This document shows, piece by piece, positions 1 through 58,900 of a stretch of DNA of 58,900 bases. The first letter of the stretch is position 1, and every line of letters starts with the position of its first letter. Where the stretch lies: the NCBI GenBank assembly GCA_041479965.1, contig JBGOZE010000001.1:1-58900 (forward strand), in the 5' to 3' direction. The position numbers and the translations under genes were made by a program. The notes under the pieces were generated by a model. That model saw only the letters and a program-made list of their open reading frames with translations. It had not been told where the DNA came from and did not search any database. The DNA comes from Candidatus Nanoarchaeia archaeon (lineage in GTDB: Archaea; Nanobdellota; Nanobdellia; Woesearchaeales; SM23-78).

Positions 1-1164
1 CACTCCTTCTCCTGTCTGGGGGTTCAGCCTCACATAATTATTAGGAGTGCAGCGAAGCCTCTGCAAGTCTCCTGAGACCCTTACATCCCCTATATAGACG
101 ATATTCAGGTTCTCATTGGTTACTCTGGCAGGGAAATAGGGGCTGCACATCTCGAGCATCCCTGGGTCATAAACCTGGCCTCCTCCAACATTCTTTATGT
201 GAATTTCAAATGTGGCCTGGCGAGGGCTATTCTCTTGATAGATATATGTCACAGCAACAGGAGCTCCTTGGCCCGCAGTTCCTGTGTAAGTCCTTGGAAT
301 GCAGACCTTTCGGTCCTCAGAATAGGGGGAAGGGTCAATGCACACCACAGGCGCAGCATATGTCGCGTAAAGGAAGCAATTGGTGATTAGGAAGCTCTGA
401 TAGGTATAGTCGAGGCCAGCAGGCCAGGTCACAATAGTACCATCAAAATTGATATAGTTCACTTCTCCGTTAGGATACTCGTAGGTGTCTCCTTCAAGAA
501 GATATTCTGTGCCAAAGTTCCTTGTGAAATCCAGGGCTGAAAACATAGATATTAAGAGCCTGCCGTGATTGGCATATTCAATGTCAATGCCCGGATTGTC
601 AAAACCGAAGCTCCATTGGTTCTGGTCTCCCAATCGCTCATAGTTGATGTCAACTCCTCCTATGAGCTGCCCCATCTCAAACCTGCCCCCGAGATTATTC
701 ACTCCTATATCAATGATTGAAAGGTCAGAGGAAGCTCCGACAAAATAATTGTCACAGCGCAGCGTGCCTCCGAACTGGCCAAAGCCAATGTTACCTATAT
801 CGATCTGGCATGCCCTGCCTGTACTCCGGATAGGATTAACTCCTTGGAACTGGATCATTGTAGGGTCATAGCCAGAGATGAATAAAGCTCCTCTGGCCCA
901 TGAAGAGCCTATGTTAGCCATCTCTACTTGCACATCAAAGGTGTTATCGTACTGGTCGCCGTAATAAAACATCTTGTAAGGAGGCACTCCAGGAACAAAA
1001 GCCATCTCAACTCCTTGGACTCCTTGATAGTAGATGTTGTTTTCCCAATCCAAATAACTATTGTTCCTTCCAGGAATCCTGCTGCAAGCTGAAAGCAGCA
1101 CAAGAACAAGGGATAATGATATGACTGCTAAGACTAAACCTCTTTTTTTCTTATTGACACTCAT
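1..1164 (-). CDS. Secreted lipobox protein, truncated by the left window edge (paralog of the 1257..2828 product)
   Basis: Absent from the ORF track because there is no stop in the window. ATG at 1164..1162 and the frame stays open to base 1 (388 codons, my own translation). The N-terminus MSVNKKKRGLVLAVISLSLVLVLLSAC has a basic n-region, a hydrophobic core and an L-S-A-C lipobox. It shares Y.G..G.EM.F...PP and GQGAPVA...I.N.G.G.V blocks with the neighbouring gene. Confidence 0.75.
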   Translation of the reverse strand, partial: MSVNKKKRGLVLAVISLSLVLVLLSACSRIPGRNNSYLDWENNIYYQGVQGVEMAFVPGVPPYKMFYYGDQYDNTFDVQVEMANIGSSWARGALFISGYDPTMIQFQGVNPIRSTGRACQIDIGNIGFGQFGGTLRCDNYFVGASSDLSIIDIGVNNLGGRFEMGQLIGGVDINYERLGDQNQWSFGFDNPGIDIEYANHGRLLISMFSALDFTRNFGTEYLLEGDTYEYPNGEVNYINFDGTIVTWPAGLDYTYQSFLITNCFLYATYAAPVVCIDPSPYSEDRKVCIPRTYTGTAGQGAPVAVTYIYQENSPRQATFEIHIKNVGGGQVYDPGMLEMCSPYFPARVTNENLNIVYIGDVRVSGDLQRLRCTPNNYVRLNPQTGEGV

Positions 1165-1256
1165 CTTCAGCTTCTCCTTGCAATTCTCCTTGATAAAGGA
1201 GTATATAAAGCTTTTCCTAAAATCGACTCATGTTAATTTAATTAAAATTAATTAAT

Positions 1257-2828
1257 TTAACCATTAGTTGCTGTGGTTGTGCAGGCACTGGTGCAGCTTG
1301 CAGCGTCAGCATAATTCTCAGCTAACAATGGGCAACATATCCTTCCTGACGCAGCTAGCTTGAAGCTAGCAGGGTCTGTGCCTGTTCCGCAAGCACAATC
1401 CCTGGTTGTGGCTATGCACTTGGAAGCAGAACTGGAAGAAGAACATTTAGGATAGCATTTACCATTGATCCTTACCGGAGCTGATGAGGTGCAGGCTGGC
1501 ATGCAGCAGTAGCTTGATCCAGGGCAGAAATTGCTGGTTGGAACACACAGCCCATCAGGGTAAAGGCCAATGCACTCTTGATAGCTACACTGGCAGGCAA
1601 AGCCTGCCTGAAGAGTGATTCTCAGATCCGGGTGAGAGGAATCTCTAGGCACCGCGCATCTGCCATCACTAGGGTCATATCTGGCGCAGTAATCACATTT
1701 AGCAATGCACCTAGTGACTCCATCAACAGGAGCCTCAATCTCATATGGCTGGCACGCAGAGCCTGTGGTTGTGGTGCTGCCCCCATATGGGTTCAATCTC
1801 TTGACTTTGATAGTCTTGGATGCAGAAGTTAGGTAGACATATGAGAGATTAATTGAAAGGAGAGCTGGATAATTCTGGTTGCCCAGTATCAGGTCCTCAT
1901 CTTTCACCATGCACCTGACAAAGCCTTCTCCATTGAACAATCTGACTGGCTGAGGAGTGCATTGCAATTCTTTTGTGCCAGAGAGAGCTGCTCTCACTCC
2001 AATGGTGTTGAAATCTTCCCTGTTAAGCTCCTGAAAAGCGCATGTTCGATCTAGATTAGGAGCATTAAGATAATTGGTGAGCACTGTTCCCGAACCTAAG
2101 TTCTGGATGTGAAGTGTAAACACAGGTCTAACCCTATTGCCAACAGGTTGGTTCTCAGTAGCTATGCCAACAATAGCTACAGGAGCTCCTTGGCCTCCTG
2201 AGAGAGAGAGGTCTTTTTGGGCGCATACCTGTTTTCTTAGGTTCTCTCCAAAAAGGTTGAAATCAACGCAAACAAGACCTGAAAATGAGGTCTGATAGGG
2301 ATAGCAAAGAGAGGCGAAGAGCTGAGTGTCCGGCTGCTCTCTCTGCCCCATGATGCTCTTAGTCTTGAAATTTGGGAAAGTGTAGAAAGTCTCATAGCCT
2401 GTAGGATAATAAATAGATTTGCCAGGCAACTGGATGCCTTTGAAATTAAAGCCATTCTTGGTGACAGAGATGGAGGTAGTGTTGGTAATCTCAATCAATT
2501 CAATATAGAAAGGGTCAAAGCTCAAGGATAAAATTCCGTGGCTGTCATCCATGACATTAACTGCGCCCCCGTTCTCTACCATTATCCCTGCACTGAAAGA
2601 GGAACCTTCATATATATCAGAAGGCGGAGCTTGGTCTAGGAATTTCATCTCCAGTCCTTTGGTGCCTACATAAAAATTAGGAGCATCAGGCGGATTGGTG
2701 ATGACGCAAGCTGAAATAAATATAGCTAATAATATCATCAGCAAGCATACAACTATTTGCAGAAGATTATTGCTTTTATCGAGATTAACCATTTTATTCC
2801 CTGACATTAATTGAGACGCTCTTTTCAA
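1257..2828 (-). CDS. Secreted lipobox protein with a Cys-rich C-terminal module (hypothetical)
   Basis: 523-aa ORF. N-terminal hydrophobic helix LLQIVVCLLMILLAIFISAC ends in an I-S-A-C lipobox. The last ~170 aa contain ~22 Cys by my manual count. An alternative ATG at 2792 (MVNLDK...) would remove the 35-nt overlap with the upstream gene. Colinear similarity to the partial gene at 1..1164. Confidence 0.7.
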   Translation of the reverse strand: MKRASQLMSGNKMVNLDKSNNLLQIVVCLLMILLAIFISACVITNPPDAPNFYVGTKGLEMKFLDQAPPSDIYEGSSFSAGIMVENGGAVNVMDDSHGILSLSFDPFYIELIEITNTTSISVTKNGFNFKGIQLPGKSIYYPTGYETFYTFPNFKTKSIMGQREQPDTQLFASLCYPYQTSFSGLVCVDFNLFGENLRKQVCAQKDLSLSGGQGAPVAIVGIATENQPVGNRVRPVFTLHIQNLGSGTVLTNYLNAPNLDRTCAFQELNREDFNTIGVRAALSGTKELQCTPQPVRLFNGEGFVRCMVKDEDLILGNQNYPALLSINLSYVYLTSASKTIKVKRLNPYGGSTTTTGSACQPYEIEAPVDGVTRCIAKCDYCARYDPSDGRCAVPRDSSHPDLRITLQAGFACQCSYQECIGLYPDGLCVPTSNFCPGSSYCCMPACTSSAPVRINGKCYPKCSSSSSASKCIATTRDCACGTGTDPASFKLAASGRICCPLLAENYADAASCTSACTTTATNG

Positions 2829-4284
2829 GCTTGTACTTGTACCTTACCATGCCTACAAAAGTCCTCTGGGCCTTCTGAGCTCCTGCGAGGAGTGTTCTTG
2901 GATCCTTGACATGGAGCCTGCATTCGACAGTATCAAAGTTAAGTCTCAAGTCTCCTAGCTTTTCCACATCAAAAGTATAGTTGGTATAGCCATCTCCAAC
3001 GCTTTTCTCTGGCTCGCCTCTGTTACATTTGACAAGGTCAAAATCATCAGGCACCATTATCATGAACAACAACGGCCTGTCAATCTTGCCTTCTGACCAA
3101 GAGTTCTGAATAGTCACCCCTAAGGGAGGCTCTCGCGTATTTCCTATGAGATCAATGCTGAAAGGCTGCTCAATATTAGGTGACATGCCAAGCATGACAG
3201 GACCAGGAGTATATATTGACTTGGGCTTGACAGGAATATTCAGTTTGCTATTGATGTTCTGTCCTGCCATCTCCATAGATCTCCTGACATCCATGTCCAC
3301 AAAGACATATTCCACATAGGCCCAGGTGTCAAAAGTGAATCCCCCGCCCACTTTAACAGAATAAGAGCCTTTGCTCAGGTTATCAAACTTACAATAGAAT
3401 ATGTCAGTCTCTGAACCAAAAATAGAAATCAATTGAGGGGTTGGCTCCCCTCTCGTCTTCTCATCGACATAGCAAGTCGGAGTGAAGATTATCTCTTTAG
3501 TAAAGCTTTTTCCTTGGATATCTGCGCGCACCTCAGCTGGTTGTCCCACGAAATTATACTGGTCAGCCTTCACATTCCTGAGATACAATCCAACAGGCGG
3601 CTTATCGTTGGTACCGTCAATCATCGAAGTGTAGTAAGGGATGCCTGTCATGTTCTCAAGACGACCAATACCAACATCTACTCCCTGAACTATTCTTTGC
3701 CAGATACCTACTGTCTTTTCAGTCAGGTAATTGAAGACTTCTCCTGCCTGCAAAAGCTCAGGCCTGCCCCCAATGTTGGTGAAAAATGATGGGTTCAGCT
3801 GAGTGCCCCAGAGGAAGATGAAGAAGAACAGGAGGAAGACAATCCAGAAGTTCACGTAATGATGGACGAAAGGAATCTCTGCCTTGATGCCAATATAGAT
3901 AGGCCAGACTGGGATGATAGCTAAAAAGAAGCTCACCCAACCTGCGAGTGTTGTTCCGCCAAAAACAGAGATGTTGGGCACAAGATAAAGGAAGAATGGG
4001 ACTGCAATGTAAAAAACAGATATGAGGACGAACTTGAAAATATCAAATGGCTGGACAAATCCTCCCTCTCCCTTGAAAAACAGGAAAGCAAGTGCCGCCA
4101 ATGTCAGATACATGACCACTGCTATTAAAAGGAAAGTTGTCCTGTCAAATCTTAAAAGAAAAACATCCACGAGTTGGACAGCTATGGACAGCAAGAATAA
4201 GAAGCGAAGATTATGAGGTGCTTCCCCAAAGGTATGCTCTTTTGCCTTGGTGACCAAGCTGCTCTCAGAAATGGATGGTGCCAT
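2794..4284 (-). CDS. Polytopic membrane protein with a large C-terminal ectodomain (hypothetical)
   Basis: 496-aa ORF. About 5 hydrophobic helices lie in the first ~190 aa (LRFLFLLSIAVQLVDVFLL, FLLIAVVMYLTLAALAFLFF, FVLISVFYIAVPFFLYLV, LAGWVSFFLAIIPVWPIYIGI, VNFWIVFLLFFFIFLWG). A ~300-aa beta-rich soluble region follows. No known family motif recognised. Confidence 0.7.
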   Translation of the reverse strand: MAPSISESSLVTKAKEHTFGEAPHNLRFLFLLSIAVQLVDVFLLRFDRTTFLLIAVVMYLTLAALAFLFFKGEGGFVQPFDIFKFVLISVFYIAVPFFLYLVPNISVFGGTTLAGWVSFFLAIIPVWPIYIGIKAEIPFVHHYVNFWIVFLLFFFIFLWGTQLNPSFFTNIGGRPELLQAGEVFNYLTEKTVGIWQRIVQGVDVGIGRLENMTGIPYYTSMIDGTNDKPPVGLYLRNVKADQYNFVGQPAEVRADIQGKSFTKEIIFTPTCYVDEKTRGEPTPQLISIFGSETDIFYCKFDNLSKGSYSVKVGGGFTFDTWAYVEYVFVDMDVRRSMEMAGQNINSKLNIPVKPKSIYTPGPVMLGMSPNIEQPFSIDLIGNTREPPLGVTIQNSWSEGKIDRPLLFMIMVPDDFDLVKCNRGEPEKSVGDGYTNYTFDVEKLGDLRLNFDTVECRLHVKDPRTLLAGAQKAQRTFVGMVRYKYKLEKSVSINVRE

Positions 4285-4427
4285 GGTTTCACGTATTTTT
4301 CAGCTCAACATACTATATATCTTCATAGTTTTGGCTCAAGCAAGTATTATCAAGTTCCTATCCGGTTTCTGTCCTTTTCCCTCTTTTTTGGATAGAGAAT
4401 GCCCCACTTGCCCAAATGCTTTAGTCA

Positions 4428-5618
4428 TCAAATAACATCTACTCGAAGCTCAGCCACGTCAATGGGGTCTGATTGAGGAGTCACTTTTATTGGGTTGGAG
4501 CCGATAGTGACAGACTCGGGGTCAATCTCGACCTGATAAAATAAATCGCGCGTGTCGAAGTAAGTCTTAAACCCGTTGATTTCAACAGTACCTCTCTTTT
4601 GGCTGCTGGCATCAGCAAATCTTAATGAAAGCAAAAGCCCTCTCTGGCCACTGTAAATCGCGCCATAGAGCTGAGCAGGCATAGTGAAATAAAAGACAGG
4701 TAAGGCTGTCTCTTTGAGCTTGACCACTAGCTTTGGCATGTCTATAAGGAAAGAGCCTGTGTTGGTAGTAGCAATTAAAGCATTATCTCCTAACTTAAGG
4801 AATTCGGGGCTGACCTCGATCTTGGTCTTGATGCCGCAGTCAGGGTAGCTGGTGAATATCGCCCTGTTATTTATCAGTATCTGCACCAATCCTTCTTCTT
4901 TAGGAGGGCAATCAGGCAGGAATTCAAATGTGCTTGACTCGAAATTCTCATACTCTCTCTGTGTAATGGAGAAGTGTTGTTCTGAGAAAGCTCCTGAATA
5001 ATCAGTCACTTTGGCTGATACAAGAAGGTTCTCGAGCACGTATTCGTTCACGCGCCAGAAAGCTGCTCCTGTGTCTGAAACAGAGAACACGAGACTGTTC
5101 TTCTGCTTAAGGAAATCTGCCGGAAGGCTTATGGGCGGGGGACTAGCATCTGTTATCTCGCCTTCATACAGCTCGTATTCGTTCAGCATGATGATGAGCC
5201 TGCCAGAATATTTCTTGACATTGAAAGACAGTTTCACATCCCCCATCGTCTTAGAGTCAAAGAAGAATATCACTTCTTCTGTCTTGCCGCCAAAAGCAGA
5301 GTTCTTCACGTAAAGAGAAGGAACTCTTTTCAGCTCATCAGCATTGGTGACTGTGAATACCATGAAAGAAGGCATGGTGTGCTCGACAGTATTGGAAGTG
5401 AAAGGGTAAATCCTTCCTGGGTTGACAGAAAACAGCACACTCCGAGATGTGGTTGTCCCGCTGCTTCCTCCAGTGCCCGAGGCGTCCTCTCCCAGCAAAG
5501 CAGCTCTTTCCTCTGGAGAGAGGAAAAGAATGTAAAAGACTATGAGCACTGCAATCAAGATGACCACAATGCCAGCCTGAGTAGCTGCTTGGCCCAGCTT
5601 AGATTTCCATCTAATCAT
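4428..5618 (-). CDS. Signal-anchored extracellular protein (hypothetical)
   Basis: 396-aa ORF. N-terminus MIRWKSKLGQAATQAGIVVILIAVLIVFYILFL forms a single TM, followed by a Gly/Ser/Thr linker and a ~340-aa domain. GGGGGT sits immediately upstream of the ATG. First gene of the minus-strand cluster. Confidence 0.7.
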   Translation of the reverse strand: MIRWKSKLGQAATQAGIVVILIAVLIVFYILFLSPEERAALLGEDASGTGGSSGTTTSRSVLFSVNPGRIYPFTSNTVEHTMPSFMVFTVTNADELKRVPSLYVKNSAFGGKTEEVIFFFDSKTMGDVKLSFNVKKYSGRLIIMLNEYELYEGEITDASPPPISLPADFLKQKNSLVFSVSDTGAAFWRVNEYVLENLLVSAKVTDYSGAFSEQHFSITQREYENFESSTFEFLPDCPPKEEGLVQILINNRAIFTSYPDCGIKTKIEVSPEFLKLGDNALIATTNTGSFLIDMPKLVVKLKETALPVFYFTMPAQLYGAIYSGQRGLLLSLRFADASSQKRGTVEINGFKTYFDTRDLFYQVEIDPESVTIGSNPIKVTPQSDPIDVAELRVDVI

Positions 5619-5768
5619 ACCCCCTTCTTAATAATCGACATATATAAATTTATTGGTTTTAATAACGAGAGTCAGAGAGAAGAGAATGTTAAAATTAGGG
5701 AAAAATCTCAAAACCATGAAAAACAACGAAAAATATTATATACTAACAAAAAATATCCTGGTGATAAG

Positions 5769-6818
5769 ATGCAAATAATCAAGAAGAACCTGAAACAGGG
5801 AGAAGTCACGGTCAAGGTCAATAATTCAGAGGACCTGTGGTTTCTCAATCAAGTAATTGAACCTAACGACCTTGTTAAAGGCAAGACTGAGAGGAAAATC
5901 AAGATCGGCAAAGAAGATGAAAGAAAGCAAAGCGTCGTCAGGAAGACTGTTTTCCTGGAAATATTAGTTGAGAAAAAAGAATTCCATAAATATTCAGACA
6001 ACCTGAGGATAGGCGGAGTGATAACCCAAGGACCAGAAGATGTTCCAAAGGGCAGCCACCACACCTTTGACATCGCAGCAGGAGACATCATCACTGTCAA
6101 GAAAGAGGAGTGGCTCAACTATCAGCTTGAGAAGCTGAAAGAGGCGAGCGAAACCATAAATACCAAAATAATTATGCTCATCTTCGATAGAGAAGAAGCG
6201 ACCTTTGCCATGCTCAAAAACCAGGGCTGTGAAATCCTGGCCAAAATCAAAGGAGAAGTGACAAAAAAAGCCATAGATGGCGCCGGAAAGGATTTTTACA
6301 AAGAGATAATTGAGAAACTCAGGGAATATGATAAAAGGTTTGAGCCCCCGAACATTGTTGTTGCGAGCCCTAGCTTTTGGAAAGAATACCTGATGAAAGA
6401 GATGCCCTTGGATCTCAAGGAAAAGATAACCTTGGCCACGTGCTCTGATGTTGAGGAGACTGCGATCAAAGAAGTTATGCAGAGACCTGAGCTGCTCAAG
6501 GTTTTGGAGCATGACAGAGCTGCCAAGGAACTCTGCATGATTGAGGCTGTGCTCAAAGCCATTTCCAAGGACGAAGCCTGCTATGGCTTCAAGGAATGCA
6601 AGGAAAAAATAGAGATTGGGGCAGTGAAAGAGCTTTTTGTTAGCTATGCATTCCTCAACAAGTCAAGAGAAGAGGGAAAACAAGCGCAGTCAGAAGAAGT
6701 GATGAAGCTGGCAGAGAAGACAGGCAGCCAAGTACACATCCTAAGCACAGAGGAAGCTAACCAGAAGCTTATGGGCCTAGGAGGAATGGCAGGGATTCTA
6801 AGATGGAAGATGCAATAG
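5769..6818 (+). CDS. pelA: Pelota (aPelota/Dom34), ribosome rescue and mRNA surveillance factor
   Basis: MQIIKKNLKQGEVTVKVNNSEDLWFLNQVIEPNDLVKGKTERKIK is a typical pelota N-terminus, and the C-terminal region is eRF1-like. GGTGAT Shine-Dalgarno precedes the ATG at 5769. The longer track ORF from 5379 overlaps the divergent gene and is rejected. Confidence 0.9.
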   Translation: MQIIKKNLKQGEVTVKVNNSEDLWFLNQVIEPNDLVKGKTERKIKIGKEDERKQSVVRKTVFLEILVEKKEFHKYSDNLRIGGVITQGPEDVPKGSHHTFDIAAGDIITVKKEEWLNYQLEKLKEASETINTKIIMLIFDREEATFAMLKNQGCEILAKIKGEVTKKAIDGAGKDFYKEIIEKLREYDKRFEPPNIVVASPSFWKEYLMKEMPLDLKEKITLATCSDVEETAIKEVMQRPELLKVLEHDRAAKELCMIEAVLKAISKDEACYGFKECKEKIEIGAVKELFVSYAFLNKSREEGKQAQSEEVMKLAEKTGSQVHILSTEEANQKLMGLGGMAGILRWKMQ

Positions 6819-7702
6819 GCGCAGAGAGCCAAAGCAAGACAAACGTTCTAATCAAGAATATTGTAAAAGACATCATTGCAAAAAAAGAGCTCCAGAACCT
6901 GGATGAAGCATTTGTAAGCCCGAAAGTCAAAGCATTCCTAGATGAACATAAGAAGACCAAAGACAAGCTCGAGAGAGTCAGGTATTCTGAGTTCCAGCGC
7001 TCCAAAGAGCATGAAGAGCTGGTGAAAAAAATACGAGCCAATCTCAGGGAAGTCTATGGCGTCTTCATAATGGAGGATTACAAGAAAAGGTTTGAGCTAC
7101 TGGAAGAGCTGAAGAAGAACCCTTCTTTGGAGAACCACAACAAGATTCTTGCATTGCACAAGTCAAGCCAGGAGAGGCTACCCTATTATCCTATCATATA
7201 CAAGAAAATATTTGAAATCACAGGCAAGCCAGAAAGGATAGTTGACCTTGCCTGCGGCTTGAACCCCTTCAGCTATCCATATATTGAAAATCTTGATTGT
7301 AAACCAGAATATCTTGCCTGCGACTTGGCAGAGAAAGACCTCAAATTCATTGAAAGATATTTCAAGATCAGGGCCATCCCAGGTGCTGTAAAGAAGATTG
7401 ATTTGGTGAACGATGACATTAATGAGCTGACCAAAAGCCAAGGCAAAGGCATCGAGATAGTATTCTTGCTAAAAACACTGGACTCTTTGGAAGCTGTCCA
7501 ATGGAACAAGAGCGCTGCGGTGCTGAAGAGCATAAAGGCAAAGTTCATTGTTGTCTCTTTCTCAACCAAGAGCCTGGGAGGCAAGAAAGCCATAAAAAAA
7601 GAGAAAAGGAGTTGGTTTGAGGGGCTGGTAAAGAAGCTCAAATACAGATTGAAAATCTTTGAGGTCCCTGGCGAAATGTTCTATGTTATAACAGCCAGAT
7701 AA
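6803..7702 (+). CDS. ArmA/Rmt (FmrO) family 16S rRNA (guanine-N7) methyltransferase-like protein
   Basis: Colinear blocks match ArmA/RmtB as I remember them: LHKSSQERL (vs HSSTNERV), IVDLACGLNPFSY (vs ILDFGCGFNPLAL), YLACDL, IVFLLKTLDSLE (vs VVFLLKMLPVLK), IVVSFSTKSLGGK...SWFEGL (vs VISFPIKSLSGK...LWFESF), EMFYVI. The start overlaps the pelota stop by 16 nt. Confidence 0.7.
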   Translation: MEDAIGAESQSKTNVLIKNIVKDIIAKKELQNLDEAFVSPKVKAFLDEHKKTKDKLERVRYSEFQRSKEHEELVKKIRANLREVYGVFIMEDYKKRFELLEELKKNPSLENHNKILALHKSSQERLPYYPIIYKKIFEITGKPERIVDLACGLNPFSYPYIENLDCKPEYLACDLAEKDLKFIERYFKIRAIPGAVKKIDLVNDDINELTKSQGKGIEIVFLLKTLDSLEAVQWNKSAAVLKSIKAKFIVVSFSTKSLGGKKAIKKEKRSWFEGLVKKLKYRLKIFEVPGEMFYVITAR

Positions 7703-7883
7703 TCTCCAAAATAGACAATAAATATACGGATTATCACACTCTCATCATGCCCATTCATACCTCTTCAGTGGCTTTAGTTTTGAAACTATTGGCTAAGTGT
7801 AAAAAATAGTAACATATAAATAGTAGTTATGGGTTTTTGGTATTAAAAAGGGGTGATCAGTCCTACTTTTAGGAGGTAGAAAT

Positions 7884-8696
7884 ATGATCGTGAAAGAAGA
7901 GTTTCTGAGCAAGCTAAGAAGATACTTTGGACTTAACCTTTACGAGGTTAAGATATGGACCGCTCTTCTCTCCAGAGGGGTGAGTACCGCAGGAGAATTA
8001 AGCGACATAGCCAATGTACCCAGGAGCAGGAGCTATGATATTCTAGAAAGCCTAGAGAAGAAAGGCTTTGTTGTGATGAAGCTCGGCAAGCCGATAAAGT
8101 ACATTGCAGTCCAACCAACTGAAGTGGTTGAGCGAGTAAAGAAGAACATGAAGCAAGAGGCAGACGACAGGGTTCAGAGATTGGAAGAGCTGAAAAAGAC
8201 AGATGTCATCCAAGAGCTCAATTCCCTGCACACACAAGGCGTTGAGCTGGTAGAGCCTTCAGACTTGTCAGGCTCATTGAAAGGCAGGCACAACCTGTAC
8301 AACCACCTTGAGCTTACCATAAGGAATGCTGAGAAGACAGTAACCATCATGACTACATCTGCTGGTCTGTTGAGAAAAATCGAGGGCCTGAAACCTGTTT
8401 TCGAGCAGGTTAAGAAGAGAGGAGTGAAGATAAGGATTGCTGCTCCCATCAACAGCAAAGAGGCAGAGAAGATCGTAAAGGATATGGCAGGCATAGCAGA
8501 GATAAGACATACTGACTCAAAGGCCAGGTTCACCATTGTCGATGGCAAGGAGCTAATCTTCATGGTGATGGATGATGCGGAAGTCCATCCAACCTACGAT
8601 ATAGGCATCTGGATAAACACGCCCTTCTTTGCAAAAGCCTTGGAAGACATGTTCGAGCTCGCATGGAAGGACATGAAAAAGAAAGTCAAGGTATAG
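7884..8696 (+). CDS. TrmB family transcriptional regulator
   Basis: N-terminal wHTH YEVKIWTALLSRGVSTAGELSDIANVPRSRSYDILESLEKKGFV is characteristic of TrmB. GGAGGT SD lies 6 nt upstream. Full-length paralog at 38830..39615. Confidence 0.85.
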   Translation: MIVKEEFLSKLRRYFGLNLYEVKIWTALLSRGVSTAGELSDIANVPRSRSYDILESLEKKGFVVMKLGKPIKYIAVQPTEVVERVKKNMKQEADDRVQRLEELKKTDVIQELNSLHTQGVELVEPSDLSGSLKGRHNLYNHLELTIRNAEKTVTIMTTSAGLLRKIEGLKPVFEQVKKRGVKIRIAAPINSKEAEKIVKDMAGIAEIRHTDSKARFTIVDGKELIFMVMDDAEVHPTYDIGIWINTPFFAKALEDMFELAWKDMKKKVKV

Positions 8697-8818
8697 AGAC
8701 AAAATCTTAAATTTTTTATTTTTCTTCCTTATTTCTTTTTCATCCACCAATTTCCAATACTTTTATATATCTTTACGAAATAACAGATACTAACAATTAA
8801 GAAGATAAGGGTGAAGAT

Positions 8819-10357
8819 GTGGACGATATCAAGGAGCTCGTAGGCAAGCTGCATCCGCTTGAGAGAAAAATCATTCCTGTTCTTAGGCACACCAATGTCT
8901 TTTCTGAGATGGTGAAGAAGAGCGAGCTCAAGGAAGTAGAGGTGATGCGTGCCCTGCAATGGCTCCAGAGCAAAGAAGTGCTCAAGATCAATGAGAATGT
9001 GAGAGAAGTAATCCTTCTTGGAGAGAACGGTAAAAAAGCATTGCGGCACGGCCTGCCAGAAAAGCTTTTCCTAGAGAGCATCAAGAGCAAAGCCAAACTG
9101 CTCGACAAGATAAGAAAAGAGACAAAACTATCACTCCAAGAGATGAGCGCGTGCATCGGCCTGTTCAAGGGAAAAGCAACTATCCATATCAGCCCAGACA
9201 AGGTCATCACCATCACAGAACACGGCAGAAAACTTTTTGAGCAAGAGACCCTGGAAGAATCCCTTCTCAAAAAAATATCATCTGAGGAAGTTGATGCCAG
9301 CCAACTCAAGGACGAGGAAAGGTTTGCCTTTGAGAGCCTGAAAAAGCGAAAGGATATGGTAAGGACTTCTCTGAAAAAGGAATGGTTCGTCATCCTCACA
9401 GATATTGGGAAAAAACTCTTGACAGCCAACATAAGTGCTGATAAGGTGATAGAAAAGCTCACACCAGCCATGCTAAGAGCAGGCTCATGGAAGAACAAGG
9501 AGTTCAGGACATATGACATCAAGGCAAAAGTGCCGGGAATCGCAAGAGGCAAAAGACATTTTGTCAACCAAGCCATCCAATCAGCAAAAAGCATCTGGCT
9601 CGAGATGGGATTCAAGGAGATGACAGGCACCGTGGTCCAGACCTCTTTCTGGAACTTTGATGCATTGTTCACAGCACAGGACCATCCTGTGAGAGATATG
9701 CAGGACACTTTCTTCATCAAAAACCCTAAGCAAGGGAAACTTCCTGAAAAAGATTTTGTGAATACAGTGAAAAAAACACATGAGGATGGCTGGACAACAG
9801 GCAGCACTGGCTGGCAATACAAGTGGAACGAGGAAGAGGCAAAGAAGAATGTCTTGAGGACTCATACGACCTGCCTGTCAGCACATACCCTGGCAAACCT
9901 CAAGAAAGAAGACCTTCCTGCCAAGTTCTTTGCTGTCGGCAGGTGCTTCAGGAATGAGACCATTGACTGGGCCCACCTGTTTGAATTCAATCAGACAGAA
10001 GGGATTGTTGTGGACAAGGACGCCAACTTCAGGCATCTGCTAGGCTATCTGAAGCAGTTCTTCAAGAAGATGGGCTATGAAAAAGCAAGGTTCAGACCTG
10101 CCTATTTCCCCTATACTGAATTCAGCATCGAGATTGACATCTTCCATCCTGTGCACAAGAAATGGGTGGAGCTTGGCGGAGCCGGCATCTTCAGGCCAGA
10201 AGTGGTCAAGCCCTTGCTAGGCATTGATGTGCCTGTGCTCGCCTGGGGACCTGGTTTTGACAGGATGATCATGGAATTTTTCAAGATCAACGACATAAGA
10301 GAGCTCTACAAGAATGATCTGAAGCAGCTCAGGGAAATAAAGGAGTGGATGAGGTAA
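8819..10357 (+). CDS. pheS: Phenylalanine--tRNA ligase alpha subunit
   Basis: Class II core: FRNETIDWAHLFEFNQTEG, PAYFPYTEFSIEIDIF, ELGGAGIFRPEV, AWGPGFDRM. GTG start at 8819. Confidence 0.93.
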   Translation: MDDIKELVGKLHPLERKIIPVLRHTNVFSEMVKKSELKEVEVMRALQWLQSKEVLKINENVREVILLGENGKKALRHGLPEKLFLESIKSKAKLLDKIRKETKLSLQEMSACIGLFKGKATIHISPDKVITITEHGRKLFEQETLEESLLKKISSEEVDASQLKDEERFAFESLKKRKDMVRTSLKKEWFVILTDIGKKLLTANISADKVIEKLTPAMLRAGSWKNKEFRTYDIKAKVPGIARGKRHFVNQAIQSAKSIWLEMGFKEMTGTVVQTSFWNFDALFTAQDHPVRDMQDTFFIKNPKQGKLPEKDFVNTVKKTHEDGWTTGSTGWQYKWNEEEAKKNVLRTHTTCLSAHTLANLKKEDLPAKFFAVGRCFRNETIDWAHLFEFNQTEGIVVDKDANFRHLLGYLKQFFKKMGYEKARFRPAYFPYTEFSIEIDIFHPVHKKWVELGGAGIFRPEVVKPLLGIDVPVLAWGPGFDRMIMEFFKINDIRELYKNDLKQLREIKEWMR

Positions 10358-10361
10358 GGGA

Positions 10362-12044
10362 ATGCCGACTGTCAATTTGAACAAGGCTGTGCTTGAAAAG
10401 CTTGTGGGAAAAAAGCTTGAGCTTGAAGAGCTCAAGGACAGGATAAGCATGCTGGGCACGGACTTGGAGAGAATCGAGGGCAACGAGATTATCGTAGAAG
10501 TATTCCCTAACAGGCCTGACATGCTCTCTGAGCAAGGCTTTGCCCGCGCATTGTCTTCGTTCATAGGCGTGAAGACAGGATTGCGTAAGTACAATGTAAA
10601 AAAAGGCGGAAAGGATTACCGAGTGATCATAGAAGAACCTGTGAAGAAAGTCAGGCCTTACACTGCCTGCGCCATTGTAAAGAACCTGAAGTTTGACGAT
10701 GAGAAGATACGCGAGGTCATCCAGCTGCAGGAAAAGCTGCACGTGACCTTAGGTAGGAACAGGAAAAAGCTCGCCATAGGCATCTATCCTCTTGAAGAGA
10801 TAAAGCTTCCGATAACCTATACTGCAAAAAAACCTCATGACATCAAGTTCCGGCCTTTGGAATGCGAAAAGGAAATGACTGGTCTCGAGATATTGCAGAA
10901 GCATCCTGCAGGAAAAGAATATGCTCATCTGCTTGAAGGCAAAGAGCTCTTCCCGGTATTCATTGATGCGAACAAGGAGATATTATCCTTGCCCCCGATA
11001 ATCAATTCCCATAGGACCGGGAAAGTGACTGAGAAAACTCGCGAGGTTTTCATTGAATGCAGCGGCTTTGACATGAATGCCTTGAACCAATGCCTTAATA
11101 TAATTGTGACGTCGCTAGCAGACATGGGCGGAGAGCTCTATGAGATGCAGCTAGAATTTGACAATGATAAGAAGAAAATCACGACTCCGAACATGGAACC
11201 CTCAGCATGGGACCTTGATGCCAAGTATGTGAATAAAATGTTAGGTCTGGATTTGTCTGAAAGCGAAATCAAGAAGCTGCTTGAGAAGATGGGATATGGC
11301 TATGATAACAGGAAAGTGCTTGTGCCTGCTTACAGGGCAGACATCCTTCATCAGATAGACCTGGCAGAGGACATCGCCATCGCCTATGGCTATGAGAACT
11401 TTGAGCCGAGCATACCTAATGTTTCGACCATTGGAGAGGAAGATGAATTCGGGATATTTATATCAAGGATAGCGAACATCCTTGTGGGGCTTAGATTGAT
11501 AGAGACCAGCTCCTATGACCTAACCAATAAGCAGAACAATAATTCAAAGATGCTCTTGGATTCAGAGATTGTAGAACTTGAGAATGCACTCACTCAGGAA
11601 TACACGGCCTTAAGGAGTTGGCTCATCCCGAGCCTGATGCAAATATTGGGCGAAAATACCAACAGGGAATATCCTCAGAACATATTCGAGATGGGCAATA
11701 CCTTCATTCTTAACAAAAGCAATGAGACTGGTGTTGAGGAAAGTTACAAGCTTGCGATTGCTCTTTGCGATGCAGACACTGATTTCACCAGGATAAAGCA
11801 GGTCCTGGATGCTCTGATGAACGCCATGGAGCTTGACTATGAGGTAAAAGCTGCAGAGCATAGCTCTTTCACCACTGGCAGGACTGCCAAGATTCTGTCT
11901 GCAAAAACAGAAGTTGCGATAATGGGCGAGATACACCCGCAGGTGTTGACGAATTTCAACCTGGTCACCCCAGTCTCCGCACTGGAGCTTGATCTGAAAC
12001 AGCTTTTTCAGCTTTATTGGTTATCCAAAAGCAAAAACAAATAA
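10362..12044 (+). CDS. pheT: Phenylalanine--tRNA ligase beta subunit (archaeal type)
   Basis: MPTVNLNKAVLEKLVGK...EVFPNRPDMLSEQGFARAL is an archaeal PheT B3/4 N-terminus. Lies 4 nt downstream of pheS. Confidence 0.92.
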   Translation: MPTVNLNKAVLEKLVGKKLELEELKDRISMLGTDLERIEGNEIIVEVFPNRPDMLSEQGFARALSSFIGVKTGLRKYNVKKGGKDYRVIIEEPVKKVRPYTACAIVKNLKFDDEKIREVIQLQEKLHVTLGRNRKKLAIGIYPLEEIKLPITYTAKKPHDIKFRPLECEKEMTGLEILQKHPAGKEYAHLLEGKELFPVFIDANKEILSLPPIINSHRTGKVTEKTREVFIECSGFDMNALNQCLNIIVTSLADMGGELYEMQLEFDNDKKKITTPNMEPSAWDLDAKYVNKMLGLDLSESEIKKLLEKMGYGYDNRKVLVPAYRADILHQIDLAEDIAIAYGYENFEPSIPNVSTIGEEDEFGIFISRIANILVGLRLIETSSYDLTNKQNNNSKMLLDSEIVELENALTQEYTALRSWLIPSLMQILGENTNREYPQNIFEMGNTFILNKSNETGVEESYKLAIALCDADTDFTRIKQVLDALMNAMELDYEVKAAEHSSFTTGRTAKILSAKTEVAIMGEIHPQVLTNFNLVTPVSALELDLKQLFQLYWLSKSKNK

Positions 12045-12135
12045 AGGGAGAATAACGAAGAAAAAAAGAATAAAAAAGAGAAAGCATATCAATGCATAAA
12101 AACTTATAGAATGTAGAATAATGAAGGTGAGTTCC

Positions 12136-12696
12136 ATGGGAAGACGATTACAAATCGCAGTTCTGGGAAGCAGCAAGGAAATCTGCACCAAGAACGCTTA
12201 TGAGCTTGCTGAAAAAGTGGGTAAGGAGATAGCCAAGCTAGGGGCCATCACAGTCACTGGCGGAGGCCATGGGGTGATGGAAGCTGCGATGAAAGGAGCA
12301 AAAAAATATGAGGGGTTGACCTTAGGTATCCTCCCCTGGGAAAAGATGGAGCATTACAACAAGTACTGCGATGTGATTGTCGCCACAGGCATCGGCTGGT
12401 CAAGGGACGCCATCAACCTCAACAGTTGCGACGGAGCCATCATTGTAGGCGGAGGAGCAGGCACCCTCAACGAAGCAACCTATGCCTATATCGAAGACAT
12501 ACCCATTGTCGCCCTCACCAGCAGCGGAGGCCTGGCCAAATCACTCTCAGGCATCTATTTCGACGTGAGAAAAACAGAGAGAGTCATCGGCGCCAAGACT
12601 CCTGTGGAAGCTGTCTTGAAGCTTATTGATGAGATTGAAAAGAAAAAAATCAATTCAAAAAGGCCAGGACTTCGGAAAAGGAAGCTGGATTACTGA
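12136..12696 (+). CDS. TIGR00725/LOG-like Rossmann-fold protein
   Basis: IAVLGSS...VTGGGHGVMEAAMKGA...GILP...GIGWSRDAINLNSCDGAIIVGGGAGTLNE is the LOG/TIGR00725 pattern. GGTGA SD precedes the ATG at 12136. The track ORF starts 5 codons earlier at 12121. Confidence 0.65.
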   Translation: MGRRLQIAVLGSSKEICTKNAYELAEKVGKEIAKLGAITVTGGGHGVMEAAMKGAKKYEGLTLGILPWEKMEHYNKYCDVIVATGIGWSRDAINLNSCDGAIIVGGGAGTLNEATYAYIEDIPIVALTSSGGLAKSLSGIYFDVRKTERVIGAKTPVEAVLKLIDEIEKKKINSKRPGLRKRKLDY

Positions 12697-12756
12697 GCAT
12701 AAAAAATTAAAATACGAACAGAAAAATAAAAAAACTAAGAAAAAAATTGTCAATGT

Positions 12757-13161
12757 TTAGGCCTGAACTTTTTCTTTTTGCTCTGCCTTGCCTTCTTTCT
12801 GCACTTCTTTTTTCTGAGCTGTTTTGGCAGGCTTGGATTTTGCCTTAACTTCCTTGACAGGCTTTTTCTTTCGCATCCTTCTAGGCCTCTCAGTCTTGGC
12901 CTTGGCTATCTCGGTCTTAGGTTTCTTCTCCTCGATCTCGATGCCGAGTTCCTTCAATACTCGCACGACCTCTGGCGCTGGCGCCTCTTTGGTCATTTCC
13001 ACAGTCTGGCTTAGGGGCTCAAGGTGCTTTATGTTGCACTTTCTCCTCCTGGTCTGACCATCGATTAGCACAAAGTGGCTGTCTATGATGTCAATTATGA
13101 CGCACTTCTTGCCTGCGTCCCTTCCTGTCAGCTTCACACATACTCTTCCGATTTCGAACAT
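12757..13161 (-). CDS. rpl14e: 50S ribosomal protein L14e with a Lys-rich C-terminal tail
   Basis: MFEIGRVCVKLTGRDAGKKCVIIDIIDSHFVLIDGQTRRRKCNIKHLEP is the KOW-type L14e signature. Confidence 0.9.
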   Translation of the reverse strand: MFEIGRVCVKLTGRDAGKKCVIIDIIDSHFVLIDGQTRRRKCNIKHLEPLSQTVEMTKEAPAPEVVRVLKELGIEIEEKKPKTEIAKAKTERPRRMRKKKPVKEVKAKSKPAKTAQKKEVQKEGKAEQKEKVQA

Positions 13162-13300
13162 TTTTCTACCTCTGAAACATATATGTTTTCTTATATTGAA
13201 TCTGATTATGGTCGCTGGAGTATCCTAAGATTTCCTTGGTTTTTGTCGCCAAAAACCTCGTGGATACGAGTGAATATGAAATTGTGTCAGTTAGGATTGA

Positions 13301-13576
13301 TTACTGTGAAGCTGCTCTTGCCTCTTGCTTCAGCTTTTCTTTCAGGCAAGTAGCGCAGAGAAATCCGCCGTAAATCCTTTGAGTTCTCTTCTTGCTCTTA
13401 GGGGCGTTCCTTGATTGGAAAGGTCTTAGCCTAGAGATGCCTTTCAGCTCGATGCGACACAGGGCGCACCTAGCAACTCCTGGTTTTCTCTTATCATAAA
13501 CCAGCTTGGTGCTTCCTCCGGGCATTTTCTTGTGCACTCTTCTAAGGCTTCTTGACCTTCGGCTTAATCTTGGCAT
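13301..13576 (-). CDS. rpl34e: 50S ribosomal protein L34e
   Basis: MPRLSRRSRSLRRVHKKMPGGSTKLVYDKRKPGVARCALC is an L34e N-terminus. Confidence 0.9.
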   Translation of the reverse strand: MPRLSRRSRSLRRVHKKMPGGSTKLVYDKRKPGVARCALCRIELKGISRLRPFQSRNAPKSKKRTQRIYGGFLCATCLKEKLKQEARAASQ

Positions 13577-13641
13577 GTGATTACCTCTGATTATTTTTGA
13601 TATCTTTGAATCCGTGTTTTCTCCTCGAGAACAAACCTCTA

Positions 13642-13649
13642 TTTATAAA
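13642..13649 (-). promoter_or_regulatory. Candidate TATA box for rpl34e-rpl14e
   Basis: Palindromic TTTATAAA about 66 nt upstream of the rpl34e ATG, inside a 142-nt gap after the DUF106 gene. Confidence 0.35.
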
Positions 13650-13718
13650 GGTTGCGGATAGGAAATTTAAGAGAGACAGATGATTCTATTACCTGCTTGC
13701 CATTACATGCGGGCAGTC

Positions 13719-14558
13719 TTAATAGACTTTCAAGATTTTCCTTATGCCGATGCTGAACAGCAGGCTTAAGAGTATGTATGTCCAGAGCCAGCTAGGCGCC
13801 CATCCGAGTACAGGTATGGTGCCGACGGGATAGATTTTCTGGTTCTCGATGACAATTTTTTTCAGCTTAGAATCAGTGACGCTCTTCTCAGGATTCTCAT
13901 ATCTTCGCTCAGAGCTAATGGTGAGTGGCTTGTCGTGCTGCTCATTATTGTAATCAATGGTCAGCTTGTATTCTCCTTCCTCTCCTTTCAAAGTCCAAGT
14001 AGCCTTCTCATATCTTGTTTTGAAAAGGAACCATCCCTCTATGACGCTCTCGTTTATCTGTTGGGTGCTGCCACCGATTATCTCTAGTTCAGGGATGCTT
14101 TGGATACTCGCAGAAGGAACATGCCCTTCAGAGAAGTAGGCGCTTACCTTGAAAGGCTGGCCTGGCATGATTGGCTCGTAGGCTAGGTGGGAGCTGAGCC
14201 AGCTGAATATCAATAACAAGGGAATGATGGTATAAAGGGTCGAGCGAAAGCTGTGTTTCATGTACTCTGTGTTGCCCTTTAGGGCTTGCTGCTGCATAGC
14301 CATCATCTTTTCAGGGCTTTCTTTGCTGAGGGCCTTGATTTTTTTCTGATACTCCTTCATCTCCTCCTTGAGCTTCTTCATCTTCTTCTGATCTGTCGTG
14401 AACTTGTAGACTAAAGTGGTCACTAAAGTCAGGACAAAAGATATTAGAAGGATTGCCCAGAACGAGGGGATCTTTAGTAGAAATATGTTTTCAAAAACCA
14501 TGGTATCACTCCACCCCCTTTGTTGGGTTGTGTCTTTGTTTATGTCTTTTTGATTCAA
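13719..14558 (-). CDS. DUF106/EMC3/YidC-like membrane insertase homolog with a large loop insertion
   Basis: LLISFVLTLVTTLVYKFTTDQKKMKKLKEEMKEYQKKIK...YMKHSFRSTLYTIIPLLLIFSWL matches the DUF106 TM1, coiled-coil and TM2 pattern. About 120 aa of extra soluble sequence precede the last TM. ATGA start/stop overlap with secY; the alternative start MVFENIF is at 14501. Confidence 0.75.
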   Translation of the reverse strand: MNQKDINKDTTQQRGWSDTMVFENIFLLKIPSFWAILLISFVLTLVTTLVYKFTTDQKKMKKLKEEMKEYQKKIKALSKESPEKMMAMQQQALKGNTEYMKHSFRSTLYTIIPLLLIFSWLSSHLAYEPIMPGQPFKVSAYFSEGHVPSASIQSIPELEIIGGSTQQINESVIEGWFLFKTRYEKATWTLKGEEGEYKLTIDYNNEQHDKPLTISSERRYENPEKSVTDSKLKKIVIENQKIYPVGTIPVLGWAPSWLWTYILLSLLFSIGIRKILKVY

Positions 14559-15922
14559 CCAGTCATGAACTTTCTCATCATCGGGTTCATGTCCATCATG
14601 TGATGCTGGGCAATGTCCTCGTAAAGGCGATATACGATCATGACTGTAAGCAGTATTCCTGTTCCGGTTCCAAAGGCACCTGATATATCAGCAATCGCAG
14701 CGAGCAGCCCGACTGCCAAGCCGCCTAGCACTGTCAACGGCCAGATGTACCTGTTAAGCATCCTTTCAAGCACACGCACATCTTTCCTGAAGCCAGGAAT
14801 CTGAAGCCCTGAATTAATCATCTGATTGGCCTGAGACCTAGCATCAAGGCCAGAGGTTTGCACCCAAAAAATGCCGAATATCATGGCGCCTATCATCATA
14901 AAAGCAATATATATCAAGGCATGCCAGATGTCTGCTAAAGCCACGGAATGAGTTATGAGCTTGTTCAGTATCTGCGGCCCATAAAGCCATGATGCTAAGC
15001 CACTCACCGGTGTGTTGCCTGAAAATGTCCCCAAAATAGGATGCCCCCATTTGTACAACAGGCTTGCGAATAGTTGTACATTAGCTATGAGTGCAGCTAC
15101 AAGTATGACTGGAATGTTGCTGGTGTAGAAGAACTGCAAAGGCCATCTCACTCCATACCCTCTTACTCGTCCAAAACTAAGAGGCACTTCTACTCTCATA
15201 GCTTGGGCATATACTACTGCCATGAACACCACGATGGTAGCGACGATTGCCGCAAACATCAAACCCGCAGTCACAGGGTCTCCTGCGCTTAATGACTGAA
15301 TAAAGGCAGGCACTGCTCCTGTTGCCATTCCAGGGTTATTCGGGCTTGGAAGCGGATTGAATAACTTGATGAAGATGGTCTGAGATACTCCTGCTGCTAT
15401 GAACAGGCTTATTCCTGAGCCAAAGCCCCACTTGCTCACCACTTCATCCATGAACATTATCATTAATCCGCCAAGGAATAACTGGAAGATAAGTATGAAG
15501 GCAGATATGCCTTCAGAAGGCCTGAGCCCTCCCATCTGCACATAGATGAATCCTTCGAAGAATATGAAGAAGATGGACAACAACTTCTGTATTCCTTGGA
15601 ATCTTCTCTTTCCTTCGTGGCTTGTCAAATCAAATTTGACTAGGCCAGAGCCATTCAGCAACTGCAGAACGATTGAAGCTGTAACAATCGGGCCTATTCC
15701 GAGGCTTATGATGCTTCCGAAGCTTGCACCCAGGATGACGGAGAAGAATTCAAATTGGCGGAGAGCATTAGTCCCCAGTCCGTATAATGGGACCAACCCC
15801 AGGATAAAAAACAATATCAGAATTATGAGGGTCCATTTCAGTTTTTCCTTGAAAGCTAGCTTTTTCTGGGTCGGAGCCTGCACTTCTGGAAGATTGTAGA
15901 GTATGTTTTCAAAAAAACTCAT
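14555..15922 (-). CDS. secY: Preprotein translocase subunit SecY
   Basis: Ten-TM SecY pattern (FFSVILGASFGSIISLGIGPIVTASIVLQLL, MFMDEVVSKWGFGSGISLFIAAGV, YTSNIPVILVAALI). The ATG at 15922 is preceded by GGTGGTGAGAGG. The track ORF begins at a GTG at 15937. Confidence 0.95.
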   Translation of the reverse strand: MSFFENILYNLPEVQAPTQKKLAFKEKLKWTLIILILFFILGLVPLYGLGTNALRQFEFFSVILGASFGSIISLGIGPIVTASIVLQLLNGSGLVKFDLTSHEGKRRFQGIQKLLSIFFIFFEGFIYVQMGGLRPSEGISAFILIFQLFLGGLMIMFMDEVVSKWGFGSGISLFIAAGVSQTIFIKLFNPLPSPNNPGMATGAVPAFIQSLSAGDPVTAGLMFAAIVATIVVFMAVVYAQAMRVEVPLSFGRVRGYGVRWPLQFFYTSNIPVILVAALIANVQLFASLLYKWGHPILGTFSGNTPVSGLASWLYGPQILNKLITHSVALADIWHALIYIAFMMIGAMIFGIFWVQTSGLDARSQANQMINSGLQIPGFRKDVRVLERMLNRYIWPLTVLGGLAVGLLAAIADISGAFGTGTGILLTVMIVYRLYEDIAQHHMMDMNPMMRKFMTG

Positions 15923-15968
15923 TTGGCCTCTCACCACCCGTCTAGCTCAAAACAAAAAAAATTTCTCT

Positions 15969-16511
15969 TTACTTTGCTTTCTCTTCTTTCTCTTCTTCCT
16001 CGTCTTCGCCTTCCTCAGCTGCCTCTTCTTTCTTCTTTGGCTTTTCAGCTTTCTTCTTCTCTTTCTTGACAATGGTCTTCAAGACCTTTACTTCTCCACC
16101 TGCTTCCTTGATCTTTTCCACAGCATTCTTTGAAGCGAAGTCAGTGATAATGAAAAGCTTTTCCTTGACTTCTCCGGTGCCGAGCAGCTTATCGTAGCCT
16201 GCTTTTTTCAGCTCAAGCTCATAGCCCTTTGGGCCTTTGAAAGCAAATCCTTTCTCCACCCATTTAATGAGGTTAAAATTAATATCCTCAAGGTTAATAG
16301 CTTGCATCTTCATCCTGCTTTTAGATGTGAAGCCAAACCTGCCTGTGGGCTCTTTCCAGTAGCTAGGCTTTTTAGTGTCTGCTCTCTTACCAGTTCCTGC
16401 ACGCCCCCTGCCGCCACGGTTGCCAGCTCCTTTGTGATGGGATTGGCCTCTACCATAGCCATGATAGGTGCTTGCTCTTTTCTTGGTGACTTTTTTCTTT
16501 TTGAAACGCAT
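15969..16511 (-). CDS. rpl15: 50S ribosomal protein L15 (uL15) with an acidic/Lys-rich tail
   Basis: HGYGRGQSHHKGAGNRGGRGRAGTGKR is the uL15 signature. Confidence 0.93.
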   Translation of the reverse strand: MRFKKKKVTKKRASTYHGYGRGQSHHKGAGNRGGRGRAGTGKRADTKKPSYWKEPTGRFGFTSKSRMKMQAINLEDINFNLIKWVEKGFAFKGPKGYELELKKAGYDKLLGTGEVKEKLFIITDFASKNAVEKIKEAGGEVKVLKTIVKKEKKKAEKPKKKEEAAEEGEDEEEEKEEKAK

Positions 16512-16525
16512 AAAACATCAACTCT

Positions 16526-17047
16526 CTAAAGCATTCTCCTTATCAAATCATTTATCTTGGCTCCCCTATTGCCTAGTGCGCCTCCATTGCTAAAAGGTGT
16601 CTTGATTCCTTTCCTGTCAAAGCCTCCTCTGGGCGGGTGAAGGGCAAAGAATTTCTTTAATGAGCCATCCTCGTTCCTCTTCCCCCTCTTCTCCACCAGC
16701 AACTGGTAGGTTGCGTCATCAATCTCCCCGTAAGCTATATAATCCTTGCACTTAACAGCAGCAGCCCTGAGGCTTGGAGTGTCTGCTATGACTACACAAG
16801 TGTTTTTTTTCCTTAACCTCAAAGTGAAAAGAGTCCTTATGATATCTTCCTTTGCACGGATAACTCCTCTGATGAGTATCAAGGCGAGCCTCTTGCCGAG
16901 CTTTATCGCTGGTGTTCCAGGAGATGTTTTAGCAGGAACCTGAGTTGCAGCTAAAACTGAAGTGACGACAAGCTTTTTTGCGCCCGCATTCATAAGGCTC
17001 TTTCCAGCTTGTTCCTTTTTTTGTTCTGGTAAATTGTTATTCATCAT
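16526..17047 (-). CDS. rpl30: 50S ribosomal protein L30 (uL30)
   Basis: LALILIRGVIRAKEDIIRTLFTLRLRKKNTCVV...YIAYGEID matches L30P/L7. It has an N-terminal extension of about 40 aa. Confidence 0.9.
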   Translation of the reverse strand: MMNNNLPEQKKEQAGKSLMNAGAKKLVVTSVLAATQVPAKTSPGTPAIKLGKRLALILIRGVIRAKEDIIRTLFTLRLRKKNTCVVIADTPSLRAAAVKCKDYIAYGEIDDATYQLLVEKRGKRNEDGSLKKFFALHPPRGGFDRKGIKTPFSNGGALGNRGAKINDLIRRML

Positions 17048-17913
17048 AATGCCTCATTCTTTGCTTGTTTTGCATTTTCTTCAGACGACTCTTTTTCTGC
17101 GTTCTCTTTCTCACTTTGAACGCTGCCTTCTACAATGGCAAGAGTCTTTAAGTGCTCTGGTTGTATCTTGGTCTGCATCAATTTTCTCAAGGCGTCTTCG
17201 CAAGCATAAACAAAGTTGACTCTGTTCCTGGTCTGACCTCTGGTCTTGGTCCAGACGTCCTTGATTCCTGCGAGAGCAAGTACCTTGGCGATATCAGGTT
17301 CTGCGCATAATCCTTTTCCTTTTGGCGCAGGCATGAATTTTATCTCTACTGAGCCGCACTTACCGTACACATTGAAAGGTAATGAATGAGGTTTTCCGCA
17401 GTTGCACTGCCATGAGCCGCATCCTCTCCTGATCTTGAATATGTTGAGCTTGGCTTTCCTTATGGCCTTTTCTCTTGCAGGCACAGTCTCCTTTGATTTC
17501 CCAAGACCGAGCCCTATGTGCCCATTCCTGTCCCCTACAACTGCGAGGGCTGAGAATTTGGGCTTGTTGCCTTCCATGGTTTTTTTCTGGGTCTGACGGA
17601 ATATTCTCCTTGATCCGCCTCCAAACTTACCTTTGGACTGACCTATCATGAGGAAGTCTTGTTCCACGCTCAGCAGAGCATCAACAATCTCCGGCTCCAT
17701 TATCCTCAAGGAATTGTCCAATATCTCATCGATGCTTAGGATTTCCCTGTTCTTCACTTTACCTCCTAGCTCGGTCTTATTAGCCCAGGTTGAAAGGTCA
17801 ATTGGTTTCTGGGTTGTTGCTGCGCCTAGCGAAGCCTTTTTTGTGGCACGCTTAATCATCACTCTACCTTTAGGTGCTTCCTCTCTTGTTTTTCTTCTTT
17901 CCATAATCATCAA
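17044..17913 (-). CDS. rps5: 30S ribosomal protein S5 (uS5)
   Basis: VVGDRNGHIGLGLGKSKETVPAREKAIRKAK...GKCGSVEIKFMPAPKGKGL...GIKDVWTKTRGQTRN. Confidence 0.95.
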   Translation of the reverse strand: MMIMERRKTREEAPKGRVMIKRATKKASLGAATTQKPIDLSTWANKTELGGKVKNREILSIDEILDNSLRIMEPEIVDALLSVEQDFLMIGQSKGKFGGGSRRIFRQTQKKTMEGNKPKFSALAVVGDRNGHIGLGLGKSKETVPAREKAIRKAKLNIFKIRRGCGSWQCNCGKPHSLPFNVYGKCGSVEIKFMPAPKGKGLCAEPDIAKVLALAGIKDVWTKTRGQTRNRVNFVYACEDALRKLMQTKIQPEHLKTLAIVEGSVQSEKENAEKESSEENAKQAKNEAL

Positions 17914-18470
17914 CCACTCATTATTTTTTTCTTCACTAGCTCAAAGTCCTGGCTCATCTTTGCAAGATCCAGATTATTCTTCTTATAGGCTGAGAATTGG
18001 TTCTCAGATTTGTTAATGGAAAAAAATGCGGTAATGCTCTTGCCTGATAATCTATCTGAAGGAGGAAATACTTCTTCTGATGCGGGTATGCTCATTCCCG
18101 CATCTATTGCTCCTTTGAGGGCAGCATAGATTTTGGATCCTACAACGGGAGTCTGAAGTCCAATATCAAGCACTGCCTCTTTTACTTTTTTGGCGAGAGC
18201 TTTCTTGCCTAGCAAAAGGCCTGCAAGGTAGCAGGCAGGCAGGTTTTTGCATGAATATTTCCATCCTAGCTTAGCGAGAGCATTGGATTTCACGCCGCAT
18301 ACTATCTTGTCCCCTTGAATAGAGTATTCTGCTATCTGGATGATCATCTGCTTATTGGTTTTCCTCATGATTATCCTTCTTGTGTTGCTTTTCAGCAGGG
18401 CGAGTCTTTTCTTGTAATTGGTTCTTCCTTCTCTTTTCCTGCGGAAAGGTATGACTTTCTTTTTTGCCAT
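17910..18470 (-). CDS. rpl18: 50S ribosomal protein L18 (uL18)
   Basis: FRRKREGRTNYKKRLALLKS...RKTNKQMIIQI. Confidence 0.93.
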   Translation of the reverse strand: MAKKKVIPFRRKREGRTNYKKRLALLKSNTRRIIMRKTNKQMIIQIAEYSIQGDKIVCGVKSNALAKLGWKYSCKNLPACYLAGLLLGKKALAKKVKEAVLDIGLQTPVVGSKIYAALKGAIDAGMSIPASEEVFPPSDRLSGKSITAFFSINKSENQFSAYKKNNLDLAKMSQDFELVKKKIMSG

Positions 18471-18477
18471 TTATTAT

Positions 18478-19074
18478 TCACTCCGTATTGATTGCTTTCT
18501 CGTTTGCTTTGTCCGAACTGATGTCTTTTGCGTCATTCCTCTTGGCTTGAGCTTCTGGCTTTGCCTGTGCTTTCTTAGCAGTCCCTTGGCGGGTCTTGTC
18601 TGCTGGAGTCGCCACAGGCTCCTGAGGCTTGAGCAAAAGATTCTGTTCATGAATATGCAGCTTGATGTGTTTTATGCTTCTGAAATATCCTCCCTTCGAT
18701 CGGGAGTATAAATCCTTGAAATCCTCATTCTTTATCAGGCTGTTTTCTCTAAGGTACTTGAGGAATGATCTCTGGGCGCGTATCTTGTTCATCCAGGTCA
18801 GTTTCTTGGGTGCTCGAGCAGTGTATTTTCCCTTTCTCTTGCCCTCGCCTCTCCTGAGTCCCTTGCTCTTCTGCACTTTCCTCTTGTTAGCTCTGGCTCT
18901 TGATACTCCTTTTTTCTGCAAGCGCCAGACGGCTCCTTCTCCTATGAGCAGCCTCATGTCTGTCTTGGTTATTGCCTCCTTGATATCCTCAAGCCTCGCA
19001 GGGTCGAACACCGCTCTCTTGGGAGAGCAGCGCAAAATGCTTCCTGCAAGCCTTTTCTGGAGTTTAAGCATCAT
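18478..19074 (-). CDS. rpl19e: 50S ribosomal protein L19e
   Basis: LQKRLAGSILRCSPKRAVFDP...IKEAITKTDMRLLIGEGAV. Confidence 0.93.
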   Translation of the reverse strand: MMLKLQKRLAGSILRCSPKRAVFDPARLEDIKEAITKTDMRLLIGEGAVWRLQKKGVSRARANKRKVQKSKGLRRGEGKRKGKYTARAPKKLTWMNKIRAQRSFLKYLRENSLIKNEDFKDLYSRSKGGYFRSIKHIKLHIHEQNLLLKPQEPVATPADKTRQGTAKKAQAKPEAQAKRNDAKDISSDKANEKAINTE

Positions 19075-19119
19075 GTTCTTTGTCCCTCAAATCATCATTT
19101 TTAGTTTATTTTCATCCCT

Positions 19120-19755
19120 TCATTCTCTTTTGGTGAGCAGTTTGTCTTTCTCTTCTTTCTCAAGCTTTTTCTTCTCCTCTTCAGACACGGAAGGCTCTTC
19201 TTTTTTCAGCTCATCTTTTTTTGCCTCTTCCTTCTCTTTCTTCATCTTCTCGTCTGTGCTTTTCTTCTTGTCTTTCTGTTCTTCGAGCCTCTTTGTCCTT
19301 AAGGACTTTCTTTGTTTCAATGCGGTCTGTATCTTTTCAAGAGTCTCGTCAGCATCCAGGTTGATGATTACCAGTCCTTTTTTCTTGATTTCATTAATTA
19401 GCATCTGCCTCTTCCTGTTACCCAGGTTCGCAGATAGGATTATCCCGTCGTCCTTGGTCAGAGCGTTAAGCTGCGCCAAGTTAGATACAACAATAGGCCT
19501 CAACCCTGAGTGATGCAGGCCTCTGACTGCCTTGGGCGCCCTATAGCCTGTGCTGATTACTGGCGGAGCTCCTCTCTTGTGAAGCCTTTGCTTGTTATCC
19601 AATCCTCTGGCTCTTCGCCACATCTTGGCTAATTTCTTTTTTTTGTATATGTCTTTCCTTCGAAAAACCGGCTTCTTTTTCTTGAGTGCTCTTCGCTTTT
19701 CCAACAATTTCTTGATGTCGCGCATTTCTTGTTTTTCCTCTTCATTTAATTTCAT
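19120..19755 (-). CDS. rpl32e: 50S ribosomal protein L32e with a long K/E-rich tail
   Basis: KKPVFRRKDIYKKKKLAKMWRRARGLDNKQRLHKRGAPPVISTGYRAPKAVRGLHHSG. Confidence 0.93.
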   Translation of the reverse strand: MKLNEEEKQEMRDIKKLLEKRRALKKKKPVFRRKDIYKKKKLAKMWRRARGLDNKQRLHKRGAPPVISTGYRAPKAVRGLHHSGLRPIVVSNLAQLNALTKDDGIILSANLGNRKRQMLINEIKKKGLVIINLDADETLEKIQTALKQRKSLRTKRLEEQKDKKKSTDEKMKKEKEEAKKDELKKEEPSVSEEEKKKLEKEEKDKLLTKRE

Positions 19756-20300
19756 TTAATGATAGGCTTGCCATTTTTCTCGATGATGAATATGCCGTCT
19801 TGAAAAATTCTTTTATCAAAAGCAGACCTTCTGGTCAGTCTTTCTATGAGCGATGCTGTCCTGCCTGCAGCTTCTTTATCAACAGATTCTATCAGCAGGA
19901 ACTGGCCATCCACCTTGACATTCACGCCCTGCAGGATAGTGATAGTCCTCGGGATAGTCTCTCCGACAAAGTTCTTTATCTCGAACACGTTTCCTTTCAC
20001 ACTCACATTCATTGGGAAGTGGCTTGAGCAAATCCTCAGCTTGAAGGAATGACCGTGGCTTACTCCGTCGATCATGTTTTCCAAATGAGCAAGATAGGAA
20101 TGGATGAGCTTTTTTTCCCTTTGAGTGGCTTTCTGGGCCTCAAACATCACCAAGTTATTCATAACCTTAGCATTGATCTTGGGATTGTAAAGCTCTTTTT
20201 TCACTTCTCCTTTGGGTCCTTTCACAGTGAATATGCCGCCATCTATGCTGATGCTTATTCCCTGCGGGATTTCCAGTTCCTCTTTGAGTGTTGGTTTCAT
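19752..20300 (-). CDS. rpl6: 50S ribosomal protein L6 (uL6)
   Basis: Two-domain uL6 pattern (VKGPKGEV...; SHFPMNVSVKGNVFEIKNFVGE) at the conserved operon position. Confidence 0.92.
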   Translation of the reverse strand: MKPTLKEELEIPQGISISIDGGIFTVKGPKGEVKKELYNPKINAKVMNNLVMFEAQKATQREKKLIHSYLAHLENMIDGVSHGHSFKLRICSSHFPMNVSVKGNVFEIKNFVGETIPRTITILQGVNVKVDGQFLLIESVDKEAAGRTASLIERLTRRSAFDKRIFQDGIFIIEKNGKPIIK

Positions 20301-20332
20301 TTTCAGTGATTATGTTTTTAATAGCAGTGTTC

Positions 20333-20725
20333 TTAGTAGCAGTAGCTTACCAATTTGCCGCCGAGCCCTTTCTTCTTGGCCTCGACATTGGTCATCATCC
20401 CTTGGGAAGTGCTGATCACGAGCATTCCGAAATCCTTTGCAGGCAGGAATCTCTTCTCGAACTTCTCGAAGTTGTCTTTCTTCACGCTGAAGCGCGGCTT
20501 GACAACGCCCGTCTTGTTGATGTTACCTATCAGGTGAATCTTGAGGAAATCACCTTTTGAGTCCTTTATCTCCTCGAAGCCTCCAATGTACCTGTTATCC
20601 TGCATAATGCTAAGCACTTTCTTGATTATCTTGGAATTATTCTTGGTCAATATCTCTTTCCTTCCTGCTCGCTCATAGGTATCAATCTGGGAAAGCACAT
20701 TGGATAATGGATCATTTAAACTCAT
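20333..20725 (-). CDS. rps8: 30S ribosomal protein S8 (uS8)
   Basis: MSLNDPLSNVLSQIDTYERAGRKE...LVISTSQGMMT. Confidence 0.93.
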   Translation of the reverse strand: MSLNDPLSNVLSQIDTYERAGRKEILTKNNSKIIKKVLSIMQDNRYIGGFEEIKDSKGDFLKIHLIGNINKTGVVKPRFSVKKDNFEKFEKRFLPAKDFGMLVISTSQGMMTNVEAKKKGLGGKLVSYCY

Positions 20726-20746
20726 CTTTTTACCTCAATCATATTT

Positions 20747-20953
20747 TTAGTTATATTTCTTGAATCCAATCTTGGGCGCTACTTCTCTGAAGCATTGCCT
20801 ACAGAAATGCAAGCCGTACTTGCTTATGTGAGCGGCTGTCTGCCCGCATCTTCTGCATCTTTTCGTTGATCTGCCGAATGTTCTCTCTCGAGGAACATTG
20901 TGCTTCTGGAACTTGATGTGCTTGGCAGGCTTGTTCCTTATCTGTTTCAGCAT
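20747..20953 (-). CDS. rps14: 30S ribosomal protein S14 type Z (uS14)
   Basis: Zinc-ribbon CRRCGQ...CRQCFRE at the conserved operon position. Confidence 0.9.
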   Translation of the reverse strand: MLKQIRNKPAKHIKFQKHNVPRERTFGRSTKRCRRCGQTAAHISKYGLHFCRQCFREVAPKIGFKKYN

Positions 20954-20991
20954 TTTGGTGAAATGGGTTGTGGTTATCTGGCATTCCTCCT

Positions 20992-21531
20992 TTATTGTTG
21001 TTCTTTCTGTTCATCGGAGAGTTGGACTCCGAATTTATTCTTCATGAACGTGATGGCATCTTCCTGGCTGATCTTGTGTCTTCGAGGAATCTTTCTCTTC
21101 ATGATCTTCCTTCTCTTTATCCTGAAACCAGGCCTCTGCAGAGTGACTGATACTTGCAAGCCCATGATACCTATCTTCGGGTCGTACTTGGCATCAGGTA
21201 TGTCTATGTACTCAGGTATTCCAAAAGATAAGTTTCCATAATCATCAAAATTGCTCTTTGCGAGCAGGTTATCTTTAGCAGCAAGCATCCTTTTAGCCAA
21301 TTCCTCTGCTTTTTCATTCCTGAAGGTTATCTTGCATCCTATTGGCAAGCCAGGTCTGAGCCCCCAGTTGGCTATTCTCTTCTGGGTTATGGTCTTGACT
21401 GGTGAGAAGCCTGTGATGTTCTTCAGCAAGGTTACACCTTTCTCTAGCACAGCCTGCTCTTTGCCTGCACCTATGTTCAAGGTGAGCTTCTCTATCCTTA
21501 TGTCTCGCATTGCTGAACTCATTTTAATCAT
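20992..21531 (-). CDS. rpl5: 50S ribosomal protein L5 (uL5)
   Basis: MRDIRIEKLTLNIGAGKE...GLRPGLPIGCKITFR. Confidence 0.93.
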   Translation of the reverse strand: MIKMSSAMRDIRIEKLTLNIGAGKEQAVLEKGVTLLKNITGFSPVKTITQKRIANWGLRPGLPIGCKITFRNEKAEELAKRMLAAKDNLLAKSNFDDYGNLSFGIPEYIDIPDAKYDPKIGIMGLQVSVTLQRPGFRIKRRKIMKRKIPRRHKISQEDAITFMKNKFGVQLSDEQKEQQ

Positions 21532-21537
21532 TCACTT

Positions 21538-22368
21538 TCATTCACTTGGGTTTTCAGCTGATTTTTCAGCTGATTTGCTTTTTTCAGCTGTCTTCTCAAC
21601 TGATTTAGCCGCTGGCTTCTCTGCTACTTTCTCAGTCTTTTTCGCTTCCTTTGCAGCCACCAGCTTGTCTGTGACTGAAATCACCGGCTTGTCTTTGCCA
21701 ATCACAAAAGCATAGGCTTTCTTGGTTTCAAAAACATCATGGTCTAGGCGGAAGATTATGTTTTCTCTCTTGAAATCATCCACCATCACGACCTTTCCTA
21801 TGTGCTTTCCCTTGTAGAGAAAGACCAAGGCTCCTTTTTCTAGCTTGAGCACCTGCTTTATCTGGTGGTCAGGGATGGTGTATGATATGGAATCAAAAAT
21901 CTTGATCTCATGGAGGACGGGATCGTTGCTCTTCATCTCAAAGTTCCTTCCGTCGCTGCAATTGATCTGCACAGTACCCTTGGAAAGGTTCTTCTTGTTC
22001 CAAACCTTGGAAAGCTTCAGCTTGGCCTCATCGTTCTTTATCTTCAGGAAGAAGAGAGTGTTCTCTTCATTAACCAGGAGCCTGTAATTCTCGTCGAGAG
22101 CGGGGAAGCTCACGACATCAAGGAAGCCAACAGGATACTTTTCGTCATACACATAGTTGCTGTTGATCATGACGTCCTTGTTCTTGATCATGTACTTTGA
22201 CTCCTTGGTCGTCTGGGTCTTGCTCAGCATCTCTTTGAGGACGGTGTTGAGAGGTAGGCACAGAGTGAAGTCTCGACCAGCATTGGGCCTTGTGATGAAC
22301 ATGTTCTCCTTTCTAAGCACATCCCATCTCTTCGGTGCGTTTATTCTCTTTATGTGATCTTTGACCAT
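21538..22368 (-). CDS. rps4e: 30S ribosomal protein S4e with a Lys/Ala/Glu-rich tail
   Basis: HIKRINAPKRWDVLRKENMFITRPNAGRDFTLCLPL. Confidence 0.93.
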   Translation of the reverse strand: MVKDHIKRINAPKRWDVLRKENMFITRPNAGRDFTLCLPLNTVLKEMLSKTQTTKESKYMIKNKDVMINSNYVYDEKYPVGFLDVVSFPALDENYRLLVNEENTLFFLKIKNDEAKLKLSKVWNKKNLSKGTVQINCSDGRNFEMKSNDPVLHEIKIFDSISYTIPDHQIKQVLKLEKGALVFLYKGKHIGKVVMVDDFKRENIIFRLDHDVFETKKAYAFVIGKDKPVISVTDKLVAAKEAKKTEKVAEKPAAKSVEKTAEKSKSAEKSAENPSE

Positions 22369-22402
22369 TTTTTCAAACCCTTTTGCTTTTCTTCTTGTTT
22401 AT

Positions 22403-22801
22403 CTACTTCTTTTCCTGCTTTTTTTCTCGCTCTTTATTGCCGAGCCGTTTCTTATCATCTAAATTGAGCTCAATAATCAGGAGGTTGGAGGCATGGATAA
22501 AGGGTCTGCTCTTGGAGCCATCCTTCTTGGAAATCTCAATTCCAGTTATCATCACTCTGCTTTTCTTTGAGTCTACCATCTCAACTTTTCCTTCTTTGGC
22601 CTTGAATTTTCCCCTCATGACCTTTACTTTATCGCCTGTTATCACGCGCACTCTCCTTATGCCCTGTTTTTGAGCCAACTCTTTGCTCAGGTGAGCAGTG
22701 AGGAATCTTCCTCTCAGGTTGAGCGGAGCATTATACCTGTACTTTCTCTGCTTTCTTGGTTTCTTGCTCCCTTTCCATTGCGCGGAAAAATCTTTTTTCA
22801 T
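22403..22801 (-). CDS. rpl24: 50S ribosomal protein L24 (uL24)
   Basis: KOW motif ITGDKVKVMRGKFKAKEGKV at the conserved operon position. Confidence 0.92.
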   Translation of the reverse strand: MKKDFSAQWKGSKKPRKQRKYRYNAPLNLRGRFLTAHLSKELAQKQGIRRVRVITGDKVKVMRGKFKAKEGKVEMVDSKKSRVMITGIEISKKDGSKSRPFIHASNLLIIELNLDDKKRLGNKEREKKQEKK

Positions 22802-22833
22802 TTGAATACCTCAAACATCATGCTTTTCATGGC

Positions 22834-23235
22834 CTAAACGATTAGTTTTGCTATCTTGGCTATGCCAGGCCATCTCTCTGTGACTTCTTTTGCTATTGGT
22901 CCCTTGAAAATGGTTCCCTTAGGGGTGCCTTTGTCATCCTTGAGCACGACAGCAGCATTATCCTCGAACTTTATCCTCACGCCGCCAGGCCTTCGATATT
23001 CTCTTTTTTGCCTCACTATGACTGCGAACACAACCTGTTTTCTCATGTCAGGTCGTCCCTTGACAACAGAAGCCACTATCAGGTCGCCGATGCCTGCAGA
23101 TGAGTTCCTGCCCTTGACTGTCTTGGATCCCTTGACCGAGATTAACTTCAGCAGTTTGGCTCCTGAATTGTCACAGGTCTCTATGCGTGATTCTTTCTGG
23201 AACGCATCTGTTATGTTGGCTTTGACTGCTTTCAT
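22834..23235 (-). CDS. rpl14: 50S ribosomal protein L14 (uL14)
   Basis: CDNSGAKLLKLISVKG...GDLIVASVVKG...IKFEDNAAVVL. Confidence 0.95.
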   Translation of the reverse strand: MKAVKANITDAFQKESRIETCDNSGAKLLKLISVKGSKTVKGRNSSAGIGDLIVASVVKGRPDMRKQVVFAVIVRQKREYRRPGGVRIKFEDNAAVVLKDDKGTPKGTIFKGPIAKEVTERWPGIAKIAKLIV

Positions 23236-23269
23236 TTTATCTCACTCATCCATGCATTAATTATTTCCA

Positions 23270-23737
23270 TTATTCCTGTTCGATCTCTTGTTTCTTTTTC
23301 TTGTCGTACTTATCTTTGTCTATCTCCTCATCAGGAGAGGCAGGCTTTTGCTTTTCAGGCACAACTCCTTCCTGTAAAAGCTCGCTCTTCACAGCTTGCT
23401 TTTTTGATTCCCTGCCCAGTATCTCTACGACCACAAAATGCTTGGTCTTGGAAATGGGCTTGGTCTCTGATATCAAGACCATGTCTCCTTTCTTTGCATC
23501 TATGCATTCGGGATTGTGGGCTTTGATTTTGCTGCGCCTGTTCTCGTATCTCTCATATTTTGGAACAAACGCTCTCCTAGTCCATTCCGCTGTGATGGTC
23601 TTGGTCATTCTGTCGCTTATGACGGTGCCTTTGAAAACTCGTCCTCTCACGGTTATGTTTCCGTGAAAAGGGCAGTTCTTGTCAGAGCATTTCTTACTAG
23701 GTATCTGCGCTTCCAATCCTATTCCTTTTGTTTTCAT
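23270..23737 (-). CDS. rps17: 30S ribosomal protein S17 (uS17)
   Basis: CPFHGNITVRGRVFKGTVISDRMTKTITAEW...GDMVLISETKPISKTKHFVV. Confidence 0.93.
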   Translation of the reverse strand: MKTKGIGLEAQIPSKKCSDKNCPFHGNITVRGRVFKGTVISDRMTKTITAEWTRRAFVPKYERYENRRSKIKAHNPECIDAKKGDMVLISETKPISKTKHFVVVEILGRESKKQAVKSELLQEGVVPEKQKPASPDEEIDKDKYDKKKKQEIEQE

Positions 23738-23822
23738 TTTGCTTGGGCTCCGAAACGATAGTTTTAGTTTTGATTTTTGATTTTGATTGCCATAATCTTT
23801 TCTTGATGTTTTCGTGTTATTT

Positions 23823-24101
23823 TCATTTTTTGAGCTTGATTCTTTCCTCAGGCCTACGCATTATCTCGTTGCCTTGAATCTTTTTTCCATCGATTAGGAA
23901 GACCACTCCATTTTTCAGCAGTGTTTTTTCCTGATTTTGATCGTTCATGATTCTGAATGTGTTCCTCGTCTCGTCTATTATTTTTCCTTCCAGGCGCTCC
24001 AGGCTCTTGTTGTCAGAGCGAAGGACCTTTATTTTTGTGCCTATGAATTCTGCTGAGTGCGTCATATTCCCTTTCTTGTCAATCTTATTTTTTGATTTCA
24101 A
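23823..24101 (-). CDS. rnp1: Ribonuclease P protein component 1 (Rpp29/Pop4)
   Basis: EFIGTKIKVLRSDNKSLERLEGKIIDETRNTFRI...IMRRPEERIK, at the conserved position between SUI1 and S17. Confidence 0.85.
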   Translation of the reverse strand: MKSKNKIDKKGNMTHSAEFIGTKIKVLRSDNKSLERLEGKIIDETRNTFRIMNDQNQEKTLLKNGVVFLIDGKKIQGNEIMRRPEERIKLKK

Positions 24102-24396
24102 TCGTGTCTGGGCTGAAGCCGAGTTTGATGAGCTCTGCCTTCAATTCTCTCAGGTGGTGGCCTTGGAGTTCAATCACGCCTTCCTTGGCTGTGCCTCCAC
24201 AGGCGAACCTGGATTTCAGCTTACTCGCCAATTCCTTGAGGTTGATTTCGTTCTGGTTGATGCCCTTCACGACGGTGCTAATCTTCCCGAACTTCTTCTT
24301 GACTGTGGCAACCTCAATCTTTTGGTTCTCCTTTGCGATCGTCTCACAAACGCAAAGCTCTTCCGGCAGCCCGCACGTACTGCATGTTTCACTCAT
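24085..24396 (-). CDS. sui1: Translation initiation factor SUI1 (aIF1)
   Basis: CSTCGLPEELCVCE...KKKFGKISTVVKGI...LKSRFACGGTAKEGVIELQGHH. Confidence 0.92.
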   Translation of the reverse strand: MSETCSTCGLPEELCVCETIAKENQKIEVATVKKKFGKISTVVKGINQNEINLKELASKLKSRFACGGTAKEGVIELQGHHLRELKAELIKLGFSPDTIEIKK

Positions 24397-24623
24397 TTTG
24401 TTTTTGGTGTTTTTTTTGTTGTTCTCGATTTAAGTTCCTTGTCTGTGCTATTGATGAGCATGATTCTGGCCATGTCCTTCTTCATTTTTTTCAATTGGCC
24501 TGAGTTCTTAGGAGGGGTTCCTGTGTGGACCTGAGAGTTGAGCTTGATGATTTCGAGCTCCAACTCTTTCATCTTCTTGTCACGCTCCTCTTTGTCCATG
24601 CTGGCCAGTTCCTTATATTTCAT
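24393..24623 (-). CDS. rpl29: 50S ribosomal protein L29 (uL29)
   Basis: Short helical protein ELASMDKEERDKKMKELELEIIKLNSQ at the conserved position. Confidence 0.9.
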   Translation of the reverse strand: MKYKELASMDKEERDKKMKELELEIIKLNSQVHTGTPPKNSGQLKKMKKDMARIMLINSTDKELKSRTTKKTPKTK

Positions 24624-25533
24624 CTTGCACCTCTGCTTCTGCTTCAGATGCTGGCTCGGGTTCAGATGCTTCTTCTGCTGATTCGCTCTCTTGAGCGCTT
24701 TCCTGGGCTATATCCTGAGATGCGGGGTTTTTTCTCTTTGCTTCCTTTGGTTTGGGAGCTGTTTTTTTCTGGGCAGATTTTCTCGGCTGCTTGGTTTCTT
24801 GCTTTTTCTTTCCAGCCTCATCTTTGTCTTCTCCACCTCTAGGCTCCAGCTCCTTGATTTTCTGCTCTATTTCCTTTTTGACATTGCCGTCTTTCACTTC
24901 TTCAACCTGACCAGGCGCCACAATCTCCTCTTCTTTAAGGGAAAGCCTGTCTGGCAGGATGGTTCCTGGAAGCATGATGCTCACTTTTATGCCCACCGTC
25001 CCGCTTTTGAGCTGGGCCGCAGCATAGGCCACTTTAACTTCTGACACTGCGACGTCTCCGCATTTCTTTAAGTAGCCTTGATAAAATCTCCATGACTTAG
25101 CTCTTGCGCTCGGAACCTTGCCTGATATCAAGATCTCTACTCCCACGGCTCCAGAACCCATGATATCCGCCATGGCTTTGTGTCCTATGCCTTTGAATCT
25201 TGCCATGCCGAACTTCTCCAATGAATTGGCTATCATCTCTGCCATTATATTAACATCCAGTCCTATGCTCAGGACCTCTTCTATCTCAATCTGCGGGTTT
25301 TCCAGCTTGAAAACTTGCTTCAGATCCTGGGTGAGCTTGGTGATGTTGGTTCCAGACCTGCCTACGACTAAGCCTGGCCTGCTTGTGCTTATGATTATCT
25401 TCTCTCCTAGAGGAGTCCTTTGCAGCTTGACATCGCTCAAGCCTACCCTACTCAGGTTAGTCCTAATGTATTCCTTGATTTCAAATTCCTTTACGTTCTG
25501 GTTGACGAATTTTCTCTCAATCAAAAAAATCAC
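24613..25533 (-). CDS. rps3: 30S ribosomal protein S3 (uS3) with a long charged tail
   Basis: KH domain LSDVKLQRTPLGEKIIISTSRPGLVVGRSGTNI plus the C-terminal uS3 domain GHKAMADIMGSGAVGVEILISGK. Confidence 0.95.
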   Translation of the reverse strand: MIFLIERKFVNQNVKEFEIKEYIRTNLSRVGLSDVKLQRTPLGEKIIISTSRPGLVVGRSGTNITKLTQDLKQVFKLENPQIEIEEVLSIGLDVNIMAEMIANSLEKFGMARFKGIGHKAMADIMGSGAVGVEILISGKVPSARAKSWRFYQGYLKKCGDVAVSEVKVAYAAAQLKSGTVGIKVSIMLPGTILPDRLSLKEEEIVAPGQVEEVKDGNVKKEIEQKIKELEPRGGEDKDEAGKKKQETKQPRKSAQKKTAPKPKEAKRKNPASQDIAQESAQESESAEEASEPEPASEAEAEVQDEI

Positions 25534-25581
25534 CCTCGGTTATTTTTTTGATGTTCCAAAAATTTACAATTTTTGCAACAA

Positions 25582-26130
25582 TCATTTTGTTTCACTGGCG
25601 TTTTTTTCTGCTGTTTTATTATTATCATCTGCTTTCTGTTCTGCCTTTTTCTTCTCTTTCTTCTCTTCTTTCTTGATTTCTTTCTTAGAGTCTCTCTTAG
25701 TCTCAGTCTCCTCTGCGGCAATCTCAATATGAGTCCTTTTCATCCTTATCCTTCTTTTTCTTCCATAATGGAATGGCTCTGCAGCCTTCTGGGCACAAGC
25801 ATGGATAATCTTAAGCTCTGTGCTCAGGCCCTTGTTCGAGGCGTTGGCCTCAAGTGATTTTAACAGGAACATGAATTGCTTTGCTGCCTTGTAAGGATAT
25901 TTGCCGCTGCCCATTCCCTTCTTGTGCCCTGCGCCCTCTGTGAATCTCCTGAAGGGTATGGCAACCTTTTGCTTCATTACGTTCTCAAGCAGGGCAATGG
26001 CGTTCTTTACCTGCCTTCCCTTGATATAGGAGCAAATCTCGATTGCGTGCCTGGTGGATATGCCGAGGTCTCTGCCAACTACCTTGACCACGTTCTCCTT
26101 GTCTGACTTGAAAGCGTATTTGTATTTCAT
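25582..26130 (-). CDS. rpl22: 50S ribosomal protein L22 (uL22) with a K/E tail
   Basis: GRDLGISTRHAIEICSYIKGRQVKNAIALLENV...PFRRF. Confidence 0.93.
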   Translation of the reverse strand: MKYKYAFKSDKENVVKVVGRDLGISTRHAIEICSYIKGRQVKNAIALLENVMKQKVAIPFRRFTEGAGHKKGMGSGKYPYKAAKQFMFLLKSLEANASNKGLSTELKIIHACAQKAAEPFHYGRKRRIRMKRTHIEIAAEETETKRDSKKEIKKEEKKEKKKAEQKADDNNKTAEKNASETK

Positions 26131-26166
26131 CTTGCTGCCTTACAGTTAATCATCCTATATTCATGC

Positions 26167-26553
26167 TTATTTGACAGAGAGGCTTGCACTTGACTTGGTC
26201 GCTCCGATTCCGGGGGCGTTGTGCATGACCTTCCTTCTTGTGAGAGCGTACTCTCCCAATCGGTGCCCTATCATTTCCCCGATTATTGTAACTGGCTGGA
26301 ATGTTTTGCCATCATAAATCATGATTAGCTTGCCTACCATAAATGGAAGGATTATCATACTTCTGAGGTGAGTCTTGATTGGCTTCTTGCTGTTCTGCAC
26401 CTTGGCCATGAATTTCTTTTCAGCATCAGTGAGCCTGTTTATTTTCCTGCGCTCATTGCTCGGCAAAAGCAAGGATAGTTCTGCGGAGCTTAATTTCTGG
26501 AGTTCCTCAAGTGTTTTTCCTTGATAAGTGAATTCTTGTCTTGCCATTTTCAC
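26167..26553 (-). CDS. rps19: 30S ribosomal protein S19 (uS19)
   Basis: MVGKLIMIYDGKTFQPVTIIGEMIGHRLGEYALTRR. Confidence 0.95.
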   Translation of the reverse strand: MKMARQEFTYQGKTLEELQKLSSAELSLLLPSNERRKINRLTDAEKKFMAKVQNSKKPIKTHLRSMIILPFMVGKLIMIYDGKTFQPVTIIGEMIGHRLGEYALTRRKVMHNAPGIGATKSSASLSVK

Positions 26554-26557
26554 ACCT

Positions 26558-27265
26558 TTATCTTCTTACCTTACCCCTTCCGCTACTTCTTGGCCTTATC
26601 ATTCCAACCTTTCTTCCTGGAGGAGCGTTCTTGGGAGCAATAGTCGGCCTTCCCTTGTGGCTGCTCTTGTGACCTCCAAATGGGTGGGTGACTGCGTTCA
26701 TGCTTGTTCCTGATACACTGGGCCAGTACACGTTCCTTGCCTTCATCTCATGGTATTTCCTTCCTGCCTTGAAAAATGGCTTTTCAGGCCTGCCACTCCC
26801 AGCTGCAAGCCCTATGCAGGCTCTGCACTCAGGATGAAAATCCCTATATTTTTTTGAAGGCAAAAGCACTGTGACCTTGGCTGATGTCTTGGCGACAACT
26901 CTTGCAGTTGTTCCTGAGGCCTTGACGAACTTGCCTCCGTCTCCTGGCTTGTTCTCGATGTTGAATATGCCAGTTCCTTCTGGAATATTTTTAAGTTCCG
27001 CAATGTTCCCCAAGTTGATGTCAGAGCCGCCTATCAATATGGTTTGACCCATCCTGACTCCTTCAGGGGCAATAACAAGGCTTGTTGAGCTATCATCATG
27101 TCTTAATCTTGCAAGAGGAGCTGAGTGAGCAGGGCAGCTTATCAGCTCTGTGATTACCGCAGTCCCGTTCTTGCCTATCTTGTTGGTTCCTGCGAATCTG
27201 AATCCTGTCCTTCTGTAAACTGGGCTTCCACGCCCTCTCTTCTGTTGCGTTAGGTTTTTTCCCAT
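26558..27265 (-). CDS. rpl2: 50S ribosomal protein L2 (uL2)
   Basis: VTHPFGGHKSSHKGRPTIAPKNAPPGRKVG. Confidence 0.96.
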   Translation of the reverse strand: MGKNLTQQKRGRGSPVYRRTGFRFAGTNKIGKNGTAVITELISCPAHSAPLARLRHDDSSTSLVIAPEGVRMGQTILIGGSDINLGNIAELKNIPEGTGIFNIENKPGDGGKFVKASGTTARVVAKTSAKVTVLLPSKKYRDFHPECRACIGLAAGSGRPEKPFFKAGRKYHEMKARNVYWPSVSGTSMNAVTHPFGGHKSSHKGRPTIAPKNAPPGRKVGMIRPRSSGRGKVRR

Positions 27266-27315
27266 TTCAAATCTCTCTTGCTTTCATATTTAACAAAATC
27301 ATTCATCATTCTTAA

Positions 27316-27564
27316 TTACATCAATCCTAACTTTGTCGCCAAGTCTATTGCTGGCGATTCAGGCGAAAACTTCACATAGGCTTTTTTCCTGCCCTTGAAA
27401 TCATTCTGCGTGCTTACCTTAAGCACCTTAGCGTTGAACATCTCTTCGATGGCTTTTTTTATCTCTGTCTTGGTGGCTTTTGAATCCACGACAAACACCA
27501 ATTTGTTCTCAGACTCCATGAGCCTGATTGATTTTTCTGTTGACAAAGGGTATTTGATTATCAT
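27316..27564 (-). CDS. rpl23: 50S ribosomal protein L23 (uL23)
   Basis: [42 protein letters not shown]. Confidence 0.93.
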
Positions 27565-27696
27565 TTTTTAATCCTCATGATGGTTATTTCCTAAAGCATC
27601 TGTCTTCTTGGCGTTTGCAGCCGGAGCGAGAGGTTCTTTTGCCTTGAGCGCTCCAGTTTTATTAACCTTATCTTTTGCTTCTGCCTGCTTTTTCTC

Positions 27697-28554
27697 TTAT
27701 ATCTTGTTTTGGCTCCCAGATTCTTTCTTTAACTCAGGAGCAATCTTCTTGCTTGTGAAAAACCCTTTCTTGAGTTCTTCGATGGCTTTGATCGTGAAAA
27801 TGGTTGCTCTTCCAGGATGACCTCCGGGGGCGAGTGCTTCTGCATTCAGCTTCCTGGCGATGATGACATCAATGCCCGGAACATTTCCTGCTGCCTTTCT
27901 TATCTCTGAAAGGTCCTGCACGACGAGCAAAAGGCTCTTCTTGAAAACATTCCTTCTTCCTCTCTGCTTGCCTTTGCCTGCCCTTATCCTAGGCTTAGAT
28001 GCTCTTTTGAGTTCGTCTGCAAAGCCAAGCTTAGTCAACACTTCGATTAATTGCTGGGTCTTGTTAATCTTCTCCAACTCTTCATTCACTATGAAAGGAT
28101 AATTCTGAGGGACAAGATGGCCTCTTGCAACAACTTTATCTCTGACGATTGTGGCACTGATAGCAGAGCGTATGGCTTTTCTCTTCTCCTTGTCATTGAT
28201 TTTCCATGCCCACACCTTCTCAATCTTAGGCGGATGAGCTTTTCTTCCGCCTCGCATGCCTGGAGCATTGGCTCCTACCCAGAAGAACTGGCTCCCCCTA
28301 TGGGACATCGTCTTCCTCGGCACTCTGCTGATTCCCTTGCCGTAGCATCCCTTGAAATCCCTTCTTCGCTTGGAAATCCTCACCGCATGCTTCTGGCCCG
28401 CTTCATGGTCAGGACCATAGGCTTGTCTCTTGTTGTTCTGGATTGCCAGGACTGCTTTCTTGATAAGGTCTTCTCTAACAGGCTCATTGAACTGGCTAGG
28501 CAAGTCTGCCTCTCCTGCCTGTGCTCCTGTTGTATTGAAAATCTTGAGTTTCAT
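27697..28554 (-). CDS. rpl4: 50S ribosomal protein L4 (uL4/L1e)
   Basis: RVPRKTMSHRGSQFFWVGANAPGMRGGRKAHPPK...RAGKGKQRGRR. See the finding on the in-frame open extension after its TAA stop. Confidence 0.94.
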   Translation of the reverse strand: MKLKIFNTTGAQAGEADLPSQFNEPVREDLIKKAVLAIQNNKRQAYGPDHEAGQKHAVRISKRRRDFKGCYGKGISRVPRKTMSHRGSQFFWVGANAPGMRGGRKAHPPKIEKVWAWKINDKEKRKAIRSAISATIVRDKVVARGHLVPQNYPFIVNEELEKINKTQQLIEVLTKLGFADELKRASKPRIRAGKGKQRGRRNVFKKSLLLVVQDLSEIRKAAGNVPGIDVIIARKLNAEALAPGGHPGRATIFTIKAIEELKKGFFTSKKIAPELKKESGSQNKI

Positions 28555-28584
28555 TTTGAAATCATTGTTCCTATATATTCATCT

Positions 28585-29580
28585 CTATCTTCCTTGTTTT
28601 GATTGCAAGCTGATGTGAGTTATTGTCGGCAAAGGCATTTCTCTCTTGACGCGTCTCAAGGGCTGGGTCAATATGACCATCCTCTTCTTTGAGCCCTGGA
28701 CAGAGCCTTTGATAAGGAGATAGGTTGTCTTGACGTTGCCATAGTGCACAAACCCATCCTTAGGGTTTATCTCCTCTGGTTTGGTTCCTATCTTCATGAT
28801 CTGCAAATTCAATTGAGTGCGCTGGTGAAAGCCTGTCTGACCTGAATAGGCAGTCCTGTACATGGTGTGCTGCTGAGCGCACCAAGCTCCTCTGCTTCCT
28901 GGCTGTCGCCTACCTTTCTCTGTCTTGTGTTGCTTCAGGGAAATTCCAAATCTCCTGACGGGGCCTTGAATTCCTCTGCCTCTGGTCACTCCACGAACAT
29001 CCACGGTTTGAGCTTCTTTGAACACCTCGTCCACCATGATGTCTTTATCAACACGGGATTTTATGAAGTCAAGCTTTTCCTTGTTAGTCCCGCTGAGCTT
29101 GAGCTCAAAAGTCTCGGGCTTCTTCTTGCTCACTCCAGCAAGCCTTGGCTGAGTGTAAACAAGAGCAGAGATGTAAGCGTAATCATCAGGATTGAGGCTG
29201 TCCAGCTCTTTGATGTCAGGGACATCTTTAGGCATGGAAATGATGCGCATCATGTCCTTGGATGGCTTGAAGATGAATTCTTTTACCACAAAGAAACCAT
29301 AGGCATTTTGTTTGTAGAAACGAGCAGAAAAAATCTTGAGCGGAGGGCACTCAATCACTGTGACCGGGATGCTGATCTCGTCATCCCTGGTCGGCGAAGT
29401 CTTTTTGGTGTCAATACCCATGAGATGGGTCATGCCGACCTTATAGCCTGAGAAACCGAGCAGCATTGCCTTGTCAAAATGCTGATTGGACCAACCCCTG
29501 ACTCGAGGATACATCCTGTTAGCCCTCTTTCTAGGCCAGAACTGCATGCTTCCTTTTCTTGGTCGTCTGATGTTAGACAT
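28585..29580 (-). CDS. rpl3: 50S ribosomal protein L3 (uL3)
   Basis: RRPRKGSMQFWPRKRA...GYKVGMTH...VTRGRGIQGPVRRFG. Confidence 0.96.
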   Translation of the reverse strand: MSNIRRPRKGSMQFWPRKRANRMYPRVRGWSNQHFDKAMLLGFSGYKVGMTHLMGIDTKKTSPTRDDEISIPVTVIECPPLKIFSARFYKQNAYGFFVVKEFIFKPSKDMMRIISMPKDVPDIKELDSLNPDDYAYISALVYTQPRLAGVSKKKPETFELKLSGTNKEKLDFIKSRVDKDIMVDEVFKEAQTVDVRGVTRGRGIQGPVRRFGISLKQHKTEKGRRQPGSRGAWCAQQHTMYRTAYSGQTGFHQRTQLNLQIMKIGTKPEEINPKDGFVHYGNVKTTYLLIKGSVQGSKKRMVILTQPLRRVKREMPLPTITHISLQSKQGR

Positions 29581-29807
29581 TTTCTCCTCGCTATAATTTT
29601 CTCGCTTTTTCCTGGTGTACGCCTGCTTCGGCTGAATTTTTCGATAGCCAAACGTAGCGCATGACGTGTATGATAAAAGCCTTTTGCGAAAAATACCCTT
29701 ATAGAAAACACCACTTACTTTCGTGTACTGAAAAGGGCTTTCTTCTCAGGCTTTTTGCTCGTTTGAGTCCATTTACCACTCAAACTCACCACAAAAACTT
29801 TAGTTCA

Positions 29808-29815
29808 TTTATAAA
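29808..29815 (-). promoter_or_regulatory. Candidate TATA box of the ribosomal protein operon
   Basis: TTTATAAA 53 nt past the primase stop and about 230 nt upstream of the rpl3 ATG. It is the only strong TATA-like element in the 287-nt gap. Confidence 0.35.
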
Positions 29816-29867
29816 GCTTACGTTTGAAGTAGCGTGCATGAAAAAAGACAGAAAAAACGCCTTAAGA

Positions 29868-31250
29868 TTATTCAGACTGCTCCTTGGCTTTTTTCTCTTT
29901 TTTCTTCTTTTGCGTCTTAGGTATCGGCCCGCTTTTTTCTTTTCTCTTGGCATACTGCAAAGGATTTTTTATCCTGCTGCACAGCTCATCAGGCTTGCAC
30001 ACAGAGTAGCTCTTGTAATAGCTAAGGTTGCTGCAATTAGGCGGAGGAAGTACTTTCTTGCTCTGACGCGCATACCTGATCTGCCCTAATATATATTGTG
30101 GCCTTAAGGGCTCAGGGTTCTTCTCATTCCATTCCAAAAGCCTCTTCTCCAAGAGGTCATAGTCCCATCCACAGCTTGCTAGGAAATTGACCAGGACAAA
30201 ACAGCTTCTCTTCCTTCCATCCTCCACTCCTGTAAGGATGGTCTTGATGCAGGGCGGAAAATTCTCCTCTCCAATGGCTTTTTCAGGCAGAGCATAATCC
30301 TGCTTGCCTCTTTTTCCTTCTCTAGCATCATCCTCATCCATCTCTTGCCAGCTGGCTTTTTGAGGGGCAAAATCAAATGCATTCCTAAGTAAGGTCTCAG
30401 CATCAGGATAATAGATGTTCCTAGCGAGGAAAGGATGGATCATTTTCACATTCTCAGGCTCTGCGTCTTTCTTCTCAAAACTGAGGATGTTGTTGATGTC
30501 AACCGGCACAGAAATCAGTTGGGATTTCTCATGAAAAGAATAAGGCATGCGATAGAGGTGCCTAGGAGCGATGAGCACAGTGTCAATCTCAAGGAAAGGA
30601 TCAACATTCAATTTGGGGATTTTGTCTCCGAATTCATTGGTCTCATAGCGCTTGATATCATCTTCCTTGAAGCCTGTCTTCTTCATGATGCTAGGAAAAT
30701 CATTCTTCTCAAGCCTCATGATATCATCAGCCAGAGGCTTACGGATGAGCTCGGCGATATACGCAGCGATCCTTCTCGGAGCCTCAGGGAATAGGTCGAC
30801 GATGCTGATTCCCCCCACACTCTTGGGAAAAGCCTCAAAGGGCACAGCAATATGAAATCCCTTGTTGCCTGAGAATTTTGCAGTAATCGACTTGACTCCG
30901 TTCTTTTTCAGGGCCTGAATAGTGTAGTGCGCAACAATCCTGCTGTATTCGAAGAACTTGCAGTCGATGTCCAGCAATAGGTCCCAACCCTTTCTGAGAG
31001 CATCCAGCTCTTCCTTGCGCAGCGTAGGACTTAGCTGCAATGGGTTCTTCCATAGCTCCTCAGAGCAATGGAAGCTGGTGACACGCTGTTTGGCCAGTTC
31101 GAGCACATCATTAGGATAGGCAAGCACTTCTGGCCTTTTACCAAAGATCTCGTCAAACCTAAAGGCAACTTCTTTGTCTTTAGCCTGCCTCACCAACTCT
31201 TCCTGGATGTCTTTCCTCTTGTAGAAAGATAAAGTCTTCGCTAGGAACAT
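29868..31250 (-). CDS. Fused DNA primase: PriS catalytic domain plus a PriL-like Fe-S C-terminal domain
   Basis: PriS motifs DLLLDIDCK (DxD), FSGNKGFHIAV (SGxGxH) and LYRMPYSFHEKS are followed by a PriL-CTD-like FPPCIKTIL...CFVLVNFLASCGW...PPPNCSNL...CKPDELC. ATG at 31250. The track ORF starts 20 codons upstream at a TTG. Confidence 0.8.
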   Translation of the reverse strand: MFLAKTLSFYKRKDIQEELVRQAKDKEVAFRFDEIFGKRPEVLAYPNDVLELAKQRVTSFHCSEELWKNPLQLSPTLRKEELDALRKGWDLLLDIDCKFFEYSRIVAHYTIQALKKNGVKSITAKFSGNKGFHIAVPFEAFPKSVGGISIVDLFPEAPRRIAAYIAELIRKPLADDIMRLEKNDFPSIMKKTGFKEDDIKRYETNEFGDKIPKLNVDPFLEIDTVLIAPRHLYRMPYSFHEKSQLISVPVDINNILSFEKKDAEPENVKMIHPFLARNIYYPDAETLLRNAFDFAPQKASWQEMDEDDAREGKRGKQDYALPEKAIGEENFPPCIKTILTGVEDGRKRSCFVLVNFLASCGWDYDLLEKRLLEWNEKNPEPLRPQYILGQIRYARQSKKVLPPPNCSNLSYYKSYSVCKPDELCSRIKNPLQYAKRKEKSGPIPKTQKKKKEKKAKEQSE

Positions 31251-31367
31251 GCTAATCGGGAGTTTTCCTGTGTTTTTAAAGAATGCTGTTTTTAATTGAC
31301 TAAAACACAATCAACTAAAACATTTATAAAATGCTACTTTCTTCCAAGCTAATACAAAACAAATTTC

Positions 31368-31499
31368 GCGGGCGTGCCGGAGTGGTCAAACAAAAATCAA
31401 AGATTTTTGATAGTCAAAATCAGAGATTTTGGACCAAACGGGTACGGTTCAGAGCCGTATGACTCAGTGTCTACGCAGGTTCAAACCCTGCCGCCCGCA
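31368..31499 (+). tRNA. tRNA-Leu(CAG), class II, interrupted by an insertion (intron) of about 48 nt in the D-loop
   Basis: Hand fold. Acceptor GCGGGCG/CGCCCGC plus A73. T arm GCAGG-TTCAAAC-CCTGC. Anticodon arm TACGG-TTCAGAG-CCGTA with CAG at 31450..31452. 15-nt variable arm. D arm CCGG-AGTGGTCAAA//CGG is split by about 31391..31438. Confidence 0.8.
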
Positions 31500-31503
31500 T
31501 TCT

Positions 31504-31875
31504 ATGGCTAAAGACTCAGAAGAGATAAGGCAATTATTATCAGAGATATGTTCCTTAGTGGAGAAGGAAAAAAACTCTCTAATTGTTGTCGAAGGCAAAA
31601 GGGATAGGGCTGCTTTGCAGCAGTTGGGCTTCTCTAATATTATTATCCTGAATAAGCCATTGTATGAAGTTATTGAAGATATCGAGTCAAAAGGAGAGAA
31701 AAGAATGCTTCTTCTGACAGACCTTGATAAAGAAGGTAAACGAATCTATGCGAAGCTCAAGAATGACCTTGACAAGAGAGGCGTTGTTGTTGATGATGCC
31801 TTGCGCAACTTACTGTTCAAGACAGAGTTAAGGCAGGTTGAGGGCTTGACCAGTTATCTGAAGAAGTTTGAATAA
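31504..31875 (+). CDS. Small Toprim-domain protein (COG1658-like)
   Basis: LIVVEGKRDRAALQQLGF (conserved Glu) and LLLTDLDKEGKRI (DxD) form a Toprim signature. ATG at 31504. The upstream part of the track ORF overlaps the tRNA. Confidence 0.75.
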   Translation: MAKDSEEIRQLLSEICSLVEKEKNSLIVVEGKRDRAALQQLGFSNIIILNKPLYEVIEDIESKGEKRMLLLTDLDKEGKRIYAKLKNDLDKRGVVVDDALRNLLFKTELRQVEGLTSYLKKFE

Positions 31876-31913
31876 TAAAATGAATAATAAACTCAAAAAC
31901 TCAATGCTTGGCT

Positions 31914-34163
31914 CTAATTCTCATCATATTTCTTGTCTACTATCTCTTTTATCCTTTTGGCTTTCTTTTCTCCTATTAGCTCAACTTCTTTCATCTCTTT
32001 CTCGTCAGCATTGATGAAGTTCTTGATAGTCTGGAATCTTTTGAGTATGGGCTTGGAAAGGATGGCACCAACCCCTGGAAACGCGCTGACAATGTACTCT
32101 TGGACTTCTCTGTCTGACAAAGGCTTGGCTGTGTGAAGCGTGAAGTCTTTCTTCAAAGGGTCTGCCTCTCTCTTCGCTATCAACAAGAACAAGCCTACGG
32201 TCTCCTTGAAGTTTTTGGTCTGAATAAGAGGGATTCCGTAGCTGATGAGTATGGTGGATAGGGCTCCGCGTATCGCGTTGGGATGAAGTTTTCTTTGAGA
32301 GTAGATGTCTTCTTCTCCTTCAATGACAAATAGCGGACGCTCATATTTTCTTAAATTGCTCAGCTGGGAGAGAAGCCTTCCATCTATTATTGAGTCGACA
32401 AAGTCCTTGGCTGTCTTGCGCTCCACAGCTACCCTGTCGCTTAGCAAGTAATCCGCCACATCCAACCTCGATAGTTCAACTTTCACTCCTTTTTCAGAGA
32501 GCTCCTTGATTATGCCTGCTCCTTTCTCCCTGTAATCTGCGTATATTGTGAGATTGGAAACATTGACTGGACTGTCATCATCAGTCAGCTTGGTCTGTTC
32601 TTCCTTGCTTTCTTCTTTTTGCTCTTGCCTCTCAGCAGTCAAGTCACGGGTGCTGTTGAAGCCTTTTTTCATTCCGTGAATTATGCTGTACATCTTTTTC
32701 TCTTTGTGGGCAGCAACCCATAGGTTAGCCTCATCTCTTGTCTTTTTGGTGACGAGTACTATGACTCGTCCTTTTTCCTGCCTGCCTGTCCTTCCTCTTC
32801 GCTGTACAGTTCTGATGGCAGAGGGTACTGGCTCATAGAATATGACTAGGTCAACAGCGGGTATATCAAGTCCTTCTTCTGCGACACTAGTGGCTATAAG
32901 GCAGTTGAACACTCCTTCCCTGAATTCCTGAAGGATCTCTTTCTGCTTCTTCTGGCTCATGCCTGTGTCTTTCTTCTTCATCTGCCCGACAAATATCTTA
33001 GCCTTGACACCTATTAAATCCATGACTGATTTTATCTTATTGGTAGAATCACGATATTGATTAAAGATTATTATCTTGATGTCGGGCTTTTGGATAAGTT
33101 CCTCAGCCACAATCTTCTTTAGGGCGTGAATTTTTGGGTGTTCTTTGCCTGCGGCAAGCATTTCTTTTGTTTGAATAGAGGCTGACCTGAAATTAAGGTC
33201 TTTGACCAAATTCTGTACTGCCTTCACTTTGGTCTTGATGGCATCATCCTCGAGCTTTAGGAAATATTCCCACAACGGCTCAAGGCCTTGAGTCTCTATG
33301 AGCTCTAAGGCGTGCTGCAGTTTCAATGCCTCTGCCAGCAGGCTAATGCTCCTGAGAATGCCAAAATCCCTTTCTCCGCTGCTCATCCTCGCGTACATGG
33401 CTTTCTGCAGTTCGAGAATAGCTGTCTTGCTGTAGCTAGAGACGCTGCCGTACATGTAACCAAGTTTTTTTATAGTTTCAAGCTTTTCCTCGAATGCATT
33501 CCTGAGGAACTTCCTTACCTGGTCGAATTCAGCAGGAAAATCCAGCTTGACCCACTCCACATCAATCTCCTTGATATAAGGTTGGACATCAGGATCATCG
33601 TGGGAGCGTATCTCAATCTCATCAATGAAAAGATTCTTGCAAACCTCATTTATCTTTTCCTGGTCAGCACCCGGAGAAGCAGTCAACCCCAATATCTTGG
33701 GGTGCTCTGCTTTTTTATGGTAATGCTTGGCTATGAAAGCATAGGAATATTCGCCAACAGCCCTGTGGGCTTCATCAAAAACAAGCAAGCTAACATCCTT
33801 CAGGCTGATTTTTTCGCTGATGATATCATTCTCCAAACCTTGAGGTGTGCTCACGATTATCTTGCTCTTCTGCCAAAGCTCTGCTCTCTTCGCAGGAGAG
33901 ATCATGCCAGTGAAGAGCTGGACTTCATCCTCCTTTATTTCAAGGTGCTTTCTCATGGAGTTTACATGCTGGTCGCAAAGAGGTCTTGTAGGCGCCATGA
34001 TGAGGACCTTACTGTTAGGATAATTAGTCAAGCGATTGGCTGCGAGAAGCACAGCTATGTTGGTCTTGCCCAGGCCCGTAGGTAATACAACTAAAACATT
34101 CTTCTTCACAGCGGTGCCAAGAATGGTCTGCTGGTACAGCCTCGGCTCAAAACCTCTTATCAT
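31914..34163 (-). CDS. hef: Hef (FANCM/XPF-like) helicase-nuclease
   Basis: N-terminal SF2 helicase (LPTGLGKT, FDEAHRAVG, QRRGRTGR). C-terminal ERCC4 nuclease (ADY...VERKTAKDF) and an HhH2 tail (FPGVGAILSKPIL...IGEKKAKRI). Confidence 0.88.
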   Translation of the reverse strand: MIRGFEPRLYQQTILGTAVKKNVLVVLPTGLGKTNIAVLLAANRLTNYPNSKVLIMAPTRPLCDQHVNSMRKHLEIKEDEVQLFTGMISPAKRAELWQKSKIIVSTPQGLENDIISEKISLKDVSLLVFDEAHRAVGEYSYAFIAKHYHKKAEHPKILGLTASPGADQEKINEVCKNLFIDEIEIRSHDDPDVQPYIKEIDVEWVKLDFPAEFDQVRKFLRNAFEEKLETIKKLGYMYGSVSSYSKTAILELQKAMYARMSSGERDFGILRSISLLAEALKLQHALELIETQGLEPLWEYFLKLEDDAIKTKVKAVQNLVKDLNFRSASIQTKEMLAAGKEHPKIHALKKIVAEELIQKPDIKIIIFNQYRDSTNKIKSVMDLIGVKAKIFVGQMKKKDTGMSQKKQKEILQEFREGVFNCLIATSVAEEGLDIPAVDLVIFYEPVPSAIRTVQRRGRTGRQEKGRVIVLVTKKTRDEANLWVAAHKEKKMYSIIHGMKKGFNSTRDLTAERQEQKEESKEEQTKLTDDDSPVNVSNLTIYADYREKGAGIIKELSEKGVKVELSRLDVADYLLSDRVAVERKTAKDFVDSIIDGRLLSQLSNLRKYERPLFVIEGEEDIYSQRKLHPNAIRGALSTILISYGIPLIQTKNFKETVGLFLLIAKREADPLKKDFTLHTAKPLSDREVQEYIVSAFPGVGAILSKPILKRFQTIKNFINADEKEMKEVELIGEKKAKRIKEIVDKKYDEN

Positions 34164-34295
34164 GCTAAAAGGGCAGAAAGAGCAGGCTGTTTATATTGAT
34201 TATGGATAAGAAAAATAGAATTTCGAAAAAACTCCGATTGGAAAAAATGAAAAAAGAAACAGAAAAATAAAAAAAAGAAAAAATATGAAAAGGCT

Positions 34296-34523
34296 TTATC
34301 TTCCTCTTGCCATCTTGGCTCTAGCGACGTTTCCTTTCTTGTCGATAAAGTAGAGCCAGCCTTTCTCTTTCTTGACGCCGATTTTGGCCACTACTTCTGG
34401 GCCCCCTTTGGGCTTTTTCCTGCCCCTTGCCATCTTGGCTCTAGCGACGTTTCCTTTCTTGTCAATGAAGTAAAGGTATCCCTTCTCCTTCTTGACATTA
34501 GCTTTTGCTACGATTTGTGCCAT
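34296..34523 (-). CDS. Small basic protein made of two tandem units of about 40 aa (hypothetical nucleic-acid binder)
   Basis: AKANVKKEKGYLYFIDKKGNVARAKMARGR and AKIGVKKEKGWLYFIDKKGNVARAKMARGR. A strong GGGGGTGA SD lies upstream. A 38-nt exact DNA repeat occurs at 34306..34343 and 34426..34463. Confidence 0.7.
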   Translation of the reverse strand: MAQIVAKANVKKEKGYLYFIDKKGNVARAKMARGRKKPKGGPEVVAKIGVKKEKGWLYFIDKKGNVARAKMARGR

Positions 34524-34687
34524 TAAAGGTCACCCCCTATTTTTTTTCCGACTATAGTTGGGATTTTATAAGATTAAATTATGTTCTTATTATTAAATGT
34601 TTTGGTTTTAGCGACGAAAGATTTAAAAACAGAAGAGTTCAGGCTCGAGAAAAAGGCTCTTTTTCTCTTTAGGCACCCAACAACATC

Positions 34688-35446
34688 TTATTTCATCTCA
34701 AACCTAGAATAGTAGACGACAGCAGTCGCTATGCCCAAGATGAGAGCGATGATATAAGAGAAAATGTTGAACAGCAGTATCATTACAGAGAAGAAGATCA
34801 CTGTGGCGAACACCAGCACGTAGACCCATCTTGATGCAATCAGGATGTAGAGCCCTGTTGTTCCTCCTGCGAATTGCCTCAACTTCTCAAAAGTAGGGAT
34901 AGGAAGTAGCGAGTAGACTGCTATCAATAGGTTGACTATTATCACTTCCCTGATGAACGAGCTCTCAGAAGCGATGAAGATGGGCGCGAGGAGCCCGACC
35001 ACAATCAGGTTTGATAATGGCCCTGCAAAAGCTATCATACCTAAGTCCTTGTGCTTCACTCCTCCTCTGAAGATGCCCACTCTAAGTTTGGGCACAATCT
35101 GATAGAGCAGACTGCCTGTAAAAAATATGGGTAGGTAGCCATAGGTGAAAAAACAAAGAATCAGACTTATGAGCACGCCGTTCAGCCAAAATTTGTATTC
35201 TGAAGTATAGCCTAGCTTCAAGGCTGTGAGTTTTTGGGCTGAGAAATGAATGAGAAGGAATATGAATATCACGACGGCAGAAATGAAGAAATTAGTCAAC
35301 CCTTCTCCCATGTTGAACTGATCGCCTTCACCCCACTTCCTAAAAACAAGGATGAAAGCAGCTACCAGCGTCGTGATGAGAAGATAGAACAACTCTTTTC
35401 CTGAATATCGAAAGCGAGTCTCGACTCTATTCATGAATTCTTGCAT
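34688..35446 (-). CDS. M50 (site-2 protease)-like polytopic membrane protein with degenerate metal ligands
   Basis: LLIHFSAQKLTALKLG occupies the place of HExxH...LG. GPLSNL and NLLIAVYSLLPIPTFE occupy the place of NxxPxxPLDG. Confidence 0.55.
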   Translation of the reverse strand: MQEFMNRVETRFRYSGKELFYLLITTLVAAFILVFRKWGEGDQFNMGEGLTNFFISAVVIFIFLLIHFSAQKLTALKLGYTSEYKFWLNGVLISLILCFFTYGYLPIFFTGSLLYQIVPKLRVGIFRGGVKHKDLGMIAFAGPLSNLIVVGLLAPIFIASESSFIREVIIVNLLIAVYSLLPIPTFEKLRQFAGGTTGLYILIASRWVYVLVFATVIFFSVMILLFNIFSYIIALILGIATAVVYYSRFEMK

Positions 35447-35459
35447 TATAAAGTCTTCT

Positions 35460-36173
35460 TTAGTTTTTTTCTTTATATAAGTTTCTCTTTGCAGGAGGTT
35501 GCTCTGAGATAAATGCTTTTTTTACCTGAGCCAACATCTCTTCTTCATGGCCTGCACCTATCACCGCCATTAGTTTCTGGTCAGGATAATTAAGCATTAG
35601 GGCGTGCAATTTGAGAGCCATGAAATGATTTCTTTCCTCCACCAGTGCCTTGTGAATCCCAGGATACCTCTTCTTCAATATTCCCAAGAGCTTTTTTATC
35701 AGCTCTCGCTCAGGCACTTCTCTAAGATTGATTTTCATCTTTTGGGCAAAAGGAGCAGAAAAAAGGTCAACGAAAAAATGCCATCTATCCTTCCATGTTA
35801 TTGACTTGGAAAGCCTTGCGAGAGTGACTCTGACATCCCTGTCAATCAAAGCTATTTTCTTGCTGTTTCTCTGGGCTAGATGAACTGCGTGAAGCATATC
35901 GCTACCGGGCTTTATGCCCACCACATCTCCAAGCTTTTGCTGAACAATGCTTCCTATGACTGCAAAAAGATAACCTTTCAATCCCAGTTGAGGGATGAGC
36001 CTGGGAGAATAGCTGGGCTTGTTGCCAGATAGGAGACCAAAAAGTCTGTCCCGGTCCAGCTCAACTGCAACTATATCAGGATTCTCTTTTAAAAAAGTCT
36101 TTTCTATCTCCTTTAGTGAGCCCTCAGCTATATGGGAAGTGCCTATGATGGTTAGATTCTTATATTTGAACAT
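35460..36173 (-). CDS. TraB/PrgY/GumN family protein
   Basis: LTIIGTSHIAEGSLKEIEKTFLKENPDIVAVELDRDR is the TraB N-terminal signature. AVIGAGHEEEM lies near the C-terminus. Confidence 0.75.
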   Translation of the reverse strand: MFKYKNLTIIGTSHIAEGSLKEIEKTFLKENPDIVAVELDRDRLFGLLSGNKPSYSPRLIPQLGLKGYLFAVIGSIVQQKLGDVVGIKPGSDMLHAVHLAQRNSKKIALIDRDVRVTLARLSKSITWKDRWHFFVDLFSAPFAQKMKINLREVPERELIKKLLGILKKRYPGIHKALVEERNHFMALKLHALMLNYPDQKLMAVIGAGHEEEMLAQVKKAFISEQPPAKRNLYKEKN

Positions 36174-36206
36174 ATGAACAAGAGATTAAGCAGGATATTA
36201 AATATA

Positions 36207-36560
36207 TTATGTATAGTATTGCTTTATTTTTTTTCCTTTCTTTATCTCACCGAAAGGATTGCCGAACTGCTTGATGTTGCTTCTCATGACCTTATCGGCA
36301 GCAGGCTCCAGACCAGAATCTGCTAGTCGCCTTCTGATTTCTAAGCAATTCAAATCAACCTTCGCAGGGCAGCCTTGCAAACAGGTGCTGCACTCAGTGC
36401 AGATGAAAAATATTTCATTAAGGCTTTTCTTCTTCGCTAAGAAAGCCTTGAACCTTGGGCCTGCAGACTCTTTCTGTAGCACAAAATAAATAGGACAGTC
36501 AAGATTGCATATGCCACATAGGTTGCAATTCTCCACATCCTGATTTTTGTTATCCATCAA
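36207..36560 (-). CDS. 4Fe-4S dicluster ferredoxin-domain protein (GlcF N-terminal-like)
   Basis: CNLCGICNLDCP and CTECSTCLQGCP cluster motifs. Confidence 0.8.
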   Translation of the reverse strand: MMDNKNQDVENCNLCGICNLDCPIYFVLQKESAGPRFKAFLAKKKSLNEIFFICTECSTCLQGCPAKVDLNCLEIRRRLADSGLEPAADKVMRSNIKQFGNPFGEIKKGKKIKQYYT

Positions 36561-36603
36561 TACACATCCTTTATGCTCTTCTTGGCCTGAATATGGCTCT
36601 GTC

Positions 36604-37776
36604 TCATCTGTAATCCAGGATTTTGCCTGGACTCAAGATGTTGTTGTAATCATATTCGTCTTTGAGCTTGATGAATTCCTTTTTTTTCTCCGGTGTCAGG
36701 AAATCTTTGTTTTTGAGCCCAAAGCCAAAAACATTTCCCAATGTTCCATCTATTCTTTTCACGAATGAGCGAAAAGTCTCCAGCAAGTCCTTATCTTTTT
36801 TCTGAAAATAAGCATAAAACACTCCTAGGCCTATATGCCCGTGAAGCCTCACATCATGCTTCTCGCACCATTCAATCAGGTCATAGCTTTTTTCCAGGCT
36901 CACAGTCGGGTCTTCCAAATAATAATATCCTTGGCTTCTTATGGCTGAGTGAACTGAGTCGAGTCTGTCAAGCATAGCCTTTACGTCCTGCACTGTCCTT
37001 ATCTTACCTTTCAACACATTATAGGCTACGAAAAGAGTATAGGTTGGCTCAAAGCTCAATTCCTGGCTTGTTTTCTTATCAATGAATTCCAGGGAAAAAA
37101 CCTCTTTGTCTCTTTTCAAATTTCTGGCCTGACCTAGCAGCTCAGAGAGCTGGTTTGAGCTGAAGATATCGACTGAAAGAGATGGTAAATCAGCTATTCT
37201 TAATTTGGCTTTGGTTATGAAGCCAGAAACCCCTTCTCTTCCAACAACTAGCTCTTTTTTTCGAGTATTGAAAGCTTTGCCTGTGCCATCTGCGAATTCA
37301 ACCTCTTCCACCCAAGCATCCATCCTCCCGACACTCTGGCTTTCCTTGCTCACGCAATTGAGGGAAACCATTCCTCCAATAGTCTGATCAGGATTCAGAG
37401 GGACAAGGGGAAATTGAACATTCAGTGCCCTAAGAGCGAGGTTCAAATCATATATCCTGATGCCTGCTTCCACCTCGATGAGCTTATTCTTAAGGTCGAG
37501 CTTGAGGACCTTGTTCATGCGCTCAGAAGAAAGAACAATTGCATTCTCTGCTATGCAACCGTCTGTCAGGCTTGTTCCTGAGCCACGCGAGACTACTGGA
37601 GTCCTGCCTTGATTTGCAAAGAGAAGCACTCTTCTCACCTGCTCCAGGTTTTTGGGCCAGATTATTGTGCTTGGTTTCAAGTGGATATCAGAGCAGCAAA
37701 AACCATATGCCTCTAAATCAAGAGGGTTTTCTGAAACATTCTCTGTTCCGACCATGTTTGCGAAGCGCTTATTCAT
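36604..37776 (-). CDS. FAD-binding oxidoreductase (GlcD / D-lactate dehydrogenase-like)
   Basis: FAD_binding_4-type PVVSRGSGTSLTDG. Size and position between the two GlcF-like halves fit. Confidence 0.75.
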   Translation of the reverse strand: MNKRFANMVGTENVSENPLDLEAYGFCCSDIHLKPSTIIWPKNLEQVRRVLLFANQGRTPVVSRGSGTSLTDGCIAENAIVLSSERMNKVLKLDLKNKLIEVEAGIRIYDLNLALRALNVQFPLVPLNPDQTIGGMVSLNCVSKESQSVGRMDAWVEEVEFADGTGKAFNTRKKELVVGREGVSGFITKAKLRIADLPSLSVDIFSSNQLSELLGQARNLKRDKEVFSLEFIDKKTSQELSFEPTYTLFVAYNVLKGKIRTVQDVKAMLDRLDSVHSAIRSQGYYYLEDPTVSLEKSYDLIEWCEKHDVRLHGHIGLGVFYAYFQKKDKDLLETFRSFVKRIDGTLGNVFGFGLKNKDFLTPEKKKEFIKLKDEYDYNNILSPGKILDYR

Positions 37777-37874
37777 ATCCGATAACTCTTATTTGATTGA
37801 CTCTGATGGGTTTACTCTGTTTTTTCTGTTTTTTCTATTGTTTCAATCTCTTTTTTCTTCTTTTTTCTTTTATC

Positions 37875-38600
37875 TCATGCATCTTGCATGTCTTGGTGCT
37901 CCACAAGGAGTTCTCCCAGTTCCAAGATGCATTTTTTGTTCTCAGCATTCTCCTTAAAATGAGCATAGCAATAGGGGCATGAAACAACTATCTTCTTGGC
38001 ACCTAGCTGTTGAAGCCTTTCTTTGGCTAGCTTGTTTGCGAGTTCAGGATAGTTCTGCTTGACACCACCACCGGCTCCACAGCAAAAAGTCTTTTCCTTT
38101 GTCTTGGCAGGCTCTATTGGCTTGAAACCAGTCTGCCTGATCAGAGCTCTGGGTTCGCTGACAAGGTTATACTGCCTTGCCAATATACAAGAATCGTGGT
38201 AAGCTACTTCTTCCTTGTGCTTGAAGGTGACTTTGTGCTTTTGAGCAGCCAATGTCTGCGTGATGTGCTCTGCTTCAATGCCATAGTGTTTTCTGAAGAC
38301 CTGAAGACAATGAGGACAGTTGGTTATTATCTTGCTGATGTTATTTTTTCGCAAGATCTCGAGGTTTTTGAGTTTTATTTCTTCAAAGTCCTGAAAATAG
38401 CCTGCATTTAGAAGAGGAGAACCACAGCAAGAGAGCTCTTCCAGTATCACAAAATTGATTCCGAAATCAGACAAGATGGCTTTGTAATTCTTAAATAAAT
38501 CAGGCAGCCCATAGGCAGTCATGCAACCAGGATAATAAAGAGCTTTTCCTCCTGCAATGCCTGATATTCTGGATTTTATTGTGTTTAAAAGATTGACCAT
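37875..38600 (-). CDS. CCG-domain (Fe-S) oxidoreductase (GlcF C-terminal / HdrD / LutA-like)
   Basis: Two Cys-rich CCG repeats: YYPGCMTAYG...CCGSPL...CPHC and YHDSCILAR...CCGAGGG...CPYC. Confidence 0.8.
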   Translation of the reverse strand: MVNLLNTIKSRISGIAGGKALYYPGCMTAYGLPDLFKNYKAILSDFGINFVILEELSCCGSPLLNAGYFQDFEEIKLKNLEILRKNNISKIITNCPHCLQVFRKHYGIEAEHITQTLAAQKHKVTFKHKEEVAYHDSCILARQYNLVSEPRALIRQTGFKPIEPAKTKEKTFCCGAGGGVKQNYPELANKLAKERLQQLGAKKIVVSCPYCYAHFKENAENKKCILELGELLVEHQDMQDA

Positions 38601-38731
38601 TGTGTTTGTTCTACAATTAAAGAATAAAAGCCTGATTTAATAAATCTTATTCTTTTTTCATATTTATTATCCTTTTAATCAGAAAATGACGTGTTTCTGC
38701 CAAGAACAGACCTAAAACAAGAATGAAAAAA

Positions 38732-38768
38732 CCCTGGAAGACCTCAAGAAAAATGAGGCCTTCCTGGG
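38732..38768 (-). terminator. Hairpin plus T-run downstream of the second TrmB gene
   Basis: CCCTGGAAGACCTCA-agaaaaa-TGAGGCCTTCCTGGG, 13 of 15 positions paired. On the minus strand it is followed by TTTTTCATTCTTGTTTT. Confidence 0.4.
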
Positions 38769-38829
38769 AAAAGAGGTGAGTGAAAATAAAATTTTAAAAC
38801 TTAAATTTTAATTAAAAAACAAAAATGGC

Positions 38830-39615
38830 TCAAAGCTGGCATTGCTCAAACGCCTTGCCTAAAGTCTCTGCAAAAATAGGCGTGTTGACCCACACAGCCG
38901 TATCATAGGAAGGATGCACTTTTGAATCATCCAAAAGCATGAAGGCCAGCTCCTTATTGTCTATTATGCAGAACCTGCCATTGAAACCCTTGACGTTTTT
39001 TATTTCAGCAAATTCCTTAAGCTCATCGACGACATCCTTGGACTTATTGGTCAAAGCAGAAAGGATTTTGATGCTGACTCCTTTTTCGCTCGCTTTCTTC
39101 ATGACTTTTCCGAAATGCTTATGCTTCCTTATCAAGCCGTCTTCAGTTGTCATGAGAACAACGGACTTCTTGGCGTTTTTTATCATGGTAGAAAGATGGT
39201 TATATATCTGGTTCCTGCCTTTTATGATGCCTGTCAGGTCAAACGGGTTAATCATGTCAATTCCTTGGGTGTGAAGCAAATTTAACTCTTTAAGAAGGTC
39301 AGAACCCTTGAGTTGCTCCATGTTGGTTGTCCTTTCCTGGGCCTGCAGGGTTATCCTCTTCTTAACTCTCTCCACGACTTCCTCTGGAGCCAAGGCAATA
39401 TATTTTATCGGCTTGCCTATCTTCATGATAATGAAGCCCTTCTTCTCAAGGCTTTCAAGAATGTCGTAGCTCCTGCTTCTGGGCACACAGGCGATGTCGC
39501 TTAGTTCTCCTGCGGTTGAAACCCCTCTTGAAAGAAGAGCTGTCCATATCTTTGCCTCATAACTGTTTAGACCAAAATCCTTGATCTTCTTTAAAAAAGA
39601 TTCTTGAACAATCAT
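38830..39615 (-). CDS. TrmB family transcriptional regulator (paralog of 7884..8696)
   Basis: YEAKIWTALLSRGVSTAGELSDIACVPRSRSYDILESLEKKGFI, colinear with the first paralog over its full length. The ATG at 39615 has a GGAGGAGG SD. The track start at 39636 is a TTG. Confidence 0.85.
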   Translation of the reverse strand: MIVQESFLKKIKDFGLNSYEAKIWTALLSRGVSTAGELSDIACVPRSRSYDILESLEKKGFIIMKIGKPIKYIALAPEEVVERVKKRITLQAQERTTNMEQLKGSDLLKELNLLHTQGIDMINPFDLTGIIKGRNQIYNHLSTMIKNAKKSVVLMTTEDGLIRKHKHFGKVMKKASEKGVSIKILSALTNKSKDVVDELKEFAEIKNVKGFNGRFCIIDNKELAFMLLDDSKVHPSYDTAVWVNTPIFAETLGKAFEQCQL

Positions 39616-40077
39616 GTATTTCCTCCTCCAAAACAAGTTTCACTTCTATTTTTTCCGAAACATCGTCTATAAATGAAATATAACTATTGTCTAGTGAAGA
39701 AAGAAGGAAGCCAGATTTATTTATAAAGCTTTCGATTTTGTTATTATTCCGGAGTGATAAAACAAAACGTGTCTGGAGCGGGAAGTACCCCTCCCCTTGA
39801 TTTCTTATCGAAAAAAACAAATCGGGCCTGAGATGATATGAATTTTGATAAAAGTGGTTGAAAGAAGTATATGTGTGGTTTGGAACCAACATGTCGTTGT
39901 CGTGTGGTTTTGCTTTTTTGTACCAAAAAAACTCTGCTTTTCACACGAATAACTCCACACATACAAACAATTCTATAATTGATAAATAAGAAGTTAATGA
40001 AAAATAAATAAAACACACATAATAAAATACATAATATGATATAACACATAACATAATATGTGATGTGATATTATAAT

Positions 40078-40133
40078 ATGTAATATAAGATATGTAATAT
40101 AAGATATATAATATAAGATATAAAATATAACAT
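40078..40133. repeat. Four tandem 14-bp A/T repeats (ATGTAATATAAGAT, two exact copies then two degenerate)
   Basis: Units at 40078..40091, 40092..40105, 40106..40119 and 40120..40133, read directly from the sequence. Confidence 0.85.
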
Positions 40134-40510
40134 AAATATTTCTATATAGAAAATAATATGATAAAGCAGAAAAAAAGGAAAAAGAAAAAGAAGAACAAAA
40201 AATCACAAAACCTTGTGTTTTTCAAGACAAAAAATATTATCAAAAAGCCGAGCATGATACCAGGTGCTTTAGTTTGTAGATGTTGGCTCGACTTTTTGTT
40301 ATTATGCTTAATGTTTATGCTTCTTTTAATCAGCTCTTGTTAATTGGTTTAATCTTCTCTGGACTAACTCTTTATATTTCTTTATCTTTTTCGTTATACC
40401 ACCATTTTTTATATGATAAAGTTCCATATGAAGCAAAGGAGAGGGGGTGTGATTTCGTTATGTGTTTTTAATTATATATATTAAATTCTATATTCTATAG
40501 GAAAACAATC

Positions 40511-40518
40511 TTTATAAA
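40511..40518 (+). promoter_or_regulatory. Candidate TATA box for orc1/cdc6 (near-leaderless)
   Basis: TTTATAAA ends 23 nt before the ATG at 40542. Confidence 0.5.
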
Positions 40519-40541
40519 CCTCTGCTTCTTCTGGAACTTTT

Positions 40542-41750
40542 ATGAATAAGGACATCAACAACATTTTCGAACAATTTCTCCAAAAAGAGTCCTTATTCAA
40601 GGAGAAAAAAGCACTTCAGTCCTCTTACATTCCTGACGAGGTCAGGCACAGAGATAATCCTATTACACAGATAGCCAACATGCTCGCTCCCGCTCTAAGA
40701 ATGGAAAAACCATCCAATATCTTTATTTATGGCAAGACAGGGACTGGCAAGACCCTTTCTGTGCGCTACCTGGCAGAACAAATGCTCACTTTGGCTGATA
40801 ATAAAAAAATTCCTCTCAAAATAGTATATCTTAATTGCAAGCTAAAGAAAATAGCTGACACTGAGTATAGACTGATAGCTCAGTTGGCAAGAGAATTCGG
40901 AAAAGAGATACCCTCCACAGGATTACCTACAGACGAAGTTTACAACATTTTTTTCAGGACTTTGGATGAAGAGAAAGGAATAATCATCCTGGTTCTGGAT
41001 GAAGTCGATAGTTTGGTGGAAAAAGCAGGAGACGAACTCATATACAATCTGACTAGAGTCAACACAGAGCTAAAACAAGCTCAAGTCAGTTTCATAGGGA
41101 TAAGCAACAACCTAGTGTTCTCCAATAACCTCGACCCAAGAGTCAGGAGCTCATTGAGCGAGGAAGAAGTGGTTTTTCCGCCCTACAATGCCATCCAGCT
41201 CCAAGACATCTTGAAAAGAAGAGCAGGGGAGGCATTCAAGGAAGGAGTGTTAGAGGACGGTGTTATCCAGAAATGCGCAGCCTATGCTGCTCGAGAGCAC
41301 GGAGATGCCAGGAGAGCCATAGACTTATTAAGAGTAGCAGGCGAGCTTGCAGAAAGGAAAGGTGAGACTAAAGTATCTATGAAGGCAGTGGATGAGGCAG
41401 AAGACGCCATTGAACGGGACAAAGTGATAGAGACAGTGAAAAACCAGCCAAAGCAATTCCAAGCCGCTCTTTATACTATCATTCTCAATAAGAATGCTGC
41501 GAAGAACAAAATCGTGGAGACAGGAGAGGTCTATGACACTTATAGGGAGCTGTGCGGGAAGGTCGGCCTAAGGCCTCTCACCCAGCGAAGGGTGTCTGAT
41601 ATTGTGGGTGAGCTGGACATGCTAGGCATAATAAATGCAAAAGTCATATCAAAAGGTCGATTCGGCAGGACCAGGGAGATCAGTATGCTCTTACCAGCTT
41701 CTATTGAGCAAAAAATCAAAAAAATCCTGGAAGACGATCTTTTTGGCTAG
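40542..41750 (+). CDS. cdc6: Orc1/Cdc6 replication initiator (AAA+ plus winged helix)
   Basis: Walker A IYGKTGTGKT, Walker B LVLDEVD, sensor HGDARRAIDLLR, and a C-terminal wH domain. Confidence 0.93.
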   Translation: MNKDINNIFEQFLQKESLFKEKKALQSSYIPDEVRHRDNPITQIANMLAPALRMEKPSNIFIYGKTGTGKTLSVRYLAEQMLTLADNKKIPLKIVYLNCKLKKIADTEYRLIAQLAREFGKEIPSTGLPTDEVYNIFFRTLDEEKGIIILVLDEVDSLVEKAGDELIYNLTRVNTELKQAQVSFIGISNNLVFSNNLDPRVRSSLSEEEVVFPPYNAIQLQDILKRRAGEAFKEGVLEDGVIQKCAAYAAREHGDARRAIDLLRVAGELAERKGETKVSMKAVDEAEDAIERDKVIETVKNQPKQFQAALYTIILNKNAAKNKIVETGEVYDTYRELCGKVGLRPLTQRRVSDIVGELDMLGIINAKVISKGRFGRTREISMLLPASIEQKIKKILEDDLFG

Positions 41751-41777
41751 GAAACTCGTGTGTAAATCGTGCGTAAA

Positions 41778-43385
41778 ATGAATGTCGTAAGTGCTCTTTT
41801 AGAAAAAGGAATTCTTGTCAGCCCTGAAATAGCAGGAAACCCATTATTATTAGAAAAAATCTTGAGGCTAAAAGACGAGGATTTCGAAGGAGTGATGATT
41901 GTTGACAGCTCATTCTTAGAGTCAAAAGGGATTATTGCAGACCAATTTTTTGAGAATGCCGATGAAGAAAAAAATATGCAGGGAAAAAATGAGCCGACAA
42001 GCGAATTAACCAAAGAAAAAGCTCTTTCTAAGGTTCAGGTCTTGTTTTCCTACAACAGAGAGCCTGGCAAAATAACAGTGAGTGACTTCGTAGCCTATTT
42101 TAACCGGAGATTTGAATCCTTGTCTGCCCTTCTAAGACAAAGGTCAGAGATGCAGAAAGTCACAAGTATCAACAGGGTAAAAGGAAAAGCAGGCAGGGAA
42201 TACGTGGCAATAATGGGCTTGGTATTTGGTAAATCCGTGACCAAGAATAACAATGTTCTTATTACTCTCGAGGATCCAACCGGGAAGATTAATGTGTTGG
42301 TCAGTAATAAGAAAAAAGAGCTCATGGAGCTAAGCAAGGAGATAGTGCTGGATGAGCTCATCGGAGTCGAAGGAGTGATGGCGGGCAATTTTGTGCTCGC
42401 AAACCAGATAATAATTCCGGATGTTCCCTTGCTCAAGGAGCTGAAGAAGAGCCCAGAAGAGGAATACTTGGCAATGATAGGAGACCATCATTTTGGTTCA
42501 AAGAACTTCCTGAAAAAGGAATTCGATGAATTCATAGAGTGGATCAACCAAAGAAAAGGCAGCAAAGAGCAGAAAGACATTGCAAGCAAAATCAGGTATT
42601 TAGTAATCATCGGAGATTTGGTCGAGGGTATAGGAATATATCCTGGGCAGGAAGAGGACCTGGAGATTAAGGACATAAAAGAGCAGTACGATATTTTTGC
42701 TGATTATCTAAAAAGAATTCCCTCCTACATATCTATCATTATCTGTCCAGGCAATCACGATGTTGGCAGGATATCTGAGCCACAGCCTCCATTGCTGCAC
42801 AAATATGCCGGGAGCCTAAGGCTCCCTAATGTTTTTCTTTTGAGCAACCCCTCCATGATAAACATAGGTGCGACAGATGTTTTTTCAGGATTTGATCTTC
42901 TATTATATCACGGTTATTCTTTGATTTATTATGCTGATCATGTAGACACCATAAGACAGAAAGGAGGTCAGAAGAGACCGGACTTGTTGATGAAGCTTCT
43001 CTTGCAGATGCGCCATCTGGCCCCGACCCACACCTCTAACCTTTACACTCCAGACCCGAGCTTCGATCCTCTTTTCATCAATAAAATACCCGACTTCTTT
43101 ATCACAGGTCACATCCATCGTGTAAGTATGAGCAACTACAAGAACATCACCATGGTCAACTGCTCGTGCTGGTCCGACATATCAGAGGACCAAGAGAAAA
43201 GAGGCCTTCAGCCTCAGCCAGCCAGAGTACCTCTGGTCAACCTGAAGACGAGGGATATGAAAGTCATCAATTTCTTCAGGGAAGAAAAAGCCGAAGAAAA
43301 AGCAGAGAAAGATGGAAAAGAAGAGGAAGCTGGATTGAAAGAGGACAAACAAGAAAAAGCACAGAATGTGAGGCTCTTAGTCTAG
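41778..43385 (+). CDS. polB: DNA polymerase II (PolD) small subunit DP1
   Basis: OB fold VAIMGLVFGKSV...ITLEDPTGKINVLV and phosphoesterase motifs IGDHHFGS, GDLVEGIG, CPGNHD, ITGHIH. The ATG at 41778 lies 3 codons inside the GTG-started track ORF. Confidence 0.92.
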   Translation: MNVVSALLEKGILVSPEIAGNPLLLEKILRLKDEDFEGVMIVDSSFLESKGIIADQFFENADEEKNMQGKNEPTSELTKEKALSKVQVLFSYNREPGKITVSDFVAYFNRRFESLSALLRQRSEMQKVTSINRVKGKAGREYVAIMGLVFGKSVTKNNNVLITLEDPTGKINVLVSNKKKELMELSKEIVLDELIGVEGVMAGNFVLANQIIIPDVPLLKELKKSPEEEYLAMIGDHHFGSKNFLKKEFDEFIEWINQRKGSKEQKDIASKIRYLVIIGDLVEGIGIYPGQEEDLEIKDIKEQYDIFADYLKRIPSYISIIICPGNHDVGRISEPQPPLLHKYAGSLRLPNVFLLSNPSMINIGATDVFSGFDLLLYHGYSLIYYADHVDTIRQKGGQKRPDLLMKLLLQMRHLAPTHTSNLYTPDPSFDPLFINKIPDFFITGHIHRVSMSNYKNITMVNCSCWSDISEDQEKRGLQPQPARVPLVNLKTRDMKVINFFREEKAEEKAEKDGKEEEAGLKEDKQEKAQNVRLLV

Positions 43386-43412
43386 AATCAAAATAAGCTA
43401 TATAGAAATAAG

Positions 43413-46400
43413 ATGAGTGACATAAAAAAATACTTTGAGGAACTGGAAAAAGAGACTCTCGAGGCTTATAAGATAGCTTCCAAGGCAAGAAGTAAAGGAT
43501 ATGATCCCGCTACAAAGCCTGAAATCGTGCTTGCCAAGAATCTTGCTGAGAGAGTCATCGGCTTGATAACTGTTGTTGCTCCTCAGCTTCAGAATTCAAG
43601 CGCCATCAAGAGGGTGGAAGATCTTGAGAAACAATACGGCGTGTTGGATTGGAGAGTGGCATTTCAGATAGCCCTGGAGATTGCCCAGGAAAAATTCTGT
43701 AAATTCTCAGACAAGAGAGAAGCCATGGAAGTAGGCATAAGGGCAGGATTCGCCTATGTAACCCTCGGCGCAGTATCTGCTCCGCTAGAAGGTTTCACTA
43801 AGCTGGAGCTGAAGAAAAGGAACGATGGGCAAGGAGAGTATTTTTGCCTTAATTTTTCAGGGCCGATAAGGGCAGCAGGAGGAACCGCAGCTTCAGTATG
43901 CGTGCTTATAGGAGATTATGTCAGGAAGAAGATGGGCTATGCGGCCTATGACCCTGATGAAAAAGAGATTAAGAGATGTCATGCAGAGATATCTGATTAT
44001 CATGAGTTTGTCACCAACCTGCAATATTTTCCCTCTCACGAGGAGACTGATTTCATGCTCGCCCATATGCCTGTGGAGATATCAGGAGATCCTTCTGAGG
44101 ATTTTGAGATATCTAACGTGAACCTAAAAGACTTACCAAGGGTAGGCACCAACAGGATTAGGAGCGGCTATTGCCTCCTCTTCAGTGGTTGCCTCCCTCT
44201 GAAGGCACCCAAGGTTTGGGCTAAGCTAAGCAAATGGGGAGCAGAAATGGACCTTAATCATTGGGCATTCCTAGATGAGTTCTTGAAGATTCAGAAATCA
44301 GTGAAAGCAAGAGAAGACCCGGACAAGAAAAAAGATGAGAAGGAAGATGCAAAGAAAGACAGTGCCAAGATAAAGCCTGACTTCACTTTCATCTCTGACT
44401 TAGTTGCTGGCAGGCCAGTCTTTAGCCATCCTCTTGCTAACGGAGGTTTTCGGTTGAGATATGGCAGGTCCAGGACTTCTGGCTATTCTGCGCAAAGCAT
44501 CCACCCCGCCACAATGCGGGTGCTGGATGACTTCATCGCAATCGGTACCCAGATAAAGGTTGAGCGCCCAGGAAAAGCAGCTGCTTTCACTTCATGCGAC
44601 ACAATTGATGGTCCTATCGTGAAGCTGAAGGACGGGTCTGTGATTAATGTTGAGTCTGAGAAGCAAGCCAAGCAAATAAGGCCTGACATCGAGGAGATTA
44701 TCTATTTGGGAGACCTGCTCATCAATTATGGCGACTTCTTTGATAGAGCCCATATGCTTGTGCCTGCCGGCTATGTTCCTGAAGAATGGACTCTTGAGCT
44801 CGAGAAGGCATGCATCGACCTTTTCGGCACCTTTGACTATGAGAAGATAGGTGAGTTAGTGGACATCAACAAGGAAAAATTAGAAGTCCTTTTCGCAAAA
44901 CCCTTGACAACCAAGATATCCTTTGACGCAGCCTTCCAGATAAGCAAGAGGTTGAGAGTCTCACTCCATCCTCAGCACATCTTTTTCTGGAACAGCCTCA
45001 CTCCCTTGCAATTGGTCGGGCTCCTTAATTGGATGGGAGAAAAAGCAGATTTGGTGAAGGAAGAGACGCTTATCAAGATAGTGATTCCAAAAGCAGAGGA
45101 AAAAAGATATCTCGAGCTCATAGGGCTTCCCCACACCTTTATCAACAAGGAGTTCGTGGTGATTGAAAAAGAGACTGCAAAAGCTTTGCTAGGAAATCTA
45201 GGCATAAAAGAGAAAGCTGATTTCAAGAAGAAACAGGCTTTGTTAGAAGAGCAGATAAAATCCCGAAAAGAAAAAGATAAGACCACCTTAGAATTAATTA
45301 ATTGCATCTGTGAAGTAGAGCTCAGGGACAAATGCGGGACTTTCATAGGTGGCAGGATGGGCAGGCCAGAAAAAGCCAAGATGCGAAAGCTCACAGGAAG
45401 CCCTCACATGCTCTTTCCAGTGGGAAAGGAAGGAGGCAAGTTCAGGTCGATACAATCAGCTCTGGAAAAAGGGTTCATAACCGCTCAGTTCGCACCTCAT
45501 TATTGCAAGCGTTGCAAGAGAGAGACTGTTTTCAGTATGTGCGAGATTTGTGACAAGCCAACAGAAAAATTGAGCTTCTGCAAAGAATGCGGCTTGATAA
45601 AGGATTGTCCTCATGAACATAAACCTTATAAGACCATGGCCTTTAATGTGAATGAAAGCCTGAATCATATACTCAAGAAATTGAACACTAACATCTTTCC
45701 AGACCTGATTAAGGGAGTGAAAGGCACAAGCAACAAAGAGCACATTCCTGAACATCTGGCCAAAGGCATCCTGCGAGCTAAACATAGGATTTATGTCAAT
45801 AAAGATGGAACCGTAAGATATGACTGCTCTGAAATCCCTCTGACTCATTTCAAGCCAAAAGAAATGGGCACCAGTGTCGAGAAGCTCAAAGCTCTAGGCT
45901 ATTCCCATGACATAAACGGTGTAGAGCTAAAATCCGATGAGCAAGTGTTGGAGCTGAAACCCCAAGACCTTCTTCTTCCCTGTAGCCCTCAGTCACCTGA
46001 AGAGCCAGCAGACGAGGTGTTGTTCAGGATAGCATGCTTTGTTGACGAATTACTAGCCGCACTCTACGACATCAGACCGTATTATAATCTCAAGACCAAG
46101 ACAGACTTGGTAGGTCATCTCGTAATAGGTCTCGCTCCCCACACGTCTGCAGGAATACTCTGCAGAATCATTGGTTTTTCAAAAACTCAAGGCTTTGTCG
46201 CTCATCCTTATGTTCATGCTGCCATGAGAAGAGACTGTGATGGAGATGAGGGTTGTATCATTCTCTTGATGGATGCTCTGCTCAACTTTTCAAAAAAATA
46301 TCTTCCCGAGAGCAGAGGAAGCACCATGGACGCTCCTCTTGTTCTCACATATCTTCTTAATCCAAGAGAAGTGGACGACATGGTATTCAACATGGATATA

Positions 46401-46988
46401 GCATGGAAATACCCTCTAAAATTCTACGAGGCTTGCAGACAATACAAGCAGCCAAGCGAGATTAAGCTAAGGCAAGTGAAGCATTACCTAGGCATGCCTG
46501 GCCAATATGAAGGCATGGGCTTTACCCACGATACAGCAGACATCAATGAAGGGGTTCTTGTTTCTGCCTATAAGATGATTCCAAGCATGGAGGACAAGAT
46601 CAAGGGTCAGATGGAGCTGGCAGAGAAAATAAGGGCTGTCAATGCCACTGATGTGGCAAGGCTGGTTATTGAGAAGCACTTAATGAAAGACACCAAAGGA
46701 AACCTGAGGAAATTCTCCCAGCAAGAATTCAGGTGCGTTGAGTGCAACGAGAAGTTCCGGCGACCTCCTCTTTCTGGCAAATGTGCTGAATGCAATGGCA
46801 AGCTGATATTTACAGTCTCAGAAGGATTTGTCGTCAAATACCTTGAGCTTAGCATGAAATTGGCAGAGAAATACAAGGTGCCGGTTTACCTGAGGCAGAG
46901 CCTAGAGCTGCTTAAGCAAAGAGTCGAGAGCGTGTTTGGCAAAGAAAAAGAAAGGCAAGAGATGCTTGGCGCTTGGCTCTCAGCATGA
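43413..46988 (+). CDS. polC: DNA polymerase II (PolD) large subunit DP2
   Basis: 1191 aa. GLAPHTSAGILCRIIGFSKTQGFVAHPYVHAAMRRDCDGDE catalytic region and C-terminal Zn motifs CVECNEKF...CAECNG. The length is consistent with no intein. Confidence 0.95.
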   Translation: MSDIKKYFEELEKETLEAYKIASKARSKGYDPATKPEIVLAKNLAERVIGLITVVAPQLQNSSAIKRVEDLEKQYGVLDWRVAFQIALEIAQEKFCKFSDKREAMEVGIRAGFAYVTLGAVSAPLEGFTKLELKKRNDGQGEYFCLNFSGPIRAAGGTAASVCVLIGDYVRKKMGYAAYDPDEKEIKRCHAEISDYHEFVTNLQYFPSHEETDFMLAHMPVEISGDPSEDFEISNVNLKDLPRVGTNRIRSGYCLLFSGCLPLKAPKVWAKLSKWGAEMDLNHWAFLDEFLKIQKSVKAREDPDKKKDEKEDAKKDSAKIKPDFTFISDLVAGRPVFSHPLANGGFRLRYGRSRTSGYSAQSIHPATMRVLDDFIAIGTQIKVERPGKAAAFTSCDTIDGPIVKLKDGSVINVESEKQAKQIRPDIEEIIYLGDLLINYGDFFDRAHMLVPAGYVPEEWTLELEKACIDLFGTFDYEKIGELVDINKEKLEVLFAKPLTTKISFDAAFQISKRLRVSLHPQHIFFWNSLTPLQLVGLLNWMGEKADLVKEETLIKIVIPKAEEKRYLELIGLPHTFINKEFVVIEKETAKALLGNLGIKEKADFKKKQALLEEQIKSRKEKDKTTLELINCICEVELRDKCGTFIGGRMGRPEKAKMRKLTGSPHMLFPVGKEGGKFRSIQSALEKGFITAQFAPHYCKRCKRETVFSMCEICDKPTEKLSFCKECGLIKDCPHEHKPYKTMAFNVNESLNHILKKLNTNIFPDLIKGVKGTSNKEHIPEHLAKGILRAKHRIYVNKDGTVRYDCSEIPLTHFKPKEMGTSVEKLKALGYSHDINGVELKSDEQVLELKPQDLLLPCSPQSPEEPADEVLFRIACFVDELLAALYDIRPYYNLKTKTDLVGHLVIGLAPHTSAGILCRIIGFSKTQGFVAHPYVHAAMRRDCDGDEGCIILLMDALLNFSKKYLPESRGSTMDAPLVLTYLLNPREVDDMVFNMDIAWKYPLKFYEACRQYKQPSEIKLRQVKHYLGMPGQYEGMGFTHDTADINEGVLVSAYKMIPSMEDKIKGQMELAEKIRAVNATDVARLVIEKHLMKDTKGNLRKFSQQEFRCVECNEKFRRPPLSGKCAECNGKLIFTVSEGFVVKYLELSMKLAEKYKVPVYLRQSLELLKQRVESVFGKEKERQEMLGAWLSA

Positions 46989-47013
46989 AAATTTTTGTTT
47001 TTTAAGCCTGAAA

Positions 47014-47436
47014 TCATATCTTGGAATATACTGAATATCTTGCGCCGCAGGCTTGGCATTTGATGAAATACACTTCTCCTTCCTTGGTCATCTTGGTGTC
47101 GGGCTTCCCGCACTCCCTGCAAATCACGAAAGTGTCAGCGTACTGTTGAATTTTCTCATTGATACGACCAGCAGGAACCTTGGTTCCCAGAACAACGAAC
47201 TGCTTCTTGATATCTCCAGGGGTAGCTAGCTCTTTAAGAATAAACTTAAGAACATGCTCAGGCTTTCTGCCGAAATGCTCAGCTATCTGGAGGAAATTGC
47301 TCAGCACAGTCTTATTGCCTTGGATGTGTCCTCTGGTCTTGGGCACTTCGAACCTCTCCCTCACCTGGGTGGTCTCAGGCAAAGCCTTTTTTCCTCGCTC
47401 CAGCAAAGCTTCGTATTCGTCCATTTTTGATTTCAA
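47014..47436 (-). CDS. eif2b: Translation initiation factor 2 subunit beta (aIF2-beta)
   Basis: RFEVPKTRGHIQGNKTVLSNF...VLKFILKELATPG and zinc ribbon CRECGKPDT...CQACG. Confidence 0.92.
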   Translation of the reverse strand: MKSKMDEYEALLERGKKALPETTQVRERFEVPKTRGHIQGNKTVLSNFLQIAEHFGRKPEHVLKFILKELATPGDIKKQFVVLGTKVPAGRINEKIQQYADTFVICRECGKPDTKMTKEGEVYFIKCQACGARYSVYSKI

Positions 47437-47536
47437 GAAAAAATTTGTATTATATAAAACTTTGTTTTGTCATAAATTGAGAATGTCCTTTTCTATTCCA
47501 AAAGGTTTATAAAGACAAAAACTGGGTAATAGAAGC

Positions 47537-48397
47537 ATGGTCCTTGAGTCATTGGTTACTCCCTTCAAAGCAGAGCAGAGACCAGGAAGGCTTTTTTTCC
47601 TGGGAGTTCTTTTTGGCACAGCAGGTATCTTCCTGAGCTTGTGGGTTTTTAAATCTCAGGCGACAATGATAATGGTGTTCTTCACCGCGATGGCAGCTCT
47701 GCCTCTTATTTACAACACAATAATCATGGAAGAAGAAAAGGACCTTGAAGGCATGGAAGAGAAATGGCTATTAAAAGAGCATAGCAAAGCCTTGAAAGTC
47801 TTCATGTACATCTTTTTAGGCGCTACAGTCGCCTATGCCTCTTGGTATGTCATGCTATCTTCTGATGTTGTGAACACGCTCTTCCAAGCTCAAACCTCGA
47901 CTATAAATGCCATCAACAGCAGGGTTACGGGTCATCTCAGCTTCAATGCTAACATAGGTTTTTTCTCCAAGATATTCCTAAATAATGTGAAGGTCCTTAT
48001 CTTTTGCATCCTTTTCTCTTTCATCTACGGTTCAGGGGCAATCTTCATCCTGATGTGGAATGCGTCTGTCATCGGTACAGCTATAGGCAATTTCATGAGG
48101 AGTGAAATCTCAGGTATGGCTTACCTTATCGGATTTGATAAGATAGCCCATTACTTTCAGATAATCAGTCTCGGTCTGCTAAGATACACTCTTCACGGAG
48201 TCCCAGAGATACTAGCTTATTTCATCGGCGCGCTAGCAGGAGGAATCATAGGCATAGCGGTGATAAGGCATGACTTTGGTACCAGCAAATTTGAACACAT
48301 TCTCTTAGACTCTGCCGACCTCCTTTTGCTCAGCCTCGGAGTGCTGTTCATTGCTGCTCTTCTCGAAGTATTTGTCACTCCCGCAATCTTTGGTTGA
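47537..48397 (+). CDS. SpoIIM/DUF95-family membrane protein
   Basis: IFLNNVKVLIFCILFSFIYGSGAIFILMWNASVIGTAIG and HGVPEILAYFIGALAGG motifs. Multi-TM. Confidence 0.7.
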   Translation: MVLESLVTPFKAEQRPGRLFFLGVLFGTAGIFLSLWVFKSQATMIMVFFTAMAALPLIYNTIIMEEEKDLEGMEEKWLLKEHSKALKVFMYIFLGATVAYASWYVMLSSDVVNTLFQAQTSTINAINSRVTGHLSFNANIGFFSKIFLNNVKVLIFCILFSFIYGSGAIFILMWNASVIGTAIGNFMRSEISGMAYLIGFDKIAHYFQIISLGLLRYTLHGVPEILAYFIGALAGGIIGIAVIRHDFGTSKFEHILLDSADLLLLSLGVLFIAALLEVFVTPAIFG

Positions 48398-48450
48398 GCT
48401 CTCCTTATTGGAGCATTTCTTCAAGAAATCGAATCTGATCATTTCCTCTA

Positions 48451-49059
48451 TTAAAGCACCTTGAGTTTACCTGGTTTGAGTTCAAATATCTCTCCTTCCT
48501 CAATGAGCTTTCTCACAAGTTCCTCTGCATTGGGAGCGCCACTCCTCTTGATGACTTCTTCAATGTCGGCTCCAGAGCCAGCATCCAAATCTCTTATGAA
48601 TTCCATAATCTTCTGGGAATAGTTGACTCCATGCTCCTCCTCAACCACCATTCTTGCTTCTTTTTTCAAGGGTTTGGCTTTTTTCTTCAGAATCTCGAGC
48701 TGTAGTTGCCTAAAAGCACTCCATTTAGGATTGATTTTCCTTATGATTTCAGGCAACACATATTTTTGCTCATTATACACTCTCGGTCTTCCTATGACCA
48801 TGACCAAATCACCAGCATCAACGTAAGAGAAAAGATCTCCTTCAAAGCTTCTCAGCAGGATTCTTCCGCTGCCATCATCAAGAATGACCCCTCCCGCAGG
48901 CTCCTTGCTCACAACCACTCCCATCACGTTGACTCTTGAGATGTTTCCTAAGTCTGTGGCCATATAGCTAGGATTCCAGCCTTCAGTCTTGACAAAGCTT
49001 CCTCTAAGCAAGTCATCAACCAGACATATCATTGCAGTCTCTCTCTTTATCTGTGCCAT
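48451..49059 (-). CDS. OB-fold protein with a C-terminal winged helix (RPA32/Stn1-like; candidate ssDNA-binding subunit)
   Basis: VNVMGVVVSKE...ILDDGSGRILLRSF...GDLVMVIGRPRVY fits an OB barrel pattern. The C-terminal IMEFIRDLDAGSGADIEEVIKRSG...LIEEGEIFELKPG is wH-like. Lies 28 nt downstream of mcm. Confidence 0.5.
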   Translation of the reverse strand: MAQIKRETAMICLVDDLLRGSFVKTEGWNPSYMATDLGNISRVNVMGVVVSKEPAGGVILDDGSGRILLRSFEGDLFSYVDAGDLVMVIGRPRVYNEQKYVLPEIIRKINPKWSAFRQLQLEILKKKAKPLKKEARMVVEEEHGVNYSQKIMEFIRDLDAGSGADIEEVIKRSGAPNAEELVRKLIEEGEIFELKPGKLKVL

Positions 49060-49087
49060 TACGAATTCCTCATCGTTCGCGTAATCG

Positions 49088-51112
49088 TTAGATTTTAGAT
49101 ATGATGCCGTGCCTAGGACTAAAGATGTCTCCAGTCCTTTTCAGCTTCTCGATTATTTCCTCTATCTTGTCCTTATCAACCCCTCTTATTTCTGCCTCTC
49201 TCAGTATGTCTTCGACAGGAAGCTCTTTACCTAAAACCTTTTCGAGCTCAGTGATGACTTCTCTCACAATCACTATATTGCTCCTCTGAGAAGAAGAAAT
49301 TCCTGTTGTCAAGGTATCAATGTCAATCTTTCCGGTTTCAGGATCTAGGCCTATCTGAGAAAGACAGTAATGCAAGAGCTCAATAGCTTTCTGAGCATCT
49401 CTCTTGAGCACCTTATCACGCAACTCTGACCTGGCGCTCGCCTCGCTTAGCCTAACCAAGGCTTCAAGCTGTCTCGGGCTGATAGCTATGGTCCTTATAG
49501 CTTCTTTCTCTCCGACATTACGTATGCTGACAAAAAAGTCTTTTATCTCCTTAAGAGCAGCATCAGTCAATTTAGGATGGATTCTCCTTCTAGAATAGGA
49601 GACATACTTCTTTATCATGTCTGCATCAATTTCAACAGGCCCGCCTATGTCGCTCTGGTGCAGCTTTAAGATGAAACTTGCCATCTTCTCATCCTTTTCC
49701 TTGTCAGGCAAGTCTCTCACAGGAAAAATGAGATCAAAACGGTTGAGCAAGGTAGTAGGCAGTTCTATCTGCTTAGCAAGCATCTCATACGGGTCGAACC
49801 TGCCAAACTTAGGATTGGCAGCCGCAAGCACAGTTGTTTCGCACCTTAGGGTTGCTTGGATATTGGCTTTGTTAATAGTAATGGTCTGCTGCTCAAGGCC
49901 TTCGTGCATGGCTGCCTGGTCTTCAGGAGTCATCTTGTCAAGCTCATCAATGCAGCAGATGCCCTTATTGGCAAGCACCAGGGCTCCTGCTTCCAGTGCC
50001 CAGCCTCTCAAGAACTCATCCTTGACGACTGAAGCTGTTAGGCCTGCTCCCGTGGCTCCCTTTCCGCTGACATACCTACTCTTAGGAGCTACCTCGCTAA
50101 CTCTTTTCAAAAGTTGAGACTTACCGCTACCAGGGTCACCTACAAGCAGTATGTGAATATCCCCTCTTGTCATATCACCCTTGCTTCTCTTTTTTGACAC
50201 TCCGCCGAACATTTGGAGCAGGATAGCTTCCTTGACCTTGTCGTGGCCGTAAATGCTTGGAGCCAATGATGAGACTAGTTTTTCAAAGATCTTCTTATCT
50301 TCGCCTAATTGAAGAATCTTTTTCTCCTCCTCTTCGTTAATCACCAACTCATAAAAGTCTTCTTGCAGAGGCTCTACATTGTTGGCATCGCAGAAAAGAT
50401 CAAAGCGAGTAGACTTGACACCGCCACTAGACTCAATAGGAATCTCCTTGATGACACCATTTACAGAAATCTTGCTTCCAGGATTAGTCCTCCTGTCGCT
50501 CATGGGACTGACCAAGTCGCTCTTGAGGAATATGTTAAGCCTTTTAGGCTGCTCCCCTCCTTCAAGATCGTCTGGAGATTCCTCAAGAACAATCTTCTGG
50601 GCGTCCACCAATTCCTTGGATATGAGCCGGAATTTGCCTCGCCTTCCGCAGCTGCACCTGCTAGGCTCCTTAAAAGCAGTGTCTAGTTGCAGCACTGTTA
50701 TTATGTTACCACAGCTAGGGCATTCAAACCTTGCGCTGGTAACCTGAGGCCTTACGTCGCTTTTCTGCCTCACCAAGCCAGTCATCTCTAAGAGCTTGCC
50801 GATGTGATTGGCCCTGATATTCCTTACCTGTATCCTCTGAGAGGGAGGAAGGTTGAAGAAACGTGTCTTGAAATTCTTGGTGTTTCCCTCTATGTCGAAG
50901 CTATCAACTGCCAGCTCAACTGCCCTTATAACCTCTTCTGGACTTTCTAAGAGAAGCTCTGCAAGCTCAGGGTTGAACTCAGACAGCTTATTAAAGTCAA
51001 TCTTCAGGAACTTTTCGCCCTTGCTCACCTGCCTAATCAGGTCCTTGTAATATTCTTGCTCTATGAGCTTGTAAAAAAGATTGATTTGCTCTGAAACATC
51101 CAACCTAACCAC
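49088..51112 (-). CDS. mcm: MCM replicative helicase
   Basis: Zn motif CPSCGN...CSCG, Walker A LLVGDPGSGKSQ, Walker B CCIDELDKM, arginine finger SRFDL-like NRFDLIF. GTG start. Confidence 0.95.
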   Translation of the reverse strand: MVRLDVSEQINLFYKLIEQEYYKDLIRQVSKGEKFLKIDFNKLSEFNPELAELLLESPEEVIRAVELAVDSFDIEGNTKNFKTRFFNLPPSQRIQVRNIRANHIGKLLEMTGLVRQKSDVRPQVTSARFECPSCGNIITVLQLDTAFKEPSRCSCGRRGKFRLISKELVDAQKIVLEESPDDLEGGEQPKRLNIFLKSDLVSPMSDRRTNPGSKISVNGVIKEIPIESSGGVKSTRFDLFCDANNVEPLQEDFYELVINEEEEKKILQLGEDKKIFEKLVSSLAPSIYGHDKVKEAILLQMFGGVSKKRSKGDMTRGDIHILLVGDPGSGKSQLLKRVSEVAPKSRYVSGKGATGAGLTASVVKDEFLRGWALEAGALVLANKGICCIDELDKMTPEDQAAMHEGLEQQTITINKANIQATLRCETTVLAAANPKFGRFDPYEMLAKQIELPTTLLNRFDLIFPVRDLPDKEKDEKMASFILKLHQSDIGGPVEIDADMIKKYVSYSRRRIHPKLTDAALKEIKDFFVSIRNVGEKEAIRTIAISPRQLEALVRLSEASARSELRDKVLKRDAQKAIELLHYCLSQIGLDPETGKIDIDTLTTGISSSQRSNIVIVREVITELEKVLGKELPVEDILREAEIRGVDKDKIEEIIEKLKRTGDIFSPRHGIISKI

Positions 51113-51153
51113 CCTTTTGCTTTAAACAAAAAAATAAAAATTTTAAGATTATC

Positions 51154-51858
51154 CTACTTGAGAGCTTTCAGTGTCTCCACAAGCTTGTCAAGAGCAGCAT
51201 GCACTTCCTGCTCTGACTTGGTGCCTGTGCATACCACCTTACCATTGCTGAACAACAAGAAGGTGGCTTTAGCTTCCATGAGCTTATAGACTAAACCCGG
51301 GAACTGCTCTGGCTCGTATTCTGTGTTGTCAAGCTTCATGGCAAGGACATTAAGGTTAAGGTCCATGCCTATGCTGCCGCTGGCCACAATGTTCTGGATG
51401 TTTATCTTAGGCGTTATGGTTATCTTGATGCCTATCTTCTTGAGGCTCTCAATTATGCGCTCAATGCTCTCATGGACTTTCTCCATGCTCCTGGCTCCTG
51501 TGCATACCACCTTACCTGAACTGAATATCAAGGCTGAAGTTTTCGGATCCTTTATCCTGATCACCAAGCCAGGGAACTGTTCAGGATTATATTCTGTGTT
51601 GCTCAAAGTGGCTGCCATCTTCTCGAGCGGAATATCATGCTCCAGGCTTGTGGACACGACAATATTCACCACGCGAATATCTCTTGGTCCGGCATCCGCA
51701 TATTTATTTGGAATGGCCTTTATGGTCGTGCTAATCGCTTTCTTTTTCTTCTCTGATTTCTTCGCCATTTTTTTGGCTTTTTGCGGCTTAGGTGCCTTCT
51801 TCGCTGGCGCTTTTCTCAGAATTTTCTTCTTTACTGCTTTTATCTTCTTCTTTGCCAT
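51154..51858 (-). CDS. tbp: TATA-box binding protein with a Lys-rich N-terminal extension
   Basis: Two TBP repeats: NIVVSTSLEHDIPLEKMA...EYNPEQFPGLVIRIKDPKTSALIFSSGKVVCTGA and NIVASGSIGMDLNL...EYEPEQFPGLVYKL...LLFSNGKVVCTG. Confidence 0.95.
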   Translation of the reverse strand: MAKKKIKAVKKKILRKAPAKKAPKPQKAKKMAKKSEKKKKAISTTIKAIPNKYADAGPRDIRVVNIVVSTSLEHDIPLEKMAATLSNTEYNPEQFPGLVIRIKDPKTSALIFSSGKVVCTGARSMEKVHESIERIIESLKKIGIKITITPKINIQNIVASGSIGMDLNLNVLAMKLDNTEYEPEQFPGLVYKLMEAKATFLLFSNGKVVCTGTKSEQEVHAALDKLVETLKALK

Positions 51859-51893
51859 AAGAATCCCCCTTTGTTCTCTTTTCAGTCGAGAGC

Positions 51894-51901
51894 TTTATAA
51901 A
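51894..51901 (-). promoter_or_regulatory. Candidate TATA box for tbp
   Basis: Palindromic TTTATAAA about 36 nt upstream of the tbp ATG, with an A-rich BRE-like AAAAAGGG on its upstream (minus-strand) side and a GGGGGA SD in between. Confidence 0.5.
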
Positions 51902-52162
51902 CCCTTTTTAAACAGGAATAAAGAGGTCATTTATAAATACTTTCATCTTGAGATATAATAATAGGAATATAATCATGACAAAGCCTATTTAGGAAAACAT
52001 AAGCCCCCATTATTTCTTTTGGAGAAGCGTTTTTTAAGGCTTATCAACACGTTAAACTGTGAAAAGAAAGCTTCTCTTCTCGGAACACCCCAACATTTCC
52101 TTTGGAGAAAAGCTCAAAATGAGCTTTTTGCTGTTTTTTCATCTGTTCATGCTTAAAAAGAT

Positions 52163-52171
52163 TTATATATA
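52163..52171 (+). promoter_or_regulatory. Candidate TATA box for the 52187 gene (leaderless)
   Basis: AAAAAG-ATTTATATAT ends about 16 nt before the ATG at 52187. Confidence 0.45.
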
Positions 52172-52186
52172 AGCAAAGCAAGAAAA

Positions 52187-52897
52187 ATGATAGGGGAAAA
52201 AGGAATAAGGGAGAAAATGTTCGATTGGATCAGGAAGAAGATTAAGTTGGAGCAGATGAACTCAGGACTCATCTCTGCGTTCACCAGGATAAAGGAAGAC
52301 TTGGTGATGCAAAGAAAATTCTTAGAAGAGCTCTATGAGAATCATCATGGTTTTAGGAAGACCACCTCCCTCAATCATCAGAGGATCGCTGATTGGATAA
52401 AGCATTTTGACGGTTCCATAAGAAGGCTGGAGCAGGACCTGAAGGTTTTAGAGAAGCGAATCGACGAGGAGTTCGAGGCTTTGAGCACAGCTTCTCTCAA
52501 TCTCTTCAAGGAAGCCTATGCCAAGAACATCAAGGACGCGGAGACTATCAAAAAGGAGATTTTGAAGGAAGTCGAGGTTTTTATGAATGAAACCCGGCAA
52601 AAACCCAAAGAAACTAATGTTACTAATGTTACTAACGTTAAATCTATAACACCAGACCCGTTTTTTGACTCCCTTTCCAATCCCGAGAAATGGCTTGTAG
52701 GAGTTTTGTTCAATGCAGAAACTCCCTTATCTTATTCTCAAATCGCAGAGCGTACGGGCAAGACCATGAACACCATTCGCGTCTATATGAACCAACTGAA
52801 ATTCAAAGGTTTCATCGATGAAAGCTCTCTTCCTAATGGCATTAAACTTTTTAGCTTGAGGCATAAAGCTAAAGTTAAAAAACTTTACAACTTCTAA
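52187..52897 (+). CDS. Coiled-coil protein with a C-terminal winged helix-turn-helix (hypothetical DNA-binding protein)
   Basis: C-terminal LSYSQIAERTGKTMNTIRVYMNQLKFKGFIDE is wHTH-like. The N-terminal ~140 aa are heptad-rich. Internal TNVTNVTNV comes from a 9-nt triplication. Confidence 0.65.
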   Translation: MIGEKGIREKMFDWIRKKIKLEQMNSGLISAFTRIKEDLVMQRKFLEELYENHHGFRKTTSLNHQRIADWIKHFDGSIRRLEQDLKVLEKRIDEEFEALSTASLNLFKEAYAKNIKDAETIKKEILKEVEVFMNETRQKPKETNVTNVTNVKSITPDPFFDSLSNPEKWLVGVLFNAETPLSYSQIAERTGKTMNTIRVYMNQLKFKGFIDESSLPNGIKLFSLRHKAKVKKLYNF

Positions 52898-52911
52898 AAA
52901 AAATTCTTGCT

Positions 52912-52969
52912 GTTATAATGCGTTATAATGGGCGTTATAATGTGTTATAACTGTTATAACGCGTTATAA
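52912..52969. repeat. Array of six GTTATAA(T/C) heptamers at 9-12 bp spacing
   Basis: Copies start at 52912, 52922, 52934, 52944, 52953 and 52963. The last two form the palindrome GTTATAAC. The array begins 15 nt after the stop of the wHTH gene. Confidence 0.9.
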
Positions 52970-53089
52970 CGGGGTTTTTAGCCAATTTATTTTTTGATTA
53001 AACAACAAAAATAAAAAACTTATTTTAAAAAGCAGATTTAAAAAAATTAAAATAAAAATTAATAAACACCAAGATCTTTCTTGAGAAAA

Positions 53090-53947
53090 ATGATTCATCT
53101 GGTGCGCTACGCAGAGATTGCCCTCAAAGGCAACAATAGGTCTGAGTTCGAGAAAAAACTAGTTGCAAATATGAAAGCCGGTCTCAAAGCCACAGGTTTG
53201 GATGTGCAAATAAAACGTTTGGGCGGAAGATTTCTTTTGCACTCAGACCAAGAAGTTGATTTGCGCAGGGTTTTCGGGATAGTCAGCTATAGCCCTTGTA
53301 TGAGAGTCAAGGCTGATTTACAGGATATCTGCTCTGAAGCCCTCCAGTTGGCAGAGCAACATAAGAAGGGAAATAAAACTTCTACATTCAGGATAAGCTC
53401 TAGAAGGCTGACCAAGGACTTTCCTTTGTCATCTGTTGAGCTTAATAGTAGGATAGGAGCTTTTATTGCTGAGAAGACAGGCTTCAAGGTAGATTTAAGC
53501 AATCCTGAGCTTGACATAGGCATTGAGCTTATTGGCTCTGATGCTTTTTTGTTCACAAAAACCATTGGTTGCTTCGGAGGCTTGCCTGTAGGCATAGAAG
53601 GTAAGGTGTTGGCAGTAATATCTGACCTCAAGTCTGTCCTTGCAGCCCTTCTTATGATGAAAAGGGGCTGCGCGATTGAAGTGGCTAGCTTTTCTGAAAT
53701 TTCTGCTCGAGAACTCTCCTTTCTTCAGGCATTCTGTCCTTATAAATTAGTCTTGCATTGCATAAAAGACGCATCTGAATTAAATGAGATTGCCATGAAG
53801 TTAGGATGCAAAGCCCTGGTTGTCGGTGATACTCTTCATGACTTCTCTGCTCACCCTATTAATATCCTTATATTGAGGCCTTTGATCGCTTTTTCTGATT
53901 CAGATATTGATGCAGAGCTCGATAAGTTCAGGAAAGCATGTTGTTGA
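53090..53947 (+). CDS. ThiI-like THUMP-domain protein with a degenerate PP-loop
   Basis: LVRYAEIALKGNNRSEFEKKL is a ThiI N-terminus and a THUMP region follows. GKVLAVISDLKSVLAALLMMKRG replaces the canonical ..LLSGGIDSPVA..LMMKRG. ALVVGDTLHDFSAHP...ILRPLIAF replaces ALVTGESLGQVASQT...ILRPLIGF. Confidence 0.7.
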   Translation: MIHLVRYAEIALKGNNRSEFEKKLVANMKAGLKATGLDVQIKRLGGRFLLHSDQEVDLRRVFGIVSYSPCMRVKADLQDICSEALQLAEQHKKGNKTSTFRISSRRLTKDFPLSSVELNSRIGAFIAEKTGFKVDLSNPELDIGIELIGSDAFLFTKTIGCFGGLPVGIEGKVLAVISDLKSVLAALLMMKRGCAIEVASFSEISARELSFLQAFCPYKLVLHCIKDASELNEIAMKLGCKALVVGDTLHDFSAHPINILILRPLIAFSDSDIDAELDKFRKACC

Positions 53948-54040
53948 TGCGCGCCGCATCTCTCTTGTTTCTCTTAAAATATCGTTAAATTTAAATATCT
54001 CTCAGGTTATTGGTATCTTTTAGGGAAAGGCAGGTGGGTT

Positions 54041-57000
54041 TTGTTGAAAAAGAAAAATCTCTTCATAAGTTCGCTTCTACTTGTCGTTATTTTTATTTTT
54101 TGCTTGCCAGGAGTATCTCCGAACTGTTTCATGCAAAGTTCTCAGCTTATTAACTGCTGTGCAGACGCGAATGCGGCCCAATTGGATGATCGTTCTTTCA
54201 AGAGGGAATATCGTACTTCTACCTCTTACACTGCTGTTGAAACAGGAGCAGGAGACCATTGTCAAGCTTTCAACATATCCCAGAACGGAACTTGTTATAA
54301 CAAGGAAGCTAGTAAATACACTTATGATTATTGCATTGATTCATCTCATGTTGTGGAGTGTTTCCTTATTGGTAGATATGGTCTTTTAAATGATCAGGAA
54401 GATTACAGCGTCACAACGACTAGCTATGGTTTTCCTAATGGCATTCCTTGTCCTCCCAATTACCTTTGTCCAAAAGGAGGCAAGTCTTGTGTTCCCAAGA
54501 AAAGATGTGCTATTGATTCTGACTGTAGTTCTTGCATGAGCTGCAACAATGGCTATTGTAGTTATAATAACAGCAAAAGTTGCACCGGCTGCTCTGGTGG
54601 AGAATGCATGTGTACTTGGGGCGTCTGTGAAAACGCTGCTTGTACTGCCTCAAGGCTTAACAGTTTTGATTGCACGCAATGCACTGATTTGTCTGGAGAT
54701 TGTGGCAGGTGCTGTGAAGAAAGGGATGTAACAGCTAGATGTGTTAGGGAAACGAGTTGCGTTGGCGGTGAGGCTCCCCTTTCTGAATGTGGCGGTTCTT
54801 GTGAGTTTGGAATGGTTTGCTGTGAACAATCGACGTTTAGGGGTTTTATAAAAAAAACTTGCGACGATGTAATCTCTTCTGCGTGTGGCACGTGCTGCCC
54901 TCATGTTACCATCCCTTGCGAGGACAGGACTCAAGGCCAGTGCTCTATTGAGACTACTCAATGCTCTTGGTGCAGTGATGAAGTCACTTCTAGTTGTGTG
55001 AACATCACTTCTAGCAATTCTTTCTGTGGCAGCTGCACTAATGCTTGTGGAGAGGATTATGTTTGCACGAACAGGGCTTGTGTGTTCTCTCCTCCTGAAT
55101 GCGGCAACAGGGAGAATCAGGGTAATTGCACGCAATATGCTGCTACTGATGATTGTGAATGGTGCCCTGTTCCTACTGGGACTAATACTGGTGATTTCTC
55201 CAATTATCCTTACTTTATGCCCGGTCAGGAAGAAGATATGTCCTCTGTCTGTGTAAATACCTCTTTTGACCCATTGAATTGTGGGGGCTGTGGGTTTGAT
55301 GCTACTCCCGGAGGCTTCTGCACTGCTTCGGCGCCTTTCTGTAATAATGGAGTTTGCGCTTCAGGAACTGCTGTTAGTGTTTCTACATATGTAAATGCTT
55401 TGCACTCAGCCTTCCCCGTGTCTGTGAATGAATTCTATTCTCCTTATCCTGTCCTGACCGATGCTCAGGGCGGTGAGAAAGCCGATTTTGCATCTGTTAA
55501 TTATGCTTATGCTGTTAGTGATGCAGACTCTTATGCTGCTGCCTGCACCTTTGCTGGTGGCACTTGGACTGCTGGCGCAGGCTGCTGTGGTGACAATAAA
55601 TGTCGTTCTTCTGGCAGCAGCTTCTGCCAAGTAGATAAAATATGCGATGGCACTAGCTGGCATACTGCCTCTCAAAATATCGGAGAGGTTTTCAGGCCAT
55701 CAAGTTGCTTCAACACCTTTCCCATAGCGAACATAAATGGAGAATTTGTAAAATGCATTGACACGGGGTCATATGATTCTTATGTTAGCAAAGTTAGCCA
55801 GAGCAATATCAATGGCTGTGTCCAGACAGGAGCTACAGGAGCTAATGAAGGTCTGGCCATGTCTGCTACAGGCAGCTTGCAGTATTCTTGCCCTGCTGGT
55901 TATTATGTCAACAGTGTAGTGGTATCGTCTGGTTCTTGTGCTTTGCAGAGTATAACTGCTACAACTTCCGGCTACCTTGTCTGCCTGCCGAGCCAGTCCA
56001 CCAGGCCCATGGGCTTTGCTAGCATCTTAGCCAACACTCCCACTCTCTCATTCCAACAATCATACTCTTCATGTCCCGCTCCGATTAGTTCTTGGAAGAA
56101 CTCTACTGGCGGTGAAATCATAGCCCAGGAACAAGCATTTATCCCTTGCCCAGGCATGAAGACTGTCGAGAATGCATTGCCTTCAGGAACCCAATTCTCT
56201 CTTGCCTTGACTGGCTTGAGCGGTGATCGCTCTTACACTGCAGCTTTCTGCGCTCAGGGTATAAGCACGCAACAGGATAGTGGCGAGACAGGACTTTATG
56301 CACTTGATTTCGTAAGGAGTGATGGCACTATTATGGGTGCTGTGAATGGCCATAGCTATGCTTGTTTTACTCCTGCTGGAAGCGCCGCCCAGATTGCTGT
56401 ATGCTGCGGTAATGATGCTGCTTGCTTGTCTAATCCTCTCGTCCGTGCAACTGGTAGTGGAGGGATGACTTACTCTACTGGTCAATTCATTACTGTTTCC
56501 GGCGATAGAAGGTTCTGCACATCTGGTGGTGCGTGGAGTGATGATTTAGATTCTCCCGGATTACAGGATATGTGTACCAGCGCTGGTAAGAGTGCCACAG
56601 GAAATTATTGCTGCTCAGAGGCTGATGATGTCAGGGCAGGAGGGGTTAATGAGTCTTACAATGATTTGAACAGTCCTACTGGTGCTTGCCTCAAGGGAAC
56701 CTTCCAAAACAACAATAGAACAGTTCGTTACAATAATCAAGATTACGCGAACATCTATGTTAAGAACGGAACTTTCTACGGCTGCGGCTTCAGTGCAACC
56801 TTTAATCCCGAAACAACCGGCATCTGCTCTTTGGATGCCAATGGTCGCTTACGCCAAACTTGCCTGGAAAGCATTCAGAATTGGCCCAACCCAGGCTCAA
56901 CCGCTACGCCTTCCCCAGCACAGGCTCTTGTCCAGAGGTCTAACTTCTGTACGATCATCAAATCATCAACCGAGGAGAGGTATTGTGCTTTTGACAATAC

Positions 57001-58312
57001 TTGGACATCCACAGGAGGCAGAGACCTTTCTGTCGCTTCCATTGTGCCTGCTCCTTTGATGGCTTTCCTTTTATCCTCAAATCCTGGTTTGGTTGACCGC
57101 GGTTGTTGCCAGCCTGGTGAATGTTGGAACCCTGCCGCTGGCCAATGCATAGCTTCTCAGAGCGGAGCAGGCCAAGGAACCTATGATTATGCGTTGCCTG
57201 ATGGGTCTGCTCTTTATAGATGTGTCAATGGGGCTTGGCAGAATATCATGAGCATGGCTAAGAAGGCTCCTTATACTTGCGAGATTGGCTATTGCCCTCG
57301 AACATATGATTGTCTCTATGACCCTCGCGGAAATGTTTACGATGACTACAATGTCAGCGGCACTCCTCAATGCCTCGCCAACGGCCAGTTCAAGGGTGAT
57401 TATCTCTGTGAGAACGGTGTTTGGACTAGCAGGACCAAGAAACTTGCCTTGAAGATGATATCTATGGTGCCTCATAGCTCCTCTGAAGGATATTTCACTC
57501 AGCCTTTCACACTTATGTGCTCTCTCGCACCTGAAGTGCTTGTGAGTGAGGACTCCAAGAGGGTTGTGAGAAACTCTGGTTTCCAGAACCCAGGAAGTAC
57601 TAACTCTTATTGTGTTCTTGAATTTGATGATAACAGAATAATCGGCGCTACTCTCAATCAGAACCTTACCAGCCTTCCGGGCACTGATTTCATGTATTCT
57701 CTTGAGTACAGCTTTTTGAGGGTTTATCCCAATGCCACTACCAGGTTCTCGCACACTTGCACTCCTTCAACAACTAACTTTGCCAGATGCATCAATAATC
57801 CCTTGTTAAAGCTATATTATGACAACACCTTTAAGATGGCTATTTTCAGTGCTCAGGATTTCAATTCATATATGTCTACGGGGCTTGGAGATGCTGTATG
57901 TACTGCCATCACTAATTCCTGGCTATCATGGCTCAACTGGCTCTGCGTGCCTCCTTCCCAGCTCGAGGAGAACCTGAAAAACCGCCAGCTTTTCAACAGG
58001 GTGTATGTTTCGCGCCAACATAGAGTAGATGCTTATGGCCAGCCCTTGACTAGCTTCTCAGAAATATTCGGAGTGGCTGAAGGGAATTGTGATGCAGATA
58101 CCCAGGCTTTTGCCCAGATGTATTCATTCAATTACACGGGCTTACCATCCACTACAGACCTAAACTACCTTTTTGATTTCACAGAGGCTGAGGATAAGAC
58201 CATCTCGCATTATCCTTTGAATAACAACCTGTTCAATATTTACCTGAAGAACCCGACGAACGAGAATACCTGGGTTGCTCTTACACTTCTAAGGAACACA
58301 GGACAGAAGTAA
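54041..58312 (+). CDS. Giant (1423 aa) secreted Cys-rich surface protein (hypothetical)
   Basis: TTG start with an AGGTGG SD 3 nt upstream. N-terminal signal/anchor MLKKKNLFISSLLLVVIFIFCLPG. About 57 Cys in the first ~440 aa by manual count, with recurring N-x-FCGSC...C-x-N-x-x-C and NCGGCG...C..G.C modules. The rest is Ser/Thr/Gly/Asn-rich with scattered Cys pairs. Confidence 0.8.
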   Translation: MLKKKNLFISSLLLVVIFIFCLPGVSPNCFMQSSQLINCCADANAAQLDDRSFKREYRTSTSYTAVETGAGDHCQAFNISQNGTCYNKEASKYTYDYCIDSSHVVECFLIGRYGLLNDQEDYSVTTTSYGFPNGIPCPPNYLCPKGGKSCVPKKRCAIDSDCSSCMSCNNGYCSYNNSKSCTGCSGGECMCTWGVCENAACTASRLNSFDCTQCTDLSGDCGRCCEERDVTARCVRETSCVGGEAPLSECGGSCEFGMVCCEQSTFRGFIKKTCDDVISSACGTCCPHVTIPCEDRTQGQCSIETTQCSWCSDEVTSSCVNITSSNSFCGSCTNACGEDYVCTNRACVFSPPECGNRENQGNCTQYAATDDCEWCPVPTGTNTGDFSNYPYFMPGQEEDMSSVCVNTSFDPLNCGGCGFDATPGGFCTASAPFCNNGVCASGTAVSVSTYVNALHSAFPVSVNEFYSPYPVLTDAQGGEKADFASVNYAYAVSDADSYAAACTFAGGTWTAGAGCCGDNKCRSSGSSFCQVDKICDGTSWHTASQNIGEVFRPSSCFNTFPIANINGEFVKCIDTGSYDSYVSKVSQSNINGCVQTGATGANEGLAMSATGSLQYSCPAGYYVNSVVVSSGSCALQSITATTSGYLVCLPSQSTRPMGFASILANTPTLSFQQSYSSCPAPISSWKNSTGGEIIAQEQAFIPCPGMKTVENALPSGTQFSLALTGLSGDRSYTAAFCAQGISTQQDSGETGLYALDFVRSDGTIMGAVNGHSYACFTPAGSAAQIAVCCGNDAACLSNPLVRATGSGGMTYSTGQFITVSGDRRFCTSGGAWSDDLDSPGLQDMCTSAGKSATGNYCCSEADDVRAGGVNESYNDLNSPTGACLKGTFQNNNRTVRYNNQDYANIYVKNGTFYGCGFSATFNPETTGICSLDANGRLRQTCLESIQNWPNPGSTATPSPAQALVQRSNFCTIIKSSTEERYCAFDNTWTSTGGRDLSVASIVPAPLMAFLLSSNPGLVDRGCCQPGECWNPAAGQCIASQSGAGQGTYDYALPDGSALYRCVNGAWQNIMSMAKKAPYTCEIGYCPRTYDCLYDPRGNVYDDYNVSGTPQCLANGQFKGDYLCENGVWTSRTKKLALKMISMVPHSSSEGYFTQPFTLMCSLAPEVLVSEDSKRVVRNSGFQNPGSTNSYCVLEFDDNRIIGATLNQNLTSLPGTDFMYSLEYSFLRVYPNATTRFSHTCTPSTTNFARCINNPLLKLYYDNTFKMAIFSAQDFNSYMSTGLGDAVCTAITNSWLSWLNWLCVPPSQLEENLKNRQLFNRVYVSRQHRVDAYGQPLTSFSEIFGVAEGNCDADTQAFAQMYSFNYTGLPSTTDLNYLFDFTEAEDKTISHYPLNNNLFNIYLKNPTNENTWVALTLLRNTGQK

Positions 58313-58435
58313 GAAGCATAAAAATCAGCAACAGCTCAGTGAGCGCTCGCTGCAGCACTACATCGGGGGATGGCTTTGCTTCATGATTATTTTTTTGTAT
58401 CAAAAACCATATTTTTTGACTCGAGGTGATAATCC

Positions 58436-58900
58436 ATGAGAAAAACAGCTTATGCAGGCCAATTCTATCCTCAAAGTGTCAGTGCCTTGAACAAGATGCT
58501 GGAAGAATGCTTCACAGCAAAACTCGGGCCGAGAGCATTGCCAAGCAAGCCTAAACAGGATGTTCCTCCTTACAAGGCAGCTATCTGTCCTCACGCAGGC
58601 TACGTCTATAGCGGCATGGCTGCTGCTTGGAGCTACAAAGCAATGGCAGAAGTCCAAGTACCAGATGTATTCATATTGCTAGGACCTAACCATCATAGCA
58701 TGGAATCAGGCATCTCTCTTGAAACCTTTGAGACTCCTCTTGGCAATGTGAGGGTGGACCAGGAGTTTGGCAAGGCTCTTGCAAAAAAAGGCAGTGTGCG
58801 CATCAATGAAGAAATCCACAGGCAAGAGCATAGCCTTGAAGTCCAGCTGCCTTTCCTTCTTTTCGCTTTTAGCAACAGAACTGAGAAGATAAAGATCCTC
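58436..58900 (+). CDS. Memo-family protein (AmmeMemoRadiSam system protein B), truncated by the right window edge
   Basis: Not in the ORF track because there is no stop in the window. My translation is MRKTAYAGQFYP...AAICPHAGYVYSG...LLGPNHH...EHSLEVQLPFL, which carries the Memo/AmmeMemo-B motifs. GGTGAT SD upstream. Confidence 0.8.
   Translation, partial: MRKTAYAGQFYPQSVSALNKMLEECFTAKLGPRALPSKPKQDVPPYKAAICPHAGYVYSGMAAAWSYKAMAEVQVPDVFILLGPNHHSMESGISLETFETPLGNVRVDQEFGKALAKKGSVRINEEIHRQEHSLEVQLPFLLFAFSNRTEKIKIL

Follow-up and report, generated by a model that had tools for sequence, protein, structure and literature searches.

A conserved gene cluster for membrane-anchored surface proteins beside pelota in Woesearchaeota, with peptidoglycan-hydrolase domains in some lineages

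A gene cluster encoding a single-helix protein (g1), a polytopic membrane protein (g2) and a series of paralogous lipoproteins recurs in the same order in 80 species-level loci (GTDB species-level) of Woesearchaeota/Nanoarchaeota; the arrangement is thus not a product of chance. Its first part lies at one end of the window, the 58,900-nt stretch of DNA analyzed here (contig JBGOZE010000001.1, Candidatus Nanoarchaeia archaeon). We infer, with slightly less than even confidence, that the products build a membrane-proximal surface platform that engages glycans or cell walls, probably for contact with bacterial murein.

Results

Layout and extent of the gene set

The four genes g1–g4 are co-directional on the minus strand within positions 5618–1 of the window (Table 1), with gaps of 143 nt between g1 and g2 (4285–4427) and 92 nt between g3 and g4 (1165–1256), so that the ORF listing bears out the layout described in the original prediction. 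The g2–g3 junction depends on the start assigned to g3, for which there are three candidates: TTG 2828 (523 aa), giving a 35-nt overlap, ATG 2807 (516 aa, JGI call) and ATG 2792 (511 aa, NCBI call), giving a 1-nt gap. Tight coupling within g1–g4 is confined to this junction, and TATA-like AT-rich boxes 5′ of g1, g2 and g4 may mark separate promoters; the four genes form at most a putative operon.

The second lipoprotein gene, g4, is interrupted by the end of the sequence both in the window and in all three public assemblies; its product is 64% identical to the complete 439-aa g4 of a related locus (L003). In related genomes, the order runs from a divergent pelota through g1 and g2 to three or four paralogous lipobox lipoproteins. 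The gene set is therefore not the four genes with two paralogs first described; it comprises five or six genes with three or four lipobox paralogs, of which g1–g4 are the first two-thirds, one or two more paralogs lying beyond the window. Pelota itself is a conserved divergent neighbor that serves as a synteny landmark and stands outside the surface-protein system. A 479-aa plus-strand ORF overlapping the start of g1 was rejected as a gene of its own, being an over-extended pelota whose true extent is about 5769–6818. A literature search found no paper describing the gene cluster.

Table 1 Features of the cluster and its flank in the window
Feature	Position	Strand	Details and basis
Pelota (aRF1-like)	5769-6818	+	Pfam Pelota_N, eRF1_2 and eRF1_3 on called gene; local HMM
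Divergent g1/pelota intergenic region	5619-5768	.	TATA-like box aaatttatatat ~25-35 nt upstream of g1 ATG; sequence
g1	4428-5618	-	396 aa; ORF
g1 N-terminal signal/anchor, aa 1-33	5520-5618	-	Conserved [KR][GA]Q, small residues, hydrophobic helix; 78 ortholog N-termini
g2	2794-4284	-	496 aa; ORF
g3	1257-2807	-	516 aa from ATG 2807; ORF
g3 lipobox I31-S32-A33-C34	2706-2717	-	C34 nearly invariant in 71-sequence alignment
g3 Cys-rich C-terminal module, aa 345-516	1260-1775	-	22 Cys; Cys count
g4	1-1164	-	388 of ~440 aa, runs off window; begins MSVNKKKRGLVLAVISLSLVLVLLSAC; translation
g4 lipobox L24-S25-A26-C27	1084-1095	-	Sequence; family statistics

Conservation across Woesearchaeota

The cluster is single-copy and near-universal, in a fixed position beside pelota, which is divergent and adjacent in 50 of the 68 loci having upstream DNA. 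Where at least 7.5 kb of downstream DNA is available, a g2-position ORF is found in 47 of 48 loci and at least three lipoproteins in 44 of 48. Called genes and precomputed Pfam annotations exist only for three loci (L003, L005 and L007), the other 80 having been screened with the cluster and pelota HMMs only. Among close relatives, g1, g4 and g5 are 69–74% identical, as against 68% for pelota, which suggests strong constraint on these proteins, and the gene order is retained across species whose proteins are merely 25–35% identical.

g1 carries predicted jelly rolls behind an N-terminal signal or anchor

None of the four proteins scored above the curated cut-offs of either Pfam or NCBIfam, and the original statement that they belong to no recognizable family thus stands at the level of sequence; it fails at the level of fold, where CBM-like jelly rolls (g1) and tandem Ig-like sandwiches (g3) appear. 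In g1 (68 homologs; 1288 clusters at 50% identity in a global library), a basic SKLGQ motif precedes a single N-terminal hydrophobic helix detected by hydropathy scan, followed by a YILFLSP motif, a Gly/Ser/Thr linker and two jelly rolls. The AlphaFold2 model (pLDDT 84.7) places the helix at residues 12–31 and shows residues 60–395 as all-β, forming two predicted domains of the carbohydrate-binding-module (CBM) type. Foldseek against PDB returned galactose-binding-domain-like β-sandwich modules of GH35 β-galactosidases, reelin, carbohydrate-binding domains of BcsB and domains of Cry toxins, all matches of fold level only (TM-scores 0.15–0.23). A weak Pfam match to BcsB came from one long g1 ortholog, and a CBM-like match from one member of the set of long g1 and lipoprotein sequences.

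The g1 N-terminus could be either a class III (prepilin-like) signal or a signal anchor that stays uncleaved. Its combination of [KR][GA]Q, small residues and a hydrophobic helix is reminiscent of the signal peptides of archaellins and pilins; [KR][GA]Q occurs in 54 of 78 ortholog N-termini and a relaxed pattern in 74. This resemblance raises the question whether g1 is processed by a class III signal peptidase and ends up at the base or tip of a pilus or within a bindosome-like assembly, the lipoproteins serving as accessory factors, and DPANN archaea do encode type IV filament systems (bioRxiv 10.64898/2026.04.22.720090). We regard such a role as very unlikely, since the strict FlaFind-type pattern is present in only 11 of the 78 orthologs, the protein (395–560 aa) is far above the size of filament-forming pilins, and in the annotated loci no secretion ATPase, platform protein or prepilin peptidase is encoded less than 10 kb from the cluster.

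g2 and the lipoproteins share a putative domain

Hydropathy analysis of g2 agrees with the predicted topology of about five transmembrane (TM) helices and an ectodomain of roughly 300 aa, showing five or six hydrophobic segments in aa 26–161 followed by a domain of about 315–320 aa. The C-terminal ectodomain of g2 (25 homologs) is conserved, including four Cys residues (C271, C298, C420 and C455); the TM region is poorly conserved in both sequence and helix number and for this reason looks more like an anchor than a channel. The C-terminal ~190 aa of g2 aligned with the second lipoprotein domain in hhalign (E = 1e-4, probability 57%), and this half of the ectodomain may tentatively be regarded as related to it.

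The predicted lipobox signals and shared blocks of g3 and g4 were both recovered: the hydropathy scan finds a single hydrophobic segment at the N-terminus of each, which closes with ISAC (C34) in g3 and LSAC (C27) in g4, and BLASTP aligned 177 aa of the two at 28% identity (E = 6e-11), taking in GQGAPVA(I/V), I.N.G.G.V and the N-terminal Y.G..G.EM.F....PP block. A lipobox is present in 179 of 194 cluster lipoproteins, with near variants in the remainder, and homology among the lipoprotein classes extends along their whole length (hhalign E = 1e-30 to 1e-68; g4 versus the g3 class, E = 3.6e-68). Lipoproteins are reported to be prevalent among DPANN archaea, and AliA is likewise reported from this superphylum, though not without gaps (PMC12462473). 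The AlphaFold2 model of g3 (71 homologs; pLDDT 91.5) contains two Ig-like β-sandwich domains (aa ~50–336), for which Foldseek found generic tandem Ig-like matches only. The Cys-rich C-terminal module noticed originally is real, with 22 Cys in the last 172 aa versus 8 in the first 344 aa; it is modeled at pLDDT >90 with little regular secondary structure, and is confined to g3-type proteins (26 ORFs in the loci then collected, duplicate assemblies counted).

Peptidoglycan-hydrolase domains in other lineages

The g3 module fills a variable C-terminal slot, which in L069 and L080 is taken by an SLT domain on the first lipoprotein (72–77 bits). On g2 orthologs, C-terminal domains comprise SLT (L071, L026, L046 and L073; 44–68 bits, cut-off 21.3), GH73 glucosaminidase (L076, 61 bits), NlpC/P60 (L030, 52 bits) and, on the g2-position protein of L022, M23 (56 bits). 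The SLT motifs ES, GLMQ and AYNxG and the NlpC/P60 motifs DCSG and GHV are intact, and the catalytic His motifs are absent from the M23 domain of L022. The 71 g2-position proteins and 54 long lipoproteins and g1 proteins scanned contained no enzyme of any other class. Four unrelated peptidoglycan-hydrolase families appear to have been gained independently, in some lineages by the first lipoprotein and in others by the protein in the g2 position. A muralytic domain occurs in about 10 of the 80 lineages, roughly one in eight, and none of the window's own proteins g1–g4 has a hydrolase domain.

The possible separate promoters 5′ of g1, g2 and g4 might be taken to mean that unrelated secreted proteins are merely co-located with no functional unit. 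That explanation, already disfavored, is highly improbable in view of the order retained at only 25–35% protein identity, the fixed order of the paralogs, the putative domain common to g2 and the lipoproteins, and the placement of similar effector domains on g2 or the first lipoprotein, depending on lineage.

Discussion

The original prediction of a dedicated envelope or surface complex is supported in part, all four products carrying predicted secretion or anchor signals that are consistent with it; profile searches gave no confident match, structural searches returned generic β-sandwiches, and synteny is kept in relatives. Its further suggestion of host contact gains indirect support from the peptidoglycan-hydrolase domains on orthologous cluster proteins of other lineages. 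In the proposed platform, g1 would be held by its N-terminal, perhaps prepilin-like helix, from which a flexible Gly/Ser/Thr tether would present the two CBM-like jelly rolls, g2 would be held by about five TM helices and display the ectodomain with its lipoprotein-domain-2-like C-terminal half, and three or four paralogous lipoproteins, lipid-anchored at the lipobox Cys through a short linker, would each present two Ig-like β-sandwiches. The variable C-terminal slot of g2 or the first lipoprotein would bear lineage-specific effector modules, the 22-Cys module here and a muralytic domain elsewhere. The platform may bind glycans in the envelope of a partner cell, with bacterial peptidoglycan as the likeliest target, and the enzyme-bearing versions may cut the wall locally, making tight contact or scavenging possible. 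We infer the assembly of the products, glycan binding by g1, murein as the target and an equal job for the hydrolase-free version in the window; the link to murein is extrapolated from a minority, because only about 10 of 80 lineages possess a hydrolase domain.

The same components recall nutrient capture, in which lipid-anchored tandem β-sandwich proteins act together with a glycan-cleaving enzyme, as in SusE, SusF and SusG. Free polysaccharide or muropeptide debris would then be bound by the tethered lipoproteins and the CBM-like g1, trimmed by the hydrolases fused to cluster proteins and imported by transporters encoded elsewhere, with no partner cell involved; DPANN archaea rely on scavenged building blocks (PMC8204110). 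However, no transporter, SusC/D-like protein or ATPase is found in or beside the cluster in L003, L005 and L007, the TM region of g2 is anchor-like, most lineages have no enzyme at all, and loci of this kind are usually variable and multi-copy, in contrast to the fixed, single cluster described here. We therefore consider this explanation distinctly unlikely.

Another explanation, rather unlikely in our estimation, is a housekeeping envelope scaffold, that is, the archaeon's own membrane-proximal coat or S-layer anchor layer, analogous in function to an S-layer stalk or pseudo-periplasmic scaffold and abundant at the surface, on which the occasional hydrolase domains are merely parked. It accords with the all-β, Ig-like architecture, several archaeal S-layer proteins being likewise all-β and Ig-like, with the short lipoprotein linkers that, as judged from the sequence, place the domains beside the membrane, and with the absence of an enzyme domain in most lineages. 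The pelota-level conservation among close relatives and the fixed, single-copy, near-universal position beside pelota fit such a structure at least as well as they fit a device for recognizing a host. On the other hand, no S-layer family was matched, a profile search against PDB giving SlaA at chance level (E = 1.2); S-layers are usually built from one or two proteins (PMC5744192), fewer than the five or six encoded here; and separately annotated "S-layer protein genes" are reported to be expressed in Woesearchaeota, among their most highly expressed genes (PMC11606122). Moreover, murein is the target of every enzyme gained, yet the archaeon is not known to produce it, and no mur genes occur within the window. 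A FAD_binding_4 ORF considered as MurB was rejected, as it is without the MurB C-terminal domain and adjoins a CCG-domain (Cys-rich) ORF; we read the two as GlcD/GlcF-like.

Against the platform that we favor, the short linkers would hold the lipoproteins near the archaeal membrane, and an S-layer, if there is one, would then restrict how far they extend. Partnership with murein-less methanogens has also been suggested for Woesearchaeota, a view cited by Vigneron et al. (PMC9723730). In favor of the platform, a role in binding or degrading the walls of bacteria has been put forward for extracellular SLT proteins of Woesearchaeota and Pacearchaeota (PMC8204110, PMC9723730). Because in some relatives the cluster proteins carry enzymes that cut bacterial walls, the cluster may be a means by which these tiny uncultivated archaea grip or open bacterial cells.

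Gene cluster at the left end of the window

The four minus-strand genes g1-g4 belong to a gene set that is conserved and present in single copy, encodes five or six all-beta proteins, secreted and tethered to the membrane, and is specific to Woesearchaeota/Nanoarchaeota; its taxonomic reach was judged from the 80 best loci and the 150 best representatives listed. Four co-directional genes, together with the gaps between them, had been predicted from the sequence, and both are borne out by the ORF list combined with a six-frame translation of the left end; 143 nt separate g1 from g2 and 92 nt separate g3 from g4, whereas g3 overlaps g2 by 35 or 14 nt, or leaves a 1-nt gap, depending on the g3 start chosen. 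As for the description of these genes as an operon, a single transcription unit is not established, since g1, g2 and g4 are each preceded by AT-rich, TATA-like boxes. On the minus strand, TATA-like boxes (atatatag, ctttatatac) accompanied by purine-rich, RBS-like stretches precede g2 (4285-4427) and g4 (1165-1256), so that the cluster may have several promoters instead of forming one operon. Completion of the truncated g4 by leftward extension of the contig failed: the same contig, located by exact-sequence look-up in the JGI, Logan and NCBI (GCA_041490125.1) assemblies (L001, L002 and L089), ends in all three at most 21 nt from the window edge, inside g4. The break of three independent assemblies at one point suggests that a repeat or strain-variable region just downstream of it defeats short-read assembly. 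A 479-aa mechanical ORF (5379-6818, +) overlapping the start of g1 is an over-extended form of pelota, and Rfam and tRNA scans of the whole window returned no hits.

Features of the window discussed in the text
Feature	Position	Strand	Description
g1	4428-5618	-	396 aa; ORF list
g2	2794-4284	-	496 aa; ORF list
g3	1257-2828	-	ORF list; starts TTG 2828, ATG 2807 (JGI, 516 aa), ATG 2792 (NCBI, 511 aa)
g4	start 1164, runs off left edge	-	388 aa, MSVNKKKRGLVLAVISLSLVLVLLSAC...; six-frame translation
pelota	~5769-6818	+	True start ~5769, MQIIKKNLKQ...; 150-nt divergent intergenic region to g1
Fused primase	29868-31310	-	One 480-aa ORF, DNA primase small- and large-subunit domains
FAD_binding_4 protein and adjoining CCG-domain (Cys-rich) protein	36604-38600	-	GlcD/GlcF-like reading
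Cys-rich secreted protein	54041-58312	+	1423 aa, N-terminal hydrophobic signal, 103 Cys (7.2%), Ser/Gly/Thr/Asn-rich, no Pfam match

Elsewhere in the window, the presence of both primase subunit domains in a single ORF is consistent with the fused primase remarked upon earlier. The FAD_binding_4/CCG pair reads, from its domains, as a GlcD/GlcF-like glycolate or D-lactate oxidoreductase and not as MurB, and synthesis of its own murein by this archaeon is unsupported in the window. The 1423-aa ORF represents another large secreted Cys-rich protein in the same genome.

Conservation of the cluster in related genomes

All homologs of g3 are annotated as 'hypothetical proteins' of Woesearchaeota/Nanoarchaeota MAGs. 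In the syntenic locus L003, a cluster divergent from pelota encodes proteins of 395, 513, 507, 439, 334 and 344 aa, none of which has a Pfam match, and two more distant loci encode proteins of 559/785/523/412/334 aa (L005) and 568/1168/328/391/329 aa (L007). All-against-all BLAST identified the extra downstream genes as further g3/g4 paralogs, each with its own lipobox. The predicted unit of four genes with two lipobox paralogs is thus right as to its genes but not as to their number, since relatives show five or six genes with three to four lipobox paralogs.

One genome per GTDB species was scanned with the g1 alignment, giving 181 stretches, and the ORFs of the best 80 loci among these were classed with local HMMs. 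The gene order anticipated for related genomes is kept across the 80 species-level loci, pelota (-), g1, g2 and three (or four) lipoprotein genes following one another nearly everywhere. The pelota gene is divergently adjacent in 50 of the 68 loci with upstream DNA; of the 48 loci that extend 7.5 kb or more downstream, an ORF occupies the g2 position in 47, at least three lipoproteins are present in 44 and four in 6. Where the g2 HMM failed, one large ORF of 570-1319 aa fills the position. This synteny effectively excludes the view that the genes form no functional unit at all, to which we attach a negligible probability.

A profile search against 1.84 billion cluster representatives assigned 1288 clusters to the g1 family with E <= 1e-3, of which 536 reached E <= 1e-30; they fall into two length classes (~395 and ~560 aa), and the members looked up were titled only 'hypothetical protein [Candidatus Woesearchaeota archaeon]'. 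The ~560-aa form carries a ~170-aa Cys-rich insert before the last jelly-roll strands (L005 5960-7639, L007 3519-5225 and ~17 other loci). Nearly all 80 loci bear the titles Woesearchaeota, Nanoarchaeota or Nanoarchaeia, apart from many labelled 'uncultured Methanosarcinales archaeon' (L010, L018, L022, L026 and many others); L088 is entitled 'Candidatus Binatia bacterium'. Such odd titles are probably placeholder or mis-binned public labels.

In close relatives, whose pelota is 61-84% identical to that of the reference, identity amounts to 69-74% for g1, g4 and the further lipoprotein g5, much as for pelota (68%), and to ~55% for g2 and g3; at larger distances, the surface proteins retain 26-37% and pelota 41-47% identity. 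Such pelota-like conservation, as well as the fixed locus and the short linkers, speaks for a housekeeping envelope scaffold or coat, a reading to which we return below. A few kb beyond the downstream end of the cluster, an RFC small-subunit gene recurs in L005 (16870-17826), L007 (12545-13525) and L003 (18143-19111), joined in L005 and L007 by a PRC-barrel gene; the whole neighbourhood, recurring as it does in distantly related genomes, would appear to be part of an ancient and stable core. Downstream of the six-gene cluster of L003 (15252-17467, +) are small genes without Pfam match, two of which (142 and 133 aa) encode secreted Tyr/Gly/Asn-rich low-complexity proteins.

Signals and membrane anchoring

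A hydropathy scan gave a single N-terminal helix for g1, about five to six hydrophobic segments between residues 26 and 161 for g2, and a single N-terminal segment each for g3 and g4, ending in ISAC and LSAC, respectively, in agreement with the signal and transmembrane layout originally proposed. BLASTP shows g3 and g4 to be paralogs (E = 6e-11; 177 aa aligned at 28% identity), the alignment containing the common motifs by which they had been linked, and the Cys-rich end module ascribed to g3 is real, 22 Cys being counted within its final 172 residues. Their N-termini, ...LLAIFISAC (C34) in g3 and ...LVLLSAC (C27) in g4, fit a basic n-region, an h-region and [LVI][ASTVI][GAS]C within ~40 residues. 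The looser pattern [LVIFMA][ASTVIGL][GASC]C after a hydrophobic core is found in 179 of 194 cluster lipoproteins from the 80 loci, the other 15 being one-residue variants that keep the Cys, and C34 of g3 is almost invariant in the alignment. By these signals, g3, g4 and their paralogs are assigned to the lipobox (signal peptidase II-type) lipoproteins, with lipidation predicted. The basic region, hydrophobic core and [LVI][ASTVI][GAS]C motif are shared with the AliA/AliB-dependent lipoproteins of Haloferax volcanii (PMC12462473), a class set by the signal and not by the mature domain, and the two-sandwich mature domain of the cluster proteins is without characterised relative. According to the same work (PMC12462473), predicted lipoproteins are prevalent in DPANN, and AliA, a candidate for the lipidating enzyme, occurs in the superphylum, albeit with some gaps.

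The g1 N-terminus shows an unusual pattern of conservation, namely basic residues, [GA]Q, about eight small residues and a hydrophobic helix ending Y[IL]LF[LI]PP..R..LL, the window protein reading K-L-G-Q at the [GA]Q site. It resembles in this respect the class III signal proteins (pilins, archaellins and the sugar-binding proteins of the bindosome), and prepilin-type processing of g1 is possible. Of the g1 orthologs, 54/78 contain [KR][GA]Q, and the strict FlaFind-type pattern [KRDE][GA][ALIFQMVED][ILMSTAV]x3 before the helix occurs in 11/78. However, g1 is far larger than typical pilins and has no adjacent type IV filament genes: no Pfam family of a secretion ATPase, platform protein or prepilin peptidase occurs in the genes called up to 10 kb from the cluster (L003, L005 and L007), and no type IV filament family was found in the scanned subset of the window ORFs. 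We hold a role of g1 as an accessory to a type IV filament to be quite improbable.

For g2, the distribution of Lys/Arg around five helices fits an N-in, C-out topology; an outside location of the C-terminal domain agrees with its four conserved Cys and with the extracellular enzymes fused to it in orthologs.

Predicted folds and module sharing

Pfam and NCBIfam scans of g1-g4 reached no curated cut-off, even at E <= 1, which upholds the initial statement that no family is recognisable, and profile HMMs built from the three alignments gave chance-level matches only against PDB sequences. AlphaFold2 and Foldseek, applied to g1 and g3, yielded recognisable folds but no known specific family.

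The g3 model (71-sequence alignment, mean pLDDT 91.5) comprises an N-terminal helix, two beta-sandwiches at ~50-200 and 205-336, and then the Cys-rich domain, which is well predicted yet mostly irregular. Foldseek matches in the PDB are generic tandem Ig-like proteins only (integrin alpha legs, AgI/II, PrgB and Gram-positive pilins; probability <=1.0, TM 0.13-0.18, identity 7-12%), and those among viral models are equally generic (a DUF11 protein and tail-protein sandwiches). It follows that g3 is built from the kind of beta-sandwich that typically makes up adhesins and surface layers; the likeness to these proteins and to the DUF11/CARDB type is one of fold, not of family. An identity as a CARDB-only adhesin is rejected on fold and profile grounds, the Pfam CARDB, DUF11, Big and Cna families giving no match in g3. 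An archaeal S-layer protein is likewise rejected, with no Pfam/NCBIfam match, only SlaA at E = 1.2 in the PDB profile search and no S-layer entry in the top 50 Foldseek PDB matches of g3. The all-beta models of g1 and g3 and the lack of a permease or ATPase in the cluster (L003, L005 and L007) speak against ABC substrate-binding proteins, which have an alpha/beta two-lobe fold and adjoining permease and ATPase genes. The well-known families that might have accounted for the products were accordingly all set aside on fold and profile evidence.

In the g1 model (pLDDT 84.7), an N-terminal helix leads through a disordered Gly/Ser/Thr linker to two jelly-roll domains, matched by Foldseek to beta-sandwich domains of GH35 beta-galactosidases, reelin, BcsB carbohydrate-binding domains and Cry toxin domains (probability 1.0, global TM 0.15-0.23). 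As modelled, the jelly rolls correspond to the galactose-binding-domain-like/CBM-like fold. Sub-threshold Pfam matches were to BcsB and GH2 galactose-binding-like domains in the long g1 ortholog L056, and to the CBM-like PF14683 in one member of the long g1/lipoprotein set. BcsB, to chains of which g1 matched repeatedly (TM 0.19-0.23), is the membrane-anchored periplasmic subunit of bacterial cellulose synthase, with a C-terminal anchor, two extra flavodoxin-like domains and BcsA as its partner. Both combine a single-helix anchor with two jelly-roll domains, which are carbohydrate-binding in BcsB and, as modelled, CBM-like in g1; in contrast, g1 is anchored N-terminally and has no synthase nearby in L003, L005 and L007. 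Membership of g1 in the BcsB family is rejected because of the N-terminal anchor, the absence of an adjacent glycosyltransferase in these three loci, and a best Pfam score of 17.3 bits (E = 0.0017) in one ortholog only, below the cut-off of 21.

Comparison by hhalign of alignments built on the 80 loci shows that homology between the three lipoprotein classes extends from end to end (E = 2.7e-30 to 3.6e-68). In g2, a C-terminal stretch of ~190 residues aligned with the second lipoprotein sandwich at E = 1e-4 (probability 57%, 161 columns) for the g5 class and E = 2e-3 for the g3 class, tentatively relating the g2 C-terminus to lipoprotein domain 2. Each cluster would then encode three to four, perhaps five, proteins sharing one module in a fixed order. 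No significant relation emerged among the first alignments of g1, g2 and g3, and g1 remained unrelated to the others with broader alignments.

Peptidoglycan-hydrolase domains in a variable slot

Hydrolase domains were located by Pfam scans at the gathering threshold and, for SLT, also by a local HMM. SLT (PF01464) is found at the C-terminus of g2 in L071 (62.5 bits), L026 (44.1), L046 (44.9) and L073 (68.0), with a weak match in L007, and at that of the first lipoprotein, the g3 slot, in L069 (76.8 bits) and L080 (71.5). The g2 of L076 carries a GH73 glucosaminidase (61 bits), that of L030 NlpC/P60 (52 bits), and the g2-position protein of L022 (11659-14415, +) Peptidase_M23 (55.6 bits). The catalytic motifs are kept in SLT (ES / GLMQ / AYNxG) and NlpC/P60 (DCSG / GHV); the M23 domain of L022, without the zinc-binding HxxxD and HxH motifs, may be a degenerate, non-catalytic LytM-type module. 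The scans covered all 71 g2-position proteins as well as 54 long proteins of the lipoprotein and g1 kinds, and detected no other class of enzyme. Thus, in ~10 of 80 lineages a domain from one of four unrelated muralytic families has been grafted onto a common scaffold, the recipient being one or other of two subunits, and the cluster possesses a variable effector slot in which muralytic domains occur time and again.

The window proteins g1-g4 have no peptidoglycan-hydrolase Pfam domain (SLT/GH23, GH73, NlpC/P60 or M23), even at E <= 1; the equivalent slot on g3 is filled by the 22-Cys module. A profile of this g3 tail recovered only g3-type proteins, to which the module is thus confined, and the idea of a mobile Cys-rich module shared between proteins is rejected; homology of the Cys-rich insert of long g1 with the tail is rejected as well (hhalign E = 0.46).

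The murein-specific accretions on the cluster proteins, along with the lack of any S-layer signature, tell against the housekeeping scaffold or coat considered above, the chief rival to our preferred reading, which we judge unlikely while still giving it appreciable weight.

Discussion

The results described above are best accommodated, in our view, by a membrane-proximal platform that would engage glycans in the envelope of a second cell, the likeliest target being bacterial murein; we favour this reading with somewhat less than even confidence. In this platform, g1 would serve as the glycan-binding arm, and g2 and the lipoproteins would form the scaffold. The link with murein is extrapolated from orthologs, the window proteins being without enzyme.

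A comparison may be drawn with SusE/SusF, the lipid-anchored, tandem beta-sandwich, surface glycan-binding lipoproteins of the polysaccharide utilisation loci of Bacteroidota. The lipid anchor, the tandem beta-sandwiches, the side-by-side paralogs and, in some cluster lineages, a glycan-cleaving enzyme are points of likeness that would speak for a Sus-like role in nutrient capture. However, the cluster shows no sequence or specific structural match, lacks SusC/SusD partners and resides in a single-membrane archaeal setting, and whereas SusE/SusF loci are many and variable, the cluster locus is fixed and single-copy. We regard nutrient capture as improbable and rank it, like the type IV accessory role and the absence of any unit, below both the surface platform and the housekeeping scaffold.

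The proposed platform is also worth comparing with the extracellular SLT/GH23 proteins reported from the same phylum-level group. Castelle et al. 2021 described a module of 51 families, for the most part uncharacterised and found specifically in Woesearchaeota and Pacearchaeota, and suggested that a large extracellular SLT family might bind and degrade bacterial walls (PMC8204110); Vigneron et al. 2022 found GH23 genes in Woesearchaeota and proposed a predatory lifestyle (PMC9723730); and according to Strock et al. 2025, peptidoglycan-hydrolase homologs are prominent in Nanoarchaeota (PMC12352652). The SLT/GH23 proteins (PMC8204110, PMC9723730) are extracellular like the cluster proteins, their SLT domain with intact ES / GLMQ / AYNxG recurs in some g2 and first-lipoprotein orthologs, and the bacterial-wall binding or degrading role proposed for them is the one proposed here. 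In contrast, the window proteins have no SLT domain, and those papers deal with single large proteins of up to ~3000 aa (one family being fam00969), not with a g1-g2-lipoprotein module beside pelota. Our literature searches found no paper on this cluster or its link with pelota, an absence that applies to the literature searched and is not proof.

More speculatively, and with a confidence that we put as low, the pelota-linked module could be a core host-docking machine of Woesearchaeota, namely a hetero-oligomer of a CBM-like subunit, a polytopic anchor and three to four lipid-anchored Ig-like paralogs, which would clamp the archaeal membrane onto bacterial peptidoglycan and open the wall via exchangeable C-terminal effectors.

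Woesearchaeota are among the most widespread uncultivated archaea; to our knowledge, neither their partners nor the mode of attachment to them is known. Being conserved and single-copy, with g1 present in >500 worldwide protein clusters at 50% identity and with four unrelated bacterial-wall hydrolase families repeatedly grafted on it, the cluster is a good candidate for the partner-interface machinery. It defines three sizeable families, namely g1, g2 and the two-sandwich lipoproteins, for which neither Pfam nor NCBIfam has a model. It also gives concrete proteins for tests of expression, localisation and murein binding and, as a genomic marker, allows lineages that possess muralytic modules to be compared with those that lack them. 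If the docking reading is true, bacteria, and not archaea, would be the usual partners of a very large archaeal group, and the cluster would represent a previously unrecognised class of inter-domain attachment apparatus.
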